DNA from: a virus
UHGV virus genome: UHGV-0186543
DNA: 46,602 nt
Reading direction: 5' to 3' (one strand)
Shown: positions 1 through 46,602 of the stretch, piece by piece
Numbering within the stretch: the first letter of the stretch is position 1
Layout of the letters: the number at the start of each line of letters is the position of its first letter
Made by a program: the position numbers and the translations under genes
Notes under the pieces: generated by a model
Database searches by the model: none
What the model saw: the letters and a program-made list of their open reading frames with translations, nothing else
What the model was told of the DNA's origin: nothing

Positions 1-32
1 ATAGAGTATAACCGCGCCAAACATTCAACCTG

Positions 33-821
33 TCAAAATGCTGAATCAGCAACGGATACAGCCGACTTTTCCCCCATTAGCATCAATTTATCCAGCGTCA
101 TACTTCGCAGGTTGTCGCTGTGGATCACCAGATACCCTGCCCGCTCAGCGATCTCTTTGAAAGCGTCAAAGGTCATCAGATGTTCGCCTTTGGCAACATG
201 GCGCATCCTGGTCACTTTTCCATTTTTGATAGTGGTGATAAAAGAAAAATCCGGAATGGTTGGCTGATTTTCATCGAGTAGCAGGCAGTGGATGTATTCA
301 ATCGCCTCTAACATTTGCGTCTGTGACAGTTGTTCTATGTGAGAGACGGCGAAACGTTGGTGAATCATGGTGTAGGCATCGGGATACATCATGCCTTTCT
401 TACCGACCAGCATATTAACGGCATCACGTAAGGGAGTACGGTCATCGGTAGTTGTACTCCGCCTCTCTGGGCGCTGGCTAAAATAACAATCTTCAAGCTT
501 TTCGAAAACTTCCCAAGCCTGTTCTGTTTCCAGCATTTTGGCATGGCGAGCTGCGCCGCGTTCTGTCCAGAGAATGAGGGATCGGGTATGTTTAGCAACT
601 GACTGACTATCTGTCAGTCTGTTTTTGAAGTCGCGTAATTCATTACCTTCCAGCTTAAAAAAATGCTTTCCTACGACAAATCTGGCGATGTTGCGCTTGA
701 AGTTTTGCTGGATACCATTTACTTCCGTGCCATACAAACTGGCAAGCAATTCAGTAGTGATGACGGGAAGTTGGTTATGATGTAGCGGAGAAAGGGATTC
801 CGCAGATATTTGGATTGTCAT
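33..821 (-). CDS. ant: antirepressor (ORF6N/Bro-N-like N-terminal domain plus KilA-C/Ant-like C-terminal domain)
   Basis: ORF 33..869. The N-terminal LPVITTELLASLYGTEVNGIQQNFKRNIARFVVGKHFFKLEGNELRDFK is typical of ORF6N antirepressors. Start placed at ATG 821 (GAGG 8 nt upstream); ATG 851 or TTG 869 are also possible. Confidence 0.75.
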   Translation of the reverse strand: MTIQISAESLSPLHHNQLPVITTELLASLYGTEVNGIQQNFKRNIARFVVGKHFFKLEGNELRDFKNRLTDSQSVAKHTRSLILWTERGAARHAKMLETEQAWEVFEKLEDCYFSQRPERRSTTTDDRTPLRDAVNMLVGKKGMMYPDAYTMIHQRFAVSHIEQLSQTQMLEAIEYIHCLLLDENQPTIPDFSFITTIKNGKVTRMRHVAKGEHLMTFDAFKEIAERAGYLVIHSDNLRSMTLDKLMLMGEKSAVSVADSAF

Positions 822-982
822 CGCAGTGGCCTCACTTAGTGTTTTTTTCATCACCACCAGCGACGCCAATCATCTGGTGGTGAACTGTGCAGGGTTGGCG
901 TAACCGGCTAAGTGAACCCGGCGCTTCCGCAGAAGCCCCCACACAGCCCACCATAATGCGAATGTGGCCGTGCCTAACACAT

Positions 983-1005
983 AAAAAAACCGCTAACGCG
1001 GCTAT
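983..1005 (-). terminator. intrinsic terminator upstream of ant
   Basis: On the minus strand, hairpin AGCCGC-gtta-GCGGTT is followed by TTTTTAT. It lies between the 73-aa ORF and ant. Confidence 0.55.
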
Positions 1006-1093
1006 GCGTCACTTAGATATCCGGGACGCCAATCCCGGCAACCGATTTTGCGGCTGCGCGGAAACTATAGCCCCGGGCTTTTTCTAAGTCAAT

Positions 1094-1315
1094 TCAATCA
1101 ACTTCAAACCTCCGGTGTTCACATTCCATACACTCAACGGGAACATCATCGCGATGCAAGTCCACATATCCGACCCGCTTATACAACTCAATAATGTCCG
1201 GTAACGTGACCAGATGTTTTTCCGGTTCCAACACCTCAGCCCTGGTTACTTTGTAATCTGAAATATAGAGCACTATCCGCCCGTTCCGTGGTAACTCCAG
1301 TTTATCGCCAAACAT
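1094..1315 (-). CDS. hypothetical small phage protein (73 aa)
   Basis: ATG-started ORF in the minus-strand early-right operon. No recognisable motif. Confidence 0.6.
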   Translation of the reverse strand: MFGDKLELPRNGRIVLYISDYKVTRAEVLEPEKHLVTLPDIIELYKRVGYVDLHRDDVPVECMECEHRRFEVD

Positions 1316-1389
1316 GTCCTTTCCCTCCGGGAAACCAATGATATTGACGATATTACACCCACAACGATTCGTTTTACGTCACTCCGCAA

Positions 1390-1506
1390 TCACCATACAT
1401 ACGTACCAATCCGTACATTCCCACCACAAAAATGGCATTCGGCGGGCACTGGTAATGGATTTTTAACGCGTGCTATTGCCTTGCGACGTATTTTCAACTC
1501 ACTCAT
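1390..1506 (-). CDS. 38-aa ORF, possibly a truncated zinc-ribbon protein
   Basis: The ATG overlaps the stop of the upstream gene (ATGA). Peptide MSELKIRRKAIARVKNPLPVPAECHFCGGNVRIGTYVW carries one CxxC and stops abruptly. It is below the ORF-track size cutoff. Confidence 0.3.
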   Translation of the reverse strand: MSELKIRRKAIARVKNPLPVPAECHFCGGNVRIGTYVW

Positions 1507-1727
1507 ACAGCCTCCCTGCTCTCAAATGGGCGAATATTGGTTGGTTCTCCACACGGAATAGCCCAACCCAGCCAGGTAAATATTTTCAGGTCACACATCG
1601 CGTCATACCGTTCGCCAGGATTCACATCCACCATGCTGCAGGCAATTTCATATTGTTCACCATTATCAGTCAGTGCGATCTGGTCATTAATAAACCGGGG
1701 CACAAATGCCAGAAAAAGTTCTTTCAT
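1503..1727 (-). CDS. hypothetical phage protein (74 aa)
   Basis: ATG start with a 4-nt overlap with the upstream gene, in operon. Confidence 0.65.
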   Translation of the reverse strand: MKELFLAFVPRFINDQIALTDNGEQYEIACSMVDVNPGERYDAMCDLKIFTWLGWAIPCGEPTNIRPFESREAV

Positions 1728-2035
1728 GAAATCCTCCGCTCAAAATAAACATACTGATTCACCGCACCGATCGACATTTCGAGTTTTTCCGCGATATCCT
1801 GGCGATTAATACCCGACTGATGTAATTCCCTTGCCAGCTCGATATCCTCCTGGCGGTATTTCACTGACTGGTGATAATTACCCCGCAGATACATACAGAT
1901 TTTCAACTCGCGCGCTTTTGTGCGTACCGCAGCACCGGTTCTTCCAATAAGCTGCCCTATACGTTCAACTGTCATGCTGCCCGCACATTGTTTGATGATT
2001 ACGACTTCCGCACGCACCCACCGTTTGTATTTCAT
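1724..2035 (-). CDS. small helix-turn-helix protein (103 aa)
   Basis: Two HTH-like segments (MTVERIGQLIGRTGAAVRTKAREL and INRQDIAEKLEMSIGAVNQYV). Overlapping start/stop with neighbours. Confidence 0.65.
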   Translation of the reverse strand: MKYKRWVRAEVVIIKQCAGSMTVERIGQLIGRTGAAVRTKARELKICMYLRGNYHQSVKYRQEDIELARELHQSGINRQDIAEKLEMSIGAVNQYVYFERRIS

Positions 2036-2268
2036 TGCTCCATCCCCCCTCTCCAGTAGTTCAGACGCTCTCTGAAAAATTCCCGGTACGTATCCGGCGT
2101 CATTCCGATTTGCTCAATCACGCTTCCCCTCGGAATACGTTTCTCAAAGAGTTGGCGGATCAGCGTCGCCGCTCGCATGTCGTAGTGCTCTTTAAGCAGG
2201 TATTCCTGAGGCCATTTGGCGCGGTTGTGTGGTAAGCCGGGCGGCAGGTAATCTGATTGCCCTGCCAT
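2032..2268 (-). CDS. hypothetical phage protein (78 aa)
   Basis: ATG start, tightly packed in the operon. Confidence 0.6.
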   Translation of the reverse strand: MAGQSDYLPPGLPHNRAKWPQEYLLKEHYDMRAATLIRQLFEKRIPRGSVIEQIGMTPDTYREFFRERLNYWRGGMEQ

Positions 2269-2269
2269 A

Positions 2270-2680
2270 TCACGTCCCTTTCTTTGCTATCGGAGTGATG
2301 GAACTCAGCAGCAGGCGACAGCGACCGGGCGCGCCAATGCGCTGTCCGGTTATCTTGTCGTAAGTTTCATGCGGTGAGGCACACCAGGTTGTCGCTGTTT
2401 CGTGGAGTTTCACTTGCCGCTCACCATTTCTGCGAATCGCGATCCCGATGTGCGTTTTACCCTTACATTTCACTGCTGGCGCTGCGGCTACGGATGCCTG
2501 ACGGGCAGGCTGAGCTGGTGTTGAAAAATTGCCTGCTTTGGGTCTTGGTACAAAAACCGCACGAGTGCGCGCACGTGGCCCGGCGTTCATATTCCACAAA
2601 ATGACGTCGAGATAGTTTTTACCGTCGTCTATGTGTCCTTTGTCCGACGGGTACTCTAATTTGCCTGAAATGGTGGTCAT
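2270..2680 (-). CDS. hypothetical phage protein (136 aa)
   Basis: The ATG is preceded by the recurrent leader CCGAGGAAAGACCA. Confidence 0.6.
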   Translation of the reverse strand: MTTISGKLEYPSDKGHIDDGKNYLDVILWNMNAGPRARTRAVFVPRPKAGNFSTPAQPARQASVAAAPAVKCKGKTHIGIAIRRNGERQVKLHETATTWCASPHETYDKITGQRIGAPGRCRLLLSSITPIAKKGT

Positions 2681-2718
2681 TGGTCTTTCCTCGGTTATTT
2701 CACGCTGGTCATGCGTGG

Positions 2719-4110
2719 TTAAAATGGGTCCGTATTAAAGTTTTTGTTTGAATACCGTTTTTCACGTTTTCTCGGTTGCTCTGCCTCCTTCTGGATGCGT
2801 AATTTTTCGCGTGCTACGTGTTGATCAATTGGCAGGAAATGCCCATTCCGGAATTCCTGATAAATAATTTCACCTGCCCCGCCAGAACGGTTTTTACCGA
2901 TAATCACCTCGGCGATACCCTTTGCAGGTGAATCAGGTGTGTAAACTTCATCGCGGTACAAAAACAAAATGCTGTCAGCGTCCTGCTCAACACTGCCGGA
3001 ATCGCGCAGGTCCGACATCACCGGGCGACGCTGGCCAGCAGGTCGAGAATCCACCTGGCGGGAAAGCTGGCTAAGAGCAAAAACAGGGGTATGCAGACGC
3101 ATGGCCATAGTCTTCATGTTGCGGGAGATATGCCCGACAGCGAGATCGTGGCGCTCGGCCTTCGGTTTTTTGATCAGGCCCATGTAATCAACACCAATCA
3201 ACTTCAGGTGCGGATAACGGCGTTTATGAGTCTCTGCAATGGCGCGGATCTGCTCAATCGTCAAATCAGTGGCATCAACAATCCAGATATCGCGATCCTG
3301 CATGATTGCAAGCGCGGCGGTTAATCTGGTCAAATCCTCATCGTCCATTTCTTTTGGATTACGCAGACGCGACGTGGACATATTCCCAGCCCCGGCAACG
3401 GTACGTTCAACAATCTGCTGAGCGCCCATTTCCATGCTGAAAAACAGTGCGCCGCCGCCATCTGCGGTAACGCCATCGATAATCTTCAGGGTAAATTCCG
3501 TTTTCCCCATGCCTGGACGACCGGCAACCACAACAAGGTCGGTCATGTTGATACCGCCCAGGGCGACATCCAGATCCTCGACTCCGGTTTTCAGCATCAT
3601 TTCCTGCGCGTCGCCAGACATCCGTTTATCAACGGTGTCAATGTAGAGCGGTAACAGCTCTTTGATGTGTACCGGCTGGACTGTGCCGGTAGCGGCGCTC
3701 ATATCCAGCACCTGAGCAACATGAGATTCAATAACCTCATCACGCTGACTCTGGTTTACAGCGTTACGGATACCATCCGCGCCAGATTGCAACAATGCCG
3801 CCATTTTGCGGCTCCGCCATGCCCGCACCATTTTCCCAGCATAGCCTTTCAGATTCGGTACCGTTGCCGGGATCCGGGATATTTGAGACAGATCCGCAAG
3901 GCTGGAACCGCCCAGCGCTTCGCTGATAAACAACATGTCGATCATGCCGTTCGCCAGTGCCTGCTTTTTGATTTCGCTGAAAGCGCGACGGTGAAACACG
4001 ATGCTGAAGGCTTCCTCCGGAGTAGTGGCAATCACATCAAACGCGTCAGGCGTCGCGCCACCGTTAATCAGACCAGCGAGAACGATCGCTTCCAGTTCTT
4101 CTGGATTCAT
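2719..4110 (-). CDS. dnaB: replicative DNA helicase, DnaB family
   Basis: 463 aa with Walker A GRPGMGKTEF, DnaB C-terminal motifs (ALSQLSRQVDSR, LRDSGSVEQDAD) and a DnaB-like N-terminal domain. Confidence 0.9.
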   Translation of the reverse strand: MNPEELEAIVLAGLINGGATPDAFDVIATTPEEAFSIVFHRRAFSEIKKQALANGMIDMLFISEALGGSSLADLSQISRIPATVPNLKGYAGKMVRAWRSRKMAALLQSGADGIRNAVNQSQRDEVIESHVAQVLDMSAATGTVQPVHIKELLPLYIDTVDKRMSGDAQEMMLKTGVEDLDVALGGINMTDLVVVAGRPGMGKTEFTLKIIDGVTADGGGALFFSMEMGAQQIVERTVAGAGNMSTSRLRNPKEMDDEDLTRLTAALAIMQDRDIWIVDATDLTIEQIRAIAETHKRRYPHLKLIGVDYMGLIKKPKAERHDLAVGHISRNMKTMAMRLHTPVFALSQLSRQVDSRPAGQRRPVMSDLRDSGSVEQDADSILFLYRDEVYTPDSPAKGIAEVIIGKNRSGGAGEIIYQEFRNGHFLPIDQHVAREKLRIQKEAEQPRKREKRYSNKNFNTDPF

Positions 4111-5171
4111 AATGCCCCTTCCCTGGTTTTACGCAGTGTTTCTGGCTTCATCAGGTAATCAAACCCTGCCCGCCAGCCGGTGCGATATTCGCCGCCGAAA
4201 TAGAAGTCTGGGGCGTTATCGCGGAATTTTTCGAAGTAGCCGATAAATGCGCCAAGAGTTTGCGTGCGCATATGTGCCAGCAGGCGCAGGATTGCCCGAC
4301 GGCGGTCAGTATCAATTTCAGCTATAGGTAGCAGGTCGCCCAGAATCTCGTTGTAGCCCTTCACAACTTCAGCAGGGTCAACGGCAGCCTCAGCAGTGGC
4401 CCACGTCTCAGCGTCAGCCAGGTATCCGTCAAACCGGTTTACGCGGCAAATGTTCGCAGGTTTCGGAACGCTTCCGCTACGACGGCGCCATGTCGCAATA
4501 ACCCAACGAATTACTAACTGAATCTCAGCCACGCTGTAACCAGCGCGGGTGGTGGTGGCAGTTAGCAGCATGACAAACGGTTTAACGTCGCGGCAGCGGG
4601 TACCGACTTTCTCGTTGTAGTAGTTCAGAGCTTTTTGAGCGTCAGCGAGAATGATTTCCTCGCCCTCCCCCTTTTGGGGGTAAGGGGGATCTTTTATCTC
4701 TGTAGTACTCTCTGTTGTATTCTCTGTAAGAGATTGGGTCATTTTGACCTTAGCGCATGGGTCAACTTGACCTGATGCTTGGGTCACATTGACCTCTTCG
4801 ATTGGGTCAACTTGACCTAATCGATTGGCCACAGGGAATGTTGTCTCTTCAATCTTACATAACTGGGCATAATTGATTGAATACCACTTGGTTTTATCCC
4901 AGGCATCACTGTTAAAGTTCCCAGTAAATACCACATTCAATTTTTCCAGATTGGCCAGCACGCGTTTTATTGTCGACTCGCTCCAGAACGGGAATTGTTC
5001 TTGCCAATCGGTCACACTGTTGTACACCCAGTGGCGATTTTCGAAGAAATTTTGAGATGAATTCAGCCAGTAGTGGATTTGCTGTAGAACGATGGCTTCA
5101 TTCAACCCTATAGTGCATGCCAACGTGGGCAGGACCTGAAGGGGGTTTTCGTTAATCAGCAAACGACTCAT
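4107..5171 (-). CDS. replication initiator / replisome organizer (lambda O analogue)
   Basis: Located directly upstream of dnaB with an ATGA overlap. Contains four internal iterons, like lambda O. Start moved to ATG 5171 (GGAG 9 nt upstream; the track start 5207 is TTG). Confidence 0.75.
   Translation of the reverse strand: MSRLLINENPLQVLPTLACTIGLNEAIVLQQIHYWLNSSQNFFENRHWVYNSVTDWQEQFPFWSESTIKRVLANLEKLNVVFTGNFNSDAWDKTKWYSINYAQLCKIEETTFPVANRLGQVDPIEEVNVTQASGQVDPCAKVKMTQSLTENTTESTTEIKDPPYPQKGEGEEIILADAQKALNYYNEKVGTRCRDVKPFVMLLTATTTRAGYSVAEIQLVIRWVIATWRRRSGSVPKPANICRVNRFDGYLADAETWATAEAAVDPAEVVKGYNEILGDLLPIAEIDTDRRRAILRLLAHMRTQTLGAFIGYFEKFRDNAPDFYFGGEYRTGWRAGFDYLMKPETLRKTREGAL
4735..4817. repeat. 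origin of replication iterons (4 x 15 bp)
   Basis: TGGGTCAttTTGACC (4735), TGGGTCAacTTGACC (4758), TGGGTCAcaTTGACC (4780) and TGGGTCAacTTGACC (4803). Spacing is 22-23 bp. Each has internal dyad symmetry GGTCA/TGACC. Confidence 0.8.
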
Positions 5172-5173
5172 AC

Positions 5174-5398
5174 TCAGATCTCCAGAGCTTCGGCTATCTG
5201 ACGACAACCGGCTTCATAGTCCGCATTGCTCAGCCCTTTGTCGCGCAACTCGACCTTCCTGGATTCATACTGCTCCCACACCGAAAGCGCGGCAGCCATA
5301 CGCCCATCAAAAATAGGTTGGATCTCTGCAACATGTGCCGGGCGTCCATTCAGGTGCCAGCCGTTACGCCAGGTAATGCGGTCAATATGTCTTAACAT
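5174..5398 (-). CDS. hypothetical phage protein (74 aa)
   Basis: The ATG is preceded by CCGAGGAAAGACCG. The stop lies 2 nt before the initiator gene ATG. Confidence 0.6.
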   Translation of the reverse strand: MLRHIDRITWRNGWHLNGRPAHVAEIQPIFDGRMAAALSVWEQYESRKVELRDKGLSNADYEAGCRQIAEALEI

Positions 5399-5437
5399 CG
5401 GTCTTTCCTCGGTATAAGTTAAACGCTGGTCAGGCGC

Positions 5438-5914
5438 TCATGCATGGTGGCCTTGCGCAGTGCTTATCACTGCCCCTCGCGTCGCTACCAGCGCCGCTAT
5501 TGCTTCGTCAATTTCCTGGATAGTTAACTCTGGCGCGAAGTGGAGATGTACAGCGTTAATCGCTTCCACCCCTTCTTTTGCCGCCAGCGTTGCCAGCAAA
5601 ACGGGATCGCCCGGCGACTCCAGACGCGCCCGCCGTTCTGCGGGTAGCACGGCTTTCATCACACTGGCCAGCACCTGAGTTTTTCGGCGCGCCGCCGTTG
5701 TCTCGCCACGTAACCAGCGAAAGATTTTCTGCCGGTTGTTGTTGATGGCTCTCCAGTCCACGTTACCGTCCGCGTCCTCAAATTCATGTAGTCTCAACTC
5801 ATCATTGCGTCCCTGACTGAACCAGGCCCGGCAGATTTCAATTGTGACGAGTTCCTGCCCTGCCCTTGCCGCCCAGGTCAAAATCTCTTTTTGTAATTCC
5901 TCTGGGTTTTCCAT
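5438..5914 (-). CDS. YdaT-family protein (CII-like regulator position)
   Basis: 158 aa immediately downstream of the cro-like gene. The segment KIFRWLRGETTAARRKTQVLASVMKAVLPAERRARL resembles my recollection of Rac YdaT (YHRWLKGETKTQREKIQKLIPAILAILPRELRHRL). Confidence 0.55.
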   Translation of the reverse strand: MENPEELQKEILTWAARAGQELVTIEICRAWFSQGRNDELRLHEFEDADGNVDWRAINNNRQKIFRWLRGETTAARRKTQVLASVMKAVLPAERRARLESPGDPVLLATLAAKEGVEAINAVHLHFAPELTIQEIDEAIAALVATRGAVISTAQGHHA

Positions 5915-5973
5915 AGCGTCTCCTGTCGCTAAAAATTGATTACGCTTAATCAGATGTAATAAGCCGCCCTTTG

Positions 5974-6171
5974 CTAAGCTTTTTCATGTTTTGGAACATC
6001 GTAAAAAGTCGGGTCATATTTCAGTGCTCCGTTAGTGATATGGTCGAGTCGAGCAGCTCGCTTTTCAGGAACTGTTGCCCCCCAACGAGTAACCGCCACT
6101 TGAGATATACCCAGCACCTTGGCTGTGGCTGTCTTTGAACCAAAAAAACTAATAACCGTCTCTGTTTTCAT
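5974..6171 (-). CDS. Cro/YdaS-like HTH regulator
   Basis: 65 aa with HTH KTATAKVLGISQVAVTRW. Divergent from the repressor gene. SD GGAGGG upstream of the ATG. Confidence 0.8.
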   Translation of the reverse strand: MKTETVISFFGSKTATAKVLGISQVAVTRWGATVPEKRAARLDHITNGALKYDPTFYDVPKHEKA

Positions 6172-6182
6172 AATCCCTCCAC

Positions 6183-6235
6183 GTAACTTTTGTTAGCAAC
6201 ATAAATACTAACGAAAGTTATGTCAAGTTAACTTA
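6183..6235. promoter_or_regulatory. immunity switch: PR promoter plus operators
   Basis: Minus strand: TTGACA (6221-6226), 17 nt, TATGTT (6198-6203). Operators of type CTAAC-N4-GTTA at 6184-6196 (reverse-complement reading) and 6208-6220. Palindrome AAGTTAACTT at 6225-6234. Confidence 0.7.
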
Positions 6236-6239
6236 TATT

Positions 6240-6653
6240 ATGAGGATGAAGAATTTGATGCTTAGCGACCGTTTATCTCAAAGACGCAAACAGCTTGGTC
6301 TAACCCAACAACAGCTTGCTGATATGGTTGGAAGATCGAGTGTGAGCGTTTTTAAATGGGAAAGCGGACAAAATGAACCAAAGGGTCAGAACTTGCTGGC
6401 TTTGGCCAATGCACTTAAGTGTTCTGCCACATGGCTGCTTTTTGGTGACGAAGACCAGGCACCAACTCCGGTAGACGAATTACCAACAGAGCTGGATTCA
6501 CGTCAAAAAAGATTGTTAGAGTTATTTGATTCATTACCCGAGTCAGAAAAAGAAAAGCAACTAATTGAATTAGAAGATAAAGTTGAAAACTTTAATCGTT
6601 TATTTGAAGAGTTACTGGTTACCAGAAAGAAACTAACCCCCACCAAAAAATAA
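6240..6653 (+). CDS. CI-type repressor, XRE-family HTH, no S24 peptidase domain
   Basis: 137 aa. HTH LTQQQLADMVGRSSVSVFKWESG. Acidic, coiled-coil-like C-terminus. Too short for, and lacking, a LexA/CI autocleavage domain. Start could be 6240 (nearly leaderless) or ATG 6258. Confidence 0.85.
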   Translation: MRMKNLMLSDRLSQRRKQLGLTQQQLADMVGRSSVSVFKWESGQNEPKGQNLLALANALKCSATWLLFGDEDQAPTPVDELPTELDSRQKRLLELFDSLPESEKEKQLIELEDKVENFNRLFEELLVTRKKLTPTKK

Positions 6654-6656
6654 AAT

Positions 6657-6692
6657 AAAGGCAATGTTTTCAATGCATTGCCTTTATTTTTA
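6657..6692 (+). terminator. intrinsic terminator after the repressor gene
   Basis: AAAGGCAATG ... CATTGCCTTT stem (6657-6666 / 6676-6685) followed by ATTTTTA. Confidence 0.75.
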
Positions 6693-6701
6693 CCCCAAAT
6701 A

Positions 6702-6752
6702 CTAACCTTTGTTATAAAACGCCTTGCACATAAAATTACCTTTAGTTATATT
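6702..6752 (+). promoter_or_regulatory. candidate PL promoter with operator-like sites
   Basis: TTGCAC (6724-6729), 17 nt, TATATT (6747-6752). CTAACctttGTTA at 6702-6714 matches the PR operators. A weaker TTACctttaGTTA at 6737-6749 has an N5 spacer. Confidence 0.55.
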
Positions 6753-6800
6753 CATTCCATCAACAACGCTTACCCAGCGGCAGTTGTTCAGAAACAAGTT

Positions 6801-6823
6801 CTGACAGCCGGAAAGACGGCACC
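6801..6823 (+). repeat. 23-bp direct repeat, copy 1
   Basis: ctgacagccggaaagacggcacc, identical to 7254-7276. Confidence 0.9.
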
Positions 6824-7108
6824 AAATTTTGCGCGTCGGCGCCAACACGATGACAGAGGGAAAGACTTCACCGGCATATGGCACATGTGTCGAAGCGGTC
6901 TGGATGGAAGCGGAGCCTTAACGCGTTGTCTCCATAGCAGGTAGCCGGAATGTGCAAGCCACAGCCAGGTATGAGCGATTGATTCACCATCAAGGCGATA
7001 CGGTGTGACCACCAGGGAAGAGTCCTGGCTACAACACGAGAGCGCACTTCATCGACTCAACTTTGAGCTTTGTCGTTAAATTTTGAAATGGCGGAGTGCG
7101 CTCCCGGT

Positions 7109-7173
7109 TGTGGTGAACAGGTGTTTAACGGGAACTCCCTGCCCGTTACCCGGTTCGATTCCGGGCGCTACAC
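7109..7173 (+). ncRNA. tRNA-like element (T-arm plus acceptor-like stem), not a canonical tRNA
   Basis: CCCGG-TTCGATT-CCGGG T-arm at 7149-7165. 7166-7172 CGCTACA can pair with 7109-7115 TGTGGTG (two G-U pairs). The interior is only 33 nt, with no D-arm and a 9-nt central loop. Confidence 0.3.
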
Positions 7174-7253
7174 CGTAATTATTGGGACCCTCTGGTGAAA
7201 GCCAGAGCCTCTCGCAGAGAGGCGCAACGAGGAAAGACCGGGCATGACCAGCC

Positions 7254-7276
7254 CTGACAGCCGGAAAGACGGCACC
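7254..7276 (+). repeat. 23-bp direct repeat, copy 2
   Basis: ctgacagccggaaagacggcacc, identical to 6801-6823 and 453 bp downstream of it. Confidence 0.9.
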
Positions 7277-7430
7277 CTTTAGATGGCAAAAGACCCGCAC
7301 AAGGCGGGCCAGTTACCCCGAACGGCGACCAAACCATTCGGATATGGTGCAAGGGACCAACCTTACACCGAGGAAAGACCAACGACAGAGCCGCTGATCG
7401 GTTCTGAGTATACCCCACCAAGGAGTCGCT

Positions 7431-7751
7431 ATGGAAGCGCGCACCATCCCAGTAACACTCTTTATTAATTATGCAACTTCAACTTTCAGCCACGAAAAGC
7501 TGCTTGTTGCGACTGTTGATATGTCAAAAAATTTTCCAGACAGGTACATCCTTCTGGAAAGCCGCGAAATTGAAATTACCGTCAACCAGCCCCAGCCAAT
7601 CGACATCATCGGTTTACAGGTCGAGCAACTGCGTGAACAAAAACAGAAAACAGTCGCCGAAGCCCAACAGCGTATTGCTGCTATCGATGACAAAATCCAG
7701 CAGTTACTTTGCATCGAATACACGCCAGATACTGATGAAATCCCCTACTAA
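7431..7751 (+). CDS. hypothetical early-left protein (106 aa)
   Basis: ATG with AAGGAG 7 nt upstream. C-terminal coiled-coil-like segment. First gene after the long leader. Confidence 0.6.
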   Translation: MEARTIPVTLFINYATSTFSHEKLLVATVDMSKNFPDRYILLESREIEITVNQPQPIDIIGLQVEQLREQKQKTVAEAQQRIAAIDDKIQQLLCIEYTPDTDEIPY

Positions 7752-7781
7752 AGACCACTGACCTGTAATGAGGAAAGACCA

Positions 7782-9995
7782 ATGACCATTTTTAACGGCT
7801 TGTTAGAAGCGAAAAAAGGCGCGCTCAAAAACGGCGCGATCCCGGCGCTGGCCATCGCCATCGACGCCCCTAACAAAAAAGTTGCCGAGAACATCATCAT
7901 CGGCAAATTGTGGGAAGCCTACCCTGACCACGGCGACAACTATTTCAAACCTAAAATCTGGGAAGATGCCCCGGGCCAACCGCGCCCAGGCGTTGGTGAG
8001 TTTGATGAGACGTTCGCCACAGAACACAGTTTTGATGGCGAAAAATGGGTAGTTAACACCCCCGTTGTAGATAGCGGTTCAGCAGATATCGCACAGGTTA
8101 ACGACCTGATGAAACTGCCGGCTCGTGAACGATTCGCCGCCGTTCTGCTGTTCAGCCACGACGCCAACGAAGTCGACAGTGAATTGCTTGCGCAGACGCG
8201 TGAATACCTGGAGATGCTCGACAACAGTGATACTGACAGTGAGGATGAGGTTGACGCATTTAACCGCATCGTTCTTGATGCCATGGTGGCGTGTAAGCCC
8301 ATCGAGTACATGCATATTGCTGGATTGAATAATCTGGTACATGCAATTTTGGCAAGTTGCGATACCCAGGAACAAAACCCGACCAGTTGGACTATCTCCA
8401 AATTTATAAAAAAATGGGTAGAGAATCCCGGTAAACGCGATGAAATGCTGCCGGAGGTAAAACCAGAAACAGCATCCGCACGTCCTTACCAACAGACTCA
8501 CGCCACACTGGATCGTGAAATTGCCTGCGCCCTGTTACCCGTTGGCCCGGAAAAAATCACCCCCAGCGTCCTGAAAGCGGCAGACGAAATAATCAGCCAG
8601 GATCGGGAGGATTTTAAACGCTGGTCAATGGCCTTGCGCACAACGGATCAGATCCTTGCCTATGACCGCGCATCAGTATTCGGTGTTATTCAGAGCGCCC
8701 CCGCAAAAGACACGTACCACTTCCCACAATCCCTGCGCAGTCACATCGACAACTGGCTGCAAGCTAACGGGCAGCGTGATGCAAATGCTGTTGAAGAGAA
8801 GCCAAAGGAAGCAGCACCAAAGGATGATGTAAAAGTCACCAACCACGGCGGCGGACGATTCTCAATTGATGGGATGATGTCAGAAACACCCTCAAATCAT
8901 GGCGAAAAAAGCGAAGCTGCAAATGCTGGAGAACGTAGTTTGCAGCAGTTGCGTGAGCGGTTTGTCACGCCTCGCCATGTGTATGACGTACCTGAAAATA
9001 ACGCCGTCTCACAGAGGGAACCTACAGCTATTACCCCGGCAGAAGAGACTCCTCCACAAGAAAAACTTAGCGAGCAGGTAAAGGATCTGGTGCAGAACGT
9101 TGACGCGCTGGTTGAGCGGATCCATACCGAAGAGCACAAGCGGCAGAATGCAATCTCAGCTATCGAAACGGAGTTAAAGGACTCCGACGACACAGATAAC
9201 CTGGCATTGTGGAAGAACGTATTCAAAACCGATGAGCGCTTCACCAGTGCTTTCTCTCAGAACGGCGGCGGCACATCCATCAACGGCACTTATATAGCGA
9301 TGAAAGCGACTCGCGAATTTGGGCCGTTTGGTATTGGCTGGGGTGTAGAGGTGGTGGAAGAGCGTTTTGATAAAGGCGCACCGATAGTTCGCAAAAAACA
9401 GGTTGGTGAAAAAATAGAATGGGATCTGATTCAAGACGGTGTTGGCGGGTACCTATGTGAAATGCACCACACCATGAAAGTTAGAGTCTGGTACATATTG
9501 AATGGAGTGCGCGGTGAGTCCGAGGCTTACGGATGCACACCTTATATCTACGACACTAAATACGGACCAACAAGCGACGGCGAAGCGCCGAAGAAATCCT
9601 GGACGGATGCTGTTAAGAAAGCGCTATCCCCTCTCGGATTCAGCGCCGATATTTTCATGGGCCTGTACGACAATCCGGAATACCGCCAGAGGAATAAAGC
9701 TGAGTTTGATATCAAGAATGCCAGCGAGAATGCGGAAGATGCTACCCGTCTGCGTAAGGAACTGGATGAGAAGCTTATCAACGTTGCCAATACGCTGGCC
9801 TCCGCGGTAACCACTAACGAAGTAAACAAGGTATTTGGCCTCATCGCCCGCGAAGTGGATGTACACCGAAAAGCAGCAGAAGCCAAAGGCGATAAAGAAT
9901 ATTCATCGTATCTGGGATCGCGCCTGCGCCGTATCACCGACATCAAAACTGAACGCCTCGCCGCCCTCACCGCTGCACAGGAGCAAACCGCATGA
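7782..9995 (+). CDS. large protein with a C-terminal Rad52/Sak-type single-strand annealing domain
   Basis: 737 aa. The C-terminal part, YIAMKATREFGPFGIGWGVEV ... APKKSWTDAVKKALSPLGFSADIFMGLYDNPEY, follows the Rad52 pattern (YIEG..VI..AN..FG..GW ... KEAVTDGLKRALRSFG). The roughly 470-aa acidic N-terminal region is unassigned. Confidence 0.6.
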   Translation: MTIFNGLLEAKKGALKNGAIPALAIAIDAPNKKVAENIIIGKLWEAYPDHGDNYFKPKIWEDAPGQPRPGVGEFDETFATEHSFDGEKWVVNTPVVDSGSADIAQVNDLMKLPARERFAAVLLFSHDANEVDSELLAQTREYLEMLDNSDTDSEDEVDAFNRIVLDAMVACKPIEYMHIAGLNNLVHAILASCDTQEQNPTSWTISKFIKKWVENPGKRDEMLPEVKPETASARPYQQTHATLDREIACALLPVGPEKITPSVLKAADEIISQDREDFKRWSMALRTTDQILAYDRASVFGVIQSAPAKDTYHFPQSLRSHIDNWLQANGQRDANAVEEKPKEAAPKDDVKVTNHGGGRFSIDGMMSETPSNHGEKSEAANAGERSLQQLRERFVTPRHVYDVPENNAVSQREPTAITPAEETPPQEKLSEQVKDLVQNVDALVERIHTEEHKRQNAISAIETELKDSDDTDNLALWKNVFKTDERFTSAFSQNGGGTSINGTYIAMKATREFGPFGIGWGVEVVEERFDKGAPIVRKKQVGEKIEWDLIQDGVGGYLCEMHHTMKVRVWYILNGVRGESEAYGCTPYIYDTKYGPTSDGEAPKKSWTDAVKKALSPLGFSADIFMGLYDNPEYRQRNKAEFDIKNASENAEDATRLRKELDEKLINVANTLASAVTTNEVNKVFGLIAREVDVHRKAAEAKGDKEYSSYLGSRLRRITDIKTERLAALTAAQEQTA

Positions 9996-10561
9996 GCACC
10001 GCTATCGCTATTGCAAAAGAATATGCCAGCCTGATTGACCTGCTGGAAACCTCCGACGAACTGACGCCAGAGATGATCGCCGACACGCTTGAAGGTATGG
10101 AAGGAGAACTGGGAGACAAACTGGACGCCATGATGGTCATCTGCCGCAATTTACAGGGCAATGCCAATACCTGCGCTGAAGAAATGTCTCGCCTGGCTAC
10201 CCGTAAGACGTCCTTTGAAGACAAGGAAAAAGCAATCCGAAAGCATATGCTCGCCTGCATGCAAGCTGCTGGCCTGGATAAACTGAAAACCGCAAAAAAC
10301 ACATTTACTGATGCACAGGGGGCTATCTGGGTAATTATCGATAGCAAAGATAAGATCCCGGATGAGTATGAAGGCGTGTCACTTGTTGATGTAGAAACGG
10401 TTATTACACCAAACAAGCGAGCCATTAAAGAAGTGATTGAATCTGCGGAGGCGGTTGCCGCCGAAATACTGGCGCGTGGAGAAACACCACCAGCCGAGTT
10501 ATTAAACCCGGTACCAGGCGCACATCTGGAACGCGGCGAACGTTCACTGAGGGTACGCTAA
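9992..10561 (+). CDS. Gp157-family protein (Sipho_Gp157-like)
   Basis: 189 aa. The N-terminal YASLIDLLETSDELTPEMIADTLEGMEGELGDKLDAM and later IPDEY pattern are typical of this family. Overlaps the upstream stop. Confidence 0.6.
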   Translation: MSTAIAIAKEYASLIDLLETSDELTPEMIADTLEGMEGELGDKLDAMMVICRNLQGNANTCAEEMSRLATRKTSFEDKEKAIRKHMLACMQAAGLDKLKTAKNTFTDAQGAIWVIIDSKDKIPDEYEGVSLVDVETVITPNKRAIKEVIESAEAVAAEILARGETPPAELLNPVPGAHLERGERSLRVR

Positions 10562-10743
10562 TGCTTAAACTCACATTAAAGCGTGGTGACGCGGTTCACC
10601 TGGTACTTGCCGATGGAACCAACGGCATTATTGAAGCACGGAGCCGCTGCGAACTTGGGCTACACCTGCCAGAAAACATTAAGGTCACTCGGGAGAAATC
10701 GGCATTCCCCCCACCAGAACTGATTACGCCTAATCAGAAATAA
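10561..10743 (+). CDS. CsrA-like small RNA-binding protein (candidate)
   Basis: 60 aa. Ungapped alignment to E. coli CsrA as I recall it: ML.LT...G at the N-terminus and G...P...V.RE at positions 33-45, including the equivalent of the RNA-binding Arg44. TAATG start/stop coupling with the upstream gene. Confidence 0.45.
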   Translation: MLKLTLKRGDAVHLVLADGTNGIIEARSRCELGLHLPENIKVTREKSAFPPPELITPNQK

Positions 10744-10792
10744 AAACTCACCATCGCTAGCATTGCGATTCACCAGTAACCGGAGGATCACA

Positions 10793-11017
10793 ATGCTGCG
10801 ATGGCAACCGGGAGCAACTCTGCTCTCCGCATTTGATATCAAAATTGGCCGACTGTCGGCCAGCGTCAGGAAACAGGCTGTGACCGAGTCTGATATTGCC
10901 CGTGCCTGCAAGGCGGCAGATGACGCAATAAGCTACATAATGAGGAAAGACCATGAGAAGCGATCACGACATAATCACCAGAGAAGAAATGGTCGAGCTG
11001 ACGGGAAGCCCACTTAA
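10793..11017 (+). CDS. hypothetical protein (74 aa)
   Basis: ATG with GGAGG 7 nt upstream. The 3' end overlaps the xis-like ORF by 65 nt in another frame. Confidence 0.45.
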   Translation: MLRWQPGATLLSAFDIKIGRLSASVRKQAVTESDIARACKAADDAISYIMRKDHEKRSRHNHQRRNGRADGKPT

Positions 11018-11216
11018 ATCAAAGCAATGTGAGGCTCTTCGCCGGGCTGGAATTTTCTTCATGGAAAGGGCTGACGGGCACCCAAAAACAACCTGGGGCC
11101 ATTTCATGAACCCAATAAAATTTCGCAATTTACAGGAGGTGACGACGCGAAAAGATGATGAACCTGATTTTGGAGCAATATTTAATGGCCGGAAAGAGAA
11201 AGAACCCAGCAGATAA
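10953..11216 (+). CDS. excisionase-like protein (DUF4224-type)
   Basis: 87 aa. ITREEMVELTGSPLKSKQCEALRRAGIFFMERADGHP matches the DUF4224 pattern usually found just upstream of phage integrases. Leader TGAGGAAAGACC abuts the ATG. Confidence 0.65.
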   Translation: MRSDHDIITREEMVELTGSPLKSKQCEALRRAGIFFMERADGHPKTTWGHFMNPIKFRNLQEVTTRKDDEPDFGAIFNGRKEKEPSR

Positions 11217-12201
11217 CTGGATGCCGCCTCGTGTTTACCAGGGCAAAGCGGCCTACGAATTCAGGAATAAAGATAACAAAGCGATACGCCTGTGCGCATT
11301 GGATGCGCCACGATCAGCCGTATGGCTGGCATATGAAAAAGCGGTCGGTGACGAAAAAGAAAGAAATACTTTTCAGGCGCTCGCGGAACAATTCATGACC
11401 TCCCCTGATTTTATGGATTTGGCAGTCGAAACCAGGAAAGACTACACAAAATATTCCGGAAAAGTTCTGCCTGTCTTCGGGAAGATCGACCCGGATAAAA
11501 TCAAACCTGAACATATTCGGCGCTATATGGATCAACGCGGTTTATCAAGCCGAACTCAGGCAAACAGGGAAAAAAGCTTTATGTCCAGGGTATTCCGTTG
11601 GGGTTATGAACGAGGTTATGTCCAGAGGAATCCTTGTCAGGGAGTTAAGCAGTTTAAAGAGACAGCACGCGAACGTTATATTACGGATGAAGAATATCAG
11701 GCCGTTTATGAAGTATCTCCTGATGTTGTTCGCGTGGCAATGGAGATTGCCTACTTATGCGTGGCCAGACAGAGTGATGTACTTTCATTGCAGAAAGACC
11801 AGCTGTTCGATTCCGGGATCTACATTCGTCAGGGAAAAACCGGCGTTAAGCAAATCAAAGCCTGGTCGCCTCGTCTGCAGAAAGCGATAGCTCTGGCTCG
11901 TTCTCTGCCATTAAAACCGGGAATCAGTAGCCTGTTTGTGATTCATCAAACTACCGGAGGCAAGTACACCCGTGATGGTTTTAACTCTCGTTGGCGTGAT
12001 GTCAAAGCGGCAGCACAGGAAAAATATCCTCATCTGCAAATAGACTTCACATTTCATGATCTGAAAGCAAAAGGTATCTCTGATCTGGAAGGCAGCCTGG
12101 AAGAGAAGCAAGCAATTTCCGGGCATAAGAACCCACGACAGACAGCAGCATATGACCGAAAAGTTAAAGTAGTGCCCGTAGTTGGTGGCCAGAGAAAATG
12201 A
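11185..12201 (+). CDS. int: tyrosine site-specific integrase
   Basis: Start at ATG 11185 (MAGKRKNPADNWMPPRVYQGK). Catalytic-domain motifs ARQSDVLSL, HDLKAKG and GHKNPRQTAAYDR. Adjacent to the tRNA-derived att core. Confidence 0.9.
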   Translation: MAGKRKNPADNWMPPRVYQGKAAYEFRNKDNKAIRLCALDAPRSAVWLAYEKAVGDEKERNTFQALAEQFMTSPDFMDLAVETRKDYTKYSGKVLPVFGKIDPDKIKPEHIRRYMDQRGLSSRTQANREKSFMSRVFRWGYERGYVQRNPCQGVKQFKETARERYITDEEYQAVYEVSPDVVRVAMEIAYLCVARQSDVLSLQKDQLFDSGIYIRQGKTGVKQIKAWSPRLQKAIALARSLPLKPGISSLFVIHQTTGGKYTRDGFNSRWRDVKAAAQEKYPHLQIDFTFHDLKAKGISDLEGSLEEKQAISGHKNPRQTAAYDRKVKVVPVVGGQRK

Positions 12202-12261
12202 ATGATGATGCGTCCAGAGAAAAATCATCTTCGGACGCATCTTCGGAAATGAAAAAGAAGA

Positions 12262-12290
12262 TACAAAAAAACCACCCGAAGGTGGTTTCA
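12262..12290 (-). terminator. intrinsic terminator downstream of the tRNA-derived segment
   Basis: Minus strand: ACCACC-ttcg-GGTGGT followed by TTTTTTTG. Would terminate a tRNA gene reconstituted upon integration. Confidence 0.65.
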
Positions 12291-12331
12291 CGACACTGCT
12301 TATTGCTTTGATTTTATTCTTATCTTTCCCA

Positions 12332-12387
12332 TGGTACCCGGAGCGGGACTTGAACCCGCACAGCGCGAACGCCGAGGGATTTTAAAT
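12332..12387 (-). other. att core: 3'-terminal 56 nt of tRNA-Leu(UAA) (leuZ-type), partial tRNA only
   Basis: The reverse complement reads TTTAAAATCCCTCGGCGTTCGCGCTGTGCGGGTTCAAGTCCCGCTCCGGGTACCA. This is the anticodon loop through CCA of enterobacterial tRNA-Leu(UAA) as I recall it. The 5' half of the tRNA is absent. Confidence 0.8.
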
Positions 12388-12608
12388 TGTTCGTTTTGTG
12401 CAATAAATTCAAATGATTATGGTAAATTATCCGGACATAATGGTGCGTGTGAATATCAAATAATCATATAGTTATGACACGTCTTACTCATCATCTTCTG
12501 AAGGTTTTTGGCAAAAAATGGTGATGTTTTGCGCCTTGATGTGACCAAACAGTCAGGAGCAAAGTGAGGTAAAGGGGTATGAGAAAAACTCACATACCCC
12601 AACACAAA

Positions 12609-13028
12609 TTAAAACGCAGTTGGGTGAATGCCATATTCACCGTTTGATCCATACCCTATGCGATACATCAAAGTACGATCTGTTGTCACCTTGCCCGCCT
12701 GCTCACTCATACCACCGCCACATACCCCTTTAGGCCACGCGCTGAAGACATGATCACCAATCGTTGGGTATACAACGACTTTCTGAGCTGTACCTAAATC
12801 TGCCACCTCTTTACCATCAACATAAACACGGGAAAAGCACGCGCTTCCAAAGAACCCCGAGTCACGCTTGATGATCACCTCTCCCGTACCGTCTCGTTTT
12901 TCGAGTAACACGGTACTGATAATTTGTTTTTCAGGAACAGGAGTGGCTTGTTCATTTGAGACAGGTTTTGTAGCACAACCGACAAGAGCAAGCATAATCC
13001 CACAGGCAAGAGCATTTTTAACGACCAT
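12609..13028 (-). CDS. lipoprotein moron (139 aa)
   Basis: Signal peptide plus lipobox LALVGC. Lies between the last tail gene and att, with its own upstream spacer of about 165 bp. Confidence 0.75.
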   Translation of the reverse strand: MVVKNALACGIMLALVGCATKPVSNEQATPVPEKQIISTVLLEKRDGTGEVIIKRDSGFFGSACFSRVYVDGKEVADLGTAQKVVVYPTIGDHVFSAWPKGVCGGGMSEQAGKVTTDRTLMYRIGYGSNGEYGIHPTAF

Positions 13029-13194
13029 GTTTGAAAACTCCCAATATTAAAAAATGTCAGCATCTAACGATAACAACGTTCAGCACCAGAGACTCTTCGT
13101 TCTCCGGCTTACGCCTAAAAATATCGCAGGAGCCGTTTGCAGTCGACAGTCGTTAATACTAAATTCATACCCGCCACCGGCTCGCCGAGCCAAT

Positions 13195-14238
13195 TTACTC
13201 CAGAGACAGCCGAACCGAAAAGCCGTTTTCAGCAAGCGTCAGGCTCAGCGTGTTGATAGTCCAGTCCCGGTCCTCCTCGGTCCCGAATCCTTGAGTTGTG
13301 ACTTTGCATTCTGCTGTCAGCGACACTAAATCGAGCGTCGCTGGCGTCGTGTACGTCATAGAGAACTCTTTTTTAGCTGCACCGCCCTTAAGCCCTGGTG
13401 CAGCTTCTTTCGCTGCGTCGAGCGACGGCTCCACTGCTGGCCACTCGATTACAGGATCGCCGCCACTGCCTGTACGCAATTCTTTAATCTGCCCTGTTGC
13501 CGTATCGTGGTATTTGATCAGATACGTCGGCTCCGGATTTTCGCCACCGCCGCCACTATCACCGCTTTGTCCATTTCTCGAATAGCCCCAGCTGGAGTTA
13601 TCACGACGAGTTAGCGTGTAGTGCTGGAGCGGAGCACCGCTAACTGATTCGCCCGCGCCGCGCGGCAGAAATATCCAGTACCCTCCTGCGGGTTTGCTCA
13701 CCGCATCGAATCGTGTTGCTAGTCTCGACATCAGGTGCATATCTGACTCACCGACTTGATCGAGCTGCGTGATAATGTTGTCTGCAAACCGCTTTGATAC
13801 GCGAGGTTTTAGCCCGTTATCGCTCGCTATTGTTGCAACGATATTGCTGACAGTGACGTCGCTCCAGGAGCGAGTTTTTTTGCTCTGAACTGTCGGAGAG
13901 CCTTTTGATGCGTTCATCGGAGCTGCTTTTGCTGTGAAATCAACTACCCGGGGTTCACCGCCACTGCTCGCACCATCAACGATGTATACACCCTTATCAA
14001 TTATCTGATTACCGAAACCGAGCCCAATACTGATTTTTACTCCGCGGGCCGGAATTTTCAGAGTTTCAGAAACGATTGCTACGCGTAATTCGTCTGTCTG
14101 TTTACTCGAACCACCATAATCTGTGAGCGTGATATTGATCAAACCTTTTCTTATTTTATCCGTGATGTTTTCATTATCAGCAGATATATAAAAATTGGGC
14201 TTCCATGCTTCCACGCCAGTATTTACGTAATCACTCAT
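13195..14238 (-). CDS. tail protein D (P2 gpD / late control D family)
   Basis: 347 aa, last gene of the P2-like tail block after gpU and gpX. Call rests on size, position and general family resemblance. Confidence 0.7.
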   Translation of the reverse strand: MSDYVNTGVEAWKPNFYISADNENITDKIRKGLINITLTDYGGSSKQTDELRVAIVSETLKIPARGVKISIGLGFGNQIIDKGVYIVDGASSGGEPRVVDFTAKAAPMNASKGSPTVQSKKTRSWSDVTVSNIVATIASDNGLKPRVSKRFADNIITQLDQVGESDMHLMSRLATRFDAVSKPAGGYWIFLPRGAGESVSGAPLQHYTLTRRDNSSWGYSRNGQSGDSGGGGENPEPTYLIKYHDTATGQIKELRTGSGGDPVIEWPAVEPSLDAAKEAAPGLKGGAAKKEFSMTYTTPATLDLVSLTAECKVTTQGFGTEEDRDWTINTLSLTLAENGFSVRLSLE

Positions 14239-14241
14239 TCA

Positions 14242-14466
14242 TCAATCCCATAATTGCGTTTCTTTTTTAACCGGTTCGGGGTCGATTTCTGGTAAAACAA
14301 TTTTTTCTCCTGCACGAAACACGGCATACATATCCGTTACGCCGTAATTTAAAACCTGATATAACACGGTTTCTGTCGTTTTTGCTGTTCTCCCGTAGAC
14401 AGCAAGGCAGATCTGATCGAGACGGTCACCGTCCCGTGTAGTGTATGTAATCATTTGGGGCCCCAT
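14242..14466 (-). CDS. tail protein X (P2 gpX-like)
   Basis: 74 aa. ITYTTRDGDRLDQICLAVYG matches the gpX N-terminal pattern. Confidence 0.7.
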   Translation of the reverse strand: MGPQMITYTTRDGDRLDQICLAVYGRTAKTTETVLYQVLNYGVTDMYAVFRAGEKIVLPEIDPEPVKKETQLWD

Positions 14467-14485
14467 TAATTAAAAGGATTTCATA

Positions 14486-14620
14486 ATGAGAATTAATTTT
14501 AGTAGTCGGAGAGGTATTAGTATTTCGGCATCAAAAAAAATACCATCAGGTTGTTTTACATTTATGCTCGTAGTTTTTTTTATTATTTTTATACTTGTTA
14601 AGTGCTCTGATAGCGCTTGA
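14486..14620 (+). CDS. 44-aa hydrophobic peptide ORF, antisense to the tail operon (candidate)
   Basis: MRINFSSRRGISISASKKIPSGCFTFMLVVFFIIFILVKCSDSA. AAGGA 7 nt upstream of the ATG. Lies wholly in a 160-bp AT-rich spacer between gpU and gpX. Below the ORF-track cutoff. Confidence 0.35.
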   Translation: MRINFSSRRGISISASKKIPSGCFTFMLVVFFIIFILVKCSDSA

Positions 14621-14627
14621 TTTTGTA

Positions 14628-15056
14628 TTAATCTAGCGAAGCTCCATAATATTCGAGCGTGAGTGAAAAGTCCTGCGATTTTGGGGTTCCGCCCATCAGA
14701 AAACTGTTTTGCGTTTCTGTTAACTCCCTGATAACCCAGTACCCCTTCACCTCCCCGGTCCCCAGCACCAGTTGCTGGGGTTCTCCCGAGTTCCCCAGTG
14801 CCCGCAAATCTGTTAACAAGCCAATGCCACACCCATCAAGGAATAACGCGTTTATTTTCCCATCGATCGTGATTGTGGGGTTCGGTCGTCCGGTTATCTG
14901 CAATGCGTCGTTTTTCCCGAATCGTGTTTGCTGAGCCCAGCGCCAGGCGTCACTACGTTGCAGTTTGTTGTACGCTACTGTTGATATAGCAAAAATGAAA
15001 TCACCCACGCCCAGCATGATATCCTCAGCACCGTTTATCGCATCACTCATTGTCAC
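14628..15056 (-). CDS. tail protein U (P2 gpU-like)
   Basis: 142 aa. The C-terminal GGTPKSQDFSLTLEYYG resembles the P2 gpU end (DGTPRKIDFTLTLKRVDE). Follows the tape measure gene. Confidence 0.75.
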   Translation of the reverse strand: MTMSDAINGAEDIMLGVGDFIFAISTVAYNKLQRSDAWRWAQQTRFGKNDALQITGRPNPTITIDGKINALFLDGCGIGLLTDLRALGNSGEPQQLVLGTGEVKGYWVIRELTETQNSFLMGGTPKSQDFSLTLEYYGASLD

Positions 15057-16693
15057 CCCGCCGCCGCTGGTTTATCAAACATCGCACCACGGTTGTACGA
15101 ACTCGCAACTTGTCTCAGCCCGTCGAGCACACCTGATGCAGCAGCCTGCTGTGTTGATTGTGGATCTGCCGCTCCGATAATATTGATTTCAATTTTATTG
15201 TTTTGCTCTGGCGCTGGAGTTGCGACTGCCTGTCTCAGCGCTTCAATATTCAACGTTGCTGAGTTTTGTGATTCAGGCGTTGAGTCTTTATTTATTAATC
15301 CAGTAAACGGGTTAGCAAATGAGAGCATTGATTCAGCCTGTGATTTTGCAGGCGCAAGACGCTCAGGGTGTCGCATATTATCTACGGCTTCGTCGGCTTT
15401 TGCTTTTGCTACATTATCTGCTGCCAGTCCTGGATTCGGTGAATATTTACCACCACTATCCATGAATTCCTGATACGCTTTATTATATTCTTCGTTATAT
15501 ACGCGCTGTTCCTCGTCTGTTTTCTCGTCCGGAATTAACCACTCAAGTTTTTTTGCTACTGCCCAAATTATTTTTCCGAATTTAACGCAAGCTTCGCCAA
15601 AACTGACTATCCCCTCCCACATTTTTTTCATGCTTTCGGGCTTTACCCACTCAGTAATTGTGTTGACAAATCCGCCCTGATTGTCCTTAAACCATGCTGT
15701 AAATGTTTCGCGTACTGAGTCAAACGTCGGCGCGAGTTCCCCCCCGATTTTACCGAGTGTATCTGCAAGCCCCGACGTAATAGAGCCCCACAGATTTGTC
15801 ACTGATACATGCGCACGCGCCGCTCCTTCCGCACCCTCTTTTGTTAACAGATTCGATTTTTGCGCGTCGGCCATTGTCTGTTCCCAACTTTTACCAGTGG
15901 CCTTCATATACGTCATGATTTTATTAGCTTCGCCCCCCATGAGCTGGTCAGCAAGACTCGCCGCTTGCTTCTCATCTTTCATTTCAGAGATGCGACGCAT
16001 AACCTCATTAAACTGTTTTTCCCGATCCCAGCCAGCCATTCGTTTTTTCGTCAGGCCGATTTGAAACAACATGGGATTCAGGTTTTTTTCGTTTCCGATT
16101 TCGCCGATTTTATTTGTAAGTTCTTCTGACAAATCCCCGATATTTTCGCCGTTAAGCCCGGCTGCTTTACCGATATTGTCCCACGCAGCGTATTTTTCGA
16201 CGCCAACCCCGTAGGACTTCGCCAGACCGAGTTTTTCTGACGTCTCTGCATTCATTGCCAGCGCACCAGCAGCAGCACCGCCGATGAGCCCCGCCGCGCC
16301 AAGTGTCCCCCATTTGATGCCTTTTCCTGTTGCCTTTATCGTTCTTGCAGTCGCTCCACCGCCCCATTTTGCAGCCCCTTTTGCGCGACCCGTCCACTTC
16401 TCCAGCCGTTGTTTTTTAGCAAGCTGAGTATTCAGCGCCTCCTGGTCCTGCGTTGTCGCTTTTATTCGACGGTCCAGCTTTTGATACTGAGCAGATAAAT
16501 CAGAAACGTCTTTACCTGCCAGTTTCATTGCTGCGATTTTGTCTTTTAATTTATCCTGACTTTTCGTTAATTTCCCGACAGTAGACGACGTCTGCCGAAT
16601 CGCATCATTGAGTTCTGTTGTACCGCGACGAAACGACGGGTCTATTCGCCCACCGAATACAACCTGCGTTTTAAAGTTTTGAGAAATAGCCAT
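15053..16693 (-). CDS. tail tape measure protein
   Basis: 546 aa, Ala/Gly/Lys-rich with coiled-coil character. Positioned between the chaperone and gpU. Confidence 0.85.
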   Translation of the reverse strand: MAISQNFKTQVVFGGRIDPSFRRGTTELNDAIRQTSSTVGKLTKSQDKLKDKIAAMKLAGKDVSDLSAQYQKLDRRIKATTQDQEALNTQLAKKQRLEKWTGRAKGAAKWGGGATARTIKATGKGIKWGTLGAAGLIGGAAAGALAMNAETSEKLGLAKSYGVGVEKYAAWDNIGKAAGLNGENIGDLSEELTNKIGEIGNEKNLNPMLFQIGLTKKRMAGWDREKQFNEVMRRISEMKDEKQAASLADQLMGGEANKIMTYMKATGKSWEQTMADAQKSNLLTKEGAEGAARAHVSVTNLWGSITSGLADTLGKIGGELAPTFDSVRETFTAWFKDNQGGFVNTITEWVKPESMKKMWEGIVSFGEACVKFGKIIWAVAKKLEWLIPDEKTDEEQRVYNEEYNKAYQEFMDSGGKYSPNPGLAADNVAKAKADEAVDNMRHPERLAPAKSQAESMLSFANPFTGLINKDSTPESQNSATLNIEALRQAVATPAPEQNNKIEINIIGAADPQSTQQAAASGVLDGLRQVASSYNRGAMFDKPAAAG

Positions 16694-17083
16694 CGATTTT
16701 CATGACCTCGTTTACATAGAAATTAAAAACCCGGTACGGCAGGTCCATTTGCGTATCGGGCGGGATGGCAAGTTTTTTCGCAATAAACGGAATCAGAATA
16801 ACTATATCTGATGTCTGTCTTTCGGGGGCTTTACCAGTTCGTTAAACGCAGCCTCCATTTGATCGTAATCGCACGCAGGCAGTGCATATAAATCCTCTCG
16901 ATCCAGATTTGCCAGGCGCGCCAGCATTGTCGCTGTCCGCTCTTCAAGACCACTTTTATCGTTACTGAACATAATGCGGTCGCGTAATTTTGGTTCGCGA
17001 ATAGTAATTGTATCGCGGCTCTCGCCCTTAATAATAAATGGTCGAGAGAGCGTAATAGTCATACTGTCTAATAATGATTCCAT
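16671..17083 (-). CDS. -1 frameshift-extended tail chaperone (gpE+E' / G-T analogue)
   Basis: The -1 frame is open from 16840 to a TAA at 16671-16673. Candidate slip site G GTA AAG at 16829-16835 (lambda uses G GGA AAG). The 108-bp apparent gap before the tape measure gene is filled by this frame. Confidence 0.45.
16802..17083 (-). CDS. tail assembly chaperone (gpE / lambda G analogue)
   Basis: 93 aa, between the tube and tape measure genes. Confidence 0.7.
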   Translation of the reverse strand: MESLLDSMTITLSRPFIIKGESRDTITIREPKLRDRIMFSNDKSGLEERTATMLARLANLDREDLYALPACDYDQMEAAFNELVKPPKDRHQI

Positions 17084-17095
17084 TTTATTTGCCTT

Positions 17096-17608
17096 TTAAT
17101 ATACATGGAGGATTCGAGCAACGCCCGCAAGGACGTCAACACCATTAATTACTCGTTTCATTTTTGCTGGATGAATCTCGTAAATAATTTTTCCATTTTG
17201 AACTCGTTTATAATAACTCGGCGCAATCGTTACTGATTGCCCAACTGCTGATTTTGAATCAGTCCCCTGAGCGTCATCAGTGATTGCCGTAATAAGACCC
17301 TCGTAGGTATCAATACGCTCAAAATTTATTCCATAGGAGTCTGTGTACGCACTACGAATTTCAAACCGCGTCCTGACTCCCGGTATTAACCCGAAATAGC
17401 TCATAACACCAGAATCAGAACCAGAAACTTTAAAACTGGCTGACATTTTCTCCATCCCCCCATCCAGTGTTATGGCTGTATCCATCGAGCCTGTTTTAAA
17501 CTCGTCCTCAATTATTTTCATATCAACAGGAGTATATTCAGTACAATTTAAAACCCGTTCACCTTGCACGAATAGCGCAAACGCGCGGTAAGCGTTGCTA
17601 TCTGACAT
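17096..17608 (-). CDS. tail tube protein
   Basis: 170 aa, immediately after the sheath gene. P2 FII-like size and position. Confidence 0.8.
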   Translation of the reverse strand: MSDSNAYRAFALFVQGERVLNCTEYTPVDMKIIEDEFKTGSMDTAITLDGGMEKMSASFKVSGSDSGVMSYFGLIPGVRTRFEIRSAYTDSYGINFERIDTYEGLITAITDDAQGTDSKSAVGQSVTIAPSYYKRVQNGKIIYEIHPAKMKRVINGVDVLAGVARILHVY

Positions 17609-17625
17609 ATTTACTCTCCGAATTA

Positions 17626-19125
17626 TCAGGCTGTTTCTTTAAAAAGTGAGGCCAGTGCTTCAACTGTATAGTCATTATTAATGCGGTACATTAACGTAAT
17701 TGTTTGTGCCGGAGATTTCGGACCAAAATCAACATTAATATAAAGATTACCAGCGGCCAGACTTTCTTTTGTATTCAGCTCACCGTCTAACCACGCACGC
17801 CCTCCGTTAATCGCGCCCTGCTCCTCTAATTTGTGCAGATATGCGTTTATCGACTCGACAACGTCTGTTCCGAGGTGCAGGTCTATCGGACGATCAATAA
17901 AATCGGTCATCATTGCCCGGGCTATAGAATCCTCAATTACGTCAGCTGTTCGACGAACGCATTCAAAGGACCATTGGGGACTGAGGCTACACAGATAGTT
18001 ACCCCAGTGCCGGAACCCGTCATAGCGAATAATTGTGCTGACCTGACTGGCGTTCAACAGGTTCGCTGTGCAGTTTGTCTCACCAATAATAAAATCGTCG
18101 ACTTGTTCAAGCCCCGTAACTCCGTAGATGTTTTGGTTCGATTTACTCCACCAGAATCCTTTTTCATTATCAATTCTGGCTCGTAAACCAGCAGCGATAG
18201 CTGAATACGGACGAGATAACCCACTAACATCGCTCGTAGAATAAACACGAGGGCGCAGAATTTCCATTCTGCCGCCGTACCTCTGACGACGATTCACAAC
18301 GTCAGCAGGCGTAGCGCCTCGCGGTGAATCGATATACCCAACACCTCGTAATTTATTTGTCACCACTTCAAGTTGTTCAGCGATATAATCGTTAGCACTA
18401 TAATCTGGAGCAATTAAAATTCTCGGAGTCACTTGATTTATTTGTGCAGACGTCAACAATGCGTTAATCCCGTTAACGACGTTCTGCCTCATTTTTGTTT
18501 CGTCGTTGTCTTCTTCAACGCGGACAACAACAATAATAGCGTCATCCTGATTTAGTATTTCAGATACAGCGGGAGGAAGGGTGCCAGACCCACCGAGCAA
18601 TCCAGCTTTTTTCTGACTGCCTGCAATTACCGTCGGAATATTATATTTGAACGATTCGTCTTTGCCACCTGATAAATTTGTTGGAGGAAGAGCGAACACA
18701 GTCCCCGTTCCTGCGTGATCACCACCGAATGTGACATTAATATATTCCCCGATTTGTAGCCCTTCTTTATACTGCTGGTTCTGATCATACATTTTTGACG
18801 GAGTCATCGCGCCGTCTGTAAGCATTGTCAATTTTCTCGATCCGTCAGGCAGTGTACTATATCCTGGAGTTGCTACATTCCCGTTAATACCGAGATTGAC
18901 GATTTCGACAATCCAGTTGTTTCCGTCGGCCCCTGGCGTGACAGTTGAAAACTGAACAAGATTATCTGCGAGTTCAGATCCCCATAGTAGTGATGCGCAT
19001 GTTGGGGCGCTCGCATCCGGGGCCGTGCCGACGATACCGATAACGGAAATATCGACCGTGCTGATCTCTTTTGTTCCGTCGTCGTATTCGAGCGTGCGTG
19101 GGCCGTGCAAAAAATTAGTGCTCAT
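17626..19125 (-). CDS. contractile tail sheath protein
   Basis: 499 aa. The N-terminal FLHGPRTLEYDDGTKEISTVDISVIGIVGTAPDA is typical of sheath proteins. Confidence 0.85.
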   Translation of the reverse strand: MSTNFLHGPRTLEYDDGTKEISTVDISVIGIVGTAPDASAPTCASLLWGSELADNLVQFSTVTPGADGNNWIVEIVNLGINGNVATPGYSTLPDGSRKLTMLTDGAMTPSKMYDQNQQYKEGLQIGEYINVTFGGDHAGTGTVFALPPTNLSGGKDESFKYNIPTVIAGSQKKAGLLGGSGTLPPAVSEILNQDDAIIVVVRVEEDNDETKMRQNVVNGINALLTSAQINQVTPRILIAPDYSANDYIAEQLEVVTNKLRGVGYIDSPRGATPADVVNRRQRYGGRMEILRPRVYSTSDVSGLSRPYSAIAAGLRARIDNEKGFWWSKSNQNIYGVTGLEQVDDFIIGETNCTANLLNASQVSTIIRYDGFRHWGNYLCSLSPQWSFECVRRTADVIEDSIARAMMTDFIDRPIDLHLGTDVVESINAYLHKLEEQGAINGGRAWLDGELNTKESLAAGNLYINVDFGPKSPAQTITLMYRINNDYTVEALASLFKETA

Positions 19126-19130
19126 TTATT

Positions 19131-19364
19131 TTACTCTCCTGATTCGATTATAATTGGAGCCACATATTCAGCAACATCACCAAATTCACCGGCCACAGCT
19201 CGCCCGTATAGATTTCTACCGTATAATGTGGAATCGGTTTTAGATGCGGTAAATAAAATATCACTACCGATACCTCTGATATCACAATTAATATCAATAC
19301 TATTGCCTGATGTGCTAGAATAACGCGGTAATTTTATATTTGAAAAATCATCATCTTTAAACAT
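19131..19364 (-). CDS. hypothetical protein downstream of the tail fibre gene (77 aa)
   Basis: Occupies the position of a fibre chaperone or accessory gene but is much shorter. No motif recognised. Confidence 0.5.
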   Translation of the reverse strand: MFKDDDFSNIKLPRYSSTSGNSIDINCDIRGIGSDILFTASKTDSTLYGRNLYGRAVAGEFGDVAEYVAPIIIESGE

Positions 19365-19369
19365 TTTAT

Positions 19370-20314
19370 TTAGGCCACTCTAATGAAATTTGTTGCAAAA
19401 CTCGCTGTAAAAATATCTTCGGCATTACCGTCTGTCGGTTCGGAACTCGACGGCATATACCCTGAGAGCGCCCACAGGCCAGGCAGGGATTCTGCTGAAA
19501 ATCCTATACTAATAATAACGTCGCTAATTAACTGCGCATTTCGTCTATATGTATACGCAGGAAAAATCAATGAACCTGCAATAGTATCCCCGGGTTTATA
19601 GTGCATAACAGTCTCGTTACTAAATCCAAATCCTGCATAAACAACTGAGCCGACAGCTGCAAACGCAGGCACCACCGGTGCAGGGTCATCGTTAGCATCA
19701 ATTAAATTGTCAATGTCTTCTTTGGTGTAATAATCATCAAGATTGACGCCGATATTTTCCCGCGCCGTTTTTTGCGCCGCCGCGCCTTTATCTTTGATTT
19801 CAGATAAATTTTTGCTTATCTGCAAATAACGCTTATCTGCATCTGTCTGACTAATTCCACTACTATTATCAATAATAACGTTAACAGTAGACGTGCTGGA
19901 CACCGCGAGTGTGTATTTATACGTGATTGAAATCAACGCACCGTTACTGTCCGTCGGTTTCAAAATATCCGGTGAACGTGCAACTGAGTACAGCTCCCCT
20001 TTATCTGTTAATATCCCCACCTCGCGGATGGTATAACCGCCGGTTTCCGGCGGTACGTACAGTGTAAAAATGACCTGATTACCGCTATTTTCTGACGATT
20101 TAATATCTCCGCGATACGTCTCGTGAATTAATGCTGTTCGGGCCGGGTCTGGCGTCACGTCGCCGTTTCCGTTTGCGTCACCAATAACGAATTTATTCAG
20201 CACCACGGGTACACCCGATGCCAGCGCAGCGGCTTCAAGTTGCGCCCCCCGGTCTGTCAGCACCGCATAAACCTGGCTCGCGCTCACTTTCAGATTTGAT
20301 TTTAATTTAGCCAT
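19370..20314 (-). CDS. tail fibre protein (tail-collar N-terminal domain)
   Basis: Start at ATG 20314 (MAKLKSNLKVSASQVYAVLTDRGAQLEAAA..., VLNKFVIGDANG). P2 gpH-like conserved N-terminus with a short divergent C-terminus. Confidence 0.75.
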   Translation of the reverse strand: MAKLKSNLKVSASQVYAVLTDRGAQLEAAALASGVPVVLNKFVIGDANGNGDVTPDPARTALIHETYRGDIKSSENSGNQVIFTLYVPPETGGYTIREVGILTDKGELYSVARSPDILKPTDSNGALISITYKYTLAVSSTSTVNVIIDNSSGISQTDADKRYLQISKNLSEIKDKGAAAQKTARENIGVNLDDYYTKEDIDNLIDANDDPAPVVPAFAAVGSVVYAGFGFSNETVMHYKPGDTIAGSLIFPAYTYRRNAQLISDVIISIGFSAESLPGLWALSGYMPSSSEPTDGNAEDIFTASFATNFIRVA

Positions 20315-20933
20315 TAGGTCCAATCTCCACTAACAGACTCACAATTGGTGAGCCTGATATATATAATCCGCCATTTAATTTCACGCCACCATCACCATCG
20401 GCTGGTATATCAACATCCAATTTTGCGTAAGGACTTCCGGCAATAAAAAACTCACCGTCAACACCTGTTTCGAAATTTATTTCCTTTAATAATGAACGAC
20501 AATTTTTTGCATCAAATATTTGTGCAATAAATGTATTCAATAGCTCTAAATCTAACCCCATACTTTTTAGCAGATATATTTTAATTGCGAATGTATACGG
20601 GTCGTCCCTGGGTGTGGCTTCAAACCACTCTCTCATTTTGCTCTCAAATCCAACTGTTAATAACGCTCGTTCAACAGCTCCACGCGTTCCGCGGTGCTTG
20701 TTCTGCCACGCAGCTGCTTTAATAATTTCGCGTTTTTGCTGCTCGCTCCAGTCGGGGTTCCAGTAGGTGACGGCGTATTCCCACGCCAACCACGGCAACA
20801 GATTTGCAGGACACAAATCGGGATTTTTAATAATTCGAATATCGCCAGGCAGATCGCCAACGTGAGATAAAACAGATTCCAGCGCTCTCTCGGGGGTTAT
20901 TGCGTTCGGAGGCAGTACGCTTTGACTTGTCAT
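20307..20933 (-). CDS. baseplate/tail protein I (P2 gpI-like)
   Basis: LLPWLAWEYAVTYWNPDWSEQQKREIIKAAAWQNKHRGTRGAV matches the gpI signature. Confidence 0.8.
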   Translation of the reverse strand: MTSQSVLPPNAITPERALESVLSHVGDLPGDIRIIKNPDLCPANLLPWLAWEYAVTYWNPDWSEQQKREIIKAAAWQNKHRGTRGAVERALLTVGFESKMREWFEATPRDDPYTFAIKIYLLKSMGLDLELLNTFIAQIFDAKNCRSLLKEINFETGVDGEFFIAGSPYAKLDVDIPADGDGGVKLNGGLYISGSPIVSLLVEIGPNG

Positions 20934-20935
20934 GG

Positions 20936-21856
20936 CTACCCCATTTGCACGCTGAGTTTGATTTCTGTGCAGTGCGGGGCCTGTCCGACGCCAGCGATCA
21001 CATCCTCTGTTGGCGATATCAGAATCACACGCTCAGTGCCGTCACGGTGTATCGCATCGTAAATTCCCGACAGGGCTGCTGTCGCCCCGATTTTATGTTG
21101 TGTAGCCACGTATATAGCTAAATCGCTTTGTGCACCGTTGAGCAACACGTTCTGATCGGGACCGAGCCCCGCTACGATAACGGCTTCAACCCGGTAATTC
21201 AGGTTCGACGCAGGTTTTACTGTCACGAAATCAGTTAGTGGCCGAGTGTCGTCAGGAGACAGGGCCGCGTTCACTGTATTCAGTAGTGATTGTGGCGGAG
21301 TGCCGTCGCCGGTTCGCGACAGGACATACATATCGACGTATCCAGGCTGGGTCACGGGGGGGCCGTATGCCTGAGCAGACAAAACGTCTGGATCACTCGA
21401 TAGCGCGAAATAGTTATAGGCGTTCGTACTGCCGGCAGTATTCCGCGCGTACCACGATAGCTGTATGCGATGACGATACTCGTCGTCACTCTCGTAAACC
21501 GCCTCAGTCGGGGGAATTACATCGGGATTAGCTGGCGTTATCAACAGCCGCAGGCAGTCAAAATTAACGCCAATCTGGTCGAGGTCACTCCCTTTTGCAA
21601 ACGCGAGCAATACAGCGAGCATCCCCTGATTTACCCGGGCTGTAATAATGATTTCTCTGTATGCAACTATTTCCAGCAGTTTAACGGCCGGGTCTGACTC
21701 CAGGAGTGCGTTAAATTGTGGATATAATATCTGCAGCTCTGACAGTAGATTAGATTTAACATCTGAAAATAACGGGGTTTTAACGAATGCTGGCGGCGGC
21801 AGCAGACTCATATCAATAGTTTTCACTATCGAACTCTGAACTGTTGATGTTATCAA
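20936..21856 (-). CDS. baseplate protein J (P2 gpJ-like)
   Basis: 306 aa, between the gpW and gpI analogues. Confidence 0.8.
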   Translation of the reverse strand: MITSTVQSSIVKTIDMSLLPPPAFVKTPLFSDVKSNLLSELQILYPQFNALLESDPAVKLLEIVAYREIIITARVNQGMLAVLLAFAKGSDLDQIGVNFDCLRLLITPANPDVIPPTEAVYESDDEYRHRIQLSWYARNTAGSTNAYNYFALSSDPDVLSAQAYGPPVTQPGYVDMYVLSRTGDGTPPQSLLNTVNAALSPDDTRPLTDFVTVKPASNLNYRVEAVIVAGLGPDQNVLLNGAQSDLAIYVATQHKIGATAALSGIYDAIHRDGTERVILISPTEDVIAGVGQAPHCTEIKLSVQMG

Positions 21857-22194
21857 AATATCAGCTCCATATTATTAAACTCTAATCGCTGTTGTGTTTC
21901 GATATCTGTTGCGATAATTAATATTGTTATTTTCCCGATATCCACTGCTAACACATTTATTCTGTCAATTCTGACGCGTGGTTCCCAGCGTGCTATTGCT
22001 CCTGCACTTTCCATTATTATTCTCATAGCAAGCGACGGATCAGTGGGATTATCAACGAGGTCAAATAATTTGCAGCCGTATTCCGGCAACATTACACGGG
22101 TTCCCAGCGGGGTCGTTAAAATATCAACGATAGACTGACAAATGTGATCAGTCCCCGATAAAGACTTACCAGTGTTACGGTCCATTCCAAGCAT
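21853..22194 (-). CDS. baseplate protein W (GPW/gp25 family)
   Basis: 113 aa. GTDHICQSIVDILTTPLGTRVMLPEYGCKL is a gp25-like motif. Confidence 0.8.
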   Translation of the reverse strand: MLGMDRNTGKSLSGTDHICQSIVDILTTPLGTRVMLPEYGCKLFDLVDNPTDPSLAMRIIMESAGAIARWEPRVRIDRINVLAVDIGKITILIIATDIETQQRLEFNNMELIF

Positions 22195-22196
22195 AT

Positions 22197-23099
22197 TTAC
22201 GCCATTGGTTGATTTGGTTTATCTGTTTCTCCGTCAGGGCATATGTGCGTATGCCCGTTATATGTAATACGCATCTCATTCATTGTGCCTTGTCGGTCCT
22301 GTACCTCTTGCCCTGCTAACACACTACCGCGAGTTGTGATATTACCGGTTCCACCGTTATCTCCAGTGACAGAAATATCGTTACGGAATATCGCTAATTT
22401 ATCTACTACTAATGTCTCGGTAATATGAGTTGGACCAGCTAGTGTTATCCCACCCGGAGCCCACGCACTGATTGTTTGAGCTGTCAGCGATATTTTGTTC
22501 GCAGCAGTAATACTAACAGAACTCGTTGCTATAACGTTCACTAAATCAGCATGTGCGTTAATTGTGTCTGTTGCTGTCACATTAATAATATCAGCGTCTG
22601 CGTTAATTAATTTTCCACCGTGAATATTGACAACATTTTCGCTATTAATAGTAACGTCTGCACGTCCGAATATTTCTATTTCAGACTCACCGAGTATTTT
22701 TACTACGCCGTCCGGTACGCCCTGCCATGTCAGAGTGTGATTTTTTGTGTTATACGTCATCGTAGCCCCATCACAGTATGCAGTGACATGATCATGGGGG
22801 TCATTGCTTGGCGGAGCTTTGTCGTCAATGTGCAGCCCGAGCATAACTACACCATTACGCGTGTCCCCACCCTCAGAAACAACAGTAACGGGATCGCCCA
22901 CTGATGGTGCGCTCCAGTCGACGCGTTCTGAGGTGGCGTGAGTAAACCACTGCAGCCAGCCTGACTGGTGTTCACCACCAAATGAGACTCGGCAGCGGGG
23001 AGGATTCATTTTAACTGCAGCTATCGTGCCGCGTTTAACTGCGTCACGCAGCCTGCGCGCGTTCTCCGCTGCAGCATATTCATCGTCCGATTGGGCCAT
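22197..23099 (-). CDS. baseplate central spike (P2 gpV-like)
   Basis: Start at ATG 23099 (GAGGG 8 nt upstream). PRCRVSFGGEHQSGWLQW resembles P2 gpV GRCRVQTGGMCTDWLQW. Confidence 0.75.
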   Translation of the reverse strand: MAQSDDEYAAAENARRLRDAVKRGTIAAVKMNPPRCRVSFGGEHQSGWLQWFTHATSERVDWSAPSVGDPVTVVSEGGDTRNGVVMLGLHIDDKAPPSNDPHDHVTAYCDGATMTYNTKNHTLTWQGVPDGVVKILGESEIEIFGRADVTINSENVVNIHGGKLINADADIINVTATDTINAHADLVNVIATSSVSITAANKISLTAQTISAWAPGGITLAGPTHITETLVVDKLAIFRNDISVTGDNGGTGNITTRGSVLAGQEVQDRQGTMNEMRITYNGHTHICPDGETDKPNQPMA

Positions 23100-23616
23100 A
23101 ATAGTCGCCCTCATGTTCTGCGCCGATATCTGGCGCTATTCCGACATATAAATTTTTCAGGGTTCCCTGTGATGGGTAATCGAAAATATCTGGACCAACG
23201 CCTACAACCTGCGTGAACGACACGCACTGAACTGAATGCGAACCGACTGACTGCCCGTTTTTAATCCAGTCGCACGGTTCCGCGTCGCTGAATTTTGCCG
23301 GTTTAGTTCCGGGACCGAACATTCGCCCATTGATCCAGCTCGTCATATAGAGCGCTGCATTCTGCGATTTCAGTCCGTACTGATCAGCTGCAAACTCCCG
23401 CAGCAAATACAAATTACACGACAGCTCGACTGACTGAATTGAGCCTGGAACCGATTCGTCACTCTGTGACCAGTTGCTGATTTCCATGAACAGAGCTGGC
23501 GTTTCAAATCCTGCCGGAATTTCTGGATAAATGCCGAATGTTTTGATGAACGGTATTTGTAAAACCGCGCCTTTAACGCGATCAAGATATTCGTCAAATG
23601 CATCCAGTCCGCTCAT
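23080..23616 (-). CDS. neck/tail completion protein (unassigned, 178 aa)
   Basis: Call rests on position between the head-tail joining genes and the baseplate block. Confidence 0.5.
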   Translation of the reverse strand: MSGLDAFDEYLDRVKGAVLQIPFIKTFGIYPEIPAGFETPALFMEISNWSQSDESVPGSIQSVELSCNLYLLREFAADQYGLKSQNAALYMTSWINGRMFGPGTKPAKFSDAEPCDWIKNGQSVGSHSVQCVSFTQVVGVGPDIFDYPSQGTLKNLYVGIAPDIGAEHEGDYYGPIGR

Positions 23617-24293
23617 AATCGTTTCCCTGTTTTTGGGTCTACGTGGACATTACCTTTCACGCGACCACGCAAGTCCTGTTCAAAAAAACCTATGAACACG
23701 GTGCCAATGTTTTCAAAAATATAATCATCGATAGCATCCTCCAGCGCTTCGTGCACCGGTACGCGAGCCTCTTCGATTCCTCCGCGAGCCAGTCGAATCC
23801 AGACACTTTTCGCACCGTAGCGTTTCGCTACGAATGAATCGGGCCAGCTCATCATCGCCAGCCCCGCGCTCCTGGGGGTAAACGTTGCGCCGCGAGCGCC
23901 TTTTTTTGTTTTCAAAAACAGACCGGTCTCAGGATCGCGAGGCTGTTTTTGCCTCCGTGGATTTTGTAATCGCCCCTTTAGCTCAGATACCCGGAAATCA
24001 TTCAGACCGTACCAGAGCTTGGCGCTGCTCAGGTCTCCTGCAGTTTCTTTTGATATGTTCCGGATTTTGACGAACGGTTTTACGCGTTTTTCTGCGGCCT
24101 TACGCCCTTTAACCGCCAGCGATTCGATGATCATTCCCACCGAGACCCGGTGCATATGTTTTGCAGTTCGGTTCAGTGCCCTGTTGTATGCCATTAACAT
24201 TTGATGTTGCGTCGCGCTGATTTCGACTCTGAGCTGCTCCAGCGCCGAAACATCGATATCGAACATCTGCGCGTTACTACGTAAATCAGCCAC
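23613..24293 (-). CDS. neck/virion morphogenesis protein (unassigned)
   Basis: Start set at GTG 24293 behind SD AGGGGGG. The ORF track extends to GTG 24317. Confidence 0.5.
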   Translation of the reverse strand: MADLRSNAQMFDIDVSALEQLRVEISATQHQMLMAYNRALNRTAKHMHRVSVGMIIESLAVKGRKAAEKRVKPFVKIRNISKETAGDLSSAKLWYGLNDFRVSELKGRLQNPRRQKQPRDPETGLFLKTKKGARGATFTPRSAGLAMMSWPDSFVAKRYGAKSVWIRLARGGIEEARVPVHEALEDAIDDYIFENIGTVFIGFFEQDLRGRVKGNVHVDPKTGKRL

Positions 24294-24304
24294 GGTTCCC
24301 CCCT

Positions 24305-24328
24305 TAAGTGGGACCACGGTCCCACTTA
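24305..24328. repeat. 24-bp near-perfect palindrome at a gene junction
   Basis: TAAGTGGGACC-ac-GGTCCCACTTA. Includes the stop codon of the upstream FII-like gene and abuts the SD of the next gene. Confidence 0.85.
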
Positions 24329-24706
24329 GTATTTTGAATACTCGCTGTTTTCGCTGGACGTATGAGGCTCTAAAAAAATATTCGTGAGCCCGACGCCGTC
24401 TGCTTGTGGCTCTTTAACTACGTAATCGGTCCAGCCAGACCAGGTAACAGAGCCGTCAGCAGCGATACTGCGCTGCTTTGGGACCTGGACAACGTCACGC
24501 GCAACAACGCCAGCGACGTCGTCTGAGAGCGCCGTCAGGCTCGTTACTGTACCGGTAATAAAACCGGCATGAGGAACGTCAACGCGCGCGTAAGGCTCGT
24601 TAAAAATAGCGATAACGGGGTCGGTTTTACCGCCTAATTTGATTGGCCGTCCCCACTCACGAATCATCTCTTCGTCGCCAGCCCGGAGGTCATCGTAGTA
24701 GCTCAT
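24326..24706 (-). CDS. head-tail joining protein (lambda FII-like)
   Basis: 126 aa. Follows the FI-like gene as in lambda, with a loosely similar sequence pattern. Confidence 0.55.
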   Translation of the reverse strand: MSYYDDLRAGDEEMIREWGRPIKLGGKTDPVIAIFNEPYARVDVPHAGFITGTVTSLTALSDDVAGVVARDVVQVPKQRSIAADGSVTWSGWTDYVVKEPQADGVGLTNIFLEPHTSSENSEYSKY

Positions 24707-25122
24707 AGAGCGTAAACGTGACCAGCTGCGATGAGGTCTGCGACTTCAGGCGAATCGACAATAATTTCACGGCCTTCGGCAACAATCTCGCGAACACGAC
24801 GCCCGTTCACGTAGTGATAAATATCCAGTGTGTTACGCAGCTTTACGCGACGCGTAATTAATGCGATTTTCTGCTCTTGTGACTGTGAAACGATGGTGCT
24901 CGTAATTGATTGAGCGAGATCGCTATCAGTCCCGGGCGCAGTATTCACCGCGATCTCGATGCCTCCCGCGTCACCAGATTGCTCATTCAGAATATCGAGC
25001 TCTGACTCAGCACCGGCGACGATTGATTCAAGTTCCGCAGTAGTCCCGCTACGCGGTAATTCGCGACCGAGCTGTGCGCTCAGATCGTCGATTCTCGCCA
25101 GCAATTCTGTTTTTGTGCTCAT
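24703..25122 (-). CDS. DNA packaging/head accessory protein (lambda FI-like)
   Basis: MSTKTELLARIDDLSAQLGRELPRSGTTAELESIV resembles lambda FI MTKDELIARLRSLGEQLNRDVSLTGTKEELALRV. Confidence 0.6.
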   Translation of the reverse strand: MSTKTELLARIDDLSAQLGRELPRSGTTAELESIVAGAESELDILNEQSGDAGGIEIAVNTAPGTDSDLAQSITSTIVSQSQEQKIALITRRVKLRNTLDIYHYVNGRRVREIVAEGREIIVDSPEVADLIAAGHVYAL

Positions 25123-25132
25123 GTTGATTCCT

Positions 25133-25158
25133 TAACAAAAAAGAGCCTTTCGGCTCTT
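25133..25158 (-). terminator. intrinsic terminator after the major capsid gene
   Basis: Minus strand: AAGAGCC-gaaa-GGCTCTT followed by TTTTTGTT. Confidence 0.7.
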
Positions 25159-26191
25159 ACGCGATTTTTACGACAACGAACGCGTCGGCATCCGTGAGGA
25201 CCATTGCTGGCGCGGATTGCGTCATTGTTTGCGTCACTGCCGGATCACCGGTAGTGGTCCAGACTTTTGGATAGCGCGTCGCTTCGCAAATACCCTCTTT
25301 CAAAGCGTCTTCGTCCTGGATTGCGCCATAAGTGCGGAGTCCGCGATTTTTTGTGTTGCCCAAAATCATCGTGCTATCCGGCATATAACGCTTTTCAGTG
25401 CCTGTCTCTGGATCGATGTATTGTCCTTTGTAGACAAACAACGCTGTGTCGCCGTAATAGCCCTTAAAGCTAACGACGTCGCCCAGGTTTTTCAGCGCGA
25501 CTTCGAGCTGGCTGTTTGAGCCACGGCGCGTATCCAGTGCCGTCCAGAACTTTTTAAAACGCTTCAACTGCTTCCAGGCTTTACCATCCATAATGATGAC
25601 GTTAACAGCACCGGATGCAAGGTCCGCATAAGATTCGATATCGTCGCTCGGGTCATACGTTTCCGCATCCTGAGTCGACCAAGCTGTCGAACCGGACTGA
25701 GTGACGTTATTCGTCGCGCTGCGGCTCATGTCGATCTCATAGGTCTCGATATTGCTGCCGGAAACTGTGTATTTACCGTACAGAACAGCCTGTACCGCCT
25801 GATATTCTTCGAGCTGGCTGATGCTCAGTTCCTCATCGAGCAGGTTCTGCATGATGAGTTTGGCGCGACGAATTACGGGAGTTAATGGCTCACTAATCGG
25901 CTCTCCGCCGGCGCGCTTGATGCTCATATTCGGATTGATCGTGTGTTTCGGCTTCGTGTAACCCGGTTTGAAATGGTTCGTTGAATAGCCGCGAGTGCGG
26001 TCAACTTTGCCGGTGATCATCGGCGCGCAGTACACAGCCATATTCACTTTTCCCGGGATTTTATCCAGAAAAACCTCTTCGCTCGTAAACGTGTATGTCT
26101 CACGGAAAAAAAGTCTTAAAAATAACGGATTGAACTTAAATACCTGCTGTGTCGCGGTAATGAGTTCTGACGTAGTAAACGAATCGCTCAT
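25157..26191 (-). CDS. major capsid protein (lambda gpE family)
   Basis: 344 aa. FKFNPLFLRLFFRETYTFTSEEVFLDKIPGKVNMAVY closely parallels lambda gpE FKFDPLFLRLFFRESYPFTTEKVYLSQIPGLVNMALY. Confidence 0.95.
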   Translation of the reverse strand: MSDSFTTSELITATQQVFKFNPLFLRLFFRETYTFTSEEVFLDKIPGKVNMAVYCAPMITGKVDRTRGYSTNHFKPGYTKPKHTINPNMSIKRAGGEPISEPLTPVIRRAKLIMQNLLDEELSISQLEEYQAVQAVLYGKYTVSGSNIETYEIDMSRSATNNVTQSGSTAWSTQDAETYDPSDDIESYADLASGAVNVIIMDGKAWKQLKRFKKFWTALDTRRGSNSQLEVALKNLGDVVSFKGYYGDTALFVYKGQYIDPETGTEKRYMPDSTMILGNTKNRGLRTYGAIQDEDALKEGICEATRYPKVWTTTGDPAVTQTMTQSAPAMVLTDADAFVVVKIA

Positions 26192-26204
26192 TTATATATC
26201 CTGT

Positions 26205-26230
26205 ATAAAAAAACCGCCCGGAGGCGGCTT
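26205..26230 (-). terminator. hairpin terminator between the decoration and capsid genes
   Basis: CCGCC-cgga-GGCGG (26214-26227) flanked by an A-run and a T-run (U-tract on either strand). Confidence 0.6.
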
Positions 26231-26250
26231 GTTTTGAGTTTTTTTTGCTA

Positions 26251-26580
26251 TCAGCCGACGCTGACTGGCGTACCCGCAAACGCTGATTTGCGTTTAGCTA
26301 CGTCGGTAACAGTACCCCAGTTAATCGCCGTATAACGGAACGAGCCTGATTTGTAGTACGAGCAGTCTGCAGAACTTGCACCAGTGTTTACCGCTGTTGC
26401 CGTCAACCCAATGGCCTTTCCTACTGAACCATCCCAGACCTTGAGCGTCCCAACGCTTGTATCGAGCATAATCGGAGTCAATCGTGGAACGTTGATCCCA
26501 CCCTGAAAATGGCCAATAGTCGTAACAACAAGATCTGGACCCAGAATAAAATCGTCCGGACTGTATGTTTCAGTTGTCAT
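26251..26580 (-). CDS. head decoration protein (lambda gpD family)
   Basis: LTPIMLDTSVGTLKVWDG ... YYKSGSFRY ... KRKSAFAGTPVSV parallels lambda gpD. Confidence 0.9.
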   Translation of the reverse strand: MTTETYSPDDFILGPDLVVTTIGHFQGGINVPRLTPIMLDTSVGTLKVWDGSVGKAIGLTATAVNTGASSADCSYYKSGSFRYTAINWGTVTDVAKRKSAFAGTPVSVG

Positions 26581-27890
26581 TATTCATCCCCTAAAATTGA
26601 ACGCCCTGCCGCGACGAGCATCGAGACGTTTGCGGTTGTTCCTATTACCGTCGTGCTGCCGGCATCCTGAATAGTCGCCGGTGATTCAGTGCTCATTAGT
26701 GTATCGAGCGCCGTTTCTGTCCGCGCCTGCGCCGTTTGCGGTGCTGCCGCAAGGACCACCTGTGCCTGTTCGACGGTCATCCCGGGGACGCCGGCGAGCG
26801 CTTTTGCCTGCGCCTCGCGCCCGACCGCTTCGGGACAATTGATGATGGCCATCACGCGCGCCAGTTCGCTCGATGCGGCGTCCGCGCGAATCTGCTCCGT
26901 GTTGAACTCAACCGGCGCGTCCGTAGTCGTGGTCGCGGTTTGTTCTGTGGTCGTGGTCTCCGCCGTGGTTTCTGTTGTACCTGGCATAAATCGCTCCATT
27001 TTTGGTTTCAGTGCGTCGGCCATAACTGCGATAGCGTCCGCGTAATTAACGAGTTGATCAGCGAGACCAGATTTAATCGCGTCCGCGCCGATAAATACTG
27101 CAGCTTCCGTGGCCAGCACCCTGGATTTTTTCAGCCCGGTATAATCCGAGACTTTTTGCGCGAACTGCTCGCGCGTGCTGTTAATACTCAGCTGGAATTC
27201 GTCGCGAACGTCGTCGGGCAGCTGGGAATACGGGTTCCCGTCGACTTTGTGCGCGCCGGCGTAAATCAGCGTCACGTCAACGCCGGCAATCTCCAGCGCC
27301 TTTTCGACGCAGCGGTGAGCCATCAGGACACCAATTGAACCAACCGTGCCGGTCTGCGTTATCAGCCGGCGCGAACACGCTGACGCCAGCAAATATGCGG
27401 CGCTGCAGGCCGTATCGCTGGCCAGCGCCCACACCGGTTTTTGCTCTCGCGCCCGGGCGATTAAATCAGCGGTATCAAACGCGCCGGCGACCTCACCACC
27501 TGGGGAGTCAATATCCAGCAAAATCCCCTTAACATCGGGATCAGAAATCGCCTGCTGCAGGCGTTTTACGATTCCGTCGTAACCGCTCATACCGCTAACC
27601 GGATTGATATAACCCAATTTATGAACCAGTGTCCCGGTAACCGGCAGAACAGCTATACCACGCTCCACGCGGTACGATTTCTGACGTGTTCGCTCGCTGC
27701 TGTCCCACCCCATCGCGAGGGCGTTCATTTCGTCGCTGTTCATTACCTCTCCAGACGCTGTATCAATCAGTCGCCCGGTACCGAACCGGTCGCTCAGCGC
27801 AGAAAAAAATACCCGCGCGTAGGCGGGCTCCAGCAAAAGCGGTTGATTGAACGCCCTGGCGGCGAGGTGCGGAAAATTGTTCCACGGCAT
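26580..27890 (-). CDS. head maturation protease / scaffold (lambda gpC, S49 ClpP-type)
   Basis: 436 aa. S49 peptidase core (GILLDIDSPGGEVAG, ACSAAYLLASA). Positioned between portal and decoration genes. Confidence 0.9.
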   Translation of the reverse strand: MPWNNFPHLAARAFNQPLLLEPAYARVFFSALSDRFGTGRLIDTASGEVMNSDEMNALAMGWDSSERTRQKSYRVERGIAVLPVTGTLVHKLGYINPVSGMSGYDGIVKRLQQAISDPDVKGILLDIDSPGGEVAGAFDTADLIARAREQKPVWALASDTACSAAYLLASACSRRLITQTGTVGSIGVLMAHRCVEKALEIAGVDVTLIYAGAHKVDGNPYSQLPDDVRDEFQLSINSTREQFAQKVSDYTGLKKSRVLATEAAVFIGADAIKSGLADQLVNYADAIAVMADALKPKMERFMPGTTETTAETTTTEQTATTTTDAPVEFNTEQIRADAASSELARVMAIINCPEAVGREAQAKALAGVPGMTVEQAQVVLAAAPQTAQARTETALDTLMSTESPATIQDAGSTTVIGTTANVSMLVAAGRSILGDE

Positions 27891-29464
27891 CAGTTACCTC
27901 CCCAGCCGTTATCGTTGGTATTTGAGGGGTGAGATACAGACCATGACGGTTCGCTCAGCCCCATTTCACGCCGGCGCTGAATTTCGTATTCCTGTTGCTC
28001 CATAACCTCTTCGTAGTCCTGCCCCTGCAGCGCTAGTTCGTTCTGATACGTACTGAGGCCGGTTGTGATTCGCATGGCACTCTCCTGGACCTCTTTCAGC
28101 CCATCGATAGCCATACGGCCAGCGCCGATCCAGAGAGAGTTAGTCCAAGAGTTCCGCGCCTCGTAAAACGACCGAACCGCGGAGCGGGGCAGAGTGATAA
28201 TCCCGCGCGCCAGCGCCTCCTCAAACCAGCAGCAAAACATCAGTGACGCCTGGCGCGCAGCGATAAAACGTCGACGCCCCATAAAAAATCGCCAGCTCAC
28301 GTTCGCGCTAGCGCGTGCGCTGGAGTAACTGACCTGACTGTAGTCCCGGCTCAGTTCCTCATATGACGCTCCGACGCCGGCAGCAACGTAACGCAGGAGT
28401 GATTTTTCCAGTGAACTAAAACCAGCGTCAGCGTTCTGAGCGGTCTGTAAACTGAGTTTGTCGCCAGGGTGCAGGTGAGGAACTTTCACGCCACCGAGCT
28501 TGATATTTGCGCCGTTGTAGTACGTCACGTAACTCTGAATAAACGAATTCAGCGGGTTCGAGTCGATATCAGTACCCGCGCCGGCGATATATTCAAACGC
28601 CTGCTGGCTGTCGAGCTCTGATTCGATTGTCGCGGCATACATCGCCTTCACAATGGCGCTCTGCAGTTGTGTTTGCTGCAGCGTGTCGAGCATTTTCAGA
28701 CGCTCCATCACGCTGTAGAAAATGTTGTCGCCTCGGGTTTGCCCATCCTCGAGCGGCTCGAATATGTGAATGAATGCGTGTCTGCCGCTGCTGAGCTGCG
28801 CTGGTATACGCCGGCACTTGCCGACTCCACCGAGTGGATAGGTGTCCTCGGCTATCCAGTAGCCCACTGCGGCTCCATTTTTATCAATATCAACACCGGC
28901 GCGGCGAAATTGAGTGTCAGCTGCGTAACCGGGGTTTCGAATTCGTTTCGGTGAGATCATTTTGAATCGCGTCCGAAAAACGCTGCCAGCACTGCTTTCC
29001 CAGACCGGTTGTACGCAGGTTTCACCATTAAACGCGTGAGTTGCCACGCCCTCGCGGATCATCATTGTGAACGTCCGTTTCCGCTCGATATCAATCGTGC
29101 AGTGAGGGTCCTCAGCGTATTCAGTCCACGCTACTTCGACGTCACGCGCCAGCGCCCTGGCGTCCTCGCGGGATATCCCGAGGTAACGCCAGTTAGGGCG
29201 ATAACTCAACTTAAACAGATTGCCGACGATATGATCCTGGTGCAGCTGCACGGCGTTCGATGCAACGCCGTTATTGCGAACGAGATCGTCTGCTCGCGCG
29301 TTACCGCGATAAAAATTTGGCAGCAGTGCTGCGTCGGCGCTCTGCTGTGGTGCGTTCCAGTCAATCAGCTGGCCACCGAAACCGGGACCGCCGCCGTTAT
29401 ACCCCGCGTAACGGCGTAGTGGCGTTTTACCGTCAGGCCCGAGCAGCTGCTGCTGAGCAGTCAT
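27890..29464 (-). CDS. portal protein (lambda gpB family)
   Basis: 524 aa, following gpW and terminase in lambda order. Confidence 0.9.
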   Translation of the reverse strand: MTAQQQLLGPDGKTPLRRYAGYNGGGPGFGGQLIDWNAPQQSADAALLPNFYRGNARADDLVRNNGVASNAVQLHQDHIVGNLFKLSYRPNWRYLGISREDARALARDVEVAWTEYAEDPHCTIDIERKRTFTMMIREGVATHAFNGETCVQPVWESSAGSVFRTRFKMISPKRIRNPGYAADTQFRRAGVDIDKNGAAVGYWIAEDTYPLGGVGKCRRIPAQLSSGRHAFIHIFEPLEDGQTRGDNIFYSVMERLKMLDTLQQTQLQSAIVKAMYAATIESELDSQQAFEYIAGAGTDIDSNPLNSFIQSYVTYYNGANIKLGGVKVPHLHPGDKLSLQTAQNADAGFSSLEKSLLRYVAAGVGASYEELSRDYSQVSYSSARASANVSWRFFMGRRRFIAARQASLMFCCWFEEALARGIITLPRSAVRSFYEARNSWTNSLWIGAGRMAIDGLKEVQESAMRITTGLSTYQNELALQGQDYEEVMEQQEYEIQRRREMGLSEPSWSVSHPSNTNDNGWGGN

Positions 29465-29694
29465 AATCGAACTCCCACGGGACGGCGGCGTCCCGTACTC
29501 AGACCGAGCTGTGATTTCAGCTCGATGATGTACGTTCGGAGCTGCTCAATACTCGACTGGGAGTACTGATAGCTCCGGTTATTTCCTGCTGAATCGCCGT
29601 GAGACAGCGACACGGTCGATTTACCCGTTAATAATTTGTGCAGAGCGATTTCCGCTTCCAGCAGTCGTTCCGTTAAAACCTCGCGCGACGTCAT
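29461..29694 (-). CDS. head-tail joining protein W (lambda gpW-like)
   Basis: 77 aa. LLEAEIALHKLLTGKSTVSL ... IEQLRTYIIELKSQLG parallels lambda gpW. Confidence 0.8.
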   Translation of the reverse strand: MTSREVLTERLLEAEIALHKLLTGKSTVSLSHGDSAGNNRSYQYSQSSIEQLRTYIIELKSQLGLSTGRRRPVGVRL

Positions 29695-31655
29695 TAGCTC
29701 CCTCCGAGCATTCTCGCCATCTCCTCGAGAGACAGTTTGTTTTGTGATTTTTTCCGTTGCTCAGCGAGCGTCTCGAGATTGAGCTGGAAACGAATTTTAC
29801 TGATACGCAGCGCTGCCAGCCCGTACACCCAACAGTCGAGCGCCTCATTTCGCCGGCCCTGGTTGTCCCAGCGATAAACGACGCGACCGTTAATGAGTTT
29901 CGGGATCAGTACCTCGGAGACGAGCTGCTTTGCTTCTGTCGTGCCGAATATTTCGTCGTCGTTGGGAAAATGAATCGCACCTGGTGTCGCCGATTTAGAG
30001 TCAGGTTCCAGCTGCAGGCGCATCGCGAGCAAATCTTTTGCCGTGTCAGTACCGATTAACGATAAATAAACTTTATTCGCGTTACGGGTACGCGGCATAT
30101 TTACGACCGGCTGGCCGTATGAGCTCGCGCCTTTGATCGGAATGACCCACAGCGGACCGAGTTTCAGCGAGCGGTTATAAACGACCTGCGCGTCTATACC
30201 ACCGGTATCCCACGCCCAGCGACTGACACCGATTGTGGTCCCGTCGCTGCGCCGGTATTGTTTGCGAATGACACCGTCGACGCGCTGCAGCGTGTCCTCC
30301 TCGTCGTAGCGACCGAGGACGATTGTTTTATCAATCAACCAGCACTCTTCCTCGGCTCCCCAGCCCCATACGTAACACTCGTAGCGCCCGGACGTCTGAG
30401 AGTCGATGCCACCGGTCAGATAAACAACACCGTCAGGAACCTGGCTGGCGTATTTTTCCCGGCGATTAACGAGAATATCGTGCTCCAGCTGCTCGCTGGC
30501 TACGTCGCTCCAGAGTTCGCCGAGCGTCGTGTTATGAAACGTCTTCTCCTTGAGCGGGTCACCTTTCGCTTTCAGCCACTCGCTGACAATCTCGCCCCAG
30601 CCGTCGAGATTCAGTGAATACAGGGCGTTTATCACGATCGCCGCGTGTTTCGGCGCGCGAACGACGCCACCGTCGTGATCAAAAAAATGAATGCCGTCCC
30701 GCGTCCAGGTGCAGTCCTCTGCTATCCAGCGCCCCGCGAGCTCCATTTTTTCGAGATCGCGATAGTAAAAATGCTCAGGACAGTGGCAGCACTGGTAATA
30801 CGCGGACGACGATTTCGCCTCATTGGTCTGTAAGCTGTTATCCCATTTGAGGCCGTATTCGATACCGTCGAAACCAAATACCAGGACCTGCTCCTCGCCA
30901 CAATGAGGGCATTTCAGGTAAAAACGAAACGTCAGATCGGCGGCATCCTCCAGCATTTCGATATGACTTTTGCCGGTAACGGTCGGCGTCGAACCAAAAA
31001 TCGCCTTCGGGTACGCTGCCCCTTTAATTCGAACGAGCGCCATTTCGATGGGCGAGCCCTCGCCTTTGCCTTTTTTGGCAACTTCCAGCGGCCAGCCGTC
31101 AACTTCGTCACCCTCGACAACCTGTTTCGTTAGTCGCCGGAAATTTCCTGGTGCACTCGCGCCGCGAAAATCAAGAATCGCGCCGCTCATTTCTTTACGC
31201 TGGAGATTGTTACGCTCGTTGCTTTTATCCCAGTCGGGGAAAATTTTCTGAATCACCGGCATTTCGGCGATAGCGGGGTCAACCTCGTCGGCGACAAACC
31301 CATCCGATTCGTCATCGATAGGCTGATAGACCACGGCACTACGTTTTTTGTGCTCAGCGAAATAGAGCAGCGCCGCGACGAGTATTTTTGTATAACCGAG
31401 ACGAGCTGATTTGCGAACAGACACGATTTTTATCACGTCGTTAGTCATCATATTGAGCATCACTACCTGGACCGGCTGAGTCGTCCAGTGGCCAGCGATG
31501 TGGCTGGAGCCCTCAGGGAGATAAAAATGTTTATCAGCCCACTCAACCCCCGTCATCGGTATCGTCACGCGCAAGGGATTCAACCCTGTCGAGATCGCGT
31601 TCGATATCGCTGACATCGTAATCGCTGAAGTCGACTCGTATGTCTGCCAGTTCAT
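29694..31655 (-). CDS. terL: terminase large subunit (lambda gpA family)
   Basis: 653 aa. GVEWADKHFYLPEGS, CPHCGEEQVLVFG, TFHNTTLGELW and RNEALDCWVYGLAALRIS match lambda gpA blocks. Confidence 0.95.
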   Translation of the reverse strand: MNWQTYESTSAITMSAISNAISTGLNPLRVTIPMTGVEWADKHFYLPEGSSHIAGHWTTQPVQVVMLNMMTNDVIKIVSVRKSARLGYTKILVAALLYFAEHKKRSAVVYQPIDDESDGFVADEVDPAIAEMPVIQKIFPDWDKSNERNNLQRKEMSGAILDFRGASAPGNFRRLTKQVVEGDEVDGWPLEVAKKGKGEGSPIEMALVRIKGAAYPKAIFGSTPTVTGKSHIEMLEDAADLTFRFYLKCPHCGEEQVLVFGFDGIEYGLKWDNSLQTNEAKSSSAYYQCCHCPEHFYYRDLEKMELAGRWIAEDCTWTRDGIHFFDHDGGVVRAPKHAAIVINALYSLNLDGWGEIVSEWLKAKGDPLKEKTFHNTTLGELWSDVASEQLEHDILVNRREKYASQVPDGVVYLTGGIDSQTSGRYECYVWGWGAEEECWLIDKTIVLGRYDEEDTLQRVDGVIRKQYRRSDGTTIGVSRWAWDTGGIDAQVVYNRSLKLGPLWVIPIKGASSYGQPVVNMPRTRNANKVYLSLIGTDTAKDLLAMRLQLEPDSKSATPGAIHFPNDDEIFGTTEAKQLVSEVLIPKLINGRVVYRWDNQGRRNEALDCWVYGLAALRISKIRFQLNLETLAEQRKKSQNKLSLEEMARMLGGS

Positions 31656-32109
31656 TCAGGGCTATCGCCAGCTCCTCTCGTAATACACTGCTCGCCTCCT
31701 GCGGCATTTCAGGCCACACCTTTTTCAATCGTGGTGGCCACGACTCGACGCGGGTACGTAATTCAACGGCGACGCGAGATACAGCGACGCTAATTAATTC
31801 AATTGGCGCGTAGCGTTTAGCGAGAATGCGGCGTTTTACTCGTGCCATCAGGATTCGCTCCTGTCGTTCCTCATTTTTCAGCCACTGCTCGCGATTTTTT
31901 TCGGGAGAATTGTCCCCCGCTTCCGGTTCGTCTGTACCAATTGTGTCGCGTCTATTGCTCCGGAGATAATGAATATAAAAATGGCGCCAGGCATCAAGGT
32001 CCCAATCGCCACGTCCTTGGGGGACTGGAGCTCCCGGAAGTTTTGCGAGATCGCGCAGACGACGATCAGATAGCAGTAAATGTGCTGCAACCTCAGCCTG
32101 ACTTGCCAT
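31543..32109 (-). CDS. terS: terminase small subunit (Nu1-like)
   Basis: 188 aa with an N-terminal HTH-like segment. Lies upstream of, and overlaps, the large subunit gene, next to the cos-like sequence. Confidence 0.75.
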   Translation of the reverse strand: MASQAEVAAHLLLSDRRLRDLAKLPGAPVPQGRGDWDLDAWRHFYIHYLRSNRRDTIGTDEPEAGDNSPEKNREQWLKNEERQERILMARVKRRILAKRYAPIELISVAVSRVAVELRTRVESWPPRLKKVWPEMPQEASSVLREELAIALNELADIRVDFSDYDVSDIERDLDRVESLARDDTDDGG

Positions 32110-32204
32110 TAAAAATCCTCACCGGAACCGGAAACACCCAAAATGAAAAAATACTAAAAACGAGCGAGTTTTTGCGCGTCTACCGACCCTCGGTGTTTTG
32201 GATT

Positions 32205-32245
32205 TCGGAAAGGACCCGCGACCAGGGGGGCTATCTCCCTTTCAG
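32205..32245 (-). other. putative cos (cohesive end) region
   Basis: The minus strand reads CCCCCCTGGTCGCGGGTCCTTTCCG. TCGCGGGT matches lambda left-end CCTCGCGGGTTTTCG, and GGGTCCTTTCCG equals a 12-mer near the lambda right end as I recall it. Lies about 100 bp upstream of the Nu1-like gene. Confidence 0.35.
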
Positions 32246-32481
32246 GACAGGAATCGGGGGCTCTCATCAGGTTCATCAAACTCGACTGTAGCCTCGCGGC
32301 GTACTTGTTTGCATACATCAGCTTTGTGTATCTGATTATCAGCGTAAGCTTTCACTTTGGCTGCGAGCCATCCTTTTGCGCTGTATCGATAGACTACCGA
32401 ACAATGTTTTCCCTATGTGTATATATCTTGAAATTATTGATATTCTTACAGAAAAGCAACAACCATGAGCACACAAAAAAA

Positions 32482-32727
32482 ATGAACAAAGAAAAAATCG
32501 AAGCCTTAATGAGCGTAATATTAAAAGAAGCTGACCCCAAAAAATTTCCTGAGAAGTTATCAGAGGACGCCATCGTATCTTTTTATCGTGCGAACTCCTC
32601 TTACCTACATTGTCCAACTTTAAGAGAATGGTTAAGCGGCGAAGCAGAGCCTTCAGATGAGATACTTGAGGAGATTATGATTCAGAACAACTGGCGCGCA
32701 ACTAAATGGTCAAATCGGTTACCTTAA
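32482..32727 (+). CDS. hypothetical moron protein (81 aa)
   Basis: Start at ATG 32482 (MNKEKIEALMSVILKE...). AT-rich and on the opposite strand to the flanking late genes. Confidence 0.5.
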   Translation: MNKEKIEALMSVILKEADPKKFPEKLSEDAIVSFYRANSSYLHCPTLREWLSGEAEPSDEILEEIMIQNNWRATKWSNRLP

Positions 32728-32995
32728 CCTGTTGAATGTGTGCCGCCTTAAAACTAAAAGGCGGCCTCTCGTTTAAGTAAAGCGTCTCTTTCATCAGCCA
32801 CCAGCTCTTTGGCACATTGCGCAGTTGTTTTTTATACGTCGGCGAGCTGTTGCGAAGCTCAGTCCCTGCGCGTCACACCATTCTTTCGGTGATATACATG
32901 ATTTGACGTACTCGGACAGGAATCGCTTCTGAAGCTCAAGCCCAGTCCCGGTTTGCTCATGTAATTAAATCCTACTGTATTCTCATGGTGCCCAG

Positions 32996-33337
32996 ATGTC
33001 GTCTATGCTTTTAACTCGAACATTCAATGAAGAGAAATGCTCTATGGTTATTGGTATGCAGGAATCAAAAAATTGCCCTGTATGCGGCTCTGATGCCACA
33101 TGGACAAATCACGATACGTGCTGGAAAATTCATTGCAGTGGTTTTTGCGGTGATTTTTTAATCACAACCACTACAATAAATTATCTGAAGGGCGATGCAC
33201 TAAGGCGTCTTGATGCCAACGATCTCTTAAGAGAGCCAACAACACTCAAGACACCTTTAACAAACAAAATCCTTGCTGAATATGCTCGTACAAAACATCC
33301 CGTGCACATCTTTGAAGGTCACTATCCGGGCTATTAG
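32996..33337 (+). CDS. hypothetical zinc-ribbon-like protein (113 aa)
   Basis: CPVCGS ... CWKIHCSGFCG cysteine cluster. Opposite strand to the late genes. Confidence 0.5.
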   Translation: MSSMLLTRTFNEEKCSMVIGMQESKNCPVCGSDATWTNHDTCWKIHCSGFCGDFLITTTTINYLKGDALRRLDANDLLREPTTLKTPLTNKILAEYARTKHPVHIFEGHYPGY

Positions 33338-33612
33338 TCAGTGCTAGTAACTTTCGAAATAGGAGAAATTTTAGATGTGTGATAATTCATCTCGTCGATA
33401 GTCTGAGGAATTAACTCACTCGCGCCATTTGCAACTGCAACGCGATAATGCGGTCCATTCCATCGACTAAAATCGGAGCGCTCATAAATTACTACCTCAT
33501 CCCCCACAGAAACCCTTAACTCCGTGCTACCTACGGGTTCAATAGCGGAATTAGAATAAATGTCTTCAACACGACCGTGAAAAGGCCCTCCAACGAACAA
33601 AAACTGTGACAT
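33334..33612 (-). CDS. hypothetical protein (92 aa)
   Basis: ATG start. Convergent with, and overlapping by 4 nt, the 113-aa ORF. Confidence 0.5.
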   Translation of the reverse strand: MSQFLFVGGPFHGRVEDIYSNSAIEPVGSTELRVSVGDEVVIYERSDFSRWNGPHYRVAVANGASELIPQTIDEMNYHTSKISPISKVTSTD

Positions 33613-33750
33613 ATAATTTCCTATTAAAAAATAACCAGTTAAATCGGCATTTAAAAATATGTCATATTTATGATTCTGTCTTTAGCACCTTTGTGTGGTC
33701 AGGTTGCCTGGGCCAAATGACCAATCATCAATTCATTAAGATAAATTACC

Positions 33751-33945
33751 CTATTTTCCAACGGGGCATGAAGCCACTGCCCCGGTAGAATCAATACAAC
33801 CACCGTCCGCAGTGGTAATTTTCGTACCCGGCGTGATCATCACGTGTTTAATACTGCTGCCGTCAGCGCGAGTCGCTTCGGTGTATGTCGAATGTGTGCA
33901 GCCTGCCATCGTGAAGAACGCGACAGCTAAGGGAAGTTTTTTCAC
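33751..33945 (-). CDS. small lipoprotein downstream of the endolysin (possible o-spanin analogue)
   Basis: 64 aa with signal peptide plus lipobox FTMAGC. Occupies the position of Rz/Rz1 but is not proline-rich, and no i-spanin partner is seen. Confidence 0.55.
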   Translation of the reverse strand: MKKLPLAVAFFTMAGCTHSTYTEATRADGSSIKHVMITPGTKITTADGGCIDSTGAVASCPVGK

Positions 33946-33952
33946 GTTTTAC

Positions 33953-34432
33953 CTACGCTTCTGAGATAGATTTCTCAGCATTCACCAATGGAAGTGATTG
34001 TGGAACATCCGTTTGACCTGCTGGCCAGCGATAGCCAGTAACGCGTGAGCTCGGAAACGCTTTGATATTCACTGCGTCTGCCTGGTTGCCACCCAAAATC
34101 ATTAAATCCCCGGCGGCATTTTTCCCGACAACAAAACCAACGTGGCCACCGCCAGACCGAGACAGAATAGCAATGCATCCATAGGCGGGCTCCTTCAGTT
34201 CATTACCCCAATCGAGATAAGAATTCGCAGACTCAAAACGCGTTGAGCGAATACCTACACGTTCCAGCATTGCTCCGGTGAAGGCAGCGCACCACGGGGT
34301 TTCATCATTCATAATGCCGCCGCGTTTGATATCTTTCCAGTACTGCACAATTTCTGCAGCATGTTGCTTCCCTTTCATTTCCCGAATGCCGAGGTTTTTT
34401 CGAGCCTCAATTAGCCATTTAGGATCCGTCAT
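33953..34432 (-). CDS. endolysin, NlpC/P60-CHAP-like cysteine peptidase (TIGR02594-type)
   Basis: 159 aa. Candidate catalytic Cys in ETPWCAAF and His in GGGHVGFVVG. Directly downstream of two holin-like genes. Confidence 0.7.
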   Translation of the reverse strand: MTDPKWLIEARKNLGIREMKGKQHAAEIVQYWKDIKRGGIMNDETPWCAAFTGAMLERVGIRSTRFESANSYLDWGNELKEPAYGCIAILSRSGGGHVGFVVGKNAAGDLMILGGNQADAVNIKAFPSSRVTGYRWPAGQTDVPQSLPLVNAEKSISEA

Positions 34433-34704
34433 TACCTGTCTCTTGTTATTTTTGAAATATTCCCTCGTGCCCGCCAGACAGCAATACAGATGGTGAGGTT
34501 GAGAAAGAACTCTGCGGGATCAACCTGCGTATATTTCCCGTAAAAAATTCGTAGGGCTATCCACGCAGCAGACAGAATCGCGAGGTAAGCAGTTAGTGAG
34601 ATAAAAAAACGATAGCGGCCTGTTTTTTGAAAAAACATCAACCGTAGTGCCAGCATCAGACAGATAATTGCATTGGCATTAATGAGGACAGAGTGCAGGG
34701 TCAT
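34432..34704 (-). CDS. holin/antiholin-like membrane protein (90 aa)
   Basis: Three hydrophobic segments with a charged C-terminus. ATGA overlaps with neighbours. Confidence 0.65.
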   Translation of the reverse strand: MTLHSVLINANAIICLMLALRLMFFQKTGRYRFFISLTAYLAILSAAWIALRIFYGKYTQVDPAEFFLNLTICIAVWRARGNISKITRDR

Positions 34705-35087
34705 TATTTCATCCCCTTATCTGATTTCCATAAACGAGCTTGTGACATGATCCGCAACAGTGATGTAACGCTGATTACTGATGCAACCAGTGCACCAATG
34801 GCGGGAGAGACTTTTACTGTTACGGGAGGGTTCAGGTGACTCAGCACCGCGTTCAGAATACCGGTAATGATTGCTGACGCTGTCTCAGCGCAATACACAC
34901 CGCCAACAAACGAAATGAGTGCGAAAATAACCTGCTTCCAGAATCGATGCTGCCCGGATGACAACACATAGAGAGCTGCGCCTGCCAGCGCACAGATCAT
35001 CACTGCAGGTGTTGCCTCAGGAAATAACGCAGCAAACGTCACCCCCGCCGAGCCAGCAGCAACGCCAGCGGTTAGAGGTTCAGACAT
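34704..35087 (-). CDS. holin-like membrane protein (127 aa)
   Basis: Three to four predicted TM helices with a basic C-terminal tail. First gene of the late operon. Confidence 0.65.
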   Translation of the reverse strand: MSEPLTAGVAAGSAGVTFAALFPEATPAVMICALAGAALYVLSSGQHRFWKQVIFALISFVGGVYCAETASAIITGILNAVLSHLNPPVTVKVSPAIGALVASVISVTSLLRIMSQARLWKSDKGMK

Positions 35088-35104
35088 GATTTTTCCTGAT
35101 TCAG

Positions 35105-35131
35105 AAACGACAAAACCCCGCCGTGGCGAGG
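35105..35131 (-). terminator. tR'-type terminator between putative Q and the lysis genes
   Basis: Minus strand: CCTCGC-cacg-GCGGGG followed by TTTTGTCGTTTC. Located 20 nt upstream of the holin ATG and about 70 nt downstream of the Q stop. Confidence 0.7.
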
Positions 35132-35199
35132 TTCTTAGAAATTTGGCAATATACCAAATTAGCGTTAAATATGGCCTATTTTGTTCGGTTTTGCAAGCA

Positions 35200-35871
35200 T
35201 TATACGCAAACGTCGTCTAAATGGTTTTGATAATGATGCAAAGTTGCAAGAAGTGCCACTTCATCAAGTGCTCTCACCGCCTCTTTCATTCCTGCCCAGT
35301 GCGGGGAGTATGTTTCGCACCAGGTGGAACGAGAAACAGACAACATTCCAGCTAGCGCAGATCCGGCCATCTCCTTAAAATCCTCGCGTTTATTTGATGC
35401 TGCGACCGCCTGCACGGACAACCACACCAACGAAAGCAGGCGCTTAACTACTTTTCTCTGAGTTGACGAGGGGATGTGTCCTTTATAGCGACTCCAGACA
35501 GCCTCACAAATAGCTGTTTGGTGTTTGAATGCCAGGTTACCACCGTAGCAATAACGCAACCACGCTTGCTGACTTGCATCCAGCGAGTTCACAGAACGCC
35601 GCCAGGATGAATCAGCAAATTCAAAATCACTCATCGGCGGCGCGGGGCGACGTCTGCTGAAACTTTCCAGAGCGTAAACTGGCGTAACCAGAGCATCAAC
35701 GGTCCGGTCCTCCAGCTGCACACGGTGAATATGTTTGCGTGGGTATGCGTTTTTGTCTGCCGGTGGGTGCTCACACAATGCTTCCAGTTGCCCCTTAGAA
35801 CCACCAGACAAATCCCGCAATGCAGCGCGCAGTTTTATGCGGGTATATTCCAATAAATACTCGTTACTCAT
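35200..35871 (-). CDS. putative late-gene antiterminator (Q analogue)
   Basis: 223 aa, placed immediately upstream of the terminator-containing spacer and lysis cassette. Assignment is mainly positional. Confidence 0.55.
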   Translation of the reverse strand: MSNEYLLEYTRIKLRAALRDLSGGSKGQLEALCEHPPADKNAYPRKHIHRVQLEDRTVDALVTPVYALESFSRRRPAPPMSDFEFADSSWRRSVNSLDASQQAWLRYCYGGNLAFKHQTAICEAVWSRYKGHIPSSTQRKVVKRLLSLVWLSVQAVAASNKREDFKEMAGSALAGMLSVSRSTWCETYSPHWAGMKEAVRALDEVALLATLHHYQNHLDDVCV

Positions 35872-36164
35872 CAGATAAACTCCTCATCGCGCCAGATAGC
35901 CAGTGTTCTGAAAACTCCCTCAGCGTGCATCAACAGCAATGAGTCGTGCTCGTAATCCGTTTTTGTACGTCCGTCGATAGCATCGTGACACGCACTACAG
36001 GCGATAGCGCCCTGCATATCGTGAGGTTTGATGGCTGTGCCGCACGTTCCGGCGAGACGATAATGAGCCAGTACGCTGGTTTCAGGATTGTGATTGCACA
36101 CACCGGGGATACGCACAGTACAAGCGCGACCACGTGCAGCTTTTCTCAGGTCGATTTTTTTCAT
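35871..36164 (-). CDS. YbcO-like protein (DUF1364)
   Basis: DLRKAARGRACTVRIPGVCNHNPETSVLAHYRLAGTCGTAIKPHD ... IACSACHD closely resembles my recollection of DLP12 YbcO. Confidence 0.7.
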   Translation of the reverse strand: MKKIDLRKAARGRACTVRIPGVCNHNPETSVLAHYRLAGTCGTAIKPHDMQGAIACSACHDAIDGRTKTDYEHDSLLLMHAEGVFRTLAIWRDEEFI

Positions 36165-36757
36165 GATGTGTAATCCAGCAGCTGCGCGGCAGCATTTTCA
36201 GCGGCCTCCTGAGAGGCAAACGTGCGGAACAAAATATAATTCCACAGCACATCTAAAACGGCTGAATACAGTTGACCGAACTCAAGATCGTCCATCGCAG
36301 CAAACGAGATTGAACGAGGTACGCGCATCAAACTGCCGTCTGGCATCTGATGAACGTCATAAAGCCCAGCTTCCATAATCGCCCATGCGCGAAACGCCTC
36401 GAACGACTTCACAGCACTGATATTCCCCGCGCGCTTTTCCGACTCATCGAGAAGATACTGATCAGCCAGCTCTGCCATGACATCACCGTGTCCACCGTAA
36501 TACGCCAGTAACTTAACGTAGCCATGGACCAGTTCGCGCTCCGCAGGAGAAATAGCCCCTCCGGACGGATGCCAGTAATCAAAGCCCAGGTTTAGAAGTG
36601 AGAAAAATTTACGATGAAACGCGGGATTACGCGCCTGTTTGAAATCTGCATACACAACAGCACCTGGTTTGACTCGTTCAGTCAACCAGCGTTGCGTGTC
36701 TGGTGTCGCGGGTATTAGCGAACCGCCGGATACCCTGATAAATGAATGCTGCGCCAT
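36161..36757 (-). CDS. conserved nin-region protein (DUF1367-like, 198 aa)
   Basis: Size and position are typical of conserved ~200-aa lambdoid nin proteins. The family name is from memory only. Confidence 0.5.
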   Translation of the reverse strand: MAQHSFIRVSGGSLIPATPDTQRWLTERVKPGAVVYADFKQARNPAFHRKFFSLLNLGFDYWHPSGGAISPAERELVHGYVKLLAYYGGHGDVMAELADQYLLDESEKRAGNISAVKSFEAFRAWAIMEAGLYDVHQMPDGSLMRVPRSISFAAMDDLEFGQLYSAVLDVLWNYILFRTFASQEAAENAAAQLLDYTS

Positions 36758-36833
36758 GGTTAACTCCAGGTGGCGCGGCAGTGTTCAGAAGTGGTGCTGG
36801 GTGTTCAATCCAGCACCAGTATTATACCGTGTT

Positions 36834-37013
36834 TTACGCTTCAGGGGGTGTAATAGTATATCCAGCTATTTCTGCCAACTCGAGAAACGCCATCAGGCTG
36901 GCAATCCGTTCATCATCAGTCAGAACACGCACACCAACGATGTGTCCGTCCTTACGCTTGATAACAGCCCGGCATGTTTCCGGTAGTTCGCCTATAGATT
37001 CTTGAATATTCAT
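36834..37013 (-). CDS. 59-aa ORF behind a LexA-controlled promoter (candidate small antirepressor)
   Basis: MNIQESIGELPETCRAVIKRKDGHIVGVRVLTDDERIASLMAFLELAEIAGYTITPPEA. SD GGGGGA upstream. Below the ORF-track cutoff. Confidence 0.55.
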   Translation of the reverse strand: MNIQESIGELPETCRAVIKRKDGHIVGVRVLTDDERIASLMAFLELAEIAGYTITPPEA

Positions 37014-37032
37014 GTCTTCCCCCTAACGCCAT

Positions 37033-37070
37033 TGCCTGTACATTTATACAGTATTTTATGGCATTTGTCA
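37033..37070 (-). promoter_or_regulatory. SOS box overlapping a sigma70 promoter
   Basis: gcCTGTacatttatACAGta at 37033-37052 matches CTGT-N8-ACAG and 16/20 of the LexA consensus. Minus-strand promoter ATGACA (37065-37070), 17 nt, TATAAA (37042-47). The box covers the -10. Confidence 0.75.
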
Positions 37071-37164
37071 TAACGCCAGATACAATGAGGGAATAATGAA
37101 CAATTATATTCACGTCGTGAATTTTATTAAATGGTTTTATAGGGGATTAAACCGTTTATGGTCA

Positions 37165-37806
37165 TTATTTATCACTCCTGTAAATTGAAATTAACCATTC
37201 TCTAATCGTCGACGCTGCAGGTGGGTCAGAGTATTTCGCCACAAAAATACCGGATATGTATTGCACACCACGCGATAATGGCGCTGTCGGGTTTTCAGTA
37301 AAAAAACGATCAGCCAGTTCAATGGCTTCGCTTTTTAATCTGTGCTGTGGCCGTCCTCCGCCCTTAGTGCCAAGGTAACGCGCCAGTTGTTTGAAACGGT
37401 AGGCGATGATTAACGGTCGCATCATCATATTGAAAAAATCGCGGGCATCGTTGTCAGCGCCTTGCGCTATCAACAGTGCAAAAAACAGATACGGGATTGT
37501 GTACACTTCAGGAGATATACGAACCCGTTCACAAGTTGGTGGAGCCAATTTAATAAGTAAGTCAGCCTGCGAATTCCCCTTTTCTCCACGTTTGTAATAG
37601 CGATACAGCGGCCCGATATCAAGTTCACTCGCGTCGATTTCAGGATGCCCGGCAACGGCTGTACGTATCTCTTCTGCCAGAGCGTCAAATATTGCTCCGG
37701 TCCGCTCAAGATAGAGCCTCCGGGTCGAACCGCGATCATCCAACGCCCGTAACATATCTAACCGGCTAACGAAAGTTTCAGGCCAGCCCTCATAGAAGGT
37801 TTTCAT
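37165..37806 (-). CDS. hypothetical protein (213 aa)
   Basis: ATG start. First minus-strand gene left of the accessory island. No motif recognised. Confidence 0.6.
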   Translation of the reverse strand: MKTFYEGWPETFVSRLDMLRALDDRGSTRRLYLERTGAIFDALAEEIRTAVAGHPEIDASELDIGPLYRYYKRGEKGNSQADLLIKLAPPTCERVRISPEVYTIPYLFFALLIAQGADNDARDFFNMMMRPLIIAYRFKQLARYLGTKGGGRPQHRLKSEAIELADRFFTENPTAPLSRGVQYISGIFVAKYSDPPAASTIREWLISIYRSDK

Positions 37807-37871
37807 AATTACCTCGAATAAAAAAATTGCATTATTTGCACAATTTATTATTCGTTTTCACATCGCGAAGT

Positions 37872-37902
37872 CTATAAAAAAGAAGACCCGCCGAAGCGGG
37901 TT
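37872..37902 (-). terminator. intrinsic terminator at the left edge of the accessory island
   Basis: Minus strand: AACCCGC-ttcg-GCGGGTC followed by TTCTTTTTTAT. Confidence 0.65.
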
Positions 37903-38119
37903 AGTAAATCATTTGTGCCAAATTATAAGACCACACCGTAAGCTTTTATATGCGTCCTATGGTTATAGCTCATATTATATGCTTCAAAAATATCTATTCT
38001 TTTGTTCTAACGTCAACACCTACCCTTAAAAGATTAATTCTCTAAGAATGAGAGAATGTTGTGTGTATTAGATAAGATATGAGCTGACACATCTATGGCG
38101 TGAAGACAAATTTAATCTG

Positions 38120-38200
38120 ACAGTCCACTTTTTTGCCAGAGCGGATATCGCAAGCGTTAAGTCAGATATTTGAAAACGCATCGTTATCCTGGTTGGGATA
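38120..38200 (+). repeat. R0, degenerate copy of the R repeat
   Basis: TCCACTtttttgccaGAGCGGA hairpin (38124-38146) aligns with the R3 hairpin. ggttgggatac aligns with the G(T/G)GGGAAC block. Confidence 0.5.
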
Positions 38201-38315
38201 CTTGCACTACTTTTAGGCGTACTGCTATCTTGCACAGTTATTCAAAGGTAATTTTTTCTTTATTAGTAGCCTACTTCCAGGGGCTTGTACAACTGACAAA
38301 ACGAGGGAGATCCCC

Positions 38316-39095
38316 ATGAGCAACAAAGATTTTTCACTTTTTTATTTTGCAACCATTGATCGGTCTTACTTCCTCGACAAACACAATTTTTATGTTGCTG
38401 AAGCCAGAAAGCGTCTATTTTCGCAGTTTAGCGATTCTGATCTTGAAGCTGATGCCAGGCAGAGAGAACAAGATTACTATGAGGCCGCCGGTAAGCGTTT
38501 TGACCCCGATTATGACGACGAAGGGGCTATCTGTGAACAGGCTCATGATGAAGGAATTTCACATTGGATTGCTCTCAGTGATATGAAAAATACGGTTTCA
38601 CTTGCTCTGACAGCAGGAATGTTTCATCAGTTCGACAAGGAACTTCGAGAGAAGTGTATCAGAGAATTCAGCCATTGGCTCGACGCTAAATCCGTAACAT
38701 CGATGATCTGGGACATTAGCTTCCCAAGGCTAATTGAAATTCTAGAATGGATTGGGATGGATATCACCAGCAAGGCTTATTACGAAAAAATCGATGCCTG
38801 TCGCCAAGTGGTTAATGTTTATAAGCACGGTGATGGCCATGCCCATCGGGTGCTTTCCGTCGCGCATCCTGAGTATTATCAGGATATCAATATTCCAAGA
38901 GGCTACAGATTTAGTCTACGTCATGAGCAACTTGAGGTTACAGAAACACAGTTTATAGAGTTTGCAGATGCGATTACAGCTTTCTGGAATGATATCCCAA
39001 CATACTGTATGCGCTCAGCTATTCGGGAAGAACCTGAATGGATAAATGGCGAATATAAAAAACATGAGAAGAAAGTTAAAATGCTTCAGGACTAA
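38316..39095 (+). CDS. orphan protein A (259 aa), function unknown
   Basis: ATG with GAGGGAG upstream. About 41% GC by eye. Flanked by R0 and R1. No confident domain (a RQVVNVYKHGDGH segment is only weakly HEPN-like). Confidence 0.7.
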   Translation: MSNKDFSLFYFATIDRSYFLDKHNFYVAEARKRLFSQFSDSDLEADARQREQDYYEAAGKRFDPDYDDEGAICEQAHDEGISHWIALSDMKNTVSLALTAGMFHQFDKELREKCIREFSHWLDAKSVTSMIWDISFPRLIEILEWIGMDITSKAYYEKIDACRQVVNVYKHGDGHAHRVLSVAHPEYYQDINIPRGYRFSLRHEQLEVTETQFIEFADAITAFWNDIPTYCMRSAIREEPEWINGEYKKHEKKVKMLQD

Positions 39096-39180
39096 AATTC
39101 TTGATAATAGCAAGTGTATCCTACATGTAGACATTTGCCTGCCGTGTCTTTTAGCTACCCTAGCTGCGAGAACAATTACG

Positions 39181-39286
39181 AACTTCCGCTCCTCGCTCAC
39201 AGCGAACTTTCAACTCAGTTAGCTTGCCCGCTTCGTACCAAAAGCGGGCATTGCTAACATCTATCTCCATCAATCTGTGGGAACAG
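39181..39286 (+). repeat. R1 structured repeat
   Basis: aacttccgctcctcgctcacagcg block, then an extended hairpin GTTAGC-tt-GCCCGCTT ... AAGCGGGC-att-GCTAAC (39218-39258), ending in gtgggaacag. Confidence 0.85.
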
Positions 39287-39573
39287 CTCGCCGTAATAGC
39301 ACATTGAATTCTATGTCTAAAAGCAGATGATCTGGTTTGCCGGGAAATTTACAAAATGACGGCGTCTCTTGTTAGAGATTCTCCCTGCTTCACACTGCTG
39401 ATTCTTCATGGATTTTAGTATAATTAGTGAAAAAAAATTTTTTGGTTGTTATCATATACATGAGGACTTCTTCAGAGGAACTGAGAAAAATTCGGGGATC
39501 ACTGAACACAATGACAATTAAGAAGATTAACTGTCTGGTAAGTGATTATTTTATTCATTAAAAAACAAACATC

Positions 39574-40236
39574 ATGATAATTGACTTTATAAAAAGCAAG
39601 GAAGCCTTGCTAATATTGGCAATAACTGTTCTATCTTATATGTCTGCAATTTCATTTGAATATGGCTATGCATATCATTTTGATTATCCTATGGAGTTTA
39701 TAACGTTAGATTCTAAATTTTTATTCGTGGGTATGTCATATTTATTTTTTAATATAATTTGTGTTATGTTGATGTTTTTTACTCCATGGCCTGAAAGTAA
39801 AGTAAAAGCAGTTAAAGTTACTGCAGTTACAGTTTTTATCATGATTGTTTTTATTGTTCAGTCTTATAGACATAAGACTGAATATGGTGGTTTTTTCGTT
39901 TTAAGTTTATCGATAGCAACAGTTACTTATATTATATACAAAATTGTTAAAAATCATAAACGTAATCCAAGTTATTTAATTTGGTCTGCAACCCTTCCCC
40001 TTATTGCCATAATGACATTTAGTTTCTTAATTGGTTTACAACAAGCGTCATTAAAAAAAGAATTTAGTTACTTTCATGATCAATCTAAAGACTACGTGAT
40101 TATTAGGTTGTATGACGGTAACCTTGTCGCTAAAGAAGTGAATATAAAAGAGCGCAAGCTAGGGAGTGAGATATTATATATACCTAGCTATAACCCAGCC
40201 CCTATAACGTTAAATAAAATTAAAATAGAACAATAG
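39574..40236 (+). CDS. orphan membrane protein B (220 aa)
   Basis: Very AT-rich. Four to five hydrophobic helices, then a roughly 70-aa soluble C-terminal region. Flanked by R1 and R2. Confidence 0.7.
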   Translation: MIIDFIKSKEALLILAITVLSYMSAISFEYGYAYHFDYPMEFITLDSKFLFVGMSYLFFNIICVMLMFFTPWPESKVKAVKVTAVTVFIMIVFIVQSYRHKTEYGGFFVLSLSIATVTYIIYKIVKNHKRNPSYLIWSATLPLIAIMTFSFLIGLQQASLKKEFSYFHDQSKDYVIIRLYDGNLVAKEVNIKERKLGSEILYIPSYNPAPITLNKIKIEQ

Positions 40237-40379
40237 ATTCATATAGTGGCCTTATGAAAAATAGGTCACTATCGTTGATATTTCATATGAATTTTTAACG
40301 ACCTTGGTAGTAAAATTATCGTAAATCCCCTACATAACAAGACCATTTACTATAGATCTGTTTTACTCTCAATAAAATC

Positions 40380-40480
40380 AACTTCCGCTCCTCGCTCACA
40401 GCGGACCTTCAGTTTTTTGTCCGCTTCGTGTCAGAAGCGGAAGTAGCTAACAACAGCCTATGTTGATTCAAGGGGAACAG
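40380..40480 (+). repeat. R2 structured repeat
   Basis: The first 24 nt are identical to R1. Hairpin TCCGCTTC-gtgtca-GAAGCGGA, then gctaac and aggggaacag. Confidence 0.85.
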
Positions 40481-40572
40481 GTCACTGGGTTAATCTAATT
40501 ATGTCCCTTTAGAACCATCTTTCTTAAGTGAATATATTTTCACTTTATTTTCTACTGCCTCAGTCATAAGGT

Positions 40573-41940
40573 TTATTTTTTGGCTTTTGACATCATGAGA
40601 AGGAAATATGAAGGGTGGCTCTTTATTTCTGAAGAATGGCTTGTAATATTAAAGACATCTTTTAGAATCGTAAAAGCTCCTGTAGCCAACGACACTGGAT
40701 TTGGTGCACCAATAAAACCTATCAATGAAGGCACACTGTTAAGAAAAAGTTCTTTTTTACTCTTCCGCTTATAGGCTTGTATTTTTTGCTCAATATCTGT
40801 CAATCCTTCATCCCACACCCGCTCGACAAAATGTTGATTTATTAGTTGTCTCTTATATGGATCACTTTCTGCTTCTATATCATACGCAGCTTCACGTAGT
40901 ACAGAGCGGAAAGAATTAAAACTCGGCTCGTAGTCAGTTCTAATTTTGTAGAGTTCACTTGGAGTCAGTCCCTCTAAGAATGGAACGTCTATAGAGAGTT
41001 TAACCCTCTGAACTTCATTCTTTTGATCAAGTTTACGAAGAATCTCTCCATGAAACGGGCAATATGCACCCAGGGATGCTCTACATGAATGCGCTTGGTT
41101 AAGGTCAGTAATAAGGTTTTTATAATGAAAGAGAACCGTACGGTTTTTTGCTCCCTGCACCCACCGTTCATAACTTTTTTTTCCGCTATGATTTCCCATG
41201 ACAAGCTCCATAGATATGGAGCCATCATCATTATCAATGGCATTTTTTATATGTTGATACATATATCCATTTGTATATAAACTTTCACAGTCTTTAATTT
41301 CCAACATAATTTCATTCGATAAAACATTTTTGTTTAATAACCGAATTTTATTTGTGTTACCTAGACGTTCTATATTCTTTACGGATAGTCTATTTTCATA
41401 AAGACGGGCAATGTTAGGAGGGAGATATCGATATATAAAATTAGCATCAGAGTTATCGTCTAAAATTCCATTGGCCCTCTCCGAATCTTTAATAGAAGAT
41501 TCGCTTCGTACAAAAACGATAAACTCACCACGGATAAGATCAAAGTTTTCTTTAGCAAACCTGATAAATCTAGCAATTTCCTTCCTGAGATGTTCAACCT
41601 TCTCTTTTCTATCGCTTACAATAATTTTTTCAAATGCATTTTCTGTTAGACTCACTCTGTATCGTAGGCTCAATGAATACAGAACATCATCAAGAATGAC
41701 TCTGTCCATTGAAAACAGTCCACTCTTATACCTTTCAATATTACGATTTCCCGCCATGTAAACATTTAGCCGAGACTCCTGTACAGAATTTGCTTGCTCG
41801 ATAATCAGTGAATCTATTCTTTTATTATATTCATCTAACTCAATTAGCAATTCATTCAATCCAATATTTTCATATTCCTGATCTAAAAGTCGATCAACCC
41901 AGAAAAGGCTTTCTGTGAGGGCATAGAGGTTGTTGTACAT
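40573..41940 (-). CDS. orphan protein C (455 aa), function unknown
   Basis: AT-rich. Own extended -10 promoter (TGTTATAAT, plus-strand coordinates 42028-42036). C-terminal hydrophobic segment LFLNSVPSLIGFIGAPNPVSLATGAFTIL. Flanked by R2 and R3. Confidence 0.75.
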   Translation of the reverse strand: MYNNLYALTESLFWVDRLLDQEYENIGLNELLIELDEYNKRIDSLIIEQANSVQESRLNVYMAGNRNIERYKSGLFSMDRVILDDVLYSLSLRYRVSLTENAFEKIIVSDRKEKVEHLRKEIARFIRFAKENFDLIRGEFIVFVRSESSIKDSERANGILDDNSDANFIYRYLPPNIARLYENRLSVKNIERLGNTNKIRLLNKNVLSNEIMLEIKDCESLYTNGYMYQHIKNAIDNDDGSISMELVMGNHSGKKSYERWVQGAKNRTVLFHYKNLITDLNQAHSCRASLGAYCPFHGEILRKLDQKNEVQRVKLSIDVPFLEGLTPSELYKIRTDYEPSFNSFRSVLREAAYDIEAESDPYKRQLINQHFVERVWDEGLTDIEQKIQAYKRKSKKELFLNSVPSLIGFIGAPNPVSLATGAFTILKDVFNITSHSSEIKSHPSYFLLMMSKAKK

Positions 41941-42092
41941 ATCAGTTCCTTTTTACCAGGCTTCAGTCAGAGTACACTATCATTTTACATTTAAATGTAC
42001 TTCCAAGCATCATGCTGTTAGTGCTGGATTATAACACTTGGCACCCGTATGTTTGGATAACAAACTGCGTATAATCCTTGTGAGTTGTGATG

Positions 42093-42198
42093 TCTGTTTC
42101 TCGCTCACAGCGGGTCTTCAGTTGTTCGTCCACTCTGTGCCAGGAGCGGACATTGATTATTCCTCACTGTAAAAATCTTAATGCTAACTAGTGGGAAC
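42093..42198 (+). repeat. R3 structured repeat
   Basis: Contains ctcgctcacagcg, hairpin GTCCACTC-tgtgcca-GAGCGGAC, gctaac and gtgggaac. TATAAT at 42070-42075 lies just upstream, so R3 would be the 5' leader of the nuclease operon. Confidence 0.8.
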
Positions 42199-42220
42199 TA
42201 TAAGTTGTCAATTGACATGA

Positions 42221-43072
<852 letters not shown>

Positions 43073-43152
43073 CCAATATATGGCAGTAATGAATATTTCG
43101 GGGATCGTGTTTGCCGCGGTCACGGTTACCATTATTAGTGTGCTGAACTGAA

Positions 43153-44388
43153 ATGACTAAGCGAAATAAAACCCCAAAATTTAACTTGGACAAAGCTCGC
43201 AAAAAAGAGATTCGCGCAGCCTTAACCAGCGTGGGTATGACCCCTCAACATGATGGCTGGGCGGATTTGTTTATGTACGCTTATACAGATGGCAGCAATT
43301 TAAACGGTTTGCAATTGGCCAAAGCCTTATCAGTGCATCCAACGCTGATAAATGGTTTATCGCGCGGCATCAAATTAAAACCAGAGAAAGCGCTCTCCAA
43401 AAAACGACCATCAAAACCTACGCTGGCCGATAAACGCCGCGAGGCCAAACAGAAGGTCAATATGGGCTGGGAAGCGCTGATTCGCACTATGCCTATGCAA
43501 AAGCCAGGCGCACGCAAAAACCCTGAAACAGAAGCCCTTTGGGAGAATGCCCGTCGCCGTGGCACGTCCCAGGCCAGCACGCCAGCATTTACGCCGACAA
43601 TCATCCCGCGCAAGGTTTCCGCTCAAATCAACACCGAATTACCAGGCCTGCAATCAACGCAGATGGAAACACCGAAACGGTATGATTCTGTGAGCATGAC
43701 ATCAAAAGTTACGACAAAGCTGGATAATCGCGTCCTACAGGATTTTCTGGCAAAACACATTCCACCCAGCCAGCGTCGTGATGTTGAGCTTTATATCCAC
43801 AAACACCAGCATGAAGCCACCACGACCATTGAACTGGTACAGCGGTACCTGGATGATCAGGAAGAAAAGCAAATCATCCGAGAAGCCGAGAAGCTGGCCG
43901 ATGTTGTTCCGGAACTGGTAGCCGATGATCGAATCATCATGTCGCAGGAAGTAGTGGTCGTCGTGGAGGAAGAGAAACCCGCGCCCGCGCTTGGCCAACC
44001 TGTCAAACTCCACAGTACCCGAACCGCGCAGCGCATCGTTGAGCAGCGCGACGCGACGGCGCATATGCAGTTTGTTGAATGGGTATGGAATAATTTTGCT
44101 GGCCGTTGCGCGGTGACTGGCTGGCAGAACGGCGAACGATTGCAAGCGGCGCACATTGAGCCAGCTACCTCAGGCAATTTTAGCGCTGATAATGGCCTGT
44201 TGTTGACTCCAACGATACACGACTTACTAGACGCAGAGCTGATGGCCGTCAACCCTGAAACAATGACCGTACATTTTGCCCCAGGTATTGAGCTCGGCGC
44301 GATGTTTGAAGGCAAAGTGATTGAGCCTAAATTATGGCCGCTGAACATGGCCGCGTTGGTTAAACGCTGGAAAGAACGGAAATTCTGA
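43153..44388 (+). CDS. protein with a C-terminal HNH (HNH_2-type) nuclease domain
   Basis: 411 aa. GRCAVTGWQNGERLQAAHIEPATSGNFSADNGLLLTPTIHDLLDAELMAV fits the HNH_2 pattern (C.vTG ... L.AAHI.P ... NGLLL ... H.lfD). The ~300-aa basic, low-complexity N-terminal region is unassigned. Confidence 0.75.
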   Translation: MTKRNKTPKFNLDKARKKEIRAALTSVGMTPQHDGWADLFMYAYTDGSNLNGLQLAKALSVHPTLINGLSRGIKLKPEKALSKKRPSKPTLADKRREAKQKVNMGWEALIRTMPMQKPGARKNPETEALWENARRRGTSQASTPAFTPTIIPRKVSAQINTELPGLQSTQMETPKRYDSVSMTSKVTTKLDNRVLQDFLAKHIPPSQRRDVELYIHKHQHEATTTIELVQRYLDDQEEKQIIREAEKLADVVPELVADDRIIMSQEVVVVVEEEKPAPALGQPVKLHSTRTAQRIVEQRDATAHMQFVEWVWNNFAGRCAVTGWQNGERLQAAHIEPATSGNFSADNGLLLTPTIHDLLDAELMAVNPETMTVHFAPGIELGAMFEGKVIEPKLWPLNMAALVKRWKERKF

Positions 44389-44519
44389 TTAAATATTTTA
44401 ATCACCATCGTGCTGGCTGCCATCGCCTATATGGCGTTGCCTCATCACTCGAATCCGAATGCATAATCTTATCCGAGTGGGGAAAGTGCACCACCAAAAC
44501 ATCGAAACAGGAATAGAAA

Positions 44520-45080
44520 ATGAACGGAATATCAAAAATCATCTTAGCACTGACCGCTGGATTTACGCTGTCCGGATGTGTAAGCCATACCCAAAAAAAT
44601 TCACAACCAGATCCGGCTGCAATCGAGGCGGCAAAACTTGCGCAGTACACCGATTCACAGCTTTGCCAGGCAGAAGATAATATAGAGCCATTGCTCAACC
44701 TTAATCCATCATCTCATCCTGAATTTAATGAAAATTATCGCCGCGCCCAGGCTATTAAAAAGGTGATCGCCTCTCGTAATTTAAGCTGCTACCGCCTGAA
44801 AATGGAGAGGGCAGAACAGGCCACACCAGCACGCCCGTTAAGCCCACGACAAAAACAAGCGAGGGCATCCGCTGTTTGCCAGGCTTACGCCCAGCGTACC
44901 CGATTTGCGGATCCGACAGTCACATTTCAGATGTGCGGGAAAGGATTCCAGTCTACTTCGGCAAAATGTAAGGAAGATTTGGCGAGTTTTGAACGTGAGT
45001 CTCAGAAACTTAGAGGTACGGCCAGAGCGGAATATGTTGAAATTAGCAGTGCATTTCGGGCAGGCTGTGCTTTAAAATAA
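44520..45080 (+). CDS. lipoprotein (186 aa)
   Basis: Signal peptide plus lipobox FTLSGC. Several Cys residues. No other motif recognised. Confidence 0.7.
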   Translation: MNGISKIILALTAGFTLSGCVSHTQKNSQPDPAAIEAAKLAQYTDSQLCQAEDNIEPLLNLNPSSHPEFNENYRRAQAIKKVIASRNLSCYRLKMERAEQATPARPLSPRQKQARASAVCQAYAQRTRFADPTVTFQMCGKGFQSTSAKCKEDLASFERESQKLRGTARAEYVEISSAFRAGCALK

Positions 45081-45533
45081 AAAATGAAGTAATATTAATA
45101 ACGCAATTGAATTTAAAAAAAATCAATGCCTACTCGGTGCCATATACAGCCATGGTTATTAACAGCAGGGAATAATTCCACACTGAAATTAAATGTCTGC
45201 CTTTTACAGTAGAAATAGTTTCTCCAGGACACTATCCATTGCCGGGCACAATCACTCGGGGTATAACGATATAAAATATGTTCATGATAGTGCAGGTTCG
45301 TATATTAAGTTCAGCAGCGAAAACATGCCTTACAGGTTTCCGGTTTTGGGAGCGTCGTTACAGGATCCTGCGCATACCGTTCCCATCTGTTGAATTAAAG
45401 GTTTCACAGCCTTTGCCGATATCGCCTTTTACCTTGCCTGTGATGCGTTCAGTGCTCAGCGTTGTTTACTGTAGCTCTCGGGACTGATTACAGACCGCGT
45501 CTTAAAAACCAATCCTTACTCTAAAGGGAATTC

Positions 45534-46457
45534 ATGAGATTAAAATACTCAGTACTCTTACTCGCCATTGCCCTTACAGGCTGTGATAACAAAAAAGATG
45601 AGATCGGTTGTTCTTCGGAAATAACCCAGTCAGCTCTCATGGATTTATTAAAAAAATCTGCTTATGAAGGACTCTCTGAACAGGTCGATAAATACCCTGA
45701 TGTCACTAATCAGACCAAACGAAGCACATTGGACAAGATCAAACTAGCCATCTCTGAGATCTCCACAACATCAAGTGACACGGGCAGCACAATGAAAACT
45801 TGTGAAGGGACCGTGACGATGACTCTATCTGCGAACGAGTACGTCCAGCTTTCAGATGCTTACAGAAAGAATTTTAATCGTAATCTCGACAAGCAAATGG
45901 AAAGCCTGTTTTTGGAGAACAACGCAAACGCCTTTTCCAAACGTATCACCTACACCGTGCAGGCGACCGACGATCAGAAAAACGTTTTTGTAAAAACCTC
46001 TTCTGATAATCCGATATCAGTGGGCGCCGCTTTACTGACATCACTTTCTATTATCAACCCGATCGTTGAGCAGCAGAAAATCCAGCAGGCTAAGGATGCC
46101 CAACAGAGCCAAATTGAAGCGGAACAACAGGTGCAACTCAGGGCGCAGGAACAGGCTAAGTATGAGGCGGAGAAGCAAATAGAGAGACAGGCACAACTTC
46201 AGCCACAAAAAGCTGACAGCCTTGATCAGTCCCGAATGGCATTTGCGAATGCCGACTCTGATTTGAGTACCGTCTGGAGCAAGTTAACCCCGGCGAAGAA
46301 AAAAGATTTGCTGCCTTCTCAGCGTCAGTGGATCAAAACTAAGGATGCTATGTGCGGTAAAGTTTCAATGCAGGGAACAGATGCTGAAGTCAAGAAAATG
46401 CTCGACTGCCAGACGCAAATGACCCTTTCAAGAATCGCTTTCCTCAGAAACCAATAA
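45534..46457 (+). CDS. lipoprotein with a C-terminal DUF1311/LprI-like domain
   Basis: Lipobox IALTGC. A Gln/Glu-rich coiled coil. The C-terminal LPSQRQWIKTKDAMCGK ... MLDCQTQMTLSRIAFL fits the QR.W...RD..C ... C....T..R...L pattern. Confidence 0.75.
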   Translation: MRLKYSVLLLAIALTGCDNKKDEIGCSSEITQSALMDLLKKSAYEGLSEQVDKYPDVTNQTKRSTLDKIKLAISEISTTSSDTGSTMKTCEGTVTMTLSANEYVQLSDAYRKNFNRNLDKQMESLFLENNANAFSKRITYTVQATDDQKNVFVKTSSDNPISVGAALLTSLSIINPIVEQQKIQQAKDAQQSQIEAEQQVQLRAQEQAKYEAEKQIERQAQLQPQKADSLDQSRMAFANADSDLSTVWSKLTPAKKKDLLPSQRQWIKTKDAMCGKVSMQGTDAEVKKMLDCQTQMTLSRIAFLRNQ

Positions 46458-46602
46458 CTGAAGTTTCCTTCAAGCTGGCGCCTGGTGTTAACCTGGTGCC
46501 AGCTTAGTCATCAAGTACATACGTTACAGTTTTACATGGGCGGTACTTTGACAGAGTATTCGGCCTCGTGCTGGTTGTGACTAAATACCTTTTTAAGCGC
46601 AA

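Follow-up and report, generated by a model that had tools for sequence, protein, structure and literature searches.

A predicted antisense small RNA complementary to an 11-nucleotide motif at ribosome-binding sites of early genes in a lambda-like Escherichia coli prophage

The 11-mer GAGGAAAGACC forms the Shine-Dalgarno-to-start regions of four genes in a lambda-like E. coli prophage (the window, meaning the whole 46,602-nt stretch analysed here). Sequence comparison and RNA modelling suggest that it is very probably the shared target of an as yet undescribed antisense small RNA of this common E. coli prophage, which would occlude the ribosome-binding sites of the replication, recombination and excision genes. 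The results that bear on it directly are the structure and strand of the RNA, its co-occurrence with the motif among related prophages, and a concerted change of seed and target in one of them. An earlier note on this DNA had suggested a shared translational operator as one role of the motif. This idea is supported in substance, although the regulator is most likely an antisense RNA encoded opposite the copy at 7370 and not a small protein.

Distribution of the motif

An exact search of both strands of the window returned six copies of GAGGAAAGACC, five with their own rows in Table 1 and one at 7370-7380(+), where 0.03 are expected (mean of shuffled sequences; maximum in a shuffle, 1). The six copies of the earlier note are thereby recovered within 1 nt. 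Allowing one mismatch added no site in the window, with 0.6 expected by chance. Every copy lies on the sense strand of the early operons. The 8-mer GGAAAGAC occurs 10 times in the window against 1.4 expected; beyond the six 11-mers its sites are 6810, 6859 and 7263, as had been noticed, and 11435, which replaces a claimed position of 11443. All 10 copies are sense to the local operon and fall within 2.6-11.5 kb, in agreement with the claim that the motif is confined to the early region, and the 8-mer is absent from the remaining 35 kb of the phage.

At four copies an ATG follows 0-1 nt downstream, and the genes so led are unrelated by family, both as previously described; the first 9 codons of the 737-aa and 136-aa genes are similar. 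The 74-aa gene overlaps the gene of an O-like replication initiator (4107-5207). The position of GAGGAAAGACC is fixed relative to the start codons, its usual 3' continuation is AA, and its GAGG, spaced 7-8 nt from the start, makes a good Shine-Dalgarno arrangement.

This good spacing would also be expected if the motif were just an efficient cassette for ribosome binding, without a regulator of its own, spread and homogenised as a linker by module recombination; the minus-strand RNA described below, if real, would then act on the leader in cis only. Mosaic joints in relatives fit such a history. A 94-aa gene insertion is bounded exactly by two motif copies (relative L125 compared with L130), as is a gene replacement by the motif (L126 compared with L127). 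The DUF4224 xis and a non-homologous lambda-type Exc xis of Serratia phages stand behind the same motif and upstream context, and another joint lies ~10 nt 5' of the xis motif in L205. These comparisons support a coincidence of the motif with mosaic joints, as for a linker sequence and as the earlier note had anticipated for a module boundary, and it appears to be a secondary property. As a full explanation we consider spread of a cassette very unlikely. Pairing with 16S rRNA explains only the GAGG of the 11-mer, and a neutral process would not hold 11 nt exact while flanks diverge to ~70% and proteins to ~30% identity. Gene conversion would not alter exactly the 11-mer at six Yersinia sites with unrelated flanks (see below), and the cassette was found at no late gene in the window.

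A related objection, raised in the earlier note itself, was that the motif might be an ordinary Shine-Dalgarno context. This is excluded: within the window the motif is used by no phage gene other than the four, unrelated viral contigs hold single copies only, and the concerted Yersinia change affects a nucleotide outside the pairing with 16S rRNA.

Table 1 Features of the early region of the window
Feature	Position	Strand	Basis or remark
Motif copy, RBS of 136-aa gene 2270-2680(-), first gene after DnaB	2682-2692	-	Exact search
Cassette hairpin CACGC-AUGACCA-GCGUG, 9 nt 5' of the 2682 copy	2702-2718	-	Sequence and comparison
Motif copy, RBS of 74-aa gene 5174-5398(-)	5400-5410	-	Exact search
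Cassette hairpin AGCGC-CUGACCA-GCGUU, 11 nt 5' of the 5400 copy	5422-5438	-	Loop kept, stems vary
Leader hairpins GCCG-GAAAGA-CGGC (6807-6820) and GAGG-GAAAGA-CUUC (6856-6869), both displaying GGAAAGAC	6807-6869	+	Sequence
Motif copy in leader RNA, no gene behind	7229-7239	+	Exact search; duplex -31.6 kcal/mol
Leader hairpins GGGC-AUGACCA-GCCC (7240-7254) and GCCG-GAAAGA-CGGC (7260-7273)	7240-7273	+	Stems covary: GCCG, GCCGG, GCCCG
Predicted small antisense RNA gene, ~117 nt, opposite leader of leftward (PL-type) early operon	7284-7400	-	Covariance model, folding
Predicted intrinsic terminator GGCCCGC cuugu GCGGGUC, then UUUU	7285-7310	-	Covariation, U run
Hairpin C', 10-bp stem, loop UUGGUC	7317-7342	-	Covariation
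Hairpin D', 9-bp stem, loop UUGGUC	7346-7369	-	Covariation
Seed UUGGUCUUUCCUC, reverse complement of motif copy 7370-7380 plus AA	7370-7382	-	Alignment
-10 hexamer TATACT of predicted RNA promoter	7407-7412	-	Invariant in relatives
Motif copy, RBS of 737-aa exonuclease gene 7782-9995(+)	7770-7780	+	Exact search; duplex -35.3 kcal/mol
Motif copy, RBS of xis 10953-11216(+), 87 aa, DUF4224 excisionase	10942-10952	+	Exact search

Gene-less copies and hairpins of the leftward leader

The region at 6690-6760 looks like a leftward operator and promoter, judging from its -35/-10-like matches and from operator-like repeats that also occur in the cI-cro region, and is followed by ~670 nt without a gene. 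No credible open reading frame follows the copies at 7229 and 7370, as had been noted. The proposal that they are remnants of gene starts fails for the 7370 copy, which, as seed of the minus-strand RNA, shows 100% conservation, and is unlikely for the 7229 copy, where relatives carry frame-shifting indels that disrupt the short open reading frame following it. In most relatives this part of the leader contains one or two gene-less copies; in strain Z0117EC0036 the 7229 segment is replaced. The 7229 copy is likely to be an extra site, target or decoy, for the predicted RNA on the leftward transcript.

GGAAAGAC lies within the second hairpin of the pair at 7240-7273, and UGACA precedes each leader hairpin of 6807-6869. 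In the Yersinia phage discussed below, the equivalent leader hairpin loop is GGGAAGAC, and the seed change is not followed there. With their GC stems and purine-rich GAAAGA loops, the leader hairpins recall lambda boxB (loops GAAAA and GAAGA). Unlike in the lambda N/nut system, however, there is no boxA and no N-like arginine-rich protein, and the hairpins occur 3-6 times. Antitermination of the N/nut type was rejected as an explanation: the 106-aa product of the first leftward gene lacks both an arginine-rich composition and a Pfam match, and the cro-ydaT spacer has no such hairpin.

A structured RNA predicted opposite the leader

The predicted RNA gene faces the last 120 nt of the leftward leader, and covariance model R1 scores 103.7 bits at 7284-7384(-). 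Its 5' end (~7400) was placed from the -10 box, which is invariant as TATACT or TATAAT in 26 distinct sequence contexts with varying flanks. The -35 element is weak (TTCCAT at 18 bp, overlapping ATGGAA of the 106-aa gene), and the predicted promoter may therefore be weak or activator-dependent; a generic promoter scan made no call for it. We found no report of transcription of this RNA in the literature. Rfam gave no match at 7284-7400, and a permissive scan of both strands of 6600-7850 returned nothing related.

The conserved structure is backed by covariation on one strand only, as is expected for a small RNA. Across the 19 stem pairs, 96.5% of the alignment cells are paired on the minus strand and 12 pairs have two-sided changes, a result reached in 0 of 500 shuffles; read as plus-strand RNA, the same columns are 80.7% paired. 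Overall there are 86 G.U pairs on the minus strand versus 1 on the plus strand (10 versus 0 in hairpin D', 34 versus 1 in hairpin C'). Hairpin D' has two-sided changes at 8 of its 9 pairs and 99.6% of cells paired, and hairpin C' has them at 4 pairs, with 93.7% of cells paired. The terminator stem covaries between lineages (CCCGC/GCGGG versus CCCAC/GUGGG) and is followed on the minus strand by a run of 4-7 U in 29/29 sequences. The minimum free energy is -60.8 kcal/mol (z -6.9) for the minus strand versus -33.8 kcal/mol (z -1.9) for the plus strand.

The seed is invariant in 28 of the 29 aligned RNAs, the Yersinia phage having UUGGUCUUGCCUC instead. The predicted fold leaves it wholly or partly unpaired; its first 6 nt are paired in the RNA of the window itself. 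When trans duplex energies were computed over the whole window, the three best sites were motif sites (-40.3, -37.6 and -35.3 kcal/mol), against a background of -14.6 +/- 4.4 kcal/mol. The best trans site is the 5400 copy, where the RNA pairs over 19 nt (95%) at -40.3 kcal/mol, followed by the 2682 copy, with pairing over 20 nt (95%) at -37.6 kcal/mol. At the xis site only 12 nt pair.

The loop CUGACCA of the cassette hairpin at 5422 is conserved and complementary to the UUGGUC loops of the predicted RNA. TGACC recurs in the cassette loops, and it is also present, as TGACC/GGTCA, in the origin iterons at 4734-4823. The motif might accordingly be viewed as a DNA site of a replication, recombination or transcription protein, the TGACC elements being half-sites of the O-like initiator (origin repeats GGGTCAAnTTGACC). 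We judge this extremely improbable, given that 10/10 copies of GGAAAGAC are oriented with transcription, that the motif keeps a fixed position relative to start codons, and that conserved hairpin loops on variable stems are typical of RNA and not of duplex DNA sites.

Co-occurrence and concerted change in relatives

About 120 related prophage loci, from Escherichia, Citrobacter, Raoultella, Serratia and Yersinia, contain both the predicted RNA and the motif, and the covariance model finds exactly one RNA copy per phage, always antisense to the leader. In the first set of loci, 51 of the 54 that are RNA-positive carry 3-7 motif copies, the exceptions being one 1.6-kb fragment and two variant-motif phages (Serratia aquatilis and Yersinia), whereas no more than 1-2 are present in RNA-negative loci. 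At the same four gene positions the 11-mer is preserved exactly in relatives with ~30% identical proteins and differing flanks, and at the 5400 site it is exact even where the proteins are down to 31% identity. Loci found through the exonuclease protein alone (Citrobacter, Raoultella, Serratia) show the same conservation. In a lineage that has lost the seed and hairpin D', the motif is also missing at the exonuclease gene, yet it is kept at xis.

Seed copy and ribosome-binding-site copies agree in all 94 RNA-positive loci, with no mixed case. In Yersinia frederiksenii, GAGGAAAGACC is absent and GAGGCAAGACC is found in its stead at each of the six equivalent places, the seed copy among them. 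The concerted change is A5-to-C, and is confined to the 11-mer at six sites with unrelated flanks. Since a single independent seed-variant lineage was found, the compensatory evidence amounts to one event, though at six sites.

These observations also bear on whether the 11-mer serves as an operator at which an RNA-binding protein, such as the phage 106-aa or 74-aa protein or host CsrA, controls translation negatively or positively, with the leader copies and GGAAAGAC loops as extra sites or a sponge. The motif contains AGGA, the leader hairpin loops display GGAAAGAC in the manner of CsrA sites, and several small conserved proteins of no known function are encoded beside the sites; moreover, the leader and CUGACCA hairpins are so far not accounted for by RNA pairing. 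We nevertheless regard a protein operator as quite unlikely. It leaves unexplained why the phage's only complement to the motif is a minus-strand RNA with a -10 box, a terminator and strand-specific covariation, and no RNA-binding domain was detected in the proteins neighbouring the sites. CsrA requires only GGA, which is present in every copy (and partly in stems in the leader hairpins), and would not freeze the 11 nt that are invariant; nor would a host factor demand a concerted A-to-C change in one phage.

Proposed mode of action

The antisense RNA would consist of a 5' single-stranded UUGGUCUUUCCUC, exactly complementary to GAGGAAAGACC, followed by two UUGGUC-loop hairpins and an intrinsic terminator. 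Its targets would be motif copies that cover the Shine-Dalgarno sequence and reach the start codon at the first cistron of four translational units: replication (74-aa gene, O-like initiator, DnaB), the genes after DnaB, recombination (exonuclease, Gp157), and xis. By pairing with these copies in trans over 12-20 bp, the RNA would keep ribosomes from binding, perhaps with cleavage of the duplex as well, so that replication, recombination and excision genes would be switched off together at translation. cro, the CII-like ydaT and the 106-aa gene, with a different initiation region, would escape. Pairing might be aided by a kissing contact between the UUGGUC loop of the RNA and the CUGACCA loop displayed by a small hairpin that lies 8-14 nt 5' of most sites; this contact is a conjecture, because the cassette hairpins did not come through a strand test, with 32 G.U pairs in the sense and 71 in the antisense direction. 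Because the leader offers full complementarity to the RNA as well as extra site copies, strong leftward transcription after induction should neutralise the RNA. The RNA could act as a safeguard of lysogeny or as a timer.

A bolder version, which we think rather unlikely, would make the three identical UUGGUC modules (the linear seed and two loops) a multivalent RNA immunity alongside the CI repressor. At each replication, recombination and excision unit the RNA would clamp the hairpin loop together with the Shine-Dalgarno sequence and the start codon; it would be titrated by the sponge-like leader on induction, and would silence superinfecting heteroimmune relatives, the last because the 11-mer is identical despite different repressor regions. 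If this is true, seed variants (GGCAAGACC in Yersinia) would define RNA immunity groups.

Comparison with known phage and plasmid RNAs

P4 CI RNA, with its seqA/seqC targets, is made from the same strand and causes premature transcription termination, and FinP of F-like plasmids has a single cis target. Like P4 CI, the RNA predicted here would be one small RNA recognising complementary boxes that recur in the early leader of its own phage; like FinP, which is antisense to a 5' leader including the ribosome-binding site, it comprises two stem-loops and a terminator. It has no sequence in common with either.

P22 sar (ant), lambda OOP (cII) and lambda paQ (Q) are cis-antisense RNAs that lower the expression of lytic or decision genes (PMC12197685). 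The predicted RNA is likewise short, with its own predicted promoter and intrinsic terminator, and lies opposite an early transcript. However, these RNAs act on the overlapped gene only, whereas the predicted RNA overlaps a non-coding leader and would have its coding targets elsewhere, via a shared 11-13 nt word.

In the immI region of P1 and P7, c4 is a structured phage RNA that constitutes an RNA layer of immunity: its short exposed sequences pair with repeated early-mRNA sites, including one over a ribosome-binding site. c4 arises by processing of the transcript that carries its targets and controls one operon (icd-ant). The predicted RNA is similarly structured, phage-encoded and predicted to pair with repeated early-mRNA sites (the a/b sites of c4, RF01695). 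Unlike c4, it runs antisense to the leader, would act on at least four targets dispersed over both divergent early operons, and shows no sequence or model similarity. In principle it would resemble P1 c4 and P22 sar while being unrelated in sequence.

Membership of the C4 antisense RNA family (RF01695, clan CL00128) was considered and rejected, as 7284-7400 is unmatched by the covariance model and the RNA is antisense to the leader with targets in two divergent operons, instead of lying on the same strand upstream of its target operon as c4 does at icd-ant, with a1/b1 and a2/b2 boxes. A genuine c4/isrK unit is present in the same phage at 873-1070, where the only Rfam hits of the whole window at the gathering threshold are located (873-958(-) and 1018-1070(-)).

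Motif copies and layout of the early operons

The DNA is that of a lambda-like prophage whose integration site adjoins tRNA-Leu. The prophage family was found in 525 of 5426 complete E. coli genomes, ST131 among them, and also in Citrobacter, Raoultella, Serratia and Yersinia. The leftward operon comprises, in order, a 106-aa gene, the 737-aa exonuclease gene, Gp157, a 60-aa gene, a DUF4224 excisionase gene and the integrase gene; about 670 nt without an annotated gene lie 3' of the operator-like region. Coordinates are collected in the table.

An exact search of both strands of the 46.6-kb window finds six copies of the 11-mer GAGGAAAGACC, the number counted in the earlier note, whose positions were right to within 1 nt. 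Dinucleotide-preserving shuffles give an expected count of 0.03, and a search allowing one mismatch adds no site in the window. Four of the six copies finish 0-1 nt 5' of an ORF's ATG, so that it stands at the start of the first cistron in each of four translational units: replication, post-DnaB, recombination and xis. The initiation regions of cro, ydaT and the 106-aa gene differ from it. The 8-mer GGAAAGAC occurs 10 times in the window against 1.4 expected; all copies read in the sense direction of the operon around them and are confined to 2.6-11.5 kb, and the one at 11435, within int, is probably there by chance.

Features of the early region
Feature	Position	Strand	Remark
GAGGAAAGACC copy	2682	minus
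GAGGAAAGACC copy	5400	minus
GAGGAAAGACC copy	7229	plus
GAGGAAAGACC copy	7370	plus
GAGGAAAGACC copy	7770	plus
GAGGAAAGACC copy	10942	plus
136-aa ORF	2270-2680	minus	behind a motif copy
74-aa ORF	5174-5398	minus	behind a motif copy
737-aa ORF	7782-9995	plus	behind a motif copy
87-aa ORF	10953-11216	plus	behind a motif copy
cro	5974-6171	minus	rightward early operon
YdaT-family gene (ydaT)	5438-5914	minus	rightward early operon
O-like replication initiator	4107-5207	minus	overlapped by the 74-aa gene
DnaB	2719-4110	minus	followed by the 136-aa gene and more small genes
cI-like repressor	6240-6653	plus	followed by a terminator
Operator-like repeats and promoter-like matches	~6690-6760
106-aa gene	7431-7751		leftward operon
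Leader hairpins displaying GGAAAGAC	6807-6820, 6856-6869, 7260-7273

Other repeated elements were noted in this region. A second common initiation region, AGGAG(A/U)CGCUAUGGAA, is present at ydaT (5909-5924, minus) and at the 106-aa gene (7421-7436, plus), the first post-switch genes of both early operons; the two copies agree at 15/16 nt. Between cro and ydaT, TTGATTacgcttAATCAg (5936-5953) resembles the inverted repeat reported as the operator of YdaT (CII-like) in prophage CP-933P. Within the O-like initiator gene, four palindromic repeats GGGTCA(N4)TGACC in two 45-nt tandem units (4734-4823) presumably form the replication origin; their half-site, TGACC, is also the core of the loops of the hairpins that lie 5' of motif copies. 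An unannotated ORF at 10763-11017 (plus) runs through the xis motif copy (..ISYIMRKDHEK..), and third-position variation 5' of the motif in relatives suggests that it is a real small coding region, which would end in or 3' of the motif.

Conservation of the motif in related phages

IMG/VR was searched for exact GAGGAAAGACCAATG, and many contigs were returned. The motif is present in 3-7 copies in 45 of these contigs, as it is in the window and in L001 and L003, two loci of E. coli. Seven exact copies stand at matching places in L003, whose leader is only ~73% identical. In multi-copy relatives the motif precedes the same four gene families, with proteins down to ~30% identity and different flanks. 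Non-homologous genes also stand behind it at equivalent positions, namely a 94-aa gene, a 174-aa gene and a lambda-type Exc excisionase replacing DUF4224. Since the IMG/VR set was selected by the motif, a second set of loci was gathered from species-representative genomes by the exonuclease protein alone. Among these, Escherichia whittamii, two Raoultella species, Serratia grimesii and Citrobacter murliniae carry 4-7 exact copies. In Serratia aquatilis, AGGAAAGACCA is retained at six places and the first base varies freely. Were the motif just a strong ribosome-binding site that recombination had spread, its exact conservation outside GAGG would be unaccounted for.

Two further roles had been suggested in the earlier note. 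The first, a module-boundary recombination sequence, holds as a by-product, because the motif coincides with mosaic joints: the 94-aa gene of locus L125 sits precisely between two motif copies relative to L130, and L127 and L126 have DUF4224 versus Exc xis genes behind a common upstream context and motif. A conserved regulatory word can thus also serve as a recombination joint shaping mosaic genomes. The second, remnants of gene starts, was discarded, as the short ORFs 3' of the leader copies are not frame-conserved among relatives.

A single copy of GAGGAAAGACCAATGACC is found in an unrelated phage group (L006, L009, L013, L021, L028 and L037; IMG/VR contigs of 22-85 kb, GC 45-46%). There it is preceded by CCTTTCCT, which could fold back onto the Shine-Dalgarno sequence, with AGACCAAACGACCA upstream.

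A predicted RNA gene opposite the leftward leader

The final 200 nt of the leader were aligned across 37 distinct relatives. In the alignment, successive hairpins keep their loops constant while their stems covary: two GACCAA-loop hairpins stand directly 5' of the 7370 copy, and before them is a GC hairpin flanked by an A run. When each relative's sequence was folded on both strands, G.U pairs in the three hairpins amounted to 34/132, 10/188 and 8/149 on the minus strand and to 1, 0 and 0 on the plus strand, and the minus-strand folds were better by 1.4-4.1 kcal/mol. The three hairpins are selected on the minus strand.

Stems were evaluated by folding each sequence singly and against a structure specified by hand, because RNAalifold mis-paired the terminator when given the raw alignment. 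In a 29-sequence minus-strand alignment, the 19 pairs of two stems are 96.5% paired, and 12 of the 19 show both-sided changes; none of 500 shuffles and no slid register approached this pairing score. Read as plus-strand RNA, the identical columns are 80.7% paired, with one G.U pair versus 86 on the minus strand. For segment 7284-7400 the minus-strand folding energy is -60.8 kcal/mol (z -6.9), and the MFE structure makes up 80% of the ensemble; the plus-strand energy is -33.8 kcal/mol (z -1.9). Neither the loop-conserved hairpins nor the strict transcriptional orientation of the motif fits a DNA site.

Upstream of these hairpins on the minus strand, the -10 hexamer invariably reads TATACT or TATAAT across 26 distinct contexts; the -35 is weak. 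On the downstream side, 4-7 U follow the GC hairpin in every aligned sequence. A generic promoter and terminator scan of the window did not call these signals. We infer that the RNA is transcribed. From 5' to 3', the predicted molecule consists of a variable 5' hairpin, single-stranded UUGGUCUUUCCUC, two hairpins with UUGGUC loops (D', then C') and the terminator. In this model, the gene-less 7370 copy is the template of its single-stranded seed. The 106-aa gene's copy of AGGAG(A/U)CGCUAUGGAA overlaps the weak -35.

Co-occurrence of the predicted RNA with the motif

The RNA's covariance model was searched in 131 sources (the window and 130 loci) and then in 80 loci retrieved by the xis protein, giving matches in 54 and 66, respectively; L006, L009, L013, L021, L028 and L037 gave none. 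Each matching phage has exactly one copy, invariably antisense to the leader. The motif is present in 3-7 copies in 51 of the 54 RNA-positive sources, the other three being a short contig and two variant phages. Where the RNA is absent, a locus has only 1-2 copies; some of these loci are pieces of the same phages, and others are chance matches in unrelated contigs (39-72% GC). Seed and D' are lost in L203 and its relatives, which keep remnants of the terminator and of C'; in this lineage the exonuclease gene has an ordinary ribosome-binding site and the motif is still found at xis. The motif is missing at distant xis homologues of phages that do not have the RNA.

Seed and target also change in concert. 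The Yersinia frederiksenii locus (L128) has no GAGGAAAGACC and carries GAGGCAAGACC at six equivalent places, including the seed copy beside D', and GGGGCAAGACC at a seventh site, at xis. Across RNA-positive loci, the base at motif position 5 agrees between seed and ribosome-binding-site copies in 94 of 94 (93 A-type, 1 C-type, 0 mixed). Ribosome binding does not account for the Yersinia change, because position 5 is unpaired with 16S rRNA, and the flanks of the variant sites are unrelated to one another, so that gene conversion of exactly 11 nt at six such sites is implausible. Less probably, the motif is instead the operator of a protein; this would require a simultaneous change of that protein's specificity in Yersinia and leaves the minus-strand RNA gene unexplained.

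The role of shared translational operator listed in the earlier note is kept, with comparative evidence pointing to an RNA as the regulator that reads it. On these sequence comparisons, we consider it likely that the motif is such an operator, read by the predicted antisense RNA. The Yersinia allele is a natural compensatory variant usable for a clean genetic test.

Pairing and proposed function of the RNA

At the 2682 site the RNA can pair over 20 nt with a single mismatch; the paired length is 19 nt at 5400, 17 nt at 7770 and 12 nt at xis. When the seed region was scanned for duplex energy against both strands of the entire window, the best three duplexes, the cis-antisense site aside, were at 5400 (-40.3 kcal/mol), 2682 (-37.6) and 7770 (-35.3), against a background of -14.6 +/- 4.4 kcal/mol. 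Most sites, xis excepted, are preceded by a small GC hairpin with the 7-nt loop CUGACCA that ends 8-14 nt from the motif. This hairpin is present in 95 of 148 distinct contexts, with a loop of exactly CUGACCA in 61 of the 95. GACCA(G/A) is complementary to the RNA's UUGGUC loops, and we hypothesize a kissing contact between the loops; the elements are so arranged that a linear duplex and a kissing loop could form together. In a strand comparison, these hairpins had 32 G.U pairs on the sense strand against 71 on the antisense strand.

If, as we infer, the RNA is a repressor, it would pair over the Shine-Dalgarno sequence and start codon of the four units and block ribosome access, leaving cro, ydaT (CII-like) and the 106-aa gene free. 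Replication, recombination and excision would then be suppressed in the lysogen or the establishment phase. After induction, convergent leftward transcription would be expected to occlude the RNA promoter and to supply complementary leader RNA in excess. The leader contains the full RNA complement, the 7229 copy and a CUGACCA-type hairpin (7240-7254); its copies and hairpins may be further docking sites that make it a target or sponge, although in Yersinia the loop equivalent to those displaying GGAAAGAC, GGGAAGAC, did not change along with the seed. Such an RNA would define a compact phage-internal regulon and, in addition to the repressor, a second level at which lysogeny is controlled, in which one antisense RNA gates replication, recombination and excision together while sparing the decision regulators. 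It would also explain a class of ribosome-binding sites that phage leaders carry with no gene behind them.

Relation to known systems

P1/P7 c4, P22 sar, lambda OOP and paQ RNA, P4 CI and FinP are alike in principle and unlike as molecules. The distinguishing trait of the present RNA is that it is cis-antisense, yet the identical 11-13 nt target word heads at least four dispersed units in both early operons. A literature search by sequence and topic found nothing on it, and a 2025 review of phage small RNAs (PMC12197685) contains nothing similar. None of HnrS, PreS, StxS, 24B_1, sar, OOP and c4 is the same molecule, and prophage RNAs described recently, HnrS among them, also lie elsewhere. Megablast against deposited phages found no close relative; in a sensitive search the sole matches were vB_SmeS_BUCT708/709, which contain the RNA locus with only hypothetical proteins annotated there.

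Rfam 15, at gathering and permissive thresholds, gave no family on either strand of the leader; c4 and isrK were matched only elsewhere in the window. There, a P1-type immI unit (873-1070, minus) comprises a C4 antisense RNA (74.5 bits), a1/b1 boxes and isrK (80.4 bits), upstream of an ORF6N-type antirepressor ORF (33-869, minus). As this unit is genuine, the phage has a second, unrelated RNA-based control. Neither c4 nor isrK contains the motif complement, which rules them out as its regulator. N/nut was also rejected, there being no N-like protein, boxA or rightward site.

Other features of the leftward leader

Leader segment 6935-7030 (plus; 2501-2589 in L002) shares 77-79% identity with an unannotated spacer that separates tRNA-Ile from dnaB-like ban in P1-like plasmids, with 161 plasmid matches. 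L003 lacks it, which makes the leader mosaic in its own 5' half. In E. coli Z0117EC0036, 87 nt at 7169-7255, including the 7229 copy, are replaced by an unrelated 230 nt (L001 7870-8099), one breakpoint being a repeated CTGACAGCCGGAAAGACGGCACC element. A tRNA-like fragment at 7093-7175 (plus), with the T-arm GGTTCGATTCCGGGCGC at ~7150-7175, matches tRNA-Sec weakly (only 17 bits), and ARAGORN found no tRNA in the window; a similar 20-mer lies within int (11805-11824).

Good plus-strand intrinsic terminators stand just 5' of the first leader motif copy in several relatives: L126 (~9100-9145), L129 (~9375-9418), and L083, L069 and related loci (at hairpin B). In some relatives the RNA terminator is bidirectional (AAAAAAACCCGCcgaaGCGGGTTCTTTT). 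Leftward transcription in such relatives may then need read-through or antitermination.

Follow-up and report, generated by a model that had tools for sequence, protein, structure and literature searches.

The tRNA cluster of phage T4 encodes two structured non-tRNA RNAs (species 1 and 2) that are co-transcribed with the tRNAs and released by tRNA-processing enzymes. In the Qin prophage, the sRNA DicF is processed from an operon that is repressed by DicA and contains an internal terminator with read-through. The dicBF operon as a whole is covered in PMC10448788. GOLLD and ROOL are modular, highly structured phage RNAs of unknown function that often adjoin tRNA genes (PMC5737381, PMC12286853).

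The early-left leader of phage genome UHGV-0186543 (46,602 nucleotides, called the window below) bears partial likeness to each of these systems. Like dicBF, it belongs to an early operon of a lambdoid element that is under repressor control and whose long 5' part contains a non-coding RNA, and in relatives of this phage an internal terminator is likewise followed by read-through into the downstream genes. DicF itself is a 53-nt base-pairing sRNA, whereas the RNA found here (the core) is a 167-nt pseudoknotted molecule with long invariant single-stranded stretches; the two share no homology, and there is no Rfam match to DicF. The core and the cassette that carries it are modular, structured, phage-borne and often adjacent to tRNAs, as are GOLLD and ROOL, but they are far smaller (core 167 nt, cassette 300-490 nt), match neither family in Rfam, occur in Enterobacterales only and usually lie within early, repressor-controlled transcripts. 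By description the core also resembles T4 species 1 and 2, in that it abuts tRNA-Arg(UCU) or a tRNA-like domain and may be released by processing; homology between them is not to be expected.

An untranslated leader of mosaic build

The landmarks that delimit the locus, together with two motifs of Shine-Dalgarno (SD) type inside it, are these:

6724-6752, + strand: candidate PL promoter, sigma-70-like (TTGCAC and TATATT, 17 nt apart)
about 6758-6760, + strand: predicted +1 of PL
7229-7239, + strand: SD-type GAGGAAAGACC, followed by a 12-codon mini-ORF (7244-7282)
7370-7380, + strand: second SD-type GAGGAAAGACC, with no ATG here (an ATG is present in some relatives)
7420-7433, + strand: ribosome-binding site (RBS) AAGGAG (7420-7425) and ATG (7431) of the first early-left gene (106 aa, phrog_2479)

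The promoter lies directly 3' of a cI-like gene (6240-6653) and that gene's terminator (6652-6690), and the gap that follows it is 675 bases long. The first gene with a good RBS starts at 7431 and encodes an acidic protein that matches phrog_2479, a family of unknown function, from end to end (E 2.6e-51); an exonuclease, a Gam-like protein, xis and int come after it in the early-left operon. Conservation begins at CATCAAC (6758), which is exactly the predicted +1, across relatives whose promoters and operators upstream differ. The original prediction described the segment behind PL as GC-rich, structured and ORF-poor, with no credible frame before 7431, and it is borne out on each point. GC content is 55.3% in 6753-7430, against 47.7% in the whole window and 37.8% in the cI region, and the + strand folds at -246 kcal/mol where shuffled sequences give -216 +/- 6.5 (z -4.6; the - strand of the leader has a z of -3.95). 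The ORFs of the leader are all short and overlap one another on both strands. The eight longest have no match in PHROGs and a single sub-threshold match in Pfam (E 0.026, 14.9 bits where the cutoff is 27), and the reading frame of the mini-ORF at 7244-7282 is not kept in relatives. NCBI annotation of three E. coli relatives leaves equivalent gaps of 930-1010 nt without any called gene, and in the GenBank record of BUCT708 the equivalent gap contains a single hypothetical ORF, of 37 aa. Annotated "hypothetical proteins" that overlap the element (gp36 and gp37 of mEp460, gp54 of Tyrion and one BUCT708 ORF) are probably spurious. A small upstream ORF ("..LIGSEYT..") across 7394-7413 is ATG-started and open in some relatives only; it is closed in the window and in the L157 and L153 types, so it does not represent a conserved gene. 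We conclude that the early-left operon, which is under repressor control, has an untranslated 5' leader that occupies 6758-7430.

The leader, of which 97 distinct relatives were collected, is a mosaic of at least two unrelated parts, rather than one element. The flanks (6758-6869 and 7176-7430) are typical of the lineage. They form an array of small hairpins, of which three share a conserved GAAAGA loop and two a conserved GACCAA loop; two more, at the 5' end, are invariant, and there are several others. Many of the hairpins show compensatory changes. The inserted non-coding cassette (6869-7171) is horizontally mobile. It joins the core RNA to a long stem and to a tRNA-like domain that has no D arm, and it sits between hairpin hp2 and the position at which relatives have an intrinsic terminator. 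It is optional, since most leaders run from hp2 directly to the terminator, and some relatives have a different, unrelated RNA in the same slot. Of the cis-acting RNA that had been proposed for this region, the functional non-coding RNA stands, being conserved from the +1 onwards with covarying stems, while the single cis-acting element gives way to the mosaic. In keeping with structured non-coding RNAs in general, the pairs change in a compensatory manner, the signal is strand-specific and the sequence is non-coding.

The core RNA and its tRNA-like neighbour

The cassette is divided as follows:

6869-7035, + strand: core RNA, 167 nt, pseudoknotted (covariance model R1; no Rfam 15 match)
7031-7111, + strand: S-module, a long closing stem around a variable insert
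7110-7171, + strand: tRNA-like domain without a D arm

Covariance model R1 finds the core in the window at 141.6 bits (E 7e-45), on the + strand only. Of the cells at paired positions, 95.7% can pair, against 28-48% when the partners are slid, and 11 pairs have changed on both sides (63 cells); none of 500 shuffles reaches these values. Even the pseudoknot covaries, from CACC/GGUG to AACC/GGUU in homologues, and the stretch GGUAGCCGGAAUGUGCAAG (6940-6958) is invariant. Within the family no reading frame stays open throughout, and indels come in lengths not divisible by three. Alignment of related phages reveals compensatory changes in the core as well as in the leader stems, and the Rfam scan places the leader in no known family: Rfam 15, with DicF, GOLLD, ROOL, RNase P, tmRNA and Y-RNA-like families included, gives no leader match at gathering score and nothing credible at E up to 10. 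At homologous loci it recognises only true tRNAs, plus an int-alpA RNA at another position in one of them (L007). No description of the element was found in the literature on it, on P1 non-coding RNAs and on prophage sRNAs; the Pas sRNAs were considered as a described counterpart and rejected, being located at different loci.

Homologues of the core occur in at least 134 distinct contexts, every assigned one of which is in Enterobacterales, and between genera these RNA modules still share 70-93% identity. The core lies 3' of cI in at least four immunity-region types, including those of Stx2a/Stx2c/cdtI/mEp460 phages and of L090-type phages. It is found between trnI and ban in P1, P7 and D6, and in epsilon15-like phages it forms, together with tRNA-Arg(UCU), a transcription unit of its own between terminase and portal. 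A same-strand tRNA adjoins the core in about 48 of the 134 contexts; in about 30 contexts the core abuts the 5' end of tRNA-Arg(UCU), or a tRNA-like domain at the same place. In P1 the core is 3' of the tRNA, not 5'.

The S stem pairs ACAAC..GAGCGCACU (7031-7048) with AGUGCGCUC..GUUGU (7095-7111), and its compensatory variants include GAGAGCAUU/AGUGCUCUC, AAAGCGCGCU/AGCGCGCUUU and AAAGAGCG/CGCUCUUU. The tRNA-like domain that follows is built of an acceptor-like stem (GUGGUG 7110-7115 with CGCUAC 7166-7171), a hairpin (7127-7147) and a T arm (CCCGG-UUCGAUU-CCGGG, 7149-7165). It is 86% identical to the early-left region of ZF40, with covariation in the acceptor (AGCG/CGCU). The domain is not a cloverleaf, as the D arm is absent and the loop has 9 nt; the acceptor-like stem has only 4-6 bp, two of its bases also belong to the S stem, and ST131-type relatives have not retained it. 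ARAGORN called 0 tRNA or tmRNA genes in the whole window, and the best Rfam match of the domain, to tRNA-Sec, reaches 17 bits where the gathering score is 47. A T-arm-like match at 11805-11824 lies inside int and is a chance match.

The hairpin array and the leader terminator

The lineage-typical flanks contain the following elements:

6762-6788, + strand: hairpin A (AACAAC...GTTGTT), 3-4 nt from the predicted 5' end, invariant
6789-6803, + strand: hairpin B (CAGAA-ACAAG-TTCTG), stem invariant, loop variable
6807-6820, + strand: hp1 (GCCG-GAAAGA-CGGC), with CTGACAG 5' of the hairpin; the stem covaries
6831-6842, + strand: hairpin C (GCGC-GUCG-GCGC), two pairs changed on both sides (UCGG/CCGA, GCGG/CCGC)
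6856-6869, + strand: hp2 (GAGG-GAAAGA-CUUC), with ATGACAG 5' of the hairpin; variants GCGG/CCGC and GCGG/CUGC
7190-7223, + strand: twin hairpins CUCUGG-UGAAAG-CCAGAG (7190-7207) and GCCUCUC-GCA-GAGAGGC (7207-7223)
7260-7273, + strand: hp3 (GCCG-GAAAGA-CGGC)
7292-7310, + strand: hairpin E (GACCCGC-ACAAG-GCGGGCC), variants GCCCAC/GUGGGC and ACCCAC/GUGGGU
7318-7341, + strand: D1, a hairpin with a GACCAA loop
7346-7369, + strand: D2, a 9-bp hairpin with a GACCAA loop; at least 8 different stem sequences, all paired
7394-7413, + strand: conserved block CTGATCGGTTCTGAGTATAC, directly 5' of the RBS

Hairpin A is 100% paired with zero covariation and is kept even where a gene directly follows in relatives. 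Because A and B are without variation, they could just as well be a site that acts at the DNA level or binds a protein. The stem of hp1 takes the forms GCCCG/CGGGC, GTCTG/CAGGC and GTCCG/CGGGC, and overall GAAAGA loops are found on more than 12 different stems and GACCAA loops on more than 8; the 3' module was counted by loop-anchored tabulation, since loop-length differences shift the MAFFT register. The twin hairpins and hairpin E had been singled out from the letters at the outset; all three are where they were placed, and relatives keep them with compensatory changes. The twins are present in 25 of the 97 leaders, and in relatives a terminator module and then the twin hairpins occupy the same place; the second twin is there CCCUC-GAAAA/GAAGA-GAGGG, and here it has a GCA triloop. 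A 23-nt segment at 7254-7276 is an identical copy of 6801-6823. Read on the - strand, hairpin E resembles a terminator, with a hairpin and a T run, and it is called as a - strand terminator in an ST131 relative.

The GAAAGA and GACCAA motifs jointly make up the preferred RBS of the phage; the loops echo its own ribosome-binding motif GAGGAAAGACCAAUG. There are 10 copies of GGAAAGAC in the whole window where 1.4 are expected, and those outside the leader directly precede start codons. Six + strand copies lie from 6810 to 7779, five in the leader and one at the exonuclease RBS. The sequence GAGGAAAGACCGGGC at 7229-7243, along with some patches of the core, was considered as a fragment of the P4 region of RNase P RNA; this was rejected because the motif is an ordinary phage ribosome-binding sequence that stands before four real genes, and no RNase P model matches.

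In most relatives the hairpin array flanks, on both sides, a strong intrinsic terminator that lies about 140-170 nt past the +1. This leader terminator is lost by deletion in the phage studied here, and on the + strand of the early-left operon in this window no convincing intrinsic terminator was found anywhere, whether in the leader or downstream.

Alternative readings and the cassette model

The leader terminator of the relatives makes antitermination attractive as an idea, and the lineage raises a well-defined question, namely how a lambdoid phage that lacks N can pass a strong terminator ahead of all its early-left genes. In one reading, which we consider unlikely, the 5' module (A, B, perhaps hp1, C and hp2) would fold in the nascent transcript of PL, bind RNA polymerase and render it resistant to terminators and to Rho, in the manner of HK022 putL and putR, whose activity needs no phage protein; this would account for the expression of exo, gam, xis and int without N. 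The RNA lies directly after PL, its two adjacent stem-loops start 3-4 nt past the predicted +1, as in putL, A and B are invariant across immunity types and persist where a gene comes immediately after, no N gene was found, and most relatives must transcribe through the terminator. However, A and B together span about 45 nt (6762-6803), against about 70 nt for put, and their structure is a predicted one without covariation. A blastn-short search of the HK022 put regions against the window returned chance 9-12-mers only, none of them in the 5' module, and no second copy of any leader module exists elsewhere in the window, where the PR leader is about 19 nt. With no sequence similarity and no copy behind PR, membership of the put family is rejected; of the readings proposed at the outset, the processed regulatory RNA or decoy stays live, for the cassette at 6869-7171. 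With the leader terminator gone and no convincing + strand terminator downstream, a put-like activity would have no intrinsic target in this window, and the core RNA, which is optional in the lineage, cannot be what passes the leader terminator. Equally improbable, in our judgement, is that the GAAAGA and GACCAA hairpins (with GAAAA/GAAGA in relatives) are boxB-like sites for a putative phage or host RNA-binding protein, which would regulate either termination or the translation that starts at the GAGGAAAGACC ribosome-binding sites. As in the nut regions of lambda and P22, small hairpins with purine-rich loops stand in the early leader; five of them have two invariant hexaloops on freely covarying stems, their motifs recur in the preferred RBS, they flank the attenuator in relatives, and the second twin of those relatives has GAAAA or GAAGA, the loops of lambda boxB. 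L090-type phages even have a consensus boxA (TGCTCTTTAACAA) directly after the core. But the leader itself has no boxA (YGCUCUUUA): it contains no GCTCTT, and a boxA-like 9-mer occurs only once in the window, on the + strand at 2186, where it opposes local - strand transcription. The GAAAGA and GACCAA loops are hexaloops, where boxB has a GNRA-like pentaloop, and the boxB-like hairpin at 7207-7223 has the GCA triloop, hairpins occur on both sides of the terminator, and the operon has no gene upstream of it. In line with the expectation at the outset, no N-type gene was found in the window. No N-like family is found among the early genes, the sole antiterminator-like gene is a late, Q-like one (35200-35871, - strand), and a scan for arginine-rich stretches was uninformative, with many windows, all in alternative frames, such as "ARQRRRAEK" at 5659-5787 (- strand), discounted as N-like because it is an alternative frame of a YdaT-like gene. 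Judged by sequence, the leader thus appears to fail membership of the lambda nut/N class, for want of a boxA and an N-like gene.

The motifs themselves invite two further readings. CsrA recognises GGA in hairpin loops and SD sites, and GGAAAGAC is strongly over-represented with its five leader copies, so the leader's GGA-containing motifs, of which three lie in hairpin loops and two or three are SD-type, could sequester CsrA, Hfq, S1 or ribosomes early in infection; this is very unlikely, as what is conserved in the loop is AAAGA(C), a sequence that CsrA can do without, and the GACCAA loops lack GGA. The SD-type GAGGAAAGACC, repeated without a gene, resembles orphaned gene starts, module junctions fall at such motifs, and some relatives have real small genes inside their leaders, all of which might suggest decayed genes or a recombination linker without RNA function. 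Those genes are dissimilar to the leader in the window, however, and the tblastn matches obtained with them all trace to spurious ORFs lying over homologous non-coding DNA. Together with the covarying stems, the closed frames and out-of-frame indels of the core family, the identity of the modules across genera and the lack of any protein family match, this makes decay extremely improbable, and we reject it.

The explanation that we favour, an even call in our estimate, is a mobile early non-coding RNA cassette that is released via a tRNA-like handle and resides in a hairpin-array leader. The cassette would be an RNA "moron" that PL yields first, whether after induction or infection. Going by anatomy and context, RNase P and then 3' trimming may recognise the acceptor/T-arm mimic, a role that in other phages would be taken by the real tRNA-Arg fused at the same position. 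Once freed by this processing, the core plus its stem would be a stable RNA with a target in trans, of host or phage origin and possibly connected with tRNA or with host defence. Hairpin A, at the very 5' end, may stabilise the transcript, and the dense hairpin array may shield the 675-nt untranslated stretch from Rho and RNases and bind a factor that also recognises GGAAAGACC ribosome-binding sites; in most relatives the array would flank an attenuator terminator, whose deletion here would leave the early-left genes to be read through constitutively once PL fires. Conservation of the loop sequences exceeds the need of a purely stabilising role. The placement of the core after the tRNA in P1 speaks against the handle model, as does the fact that neither ARAGORN nor Rfam calls the domain.

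It is possible, if on balance doubtful, that the core is the founding member of a new class: an early, trans-acting RNA moron common to P1, epsilon15-like, Stx2 and Rac-like lambdoid phages that moves with tRNAs or tRNA-like handles, with the PL-proximal leader as a landing pad for RNA cargo and the hairpin array as a separate, N-independent regulation. If so, at least two unrelated cargo RNAs use the same leader slot, the GAAAGA/GACCAA array is a new N-independent regulatory system of the early-left operon, and the core acts on a host target such as a tRNA-directed defence or an RNA-processing enzyme. The core lies behind the first promoters to fire and may extend the means of early host takeover by an RNA effector; it is a conserved pseudoknotted RNA that has gone unannotated in the well-studied P1 and Stx2 phages and in a prophage common in E. 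coli ST131.

A non-coding leader for the early-left operon

The genome is that of a lambdoid temperate phage. The genes and signals that frame the leader are:

Left of 5438, immunity region: replication genes
5438-5914, minus strand: YdaT/cII-like gene, immunity region
5974-6171, minus strand: P22-Cro-like gene, immunity region
6240-6653, plus strand: HTH repressor gene, immunity region
6652-6690: terminator directly after the repressor gene
6724-6752, rightward: sigma-70-like promoter (TTGCAC, 17 nt, TATATT)

The first credible gene past the promoter starts at 7431 (RBS AAGGAG; phrog_2479, E 2.6e-51) and is followed by an exonuclease, a Gam-like Gp157 protein, xis and int. The promoter and these early genes therefore make 6753-7430 the leader of the early-left (PL) operon. 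The original prediction of a GC-rich, structured segment with no credible frame before 7431 holds: GC content reaches 55.3%, the whole window averaging 47.7%; folding of the plus strand is 4.6 sd more stable than that of dinucleotide shuffles, the three hairpins named (7190-7207, 7207-7223 and 7294-7308) are present, and only short, mutually overlapping ORFs occur on both strands. These ORFs have no PHROG match and a single, sub-threshold Pfam match, and the homologous gaps of 930-1010 nt in three E. coli prophages carry zero genes in the NCBI annotation. The region is thus non-coding. Hypothetical proteins are annotated over conserved RNA modules, partly on the opposite strand, in mEp460 (gp37 and gp36; L242 2456-3009), Tyrion (gp54; L007 2665-2826) and BUCT708 (L001 4603-4716), and are probably annotation artefacts.

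A modular array of hairpins

Aligned with prophages of E. coli (one from ST131 and two others) and with phage BUCT708, the window shows similarity from CATCAAC (6758) exactly, just past promoters and operators that differ; the leader is conserved from +1 and typical of its lineage. Scanning IMG/VR with an 18-mer from the leader 5' end gave 97 distinct leaders. They are modular, the minimal ones measure 383-500 nt, and their common plan is:

1. Hairpin A, next hairpin B
2. YUGACAG, then hp1 with a GAAAGA loop
3. Hairpin C with a GUCG loop
4. UGACAK, then hp2, again with a GAAAGA loop
5. GCUGUGURUAGUC module and strong intrinsic terminator (most relatives, not all); stem of 5-7 bp in the examples shown, then six or seven T
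6. Twin hairpins (optional)
7. SD-type GAGGAAAGACC motifs and a third GAAAGA hairpin
8. Hairpin E
9. A pair of GACCAA-loop hairpins
10. Conserved 20-nt block, then the RBS

The covariation test proposed for related leaders bears the structure out, to a degree that varies from module to module, and the stems are under selection. Pairing in the 5' module is kept in 99.4% of cells, against 28-45% with slid partners, and hp1, C and hp2 all show two-sided, compensatory changes; pairing of hairpins A and B is unproven because their invariant sequences never vary. In a loop-anchored tabulation, over 12 different paired stems carry the GAAAGA loop and over 8 the GACCAA loop. Both hexamers also occur unstructured, as GAG-GAAAGA-CCAAYG. 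The window holds 10 copies of GGAAAGAC where 1.4 are expected, and four of the five outside the leader lie directly 5' of start codons (2680-, 5398-, 7782+, 10953+), which makes it the preferred ribosome-binding sequence of this phage.

The 20-nt block CTGATCGGYTCTGAGTATAC (7394-7413), just 5' of the RBS, is near-invariant over about 50 leader variants. Some relatives have it inside a short ORF, initiated at a perfect GAGGAAAGACCAATG and running out of frame into the first gene; in the window this ORF lacks a start codon. Read on the minus strand, hairpin E resembles an intrinsic terminator (7292-7310; 3699-3717 in retrieved locus L004), with a T6 run in many relatives, which hints that an antisense transcript may enter the leader from the right; a consensus scan found no minus-strand promoter for it. 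BUCT708 and BUCT709 (OM816834, OM816835), labelled 'Stenotrophomonas' phages, share this enterobacterial immunity region and leader at ~78% identity and the gene order of E. coli prophages, so that a Stenotrophomonas host looks doubtful.

A mobile RNA core and its cassette

Distant BLAST searches with the leader matched unannotated DNA of unrelated phages, the conserved unit being a core of ~165 nt; the middle third of the leader is an inserted RNA cassette (6869-7171):

6869-7035, plus strand: core RNA
7031-7048 with 7095-7111: S-module, a variable insert enclosed by a long stem (ACAAC..GAGCGCACU pairs with AGUGCGCUC..GUUGU)
tRNA-like domain: acceptor-like GUGGUG/CGCUAC; hairpin 7127-7147; canonical T arm CCCGG-UUCGAUU-CCGGG

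An alignment of 26 core sequences yields five helices and one pseudoknot. Pairing is kept in 95.7% of cells (28-48% with slid partners) and 11 pairs changed two-sidedly (63 cells), a level reached by none of 500 shuffles. The pseudoknot joins the hairpin loop CACC to GGUG, which change together to AACC/GGUU. No open reading frame runs across the family, whose variable regions have lengths not divisible by three. The covariance model detects the core once in the window, only on the plus strand (6869-7035; 141.6 bits, E 7e-45). The Rfam scan that had been called for was run, and Rfam 15 gave zero matches to the core at every threshold tried, in the window and homologous loci; no description of it turned up in Rfam or in the openly searchable literature. 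The core is a mobile structured RNA module absent from Rfam.

An invariant 19-mer, GGTAGCCGGAATGTGCAAG, occurs at no fewer than 120 IMG/VR loci and in 24 GTDB species representatives, 22 of them Enterobacterales; the other two, Bacillota/Oscillospiraceae MAG bins, are taken to be mis-binned contigs. At least 134 distinct contexts were found, and in ~48 of 134 a tRNA adjoins the core on the same strand. The settings include:

Window lineage: PL leader (~27 contexts among those listed)
Stx2a_WGPS2, Stx2c, cdtI and mEp460 phages: shortly 3' of cI
L090-type phages (a further lambdoid lineage): shortly 3' of cI, with a hairpin and consensus boxA after the core
P1, P7, D6: trnI (tRNA-Ile2)-ban interval, featureless at the core site in the curated P1 record
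Epsilon15-like phages (SPN1S, Tyrion, PAT1, phiV10) and Klebsiella prophages: separate unit in the terminase-portal interval, opposite strand

The epsilon15-like unit has its own promoter beside a palindrome and, where a tRNA is present, ends in tRNA-Arg and terminators. The palindrome, ATTACC-N5-GGTAAT, begins 17 nt after the -35 hexamer (promoter and palindrome at L002 2925-2975, L007 2320-2365 and L010 2315-2360 among the retrieved loci), and this sequence arrangement suggests that the unit is also repressor-controlled.

The S-module stem has compensatory variants in other phages. Right after ...GUUGUG, a genuine tRNA-Arg(UCU) starts in ~30 contexts among those listed; in the window this slot is occupied by a D-armless tRNA-like domain, which tRNA finders did not accept. 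Pectobacterium phage ZF40 carries, in its early-left operon, a segment 86% identical to this domain, and the acceptor pairs covary in that comparison.

Some relatives carry another structured-looking RNA of ~150-250 nt exactly in the core slot, between hp2 and the terminator (strain-44, L005 ~3180-3420; L153 leader ~+115 to +270). It may be a second RNA family, since neither the core model nor Rfam matches it. A similar CACAAUCAAAGAGCG/CGCUCUUUUUGAUUGUG stem encloses the strain-44 copy.

Antitermination, decayed genes or RNA cargo

Could the leader act in antitermination? For the relatives a put-like or nut-like mechanism is attractive, as they place a strong terminator ahead of all early-left genes yet lack N. 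However, the put and nut family tests failed, including that for the HK022 put-like antitermination originally proposed (no sequence similarity to putL or putR, no second copy behind PR, no boxA in the leader), and the core itself is no candidate antiterminator, since the majority of leaders retain the terminator while lacking the core. The early-left operon of the window offers no convincing intrinsic terminator to be suppressed: in leaders of its type (also L171 and L223) the twin hairpins directly follow the tRNA-like domain, and the terminator module, present in the ST131 relative, is missing. The window leader has no plus-strand terminator-like site, and the rest of the operon only a weak one (5-bp stem at 11033). 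Decay of former genes, the other origin considered, is rejected, as the genuine genes inserted in some relatives' leaders have no similarity to the window leader.

Anything mechanistic beyond structure and context we infer for the cassette, hairpin A and the hairpin array. The cassette would be an RNA cargo gene, which the enzymes of tRNA processing would set free to act in trans, because the lineage can do without it, unrelated phages carry it in their early transcripts, and a tRNA or tRNA mimic is attached to it. 5'-terminal hairpin stabilisers are established for E. coli mRNAs, and hairpin A, 3-4 nt off the 5' end, would be one by analogy. The array plausibly shields a long untranslated RNA, and may bind a factor that it shares with the GGAAAGACC ribosome-binding sites.

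The sole recognisable antiterminator in the window is a Q-like late protein (35200-35871, minus strand; phrog_304, E 6.5e-77), adjoined by an HNH endonuclease and NinB. In the L090 lineage (L090 ~3330-3400, also L034 and L047), core and hairpin are followed by TGCTCTTTAACAA, identical to the rrn/nut boxA consensus, so that a position just 5' of a classical nut-like site is open to the core. Beyond int (11155-12201) and a bidirectional-looking terminator (12268-12289), 12330-12385 on the minus strand is the reverse complement of a tRNA 3' part (TGGTACCCGGAGCGGGACTTGAACCCGC...), probably of tRNA-Leu(UAA), and most likely the attP core, which would imply a tRNA-Leu gene as integration site. On the minus strand, 873-1070 and 33-869 hold a P1/P7-type immI module: C4 antisense RNA (74.5 bits) occurs there together with the a1/b1 targets of C4 and an isrK-like RNA (80.4 bits), and an anti-repressor gene (phrog_4792) comes next. 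With this module the phage has a second layer of immunity, based on RNA.

Follow-up and report, generated by a model that had tools for sequence, protein, structure and literature searches.

Copies of a widespread phage RNA hairpin as candidate RNA boundary marks in the early-left leader of a prophage

The window analysed here is a 46,602-nt stretch of viral DNA, the UHGV virus genome UHGV-0186543. Its plus strand holds two exact copies of the 23-mer CTGACAGCCGGAAAGACGGCACC, at 6801-6823 and 7254-7276, 453 bp apart from start to start, as the first-pass annotation reported. Both copies are very probably near-consensus members of an RNA hairpin motif that is conserved and strand-specific and, judged from sequence searches, widespread in phage genomes and nearly phage-specific. 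The reading we prefer, at a probability of roughly 0.6, is that they are phage RNA hairpin modules marking RNA boundaries in the early leader. What had been an unexplained perfect repeat in the window now forms part of a defined architecture.

If correct, this reading provides a short, easily searched RNA signal common to phages of Proteobacteria, cyanobacteria and Bacteroidetes, temperate and lytic alike. The long non-coding regions that such a signal would mark are at present unannotated or carry spurious ORF calls, and it would be useful for ncRNA discovery because the sequences between hairpins are candidate new phage ncRNAs. The identity of its reader would reveal how phages organise, process or protect stable-RNA and tRNA arrays, and would also bear on the control of long early leaders in lambdoid phages that lack N.

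Architecture of the early-left leader

The repressor-controlled early-left operon of this prophage is ordered cI, promoter, leader, exonuclease, xis and int. From the sequence, we infer that its transcription starts near 6759; the untranslated leader is about 670 nt long, with the first 23-mer (H1) at about +43 and the first ORF at 7431. Conservation among relatives starts at CAUCAACRACG, just 3' of the predicted promoter. From the promoter (~6750), the leader passes through H1, a diverged hairpin copy (H2), a conserved ncRNA, a long stem, a tRNA-like element, the second 23-mer (H3) and small hairpins before it reaches the ORF at 7431. The features are as follows.

6725-6752, plus strand: predicted sigma-70 promoter TGCACA-16-TATATT (consensus scan only), with TAAC-N4-GTTA operator-like repeats on both sides
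6788-6804, plus strand: small 5' hairpin UCAGAA-ACAAG-UUCUGA (sequence and MFE fold), overlapping the CUGA of the first 23-mer
6801-6823, plus strand: H1, first 23-mer; stem 6807-6810 GCCG / 6817-6820 CGGC, loop GAAAGA 6811-6816, 5' flank CUGACA, 3' flank ACC
6850-6872, plus strand: H2, diverged third copy; stem GAGG 6856-6859 / CUUC 6866-6869, loop GAAAGA 6860-6865, 5' AUGACA, 3' ACC; directly adjoins the ncRNA block
6872-7029, plus strand: conserved structured ncRNA block of about 160 nt (sequence conservation)
7031-7111, plus strand: long imperfect stem (inverted repeat, MFE), 7031-7048 (ACAACACGAGAGCGCACU) / 7095-7111 (AGUGCGCUCCCGGUUGU), capped by some 45 nt that include GUCGUUAA
7110-7174, plus strand: tRNA-like element; acceptor-like stem GUGGUG 7110-7115 / CGCUAC 7166-7171, then ACC
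7229-7239, plus strand: unpaired GAGGAAAGACC copy (the ribosome-binding-site type of the motif), followed by AUGACCAGCC
7254-7276, plus strand: H3, second 23-mer; stem 7260-7263 / 7270-7273, loop GAAAGA 7264-7269
7370-7380, plus strand: GAGGAAAGACC copy 3' of a covarying hairpin, GGUGCAAGG-GACCAA-CCUUACACC
7770-7780, plus strand: GAGGAAAGACC as ribosome-binding region of the 737-aa exonuclease-like gene (ATG 7782)
10942-10952: the same GAGGAAAGACC motif 5' of xis (ATG 10953)
Minus strand: the same GAGGAAAGACC motif 5' of ORFs 5174-5398 and 2270-2680

The MFE fold of the leader (z = -4.2) shows H1, H2 and H3 each as a local hairpin. At ribosome-binding sites, the GGAAAGACC copies are unpaired, which hints at a translational role outside the boundary model. 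The segment 7165-7255, specific to the window, was not found among 5,426 complete E. coli genomes.

Beyond the two exact copies, CTGACAGCCGGAAAGACGGCACC has no further match with up to three mismatches on either strand of the whole window; dinucleotide shuffles gave no chance match (0/100), and none is expected. The flanks, which had been called unrelated, are partly related: identity extends to 30 nt at 90% (6794-6823 against 7247-7276), a third, diverged copy of the repeat lies at 6843-6872, and all belong to one structured leader with many GGAAAGAC copies. The weaker echoes described after each copy do exist, and their causes differ from one to the next. The echo gatgacagag (6850-6859) belongs to H2, where it forms the 5' flank and stem, aacgacagag (7381-7390) comes after a ribosome-binding-site type GAGGAAAGACC copy, and catatggcaca (6876-6886) is the first hairpin of the conserved ncRNA.

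Covariation and strand of the hairpin

The motif runs C-UGACAG, stem (4-6 bp), GAAAGA loop, return stem, A. Around the unvarying GAAAGA, the stems of relatives read GCCG/CGGC, GAGG/CUUC, GCCCG/CGGGC, GCCGG/CCGGC, GCGG/CUGC and GCCUG/CAGGC. The search pattern had the GAAAGA loop fixed, so that loop conservation is partly built in. Across 75 unfiltered hits in unrelated viral contigs, 93.6% of cells pair, compared with 75.7% in shuffles, and double-sided changes number 71, compared with 19. None of 500 shuffles reached the observed pairing, and slid controls pair at 14-37%. G·U outnumbers A·C by 27 to 2, an excess that argues that the hairpin acts as RNA rather than DNA. The hairpin is also co-oriented with the nearest long ORF, both upstream (47:19) and downstream (57:14).

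A covariance model, R1, was built from environmental viral contigs only. In the whole window, R1 ranks H1 first (27 bits, E 2e-4) and H3 second (26.2 bits, E 3e-4). H2 is weak alone (12.4 bits, E 0.45); its orthologue in the relative L001 scores 18.5 bits (E 0.026). By R1 score, covariation and sense strand, H1 and H3 belong to the UGACAG-stem-GAAAGA class, defined here by a 5' UGACAG, a GAAAGA loop closed by a G-C pair, a covarying stem of at least 4 bp, sense orientation and presence in a phage genome. Their 23-base identity follows from the agreement of both copies with the family consensus at every position, and a recent duplication need not be invoked. The repeats are not a tandem duplication; both are copies of the widespread phage hairpin.

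Two other meanings of the flanking sequence were considered and rejected. The UGA of UGACAG shows no frame preference of the kind expected of a stop codon or recoding signal. As a sigma-70 promoter with TGACA as its -35 element, the motif has no -10 consensus 3' of it, and its first base is C, not T, in 49 of 119 copies.

Distribution across phages

The pattern TGACAG-N2-3-GGAAAGAC occurs at no fewer than 120 IMG/VR loci, and 104 of the hits listed have a stem of at least 4 bp. When the same pattern is searched in bacterial and archaeal genomes, 18 of the 120 matches listed fold. Counts of family members are lower bounds, being taken among the matches listed. Named carriers include Pokken, the crAss-like cr55_1, Vibrio phages and Ralstonia phage QkW1, which has three copies; Acinetobacter phage Alexa has two copies around about 185 nt, and mEp390 has the hairpin in its early-left leader. 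A hammerhead-like string after the Acinetobacter phage hairpin, noticed by eye only, has no Rfam support and was set aside.

The copies lie in long non-coding regions and tRNA arrays. In 11 cases the motif stands 3-8 nt 5' of a tRNA, and GGTTCGA is 17-fold enriched downstream. About 80% of copies have no detectable adjoining tRNA, so a role in tRNA processing is not general. Near 99 motif-bearing loci there is no shared protein family; the largest, a DNA methyltransferase (9/99), is uninformative.

Searches of Rfam (Rfam 15) at gathering and permissive thresholds, covering the window, the leader and 30 related loci, returned only tRNAs and distant C4/isrK matches, and neither the hairpin nor the interior between the repeats matches an Rfam covariance model. 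The literature searched holds no published description of the hairpin or core sequences, of phage tRNA-array hairpins or of put-like RNAs of this kind. Published descriptions of the Pas sRNA, Y RNA and N4-like hairpin promoters do not match the motif.

RNAs between the hairpins

The repeat pair flanks the tRNA-like element, as had been noted, and with it the ncRNA block. This block begins with a hairpin, CGGCAUAUGGCACAUGUGUCG, contains an invariant core, GGUAGCCGGAAUGUGCAAGCC, at 6940-6960, and ends in a motif-related hairpin, UGAC-CA-CCAGG-GAAGAGU-CCUGG (7006-7028). Its core is present at 120 or more stretches in IMG/VR contigs, as well as in SPN1S, Tyrion, PAT1, SopranoGao, the P1-like SJ46 and D6, and mEp390. 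At no fewer than 96 places among the loci compared, a related GAAGAGA or GAAGAGU hairpin ends this conserved ncRNA. The block is not confined to early operons: it lies between terminase and portal genes in some phages and before ban in P1-like ones. It has no Rfam match. We treat the likeness of its terminal hairpin to the SP6 promoter (GTGACAC-N4-GAAGAG) as a coincidence, because the AT-rich melting region is missing and a phage-encoded RNA polymerase is absent here. The likeness of GAGGAAAGACCGGGC to the P4 strand of RNase P RNA (M1) does not rise above shuffled controls.

Downstream of the block, the long stem has counterparts in other phages whose strands carry compensatory changes (CAACAGGUAAGAGCAUUG...CAGUGCUCUUUCCGUUGUGG). 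In SPN1S and L015, the 3' strand of this stem leads directly into a genuine tRNA-Arg. The tRNA-like element of the window has a T arm, CCCGG-UUCGAUU-CCGGG (7149-7165), and one further arm, AACGGG/CCCGUU. A true tRNA gene can be rejected here: the element has no D arm, ARAGORN finds no cloverleaf there and no tRNA or tmRNA anywhere in the window, and the best match in the Rfam tRNA clan is tRNA-Sec at 17 bits (E 3). With its 6-bp acceptor-like stem, canonical T arm and ACC, the element may be open to release by RNase P.

Relatives of the leader

All close relatives keep H1, H2, the ncRNA block and the H3 position. Orthologues of H1 have the stems GCCCG/CGGGC in L001 and GCGG/CUGC in ZF40, with compensatory change also in L187. 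The H2 position is kept throughout, with a GCGG/CUGC stem in the BUCT709 type. At the H3 position, L001 has a GCCGG/CCGGC stem, and in the L040 type the loop is changed. BUCT709-type relatives keep the small hairpin at 6788-6804 apart from one nucleotide deleted from its loop. The tRNA-like element is common to ZF40 and L040-type relatives and missing from the BUCT709 type; it and the ncRNA block are mosaic parts found in many genomic contexts. Close relatives also have an intrinsic terminator inside the leader, 3' of H1/H2, which the window lacks while keeping three hairpins. In their distal leaders, GGAAAGACCAAUG and CUGACCAGC are repeated several times.

Two relatives with the same immunity region, ZF40 (within locus L007) and L187, have a single H1-type hairpin (GUUCUGACAGC..GGAAAGAC..), which lies some 25-40 nt 5' of the first ORF; the ncRNA block and the cassette are absent. 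The lineage of the window has the cassette together with extra hairpin copies. This contrast suggests that a hairpin-bounded cassette of stable RNAs, with ncRNA and tRNA-like parts, came to lie beside a resident hairpin. The proposed footprint of a ~450-bp insertion gains from these single-hairpin relatives; on the other hand, there is no target-site duplication, and the repeat is a probably functional motif found also in unrelated phages. The suggested comparison of relatives for presence or absence of the interior gave a similarly divided answer, the block being missing in ZF40 and L187 while all close relatives keep the interior. Insertion of a transposon with target-site duplication is rejected, since there are no inverted ends and no transposase, and what is duplicated is the conserved motif.

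Proposed role of the hairpins

Under the preferred reading, a conserved factor, probably one of the host, would recognise the hairpins, which would work in cis on the transcript that carries them. They would mark the boundaries of RNA modules and most likely help to set or shield the ends of the excised stable RNAs as well as those of the mRNA that follows, acting jointly with RNase III-type cleavage in the long stem and RNase P-type cleavage at the tRNA-like element. That the specific role is processing or stability at boundaries is a tentative proposal, and we hold it with reserve. The first-pass annotation had suggested that the pair might be target sites for an RNA or protein acting in trans; the RNA partner is unsupported by any complement within three mismatches, and a protein or other factor is the best guess.

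A broader proposal, which we put at somewhat under even odds, is that an uncatalogued, very widespread and essentially phage-specific hairpin class serves as a universal tag on ncRNA arrays, tRNA clusters and early leaders, read by a conserved host machine or by tRNA anticodon loops, and that this leader combines the tag with another uncatalogued ncRNA, the block of about 160 nt. Possible readers of such a tag would be an RNase, RNA polymerase or Nus factors, tRNA-related enzymes, or anticodon loops that pair with GAAAGA.

Known stable-RNA systems resemble the array in part. Like rRNA operons, the T4 tRNA cluster with its species 1 and 2 RNAs, and T7 RNase III sites, the window has a structured RNA array with long imperfect stems, and as in stable-RNA operons the 3' strand of a stem adjoins the 5' end of a tRNA. 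Unlike those operons, the array lies within an mRNA leader, and a small, sequence-specific hairpin recurs at the boundaries of modules as a putative processing element; to our knowledge, no recurrent sequence-specific boundary hairpin has been described in stable-RNA operons. A further likeness is to the put RNA of HK022, which is about 70 nt long with two stem-loops (PMC9378689). Both are structured RNAs directly after PL in a lambdoid phage without an N-type system, and in that position the block is found also in mEp390. However, compared by description, the block is longer (~160 nt) and bears no detectable relation to put, and the hairpin motif is much smaller.

Alternative explanations

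The strongest rival, which we still judge unlikely, is that the hairpins are loading sites for an N-like antiterminator or for host Nus factors, or counteract Rho themselves, and so permit read-through of the leader and of the terminator found in relatives. Short purine-loop hairpins placed tens of nucleotides after a repressor-controlled early-left promoter and repeated in the early transcript do recall lambda nut sites: H1 lies about 43-64 nt past the predicted start, as nutL lies past PL, and the early-left position recurs in mEp390, ZF40 and L187. The intrinsic terminator of close relatives stands 3' of H1/H2, and long untranslated arrays are expected to be exposed to Rho. The stem of 4-5 bp with a purine-rich loop is like lambda boxB (GAAAA/GAAGA), and a weak boxA-like UGUUCAGAAACAA lies upstream. 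Lambda boxB has a 5-bp stem and a GNRA-like pentaloop, however, and its boxA reads CGCUCUUA or UGCUCUUUAACAA, whereas here the loop is the hexamer GAAAGA, a conserved UGACA flanks it 5', and the boxA candidate matches at 9/13 positions, lacks the CUCUUU core and forms part of its own hairpin at 6788-6804. No boxA candidate precedes H2 or H3. When every ORF of 35 aa or more was scanned, the early region yielded neither a small arginine-rich ORF nor an N-like protein, and the first ORF (phrog_2479) has no arginine-rich motif. The leftward (PR-type) operon, on the minus strand 3' of cro, has no hairpin copy, so that the second nut-like site is missing, and the window keeps three hairpins without a leader terminator. 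Finally, the same hairpin occurs directly 5' of tRNAs and in the genomes of lytic, N4-like and crAss-like phages and cyanophages, in which we know of no N/nut systems.

It is quite unlikely that the motif is a translational operator or gene-start module, in which a factor binds GGAAAGAC at the ribosome-binding sites of early genes and the leader hairpins titrate or load it, or in which the unpaired copies in the leader are relics of gene starts that recombination at a shared GGAAAGACCAAUGACC linker left behind. GGAAAGAC occurs eight times on the plus strand (6810-11435) and twice on the minus strand (5408, 2690), always in the early sense, with 0.6 expected per strand. Four copies serve as ribosome-binding regions, for the ORFs at 7782 and 10953 and the minus-strand ORFs at 5398 and 2680; the distal repeats GGAAAGACCAAUG and CUGACCAGC of relatives fit as well, and in other phages 14 hairpins lie 18-45 nt 5' of an SD and start codon. 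The annotation's suggestion of duplicated gene-start modules holds to this extent, that the GGAAAGACC half is a ribosome-binding context at four or more early genes. At 99 other motif-bearing loci, enrichment of unpaired GGAAAGAC in the sense orientation is no more than about 2-fold (30 against 12), and hairpins next to tRNAs and in ncRNA arrays are left unexplained. No candidate RNA-binding protein was found, and the candidate mini-ORFs of the leader are not conserved in frame, with ATG changed to ATA in L040-type relatives.

A footprint at the DNA level only, with the repeats as scars or substrates of recombination that inserted a ~430-bp cassette and with no RNA function, is very improbable. 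Short conserved linkers are a classical route to phage mosaicism, and both the single-hairpin relatives without a cassette and the mosaic distribution of the block and tRNA-like parts agree with such a history. Against it stand the compensatory stem changes around an unvarying loop in unrelated phages, the 27-to-2 G·U excess and the sense orientation, the fixed positions of the hairpins in all close relatives, and the want of a transposase, inverted ends or target-duplication logic. Recombination at the motif may still have produced the arrangement, even if this is not what the motif is for.

Least credible of all is immunity of the P4 CI or P1 C4 type, in which an RNA excised between the repeats would pair with both and terminate transcription or block translation. 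P4 seqA and seqC flank CI, and P1 a1b1 and a2b2 flank C4; as in these systems and that of P7 (Rfam families C4 and c4-a1b1, RF01695 and RF03163), direct leader repeats in the window surround an embedded tRNA-like RNA that RNase P could probably process. The analogy fails at its defining test, complementarity: no complement of the 23-mer exists within three mismatches on either strand, and there is no sense-strand GUCUUUCC except as the reverse of minus-strand copies. The best duplex with the interior, at -20.9 kcal/mol, lies within the background (mean -12, sd 3.9, 1st percentile -21.7), a duplex scan of both strands gave no partner that stood out from background, and 6600-7900 has no hit to the Rfam C4 clan at E up to 10. 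A genuine C4/isrK/c4-a1b1 system occupies a separate locus, 873-1070 on the minus strand, 5' of the antirepressor gene.

Repeated hairpins in the early-left leader

The 23-bp direct repeats described in the first-pass annotation are real. Sequence search finds two exact copies of CTGACAGCCGGAAAGACGGCACC and no further match at ≤3 mismatches on either strand of the window; a chance origin is not supported, as no match arises in 100 dinucleotide-preserving shuffles. Likeness between the copies reaches 30 nt at 90%, and a diverged third copy is also present.

Features of the window
873-1070 (-): complete C4 antisense RNA, isrK and c4-a1b1 target module (Rfam 74.5, 80.4 and 52.9 bits)
5974-6171 (-): P22-type cro, leftward operon
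6240-6653: HTH repressor gene, then its terminator, rightward side
Ending at 6752: promoter-like site among TAAC-N4-GTTA operator-like repeats
6801-6823 and 7254-7276 (+): exact 23-mer copies (H1 and H3)
6843-6872: diverged third copy (H2)
6872-7029 (+): ncRNA block of about 160 nt, invariant core GGUAGCCGGAAUGUGCAAGCC
7031-7048 paired with 7095-7111 (+): long imperfect stem
7110-7174 (+): tRNA-like element with an acceptor-like stem, canonical T arm and ACC, without a D arm
7431-7751: phrog_2479, downstream of the leader
7782-9995: exonuclease-like 737-aa gene, downstream of the leader
10953-11216: excisionase (xis), downstream gene
6810-11442 (+), 2682-2690 and 5400-5408 (-): copies of GGAAAGAC(C)

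The surrounding DNA belongs to a temperate phage of lambdoid type and makes up its immunity and early region. The leftward operon also carries a CII-like gene, a replication gene and DnaB; on the other side, a Gp157 gene lies between the exonuclease-like gene and the excisionase, which is followed by the integrase. This gene order, together with the promoter-like site, shows that the repeats belong to the leader of an early-left operon of PL type. That leader runs for ~670 nt without a conserved ORF, and its fold is 4.2 standard deviations better than that of shuffles. TAAC-N4-GTTA half-palindromes (TAACTTTTGTTA, TAACGAAAGTTA, TAACCTTTGTTA) recur at both divergent promoter regions (6185-6235 and 6700-6750) and probably serve as operators for the 137-aa HTH repressor.

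Together with H2, the two repeats make up three copies of an RNA hairpin that covaries and is strand-specific. Each 23-mer contains a GCCG stem, a GAAAGA loop and CGGC, flanked by CUGACA (5') and ACC (3'). H2 shares the flank and loop, and its stem is different yet complementary (GAGG/CUUC). The whole leader was aligned with BUCT708/709, IMG/VR loci L022, L029, L050 and L061, and three closer relatives, L040, L076 and L104, representatives of a prophage found in 449 complete E. coli genomes. All three hairpin positions are kept wherever the relatives' sequence covers them, except that H1 is missing from L104 and the loop at the H3 position is altered in the L040 type. Stems among these relatives include GCCCG/CGGGC, GCGG/CUGC and GCCGG/CCGGC; that of Pectobacterium phage ZF40 is GCGG/CUGC.

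A phage-specific hairpin family

The hairpin is one member of a large family that is phage-specific and has no entry in Rfam 15; a literature search found no description of it. The pattern TGACAG-N2-3-GGAAAGAC, in which only the flank, loop and closing pair are fixed, matches at least 120 IMG/VR loci. Among the matches listed, 104 form stems of 4 bp or more, and the stem sequences vary widely. The same pattern in bacteria and archaea (one genome per species) yields a stem in 18/120 matches, close to background.

Covariation was assessed on 75 distinct, unfiltered matches in the 5-bp register. Cells were paired in 93.6% of cases (75.7% in shuffles) and changed on both sides in 71 (19 in shuffles), and 0/500 shuffles attained the observed value; sliding the partners by 1-3 columns as a control reduced pairing to 14-37%. 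Non-Watson-Crick cells comprise 27 G·U versus 2 A·C, and the nearest long ORF points the same way as the hairpin in ratios of 47:19 upstream and 57:14 downstream. The G·U excess and the co-orientation indicate a structure of the sense strand, and so one formed in RNA. When the 46.6-kb window is searched with a covariance model derived solely from environmental viral contigs with the hairpin, H1 ranks first (27 bits, E 2e-4), H3 second (26.2 bits, E 3e-4) and H2 fourth (12.4 bits, E 0.45). Because the 23-mer equals the family consensus at every position, except for a stem one bp shorter, any two good copies are expected to be identical; exact identity alone is therefore no sign of recent duplication.

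Hairpins of this family are intergenic, and no neighbouring protein family is common to 99 motif-bearing viral loci. In 11 cases the hairpin ends 3-8 nt upstream of a tRNA, and T-loop words are enriched 8-17-fold within 120 nt downstream; 14 copies have a Shine-Dalgarno sequence and start codon 18-45 nt downstream. In isolated phages the hairpin occupies long non-coding stretches. In mEp390 this is the early-left leader, which also holds the ncRNA block; in N4-like Pokken, a gap of 400 nt that precedes the tRNA array; in a crAss-like phage, a gap of 1.15 kb; and in Vibrio phages of ~60 kb, one of 1.4 kb. Ralstonia QkW1 has three copies, and an Acinetobacter phage has two flanking ~185 nt downstream of the integrase. 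A jumbo-phage-sized 322-kb IMG/VR contig (L148, 4129-4512, -) holds five hairpins, four of them in a tandem array spaced by 78 nt.

A cassette of RNA modules between the repeats

The repeats bracket a second uncatalogued ncRNA (the block), the long stem and the tRNA-like element, which together make the interior a cassette of stable-RNA-type modules. The block core GGUAGCCGGAAUGUGCAAGCC occurs in at least 120 stretches of IMG/VR contigs and in SPN1S, Tyrion, PAT1, SopranoGao, P1-like SJ46/D6 and mEp390. Its genomic contexts vary and include positions between terminase and portal genes in epsilon15-like phages and between a tRNA and ban in P1-like phages; in some cases the block comes with a promoter-like site and a terminator of its own. 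Covariation is seen in several block helices, and no Rfam family matches the block. The block closes with a cognate hairpin, UGAC-CA-CCAGG-GAAGAGU-CCUGG in the window and UGACA-CCUCG-GAAGAGA-CGAGG in most other phages. In some records (BUCT709, mEp390 gp36), a spurious ORF is annotated over the block. About 200 nt past it, a second structured segment (AUCAGCCAUUCACGYUAAGCAUC...GGUGCUUAGCGGGACUGGAAGAGUUACCACUUGGAGACGGUCC...) is found in L033, L039, L004 and L368, likewise closing with a UGACAG-GAAAGA hairpin.

Counterparts of the long stem in other phages show compensatory changes. In SPN1S and L015, its 3' strand leads straight into the 5' end of a genuine tRNA-Arg (..GUU/GUGG..); in the window it leads into the tRNA-like element instead. 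This element, which ARAGORN does not call, is shared with ZF40 (L007 2490-2560) and L040-type relatives, and BUCT709-type relatives have a small hairpin in its place. The long stem has the look of a putative processing signal of the RNase III type, and the tRNA-like element that of a candidate RNase P substrate. Long stems CAACAGGUAAGAGCAUUG ... CAGUGCUCUUUCCGUUGUGG with compensatory variants recur in L002, L012, L015, L033, L039, L088 and L126. In arrays of enterobacterial phages they enclose variable apical 'cargo' and stand between modules of ncRNA, tRNA and tRNA-like type; they look like processing stems.

Possible functions of the hairpins

We infer that the hairpins are factor-recognised boundary modules, which would help to define or protect RNA ends, or sustain transcription, along this lengthy untranslated leader. 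GGAAAGAC suggests a role in translation: it occurs ten times in the window, always sense to early transcripts (0.6 expected per strand), and four of these copies form ribosome-binding contexts GAGGAAAGACC-N-AUG. The genes so served are xis, the exonuclease-like gene and two early genes of the leftward side; unpaired GGAAAGAC is enriched just ~2-fold in other motif-bearing phages. Support for a nut-like role is weak: position and shape fit, but there is no boxA, no N-like protein and no second site, and the family also turns up in phages that are not known to have N-type systems. The proposed analogy to P4 immunity, or P1-type antisense control through the repeats, fails, since neither strand holds a complement of the 23-mer at ≤3 mismatches, the leader shows no unusual duplex and no C4-clan match in Rfam, and the true C4/isrK/c4-a1b1 module (873-1070) lies directly upstream of the antirepressor gene (33-869, -) as a P1/Gifsy-type immI locus separate from the repeats.

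History of the cassette

ZF40 and IMG/VR locus L187 have cro, CII-like and repressor genes homologous to those of the window. Their short leaders lack the block. Each carries one hairpin (GUUCUGACAGC..GGAAAGAC..), located some 25-40 nt upstream of the first ORF and identical to H1 in its 5' context. In the window lineage, the cassette follows the resident hairpin and another hairpin copy stands at its end. These single-hairpin relatives partly bear out an earlier suggestion of an insertion, though not as a target-site duplication. Sequence comparison suggests that the cassette was placed beside a resident hairpin; it would have been gained by modular exchange at a functional motif, and a transposition footprint is not supported.

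On the distal side of the tRNA-like element, close relatives diverge from the window, whose segment 7165-7255 is absent from complete E. coli genomes. In the leaders of these relatives, GCUGUGUKUAGUC is followed by an intrinsic terminator, which the window has lost. In many phages, GCUGUGU(G/U)UAGUC stands directly before intrinsic terminators after such ncRNA arrays, as in L001 (about 4395-4445), the L040/L076/L104 equivalents, L002, L012, L043 and L368.

Follow-up and report, generated by a model that had tools for sequence, protein, structure and literature searches.

A real but incomplete tRNA look-alike occupies positions 7109–7172 of the DNA analysed here, a viral stretch of 46,602 nucleotides that is a lambdoid prophage and is referred to in its entirety as the window. 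At the level of sequence, comparison of homologues shows a discrete, mobile, tRNA-shaped unit in the position of a tRNA. Its most likely role is probably to punctuate the transcript for RNase P and further enzymes of tRNA processing. The leader that surrounds it holds a modular noncoding RNA cassette, apparently undescribed, which consists of a core, a long hairpin and a cargo slot. Support for an element that is more than a chance occurrence is comparative. The local fold on its own is ordinary (z = -1.37; 23 of 200 shuffles fold as well). The motif GGTTCRANTCC occurs twice in the window against 0.23 expected, a count reached by three of 100 shuffles, and the second copy is a genuine tRNA-Leu fragment (12346–12356).

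The tRNA-like unit and its leader

The leader of the early-left operon spans 6755–7430 and is free of open reading frames. Transcription from the promoter-like site (table 1) is predicted to start near 6758, which would place the tRNA-like element about 350 nt into the leader, on the transcribed strand. Taken as a whole, the leader has an unusually strong predicted fold (z = -4.0). It contains no terminator in the window; relatives carry a strong intrinsic terminator directly 3' of the element, ahead of the operon genes, and in these no N-like gene is visible. The first open reading frame 3' of the leader encodes 106 residues (phrog_2479), and an arginine-rich N-like motif was not found in it. 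Small reading frames that follow GGAAAGAC motifs were discarded as coding candidates, as alignments show no conservation of the kind expected for coding sequence. CUGACAG together with hairpins that have a GAAAGA loop resembles boxB. Elsewhere in the window, int occupies 11155–12201 and has beside it the phage's own att core, a leuZ 3' fragment (about 12330–12385, minus strand). A search of phage records for near-identical sequence gave no match.

Table 1. Positions of the features of the cassette and tRNA-like unit in the window.
Feature	Positions	Strand	Basis or remark
Promoter-like site of early-left operon, TGCACA-16-TATATT	6725–6752	+	3' of repressor gene (6240–6653) and its terminator (6652–6690); position kept in relatives
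Structured core RNA, upstream cassette module	6868–7028	+	about 160 nt, four helices
Invariant 19-mer GGTAGCCGGAATGTGCAAG in core	6940–6958	+	exact in >120 IMG/VR contigs
Long imperfect hairpin, arms 7029–7054 and 7090–7115	7029–7115	+	inverted repeat; covariation
Acceptor-like 5' strand UGUGGUG	7109–7115	+	pairs with 7166–7172
Linker of 10 nt in place of D-arm, AACAGGUGUU	7116–7125	+	alignment
Central stem of 7 bp (UAACGGG/CCCGUUA) with 9-nt loop	7126–7148	+	100% of cells paired
T-arm, 5-bp stem CCCGG/CCGGG, loop UUCGAUU	7149–7165	+	canonical features
Acceptor-like 3' strand CGCUACA	7166–7172	+	pairs with 7109–7115
Degenerate 3' end CCGU	7173–7176	+	tRNA-Arg and closed cargos read A-CCA here

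The original prediction described a tRNA-like module that is not a real tRNA, and this description fits: a T-arm, an adjacent stem-loop and an acceptor-like helix are present, without a D-arm and without CCA. The T-arm that it named is found as described, its 7-nt loop TTCGATT agreeing with TTCRANY and closed by a G-C pair (G53-C61). The acceptor-like pairing of TGTGGTG with CGCTACA also stands over seven pairs, two of them G-U; the 34-nt spacing given for the upstream strand is in fact 33 nt. The +1/72 pair is U-A. The 5' strand is in register with that of the closed cargos found in related cassettes (UGUGGUG...CACCACA-A-CCA), and where sister cassettes carry tRNA-Arg, its 5' end is no more than 1 nt away from position 7109. 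Two transitions separate CGCUACA from the cargo consensus CACCACA, and pairing survives each of them as G-U. The 3' tail is C-CGU rather than N-CCA, with the CCG that had been noted at 7173–7175 and no encoded CCA. Within the unit, the CAGGUG stretch of the linker is invariant across all variants. The central stem abuts the T-arm without a variable loop, and its own loop, which has 9 nt in the window, has 7–8 nt in Pectobacterium variants.

As had been expected, tRNA callers do not recognize the element. ARAGORN finds no tRNA gene in the window at default settings and none with -ps. Its mitochondrial and forced -ps80 models are mutually inconsistent and were disregarded, as was an 8-bp acceptor in the Pectobacterium phage ZF40 (GGATAGCG, from -ps80), the upstream sequence of which is absent from the related copies L222 and L482. 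The element has neither a cloverleaf with a D-arm and a 5-bp/7-nt anticodon arm, nor the canonical combination of 7-bp acceptor, discriminator and encoded CCA. Rfam returns sub-threshold matches only: tRNA-Sec at 17.2 bits (gathering score 47) and mascRNA-menRNA (RF01684) at 16.8 bits (gathering score 42.5; E = 0.23 in a 101-nt search). The latter model, although far below threshold, aligns end to end on exactly 7109–7172. The T-arm aligns to the T-arms of the tRNA-Sec, mascRNA and tmRNA models, and matches to tmRNA and YrlA do not extend beyond these 17 nt. Searches at gathering and permissive thresholds, run on the whole window, on the leader and the element separately and on the P1 homologue, gave no family for the element or the core.

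A core, a hairpin and a slot

The core is strongly supported by covariation: 98.7% of cells in its alignment are paired, eight pairs show compensatory change, and none of 500 shuffles reaches the observed score. It has no matching family in Rfam 15. It is also present in P1, P7, D6 and SJ46, between trnI and ban; in P1 it is unannotated and lies beside a tRNA, without hairpin and slot. A long-range GCACAU/AUGUGC pairing proposed by RNAalifold for the core was rejected; it involves invariant columns, and the local P1 hairpin is preferred because it covaries. Neither the element nor the core turned up in literature searches by sequence and by keyword, and a preprint on the Pas sRNA concerns other loci.

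The long hairpin belongs to the minimum free energy (MFE) structure both of the whole leader and of the segment 7020–7182. Across 40 distinct pairs of hairpin arms, cognate arms fold at -26.8 kcal/mol versus -19.4 +/- 4.5 kcal/mol for non-cognate arms. The cargo slot begins at the 3' end of the hairpin, GTTGTGG, which shares bases with the acceptor-like 5' strand, so that the tRNA-like unit starts on the same strand directly at the hairpin end. Sister cassettes are built in the same way, the hairpin 3' end overlapping the 5' end of a tRNA or other cargo. In 26 of 125 unique core-containing regions the slot holds a tRNA-Arg(UCU), which starts GTTG|TGGCAT; measured from the core motif, the T-arm of this tRNA is at +213 and that of the window element at +209. 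Other cargos are enclosed by a UGUGGUG/CACCACA helix of 7 bp, after which A-CCA follows as at a tRNA 3' end, and many end in CCACAAC, the start sequence of the hairpin 5' arm. In SPN1S-type cassettes the loop of the hairpin itself contains T-arm-like hairpins.

Homologues delimit the unit. Among 5426 complete E. coli genomes, 448 carry the block 7109–7168 with 100% identity (blastn). Homology with most of these relatives stops at 7168, and the majority E. coli variant, which reads …CGCCCAT…, therefore keeps only the four T-arm-proximal acceptor pairs. All seven acceptor pairs are possible in the window type only, and five or six in the Pectobacterium variants, which share CGCUA with the window. 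In ZF40 the block is about 86% identical. ZF40 and the other Pectobacterium phage copies (L222, L191 and L482) have in common with the window only the sequence bounded by the two acceptor strands, both included, and the flanks are unrelated. In ZF40 and L222 the 3' flank, an AATCACG hairpin and then the terminator GCTGTGTAGTC, is the flank that follows tRNA-Arg in SPN1S. In L482, ARAGORN calls a tRNA(CAU) whose CCA lies 3 nt ahead of the start of the unit, and a hairpin and a terminator come downstream of the unit.

Substitutions that preserve pairing are seen in all three helices in the alignment of the unit, where 89.5% of cells are paired overall. Acceptor columns 7-64 read G-U, G-C or A-U, and columns 9-62 read U-G or C-G. 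A T-stem C-G pair becomes U-G in ZF40 and L222. In the central stem, A-U becomes G-U in one variant (L004) and G-C becomes G-U in L482. A 1-nt deletion interrupts the T-stem of another copy (L226), and T-loop A58 is G in L191. With five to seven distinct sequences from three lineages, covariation of the unit is not significant. The family is narrow: a covariance model (R1) run against about 1 Mb of related loci recovered window-family copies only. Pattern scans of viral, genome and metagenome collections added, among the matches listed, only L191, L222 and L482, one of these variants coming from the scans of genome and metagenome contigs.

Proposed processing and competing explanations

The reading advanced here, tentatively and at somewhat less than an even chance, is that 7109–7172 is a D-arm-less, CCA-less tRNA-like unit that fills the cassette slot and is recognized by the host tRNA-maturation machinery as a processing site. 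In E. coli, RNase P recognizes its substrates by the stack of acceptor and T-arm helices, and it cuts polycistronic transcripts between tandem tRNAs. The proposal has the following parts. (i) The bottom 5–7 pairs of the long hairpin would open, as is needed for the acceptor helix to form; for this reason cleavage may be inefficient or conditional. (ii) The host tRNA-maturation machinery would recognize the unit. (iii) RNase P would cut 5' of U7109, the predicted site being between U7108 and U7109. (iv) Enzymes of 3' trimming would act on the unit, and TrmA/TruB possibly on the T-arm. (v) The polycistronic leader RNA would thereby be split, separating a core-hairpin RNA (about 6758–7108) from the downstream exonuclease-xis-int mRNA. 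The same part falls to the real tRNA of sister cassettes. Placement fits such a role, to judge from the cassettes compared: the unit takes the slot of tRNA-Arg(UCU) and, in L482, stands 3 nt after a tRNA. The discrete block between unrelated flanks, the pair-preserving substitutions, the tRNA-like framing of other cargos and the end-to-end alignment of the mascRNA-menRNA model, although far below threshold, also speak for it. Points against it are an acceptor predicted not to form in context, the missing CCA, the U-A pair at +1/72, the non-significant covariation of the unit, the narrow family and the four acceptor pairs of the majority E. coli type.

Folding predictions bear directly on the acceptor. 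In the segment 7020–7182, the T-arm (probability about 0.96) and the central stem (0.82–1.0) are predicted to form. The acceptor-like stem has an ensemble probability near zero, because 7107–7113 pairs with 7029–7035 at the base of the long hairpin. A contiguous stack of seven acceptor and five T-arm pairs is possible; enforcing the acceptor against the hairpin base raises the energy from the MFE of -61.9 to -53.8 kcal/mol, a cost of 8.1 kcal/mol. The sequence GCUACA is present twice, at 7027–7032 and 7167–7172, and in the folding model the true competitor for the acceptor 5' strand is the hairpin base, CUACA 7029–7033 versus CUACA 7168–7172. A strand-exchange switch might be built on this duplication, UGUGG 7109–7113 pairing with the upstream copy (hairpin closed) or the downstream copy (acceptor formed) and so gating processing or downstream expression. 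The overlap of hairpin and cargo in sister cassettes, and the many cargos that end in CCACAAC, agree with this idea. It is nevertheless very unlikely: the two states lie 8 kcal/mol apart in the model, which predicts no equilibrium, the majority E. coli variant lacks the 3' CUACA, and we know of no ligand or factor for such a switch. A different switch had been put forward in the original prediction, in which a helix of GCG..CCCGG (7098–7107) with CCGGGCGC (7161–7168) competes with the T-arm. The helix itself exists, as the local MFE structure of 7080–7180 in isolation. Its use as a switch is hardly credible. Enforced in context it reaches -43.2 kcal/mol, a cost of 18.7 kcal/mol, with its pairs at probability 0; the covarying long hairpin, which is transcribed first, uses the same 5' strand in its 3' arm; and the helix is absent from the Pectobacterium homologues.

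A further explanation is a decaying pseudo-tRNA, the non-functional remnant of a working tRNA or of a tRNA-scaffolded cargo, kept only by recent common descent and hitch-hiking in the leader. This is rather unlikely. In its favour, D-arm and CCA are absent, the central arm has an odd 7-bp/9-nt form, the acceptor 3' strand is lost in most E. coli copies at the recombination break at 7168, and L226 and L191 carry the T-arm changes described above. The narrowness of the family points the same way, and conservation among the E. coli copies carries no information because these are 100% identical. Decay is at odds with the occurrence of a discrete block in two host genera between unrelated flanks, with stem substitutions that mostly keep pairing, with a T-arm and central stem intact in every lineage, and with the very compact L482 locus, where the unit is kept in tandem with a real tRNA. 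Another view takes the T-arm and central hairpin as a building block of a larger cis-acting leader RNA, such as a put- or nut-like antitermination or folding element, in which the T-loop would make a tertiary contact and no processing would occur. T-loop tertiary contacts are found in RNase P RNA, T-boxes and riboswitches. The strong folding of the leader and its covarying modules, the terminator that directly follows the element in relatives lacking a visible N-like gene, the T-arm-like hairpins in SPN1S-type hairpin loops and the boxB-like CUGACAG and GAAAGA-loop hairpins would all accord with it. This view is distinctly unlikely, as the unit is found without core or long hairpin in ZF40 and L482 and is interchangeable with a real tRNA or other cargos; the core therefore cannot depend on it. 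The window leader, moreover, has no terminator, and there is no similarity to the HK022 or HK639 put RNAs. The comparison with HK022 (blastn against its early region) gave a 16-nt chance match inside coding sequence, and the hairpin and core motifs are absent from that phage. The annotated putL of HK639 shares only the heptamer GGAAGAG.

It had also been suggested that the element is the relic of an att site from another element. On this reading the sequence would descend from the 3' portion of a host tRNA or tmRNA gene that a different integrating element left behind. The 20-mer CCCGGTTCGATTCCGGGCGC is indeed identical, in unrelated viral contigs, to the T-arms of ARAGORN-called tRNA-Cys and tRNA-Ile genes and to the 3' ends of apparent tmRNA genes; it also occurs in other sequences. 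The search for a source gene went against the suggestion. With 7109–7176 as query, blastn against the 5426 E. coli genomes returned unannotated prophage copies only, no annotated E. coli tRNA or tmRNA gene matches, and a pattern scan of GTDB genomes listed no tRNA gene with this arm among its matches. The tRNA/tmRNA match is confined to the T-arm, the element lies 4 kb from int, which has the leuZ fragment beside it, and it is always on the transcribed strand inside an RNA cassette. An att origin is thus extremely improbable.

Comparison with known systems and implications

A close parallel to the tRNA-like unit is the tRNA-Arg(UCU) of Uetakevirus-type phages (SPN1S and IMG/VR contigs such as L012). 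It fills the same slot after GTTGTGG with a nearly equal T-arm offset, and the modules downstream of it are those found with the Pectobacterium copies of the unit. The tRNA has a full cloverleaf and an encoded CCA and is called by ARAGORN, whereas the element lacks D-arm and CCA and its central arm is non-canonical; the two show no sequence similarity outside the T-loop. In architecture the element is like mascRNA/MEN-beta (RF01684): on the 3' side of a longer noncoding RNA stand a 7-bp acceptor, a short replacement of the D-arm, a stem-loop and a T-arm. RNase P cleavage at mascRNA makes the 3' end of MALAT1, and the mechanism proposed here is the same. The likeness is one of analogy, not homology, given the score below the gathering threshold, and mascRNA is a eukaryotic nuclear RNA.

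RNase P separates the members of tandem tRNA operons in E. coli, and tRNAs punctuate mitochondrial transcripts. The L482 locus resembles such an operon, with the unit 3 nt 3' of tRNA(CAU) in one short terminator-ended transcription unit, where a cut 5' of the unit would release the upstream RNA. It differs in having no functional tRNA as downstream partner; in the window, furthermore, a structured RNA of 350 nt rather than a tRNA is the upstream partner. The C4 RNAs of P1/P7, CI of P4 and M3 of phi80/HK639 are small RNAs that phages obtain from longer early or immunity transcripts through RNase P; P1 c4 and P4 CI were the parallel drawn in the original prediction. These RNAs are hairpin-type substrates that are not known to have a T-arm, and none matches the element in sequence or by model: RF01695 and clan CL00128 (C4, CI) have no match in 6500–7700. 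A kinship with P1 C4 is not borne out, as the C4 RNA homologue of the window lies elsewhere (873–958, minus strand; Rfam matches to C4 and a1b1 fall within 873–1070, minus strand) and is unrelated to the element. An M3-like RNA is annotated in the HK639 record. A T-arm and acceptor-like helix without a normal D-arm, within a larger noncoding RNA, is known from tmRNA, YrlA and the stable RNAs of the phage T4 tRNA cluster, some of which are phage-encoded and co-transcribed with tRNAs. The element differs from tmRNA and YrlA in lacking a CCA end and any SmpB or Ro context.

Structures that recruit tRNA enzymes by resemblance are already known (mascRNA, tmRNA, Y RNAs, phage C4 and M3), and another would be unsurprising. 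Many temperate enterobacterial phages, however, carry the apparently undescribed modular RNA cassette to which the element has led; its core RNA combines strong covariation with absence from Rfam 15 and from the annotation of P1. A broader proposal, which is unlikely as a whole, is that the slot serves as a natural 'tRNA scaffold' expression platform in temperate enterobacterial phages (lambdoid and epsilon15-like). Diverse cargo RNAs of 75–275 nt, framed by a 7-bp acceptor-like helix and N-CCA, would be excised and stabilized by host tRNA enzymes beside the conserved core RNA; the window element would be a minimal cargo and the core a new functional RNA class. The processing hypothesis is easily testable in E. 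coli and in P1-like or lambdoid systems. If the slot is indeed processed by RNase P, these phages would use tRNA mimicry to produce and stabilize assorted small RNAs from their early transcripts.

Setting and boundaries of the tRNA-like unit

The whole stretch belongs to a lambdoid phage or prophage; its YdaT-O-DnaB operon runs leftward, as does the P22-Cro-like gene. The ~680 nt downstream of a promoter-like site hold no credible ORF. The operon beyond this leader encodes a phrog_2479 protein, a 737-aa exonuclease, Gp157, an excisionase and an integrase. Gene order and the promoter-like site therefore place the tRNA-like unit, on the transcribed strand, ~350 nt into an early-left operon leader. 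A P1-type immI module (873-1070(-) plus 33-869(-)) is also present; its C4, isrK and a1b1 matches lie upstream of the ORF for an ORF6N-domain (Ant/KilAC-like) protein, 33-869(-).

Coordinates of features (window positions unless stated)
Feature	Position	Strand	Remark
C4 antisense RNA	873-958	(-)	Rfam match
isrK	983-1057	(-)	Rfam match
a1b1 target	1018-1070	(-)	Rfam match
P22-Cro-like gene	5974-6171	minus	
HTH repressor gene	6240-6653	plus	terminator hairpin at its end
Terminator hairpin	6652-6690		closes HTH repressor gene
Promoter-like site	6725-6752		downstream of repressor terminator
CUGACAG + GAAAGA-loop motif	6801-6820, 6851-6869, 7254-7273	(+)	
Further leader motif sites	7228-7242, 7369-7380		
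Core RNA	6868-7028		
Long imperfect hairpin	arms 7029-7054/7090-7115	(+)	directly after core
tRNA-like unit	7109-7172	(+)	
tRNA-Leu 3' 50 nt (leuZ type: …AAATCCCTCGGCGTTCGCGCTGTGCGGGTTCAAGTCCCGCTCCGGGTACCA)	~12330-12385	(-)	just past integrase gene 11155-12201
Core RNA homologue	1412-1600 of phage P1 NC_005856 (L355)		unannotated

One motif recurs in the leader: CUGACAG, then a GAAAGA loop on a stem of 4-5 bp. Read by eye, the stems vary between phages with pairing preserved (GCCG/CGGC, GAGG/CUUC, GCGG/CUGC, GCCCG/CGGGC), reminiscent of boxB/nut sites. Unpaired copies of GAGGAAAGACC also occur, and GAGGAAAGACCGGGC at 7228 is apparently one base off the RNase P RNA P4 consensus.

Related leaders occur in 509 of 5426 complete E. 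coli genomes, and 448 of these carry 7109-7168 at 100% identity; annotation is missing from all 448, and tRNA genes overlap none of them. In a six-relative alignment, homology to the window ends right after CCGGGCGC (7168). From there the relatives read CCATCATCAATTTGC… and run on into a terminator module; the window has lost this module, and its leader has zero predicted terminators. Among matches listed, the window-type 3' version (…CGCTACACCGTAATT) is found elsewhere only in IMG/VR contigs L153 and L180. In relatives L001-L006 and L007 (aligned from window 7169 on) the intrinsic terminator is enclosed by GCTGTGT…ACACAGC. It lies directly 3' of the tRNA-like unit or hairpin and upstream of the operon genes, which implies antitermination in these relatives or else a separate short ncRNA transcript. 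They contain no N-like gene.

Structure of the unit and the adjoining hairpin

The predicted T-arm, CCCGG-TTCGATT-CCGGG, is present at 7149-7165. TGTGGTG (7109-7115) and CGCTACA (7166-7172) are complementary over seven pairs, two of them G-U, and the 3' end does read CCG for CCA. As expected, ARAGORN called zero tRNAs. Rfam gave sub-threshold matches only, to tRNA-Sec (17.2 bits) and to mascRNA-menRNA (16.8 bits), the latter covering precisely 7109-7172, and local fold energy is ordinary (z = -1.37). The case for significance therefore depends on cross-sequence comparison.

GGTTCRANTCC occurs twice in the window (0.23 expected). Its second copy belongs to a genuine tRNA-Leu (leuZ) 3' fragment adjoining the integrase, where ARAGORN finds no complete tRNA; this fragment is the phage attachment-site core. 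The suggestion that the unit is an att-site relic from another element was rejected, since its E. coli copies overlap no tRNA gene and the window has its own leuZ fragment. An unrelated family of ~12 viral contigs (including L132, L140-L142, L147, L170-L172 and L178) shares the T-arm 20-mer inside another tRNA-like sequence (GGCGGCGATAGGATTCTC…CCCGGTTCGATTCCGGGCGCCGTC), with no ARAGORN call.

Cognate arms of the long hairpin fold at -26.8 kcal/mol, versus -19.4 +/- 4.5 for non-cognate combinations (40 distinct arm pairs). Given this covariation, 7098-7115, the 5' half of the stretch singled out in the original prediction, is the 3' arm of the hairpin. The family pattern is ACAAC…AGCGC… / …GCGCU…GUUGUGG. 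The apical loop is variable, with motif GTCGTTAAAT in several phages and two T-arm-like hairpins in SPN1S. The hairpin is possibly an RNase III or processing stem. In epsilon15 an 'RNaseIII mRNA processing' feature is annotated nearby, on the strand opposite to the unit.

The MFE fold of 7020-7182 (-61.9 kcal/mol) closes the hairpin fully (base-pair probabilities ~1) and retains the T-arm (P ~0.96) and central stem (P 0.82-1.0). It includes a short closing helix, GGUGU 7120-7124 / ACACC 7170-7174, exclusive to the window type. Forcing the acceptor stem to form carries a penalty of 8.1 kcal/mol. The alternative helix 7098-7107/7161-7168 exists and is the MFE of the isolated local fold. Its proposed role as a switch was rejected: in 7020-7182 its pair probabilities are 0, enforcing it costs +18.7 kcal/mol, and its 5' strand is the covarying arm. 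The competition that matters in these predicted folds is for UGUGG 7109-7113, which can pair with CUACA 7029-7033 or with CUACA 7168-7172. A similar 3-4 nt overlap, with a weaker hairpin base, occurs in tRNA-Arg cassettes.

The core RNA and its cargo slot

The core, on the plus strand of the window, is ~70-75% identical to unannotated DNA of SPN1S, Tyrion, mEp390, BUCT708/709, Klebsiella phages, P1, P7, D6 and SJ46; in the last four it sits between trnI (tRNA-Ile2, CAU) and ban. An invariant 19-mer, GGTAGCCGGAATGTGCAAG, matches exactly in >120 viral contigs. Eighteen diverse copies support an RNA of ~160 nt with four covarying helices. Pairing holds in 98.7% of alignment cells, with compensatory change at 8 pairs; 0 of 500 shuffles scored as high as the real alignment, and slid controls were 30-50% paired. 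tRNA-Arg(UCU) or tRNA(CAU) adjoins the core in 38 of 125 unique regions.

GTTGTGG forms the 3' end of the hairpin, and what follows differs among the 125 regions: an ARAGORN-called tRNA-Arg(UCU) in 26, the window-family tRNA-like unit in 9, a closed cargo in 51 (75-275 nt, with GTTGTGG…CCACAAC at its bounds), and an open slot in 15; GTTGTGG is absent from 24. The T-arm is offset from the core motif by +213 in tRNA-Arg and +209 in the window family. Where an AATCACG hairpin module is present, tRNA-Arg and non-tRNA cargos both read acceptor 3' strand-A-CCA immediately before it (ATGCCGC-A-CCA-GAATCACG and CACCACA-A-CCA-AATCACG). The window's CGCUACA-C-CGU occupies this position, and CGCUACA differs from CACCACA by two transitions, each of which leaves a G-U pair to UGUGGUG. 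Hence the acceptor-like stem of the original prediction is homologous to the slot's recurrent closing helix, not a chance complement.

Diverse non-tRNA cargos of 75-275 nt (L010, L023, L024, L045, L063, L076, L105 and others) close by UGUGGUG…CACCACA, followed by A-CCA-(A/G)ATCACG. In some (such as L010 and L076) hairpins abut the closing strands: GCGCAGGCUGAUGCGC on the 5' side and GCCGG…CCGGC on the 3' side. These cargos look like tRNA-scaffolded small RNAs.

Identity and proposed role of the unit

Pectobacterium phage ZF40 and related contigs L191, L222 and L482 carry the unit at ~86% identity behind unrelated upstream sequence. A closed cargo precedes it in L222, and in L482 it starts 3 nt past the CCA end of a genuine tRNA(CAU). 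In all four an AATCACG hairpin and a GCTGTGTAGTC…terminator module lie 3' of the unit; this flank also follows tRNA-Arg in SPN1S. Substitutions mostly keep pairing: G-U, G-C or A-U at acceptor columns 7-64, U-G or C-G at 9-62, C-G or U-G in the T-stem, and A-U / G-U and G-C / G-U in the central stem. The outer three acceptor pairs are intact in the window type only. Covariation falls short of statistical significance with 5-7 distinct sequences, and a covariance model run over ~1 Mb of related loci found window-family copies only (window and L078). The family is real, yet narrow.

Sequence comparison thus shows a discrete, mobile, tRNA-shaped unit, without D-arm or CCA, in a position that sister cassettes fill with genuine tRNAs or with tRNA-framed cargos. 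We propose that the tRNA-maturation machinery handles it. A putative RNase P cut at U7108/U7109 would punctuate the leader RNA, much as tRNA or tRNA-like units punctuate transcripts via RNase P in tandem tRNA operons and in MALAT1/mascRNA. The main rival is a decaying pseudo-tRNA, supported by loss of the acceptor 3' strand from most E. coli copies and by the prediction that the hairpin base prevails over the acceptor. The unit may instead be a structural part of a larger regulatory RNA, a possibility made less likely by its occurrence elsewhere without core or hairpin.

tRNA-like structures are already known as a kind, and the element is a further variant. The core RNA, for which no matching Rfam 15 family and no description in literature searches was found, and the tRNA-framed cargo slot both appear to be undescribed there. 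The surrounding cassette, with its covarying core RNA (in P1 too) and its slot, is more novel than the element and merits separate study.

Follow-up and report, generated by a model that had tools for sequence, protein, structure and literature searches.

RecE is a workhorse of recombineering, with an N-terminus that is still unexplained. Its nuclease is the C-terminal domain; the N-terminal ~560 residues are described as having no known function, yet they boost linear-linear recombination (PMC11611040). The C-terminal domain of Red-beta binds the SSB tail (...DDDIPF), the last Phe of which, above all, is the contact for many binding proteins, including Red-beta (PMC6393309). In phages of Firmicutes, erf modules of the Rad52 superfamily are bordered by Gp157 and Gam genes (PMC8093625).

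We analyzed a gene of the viral genome UHGV-0186543 (46,602 nucleotides; this whole stretch is referred to as the window) that encodes a Rad52-type annealing domain behind a RecE-N-type N-terminal module. A literature search found no description of a Rad52-type/RecE-N fusion, and none of the 'Sak' prophages that Bobay et al. 2013 list in their Table S6 could be linked to the gene analyzed here.

An uninterrupted gene fusion

The gene and the parts of its product are as follows.
7782..9995, + strand: whole annealing-fusion gene, 737 aa, with a RecE-N-type N-terminal module, a disordered linker, a Rad52-type annealing domain and a helical tail (ORF, phrog_2489, homologues)
7782..8057, + strand: domain A, residues 1-92, small alpha/beta (AF2; shared with a HannyBb-type exonuclease and most long fusions)
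8088..8447, + strand: domain B, residues ~103-222, helical (AF2, charge, relatives)
8472..8786, + strand: domain C, residues 231-335, five helices, common to RecE-family proteins (PRK09709, phrog_607, phrog_2082, AF2)
8790..9068, + strand: disordered acidic linker, residues 337-429 (pLDDT <50)
8847..8915, + strand: conserved short motif within the linker, residues 356-378, GGGRFSIDGMMSETPSNHGEKSE (conservation)
9072..9182, + strand: long helix before the annealing domain, residues 431-467 (AF2, block pLDDT 72-88)
9189..9674, + strand: Rad52-type single-strand annealing domain, residues ~470-631 (AF2, Foldseek, Pfam matches of relatives, HMMER)
9675..9992, + strand: C-terminal three-helix tail, residues 632-737 (AF2 helices, also in standalone homologues)

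The ORF comprises 737 codons from an ATG start with no interruption, and the full-length protein matches phrog_2489 over its whole length. The gene is carried by 463 of 5,426 complete E. coli genomes (~8.5%), and in 439 complete E. coli genomes, where the identity is 95-99%, the same ORF is unbroken. Collinear full-length homologues were detected in Salmonella (72% and 55% identity), Stenotrophomonas phage BUCT708 (53%) and Pectobacterium phage ZF40 (36%). These data rule out the frameshift or sequencing error that the preliminary description had allowed for, and confirm that the gene is a real, uninterrupted fusion. As to sources, ZF40 comes from an induced lysogen, while BUCT708 is a phage record from hospital sewage; in Salmonella, the gene is very widespread.

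The family of the annealing domain contains 4,700 cluster representatives. Most of the best 150 clusters (50% identity clustering) are 230-300 aa in length, and 26 of them are long fusions; standalone annealing homologues of 238-281 aa, which begin at the annealing-domain start, also exist. When the N-terminal half was used as the query, nearly all matches were near-identical Salmonella proteins. It could still be argued that the fusion is a sequencing or assembly join, or the pseudogene remnant of a cryptic prophage, as the window is unannotated raw sequence and frameshifts or truncations occur among the relatives (the PPompW_EH1992 gene; P0011, 622 aa; L014, 570 aa). The comparative data refute this reading and leave it practically no probability: in addition to the unbroken frames, the collinear homologues down to the ZF40 protein and the number of long-fusion clusters, AF2 predicts ordered domains in both halves of the protein.

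The C-terminal Rad52-type annealing domain

The assignment of residues ~470-737 to a Rad52/Sak-type single-strand annealing protein is well supported, and annealing activity itself is predicted on this basis. The AF2 model of this part had a mean pLDDT of 93.7. In a separate Foldseek search against the PDB, the best seven matches were all the human RAD52 N-terminal domain (E 7e-07 to 4.5e-06, probability 1.0), and the match that followed these seven structures had an E of 8.6e-03. [quoted passage not shown]

Profile searches pointed in the same direction for the relatives, as Rad52_Rad22 was found in 28 of 34 (best E 2.5e-06) and no other Pfam family recurs; two standalone relatives, P0182 and P0183, carry precomputed PF04098. 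The window domain itself scored 14.1 bits (E 0.045), below the Pfam cut-off of 20.3 bits, and its PDB profile match to RAD52 (E 1.6) is not significant by itself. The Rad52 identity first proposed for this region is therefore upheld by the structural matches and by the relatives, but the domain occupies residues ~470-631 rather than 480-650.

HMMER aligned the annealing domain in register with RAD52 residues 56-159, the GxGW segment included. One helix, KKsxTDAxKKAL ('KKsltDAikKaL'; pattern K-x-x-x-T-D-x-x-K-(K/R)-A-L), aligns to RAD52 KEAVTDGLKRAL; K604, K605, D609, A610 and K613 are invariant in a 34-sequence alignment, and K612 nearly so. In RAD52, K152 and R153 are conserved basic residues of the long helix lining the ssDNA groove. 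In the tail, the AF2 helices (residues 632-673, 678-701 and 705-736) have a pLDDT >90, and residues 656-737 are basic (pI 9.45). This helical tail is common to the standalone homologues.

The N-terminal region is an exchangeable module

As had been noted, the N-terminal region is acidic, moderately so (net charge -30 and pI 4.85 for residues 1-470), with an acidic cluster at residues 141-160. Its AF2 model is of moderate confidence (mean pLDDT 64.6), at which a fold could be missed, and a separate structural search with this model against the PDB and BFVD gave nothing at E <= 1e-3.

Domain A, with a pLDDT mostly of 68-84 and a weak block at residues 11-20, had no PDB or BFVD structure match. 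It is present in most long fusions and is common to the HannyBb-type DnaQ-like exonuclease, the alignment with which begins at residue 18. Domain A weakly resembles small alpha/beta proteins of the ribosomal or PurS-like kind; we consider this similarity unspecific, and no match reached E <= 1e-3. Domain B varies more than the other parts and is also the most acidic of them (residues 101-225 carry a net charge of -13), with AF2 helices at a pLDDT of 52-80; it is absent from one relative (P0123), doubled in two others (P0006 and P0014), and aligns to the RecE-like protein of phage SPN3UB from residue 141.

Domain C is the most conserved N-terminal part and is not notably acidic (net charge -2, pI 5.9). 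W281, R286, L292, R319 and L326 are near-invariant, and the pLDDT is 79-88 over residues 240-300, declining towards residue 330. The preliminary description had assigned the N-terminus to no recognisable family, which does not hold for this domain. NCBIfam PRK09709 matches residues 231-335 (E 1.3e-12) over model positions 261-370 of 877, with 46.6 bits where the equivalog cut-off is 1269 bits; this is a partial and not a full-length match. Domain C also matches phrog_607 (8.3e-25) and phrog_2082 (1.3e-19). PF27430 is precomputed on homologues that include the N-terminal part, and domain C is probably the region that it covers.

The net charge over residues 341-470 is -10. Within the linker motif, N372 and E378 are nearly invariant. 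A strict pattern of this motif, which the window's own variant does not fit, was found in 35 of 77 long fusions compared with 2 of the 1,119 remaining ORFs; the SPN3UB RecE-like protein has it at the corresponding position.

The module precedes three different effectors at the same prophage position: the Rad52-type annealing domain, a PD-(D/E)XK-like nuclease and a DnaQ-like exonuclease. Residues 141-323 of the window protein align to residues 166-375 of the SPN3UB RecE-like protein (E 4e-16). This protein (gp44) contains Exonuc_VIII and the PDDEXK-like DUF3799 and has a RecT neighbour. Residues 18-330 align to residues 20-339 of the HannyBb protein (E 1e-17), the C-terminal end of which is an Rv2179c-like 3'-5' exonuclease domain (2.4e-67). 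One protein from a viral contig (L016) has an Exonuc_VIII N-terminus (4.7e-77) and is near-identical to SPN3UB RecE as far as 'GISDPNDPKWVK', after which the annealing domain follows; this sharp breakpoint shows a recent module swap. Because of the ordered homology with the N-terminal parts of RecE-like and DnaQ-like proteins, and because of the L016 breakpoint, we regard the N-terminal region as a portable module of the RecE N-terminus kind, for which the domain shuffling suggests an adaptor role. Among the three options offered earlier for this region (exonuclease substitute, anti-host module or scaffold), its mosaic exchange before three DNA-processing domains favours the scaffold.

As an anti-host module, the N-terminus would ride on the annealing protein without a direct part in recombination; it could, for instance, mimic DNA through its acidity or inhibit RecBCD or a defence system. 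The overall charge and the acidic cluster could be read in this way, and the N-terminal parts are variable and mosaic, as arms-race proteins would be. In addition, neither a Mu Gam homologue nor a homologue of the other tested partners was found in the genome and no RecBCD inhibitor is annotated in the near-identical GF131 prophage, and therefore linear DNA needs some protection. However, the related modules sit on two kinds of exonuclease, which points to a role in DNA-end processing and not to a free-standing inhibitor, and the acidity is not shared by domain C, the best conserved part. PADLOC gave no match for any of the four operon proteins, though its library covers defence and not anti-defence proteins. 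With nothing positive found in its favour, we consider the anti-host reading improbable.

No exonuclease was found in the protein or in the window

The copies of this gene are currently labelled 'exonuclease' or 'hypothetical', with RefSeq naming some of them 'exonuclease family protein', and phrog_2489 and phrog_7838 are both labelled exonuclease. These names imply a single-chain exonuclease-annealase in which the N-terminus is a cryptic exonuclease or its replacement, as the preliminary description had also suggested. The N-terminal similarity to exodeoxyribonuclease VIII models agrees with this idea, and the functional gap left by a genome with no separate exonuclease gene would be filled.

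The searches nevertheless argue against it. The full-length protein had no Pfam match, nuclease domains included, and its PDB sequence search returned noise only, with no nuclease. No nuclease domain of the window protein was found with NCBIfam either, the similarity to RecE being confined to the non-catalytic part of that protein, which carries its nuclease at the C-terminus (PMC11611040). The PD-(D/E)XK domain found at the C-terminus of RecE-type proteins (DUF3799/PDDEXK), which gp44 of SPN3UB has, is absent from the window protein according to Pfam. The structural search of the N-terminal model (PDB, BFVD) gave no nuclease match. There was also no catalytic signature, as residues 1-230 contain no invariant residue among aligned relatives and the conserved residues of domain C are W, R and L. 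Since phrog_7838 is the standalone Rad52-like domain itself, its label was evidently carried over, and the name 'exonuclease' in PHROGs and RefSeq appears to be inherited annotation. The N-terminus is without a nuclease; the cryptic-exonuclease reading is largely refuted, and we see very little chance that it is correct.

The absence of a partner exonuclease, which had been noticed earlier, holds for the operon and for the whole window. Nothing was found in the window by tblastn with the RecE nuclease domain, five nuclease/partner types gave no tblastn match, and no exonuclease is annotated in the GF131 prophage. The window has neither a RecT neighbour nor a Mu Gam homologue. A hidden exonuclease elsewhere in the genome was rejected: only GIY-YIG and HNH endonuclease-domain genes are present, and they sit in a variable island that the GF131 prophage, near-identical in other respects, does not have.

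A conserved three-gene cassette

Within the early operon, the annealing gene has the cI/cro-type immunity region on one side and xis/int on the other, and RecE-RecT of phage SPN3UB occupies the same position. The operon order is small gene, annealing gene, Gp157, 60-aa gene, xis and int, with the following neighbours.
7431..7751, + strand: upstream small gene, 106 aa, with a beta-rich N-terminus, a conserved helix and an acidic C-terminal tail ...DTDEIPY (phrog_2479)
9992..10561, + strand: Gp157-family gene (PF05565, 3.8e-29; phrog_253), the start of which overlaps the annealing-gene stop by 4 nt
10561..10743, + strand: 60-aa operon gene (phrog_2482; homologues in BUCT708 and ZF40)
10953..12201, + strand: excisionase (DUF4224) and tyrosine integrase, end of the early-left operon (Pfam, PHROG matches)

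The Gp157-like gene reported earlier as the next gene is thereby confirmed. It had no match among PDB sequences. Its PHROG label, 'Mu Gam-like', was not retained: an hhalign comparison with Mu Gam gave a probability of 1.6%, a weak test (six sequences, Neff 2.4, one target), and Pfam assigns only PF05565. A CsrA-like reading of the 60-aa ORF was without support from the Pfam or PDB sequence searches.

The tail of the 106-aa protein resembles the acidic SSB tail that ends with (I/L)-P-F, the window copy ending ...DTDEIPY and the reference tail being MDFDDDIPF (PMC6393309). Among its unique homologues, 53 of 58 end with acidic-x-[ILV]P[FY], at a median identity of 34%, and among the other ORFs of 80 viral loci, none of those with 60 aa or more ends with [ILV]P[FY]. 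The protein matched no Pfam or PDB sequence family (coiled-coil noise only), and 13 members of its family had no SSB/OB-fold Pfam match. A literature search found no description of an SSB-tail-mimicking small phage protein. The small gene and domain A occur together in 63 loci, are both missing in 13 and are discordant in 4, and a Gp157-like gene is found 3' of the annealing gene in 76 of the 80 viral loci; these loci are the closest relatives and phylogenetically non-independent, and the co-occurrence counts overstate the independent support. The same Gp157 arrangement was found in BUCT708, ZF40, PMG1, PseuP_222 and Vibrio phage D171. The conserved trio is the SSB-tail small protein, the annealing fusion and the Gp157 gene.

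This trio might be an exonuclease-less recombination system that obtains resection from host SSB-interacting nucleases or helicases, hijacked by tail mimicry. The small protein would present its tail to RecJ, ExoI or RecQ, or to the helical tail of the annealing protein, and the RecE-type N-module would anchor the complex as a docking platform. Such recruitment would be consistent with the tail being kept among divergent homologues, with the co-occurrence of the small gene and domain A, with a genome devoid of an exonuclease, and with the use of the ...DDDIPF tail by many proteins, including Red-beta, to bind SSB (PMC6393309). However, the resemblance covers a tail of 4-6 residues, and the ZF40 homologue of the small protein lacks the tail. 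The HannyBb-type proteins, moreover, have domain A and no such small neighbour, and the standalone annealing proteins of the family are found without the small gene. We regard this proposal, drawn from sequence resemblance, as tentative and rather unlikely. If true, the N-terminus of RecE would be a recruitment module of general use, interchangeable on annealases and on 5'-3' or 3'-5' exonucleases.

Discussion

The explanation that we favour, and hold to be fairly probable, is that one polypeptide combines an annealing C-terminal half with a non-enzymatic adaptor N-terminal half, within a conserved three-gene cassette that has no exonuclease. By analogy with RAD52, Sak and Red-beta, the C-terminal half would form oligomers, bind ssDNA through a basic groove to which K604/K605 and K612/K613 contribute, and bring complementary strands together; annealing of this kind could serve mosaic recombination, the repair of phage genomes and the formation of concatemers. 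The N-terminal half, composed of domains A, B and C and the acidic linker with its motif, would be a portable adaptor of the RecE-N kind. Enterobacterial temperate phages place this module before differing DNA-end-processing domains in the same operon slot, and its likely job would therefore be the delivery of the effector to a common partner or site, which may be a protein of the host or a structure in phage DNA. As no phage exonuclease is encoded, the ssDNA substrate would have to come from replication or from host nucleases.

The occurrence of the RecE-N module on an annealing protein or on a 3'-5' exonuclease shows that it is autonomous and effector-independent, and the natural chimeras with a defined breakpoint provide a means to test what the RecE N-terminus binds. 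The proper label for the gene is Rad52-type annealing protein; surveys of prophage recombination that rely on the 'exonuclease' or 'hypothetical' labels could miss it. Together with the annealing fusion, the SSB-tail small protein and Gp157 define a compact exonuclease-less cassette, which may show how phages borrow host end-processing enzymes. The annealing-fusion family is also a candidate source of new recombineering proteins.

Compared with known systems, the locus shares with lambda Red and RecET its early-left operon location and a presumed role in phage recombination. Those systems, however, pair the annealing protein with a dedicated 5'-3' exonuclease, plus Gam in lambda, whereas neither an exonuclease nor a Mu Gam homologue is found here. 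With the Rad52/Sak family (the human RAD52 N-terminal domain, lactococcal phage Sak, PF04098), which includes ~240-aa standalone phage proteins, two of them with PF04098, the window protein shares the core fold and an in-register alignment. It differs in its longer beta hairpins, in an insertion at ~530-556 relative to the short relatives, in its three-helix tail and in its 470-residue N-terminal extension, which phage annealing proteins normally do not have.

The Firmicutes erf-ssb modules, flanked by gam, gp157, DUF2483 or DUF1351 (PMC8093625), likewise link a Rad52-superfamily annealing protein tightly to Gp157 and to a protein with an SSB-type tail. Here, in contrast, Gp157 is downstream, the tailed partner is a 106-aa protein without a detectable OB-fold/SSB family signal, and the annealing protein is of the Rad52/Sak and not the Erf type and carries the RecE-N module. 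The 823-aa 'exonuclease' of the HannyBb/PPompW/CP-933P type (phrog_2082) has domains A, B and C in the same order and is encoded just upstream of xis/int, but its C-terminus is the Rv2179c-like DnaQ-type 3'-5' exonuclease and its neighbours lack Gp157 and the SSB-tail gene.

RecE/exodeoxyribonuclease VIII (Rac prophage; Gifsy and SPN3UB types) occupies the same slot and shows ordered homology over domains B and C as well as the shared linker motif, and its Exonuc_VIII N-terminus is found as such in some fusions. The window protein differs from it in having no PD-(D/E)XK domain and no RecT neighbour; in place of the nuclease it has an annealing domain as effector, and domain A stands in for the Exonuc_VIII domain.

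Gene integrity and spread

The 737-aa protein is encoded on the plus strand by a 737-codon ORF with an ATG start (7782-9995). Among complete E. coli genomes, megablast found the gene in 463 out of 5,426. In 439 of the 463, at least 80% of the query was covered at 95-99% identity, always on the chromosome. Collinear full-length homologues are encoded in Salmonella (72% and 55% identity) and by Stenotrophomonas phage BUCT708 (53%), while gp07 of Pectobacterium phage ZF40 is 36% identical across the whole length (E 2e-128). The 439 E. coli copies and these collinear homologues rule out a sequencing or frameshift artefact, and the single fused gene of the preliminary description therefore stands. 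The E. coli copies are annotated as "hypothetical protein" or "exonuclease family protein".

Genomic setting

The host of the gene is a lambdoid-type temperate phage, and the gene lies in its early-left operon.

Genes of the early-left region
5974-6171, minus strand, P22 Cro-like regulator
6240-6653, plus strand, cI-like HTH repressor
7431-7751, plus strand, 106-aa protein
7782-9995, plus strand, 737-aa protein
9992-10561, plus strand, Sipho_Gp157 protein, overlapping the 737-aa gene by 4 nt
10561-10743, plus strand, 60-aa protein
10953-11216, plus strand, DUF4224 excisionase
11155-12201, plus strand, tyrosine integrase

A Gp157-like gene thus does follow the annealing gene, as had been described. 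In lambda, the equivalent slot is occupied by exo-bet-gam, and in Salmonella phage SPN3UB it holds a RecE-like exonuclease and RecT. The 60-aa ORF (phrog_2482) is kept in the operon and is also present in BUCT708 and ZF40. It resembles CsrA by eye, a likeness that found no support in Pfam or PDB sequence searches; Vibrio phage VvAW1 carries a CsrA-type gene in an analogous operon. The roughly 780 bp that separate the cI-like repressor gene from the 106-aa gene (6654-7430) are devoid of a convincing ORF, and the related prophages of the bacterial genomes CFSAN061769 and GF131 have a similar, unannotated gap of about 1 kb. The early-left promoter/operator probably lies in this interval, perhaps together with a small RNA or antitermination site.

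The window aligns with the GF131 prophage over 35.6 kb. Since bases 12263-12387 (125 bp) match both ends of that prophage, as expected of an attP junction, the window is apparently an entire phage genome, circularly joined. The integrase adjoins a tRNA-Leu gene in GF131, and the CFSAN061769 prophage lies at a tRNA-Ser gene; the annotations of both prophages indicate lambda-like head genes and a P2-like contractile tail. Rfam detected isrK (80 bits), C4 antisense RNA (74.5 bits) and a1/b1 targets, all above the gathering score, at 873-1070 (minus strand), directly upstream of an ORF6N-domain gene (33-869, minus strand). This C4/ORF6N arrangement is like the P1/P7-type antisense immunity module that controls an antirepressor-like gene.

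A Rad52 fold in the C-terminal half

Many standalone proteins of 238-281 aa start exactly at the position matching query residue ~470. An AlphaFold2 model of the C-terminal half, built on an alignment of 34 standalone-type sequences (mean pLDDT 93.7), comprises a beta-rich core crossed by a long helix (residues ~470-631); the remainder, 632-736, forms three further long helices. When this half was compared with the PDB using Foldseek, the best seven matches were all the human RAD52 N-terminal domain (E 7e-07 to 4.5e-06, probability 1.0, ~170 aligned columns), the next match having an E value of 8.6e-03. Rad52_Rad22 was the only recurrent Pfam family, detected in 28 of the 34 members scanned singly (best E 2.5e-06). 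When the family profile was aligned with RAD52, residues 56-159 of the latter were matched in the register expected, at an E value of only 1.6, and the invariant "KKSxTDAxKKAL" of the family fell opposite RAD52 "KEAVTDGLKRAL". The C-terminal domain therefore has a Rad52 fold with the basic helix of the family. The initial Rad52 assignment is thus upheld by profile and fold, but not by strict Pfam membership of the window's own domain, which scored 14.1 bits against a curated cut-off of 20.3.

An exhaustive profile search retrieved 4,700 cluster representatives, 3,612 of them at E <= 1e-10. Of the best 150 of the 4,700, most (110) are under 300 aa long; 26 are long forms of at least 500 aa, all with the annealing domain placed C-terminally, and the remaining 14 fall in between.

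N-terminal half: a non-catalytic, mosaic module that some exonucleases also carry

The N-terminal half had been described as acidic and of no recognisable family. The first point holds in a moderate sense (residues 1-470: net charge -30, pI 4.85); the second is contradicted by several matches. Residues 231-335 match phrog_607, phrog_2082 and the RecE equivalog PRK09709 (model positions 261-370 of 877, 1.3e-12), and PF27430 is precomputed on homologues containing the N-terminal part. Using the Pfam set without PF27430, this half had no match. Identity as RecE was rejected: the 737-aa protein differs from RecE in having no nuclease domain and in reaching 46.6 bits on PRK09709 against a cut-off of 1269.

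Related N-termini are joined to different effectors. Query residues 141-323 align with 166-375 of SPN3UB gp44 (E 4e-16), a 975-aa protein with Exonuc_VIII at its N-terminus and a PDDEXK-like region at its C-terminus, encoded next to RecT. Phage HannyBb encodes an 823-aa "exonuclease" whose residues 20-339 align with query residues 18-330 (E 1e-17); its C-terminus is an Rv2179c-like DnaQ-type 3'-5' exonuclease (2.4e-67), and its gene lies directly upstream of xis/int. The exchange is seen most clearly in the viral contig L016 (IMGVR_UViG_2811995040_000001, 4372-6816), which encodes an 814-aa protein with Exonuc_VIII (4.7e-77). Across 500 aligned positions this protein and SPN3UB gp44 share 81% identity, and over residues ~100-435 they hardly differ. 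The likeness ends directly after "GISDPNDPKWVK", beyond which SPN3UB gp44 continues into its nuclease, whereas the L016 protein continues into a linker and the annealing domain. The latter is a natural chimera of an SPN3UB/Gifsy-type RecE-like N-terminus and a Rad52-type annealing domain.

The AlphaFold2 model of the N-terminal half (mean pLDDT 64.6) is divided as follows.

Predicted units of the N-terminal half (AlphaFold2)
Residues 1-92, domain A, alpha/beta
Residues ~103-222, domain B, helical
Residues 240-330, domain C, five helices (pLDDT 79-88 over 240-300)
Residues 337-429, disordered linker
Residues 431-467, long helix

The segment equivalent to ~112-235 (domain B) is duplicated in the homologues P0006 and P0014 (837 and 844 aa), and P0123 (505 aa) is missing domains B and C, having no residues 127-351; the module is thus itself built of separable units. 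Taken with the swap in L016 and the kinship with HannyBb and SPN3UB, this makes the N-terminus an exchangeable module, swapped with two exonuclease types. Foldseek of the N-terminal model against PDB and BFVD gave no match at E <= 1e-3. In the homologue alignment, no residue is invariant across 1-230 and conservation is confined to W281, R286, L292, R319 and L326 of domain C, so an active site in this half is unsupported.

The linker contains a short motif that is conserved, LGxG(R/M/K)FS(I/V)(D/E)(G/N)L (residues 356-378; 8847-8915, plus strand), with the longer consensus LGxGRFSIDGL...SNxGEK. The strict pattern was found in 35 of 77 fusions versus 2 of 1,119 other ORFs, and missed the window's own variant, GGGRFSIDGMM. 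The motif also occurs at the equivalent place in the RecE-like exonuclease SPN3UB gp44, and is a candidate docking peptide.

A conserved three-gene cassette

The nearest relatives of this annealing domain are encoded by 80 viral contigs, in 77 of which the domain is part of an ORF 511 aa or longer. A Gp157-like gene starts -42 to +114 nt from the stop of the annealing ORF in 76, the other four contigs ending there. Gp157 also adjoins standalone annealing genes in Pseudomonas phages PMG1 and PseuP_222 and Vibrio phage D171. A homologue of the 106-aa protein is encoded upstream in 64 of the 80 loci; the small gene and domain A are both present in 63 loci, both absent from 13 and discordant in 4, counts that are non-independent as the loci are related. 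The cassette of small gene, fusion gene and Gp157 gene is thus conserved.

The 106-aa protein matched no family in Pfam or PDB sequence searches, and its homologues (58 unique sequences) have a median identity of only 34%. Nevertheless, an acidic-x-(I/L/V)-P-(F/Y) ending is kept in 53 of the 58; that of the window's protein is ...DTDEIPY, and the ending resembles the E. coli SSB C-terminus MDFDDDIPF. When all six frames of the 80 loci were scanned for ORFs of 60 aa or more, 3,025 in total, the [ILV]P[FY] ending was exclusive to these homologues. The last residue of the SSB tail mediates the binding of many partners, including the Red-beta C-terminal domain (PMC6393309). That the SSB-like tail recruits host SSB-interacting nucleases is an attractive idea, if a rather improbable one. 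The PHROG label "Mu Gam-like" for Gp157 was not reproduced by hhalign (probability 1.6%). In Firmicutes phages, gp157 and gam occupy equivalent positions beside erf modules, from which an analogous function was inferred (PMC8093625).

No exonuclease partner and misleading labels

The reported lack of a partner exonuclease gene was borne out twice. The near-identical GF131 prophage has no exonuclease annotation, and tblastn of the window with five nuclease/recombinase queries (RecE nuclease domain, RecT, DnaQ-like domain, DEDD exonuclease, Vibrio-phage recombination exonuclease) and Mu Gam gave nothing better than E 0.086. The only nuclease-type genes of the window are one GIY-YIG-domain and one HNH-domain gene, in a low-GC (34-45%) variable island (38146-46602) missing from GF131.

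Genes of the variable island
42221-43072, LEM-3-like GIY-YIG protein
43153-44388, HNH_2 protein
45534-46457, LprI-domain protein

Several other ORFs of the island belong to no Pfam family. The island may serve defence or accessory functions.

Phrog_2489, phrog_7838 and RefSeq WP_072678885.1 carry the label "exonuclease" or "exonuclease family protein", yet have no nuclease domain, and phrog_7838 is a standalone Rad52-like annealing protein. These labels look like annotation carried over from the N-terminal module. They have spread into phage records, about a hundred of Vibrio phages for example, a widespread mis-annotation worth correcting.

Proposed function and comparison with known systems

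RAD52, Sak and Red-beta anneal complementary ssDNA. The C-terminal half would do the same, on ssDNA supplied by replication or host nucleases; the N-terminal module would be an adaptor through which the effector joined to it reaches a shared partner or site, and Gp157 and the SSB-tail protein would be accessory factors.

Neither the annealing family nor the RecE N-terminus is new, and both the full-length protein (a PHROG family) and its N-terminal part (a Pfam family) are already catalogued. The fusion, the effector swap and the SSB-tail neighbour are not described in the searchable literature; earlier prophage recombinase surveys may include the gene. Though no surprise in kind, the fusion can usefully serve as a natural experiment for studying the RecE N-terminal domain, whose function is still called unknown in reviews (PMC11611040).

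Having no exonuclease, the system differs from the Red/RecET type and is not two-component in that sense. The 737-aa protein would instead work like the Rad52/Sak annealing proteins, to whose superfamily it belongs by fold.
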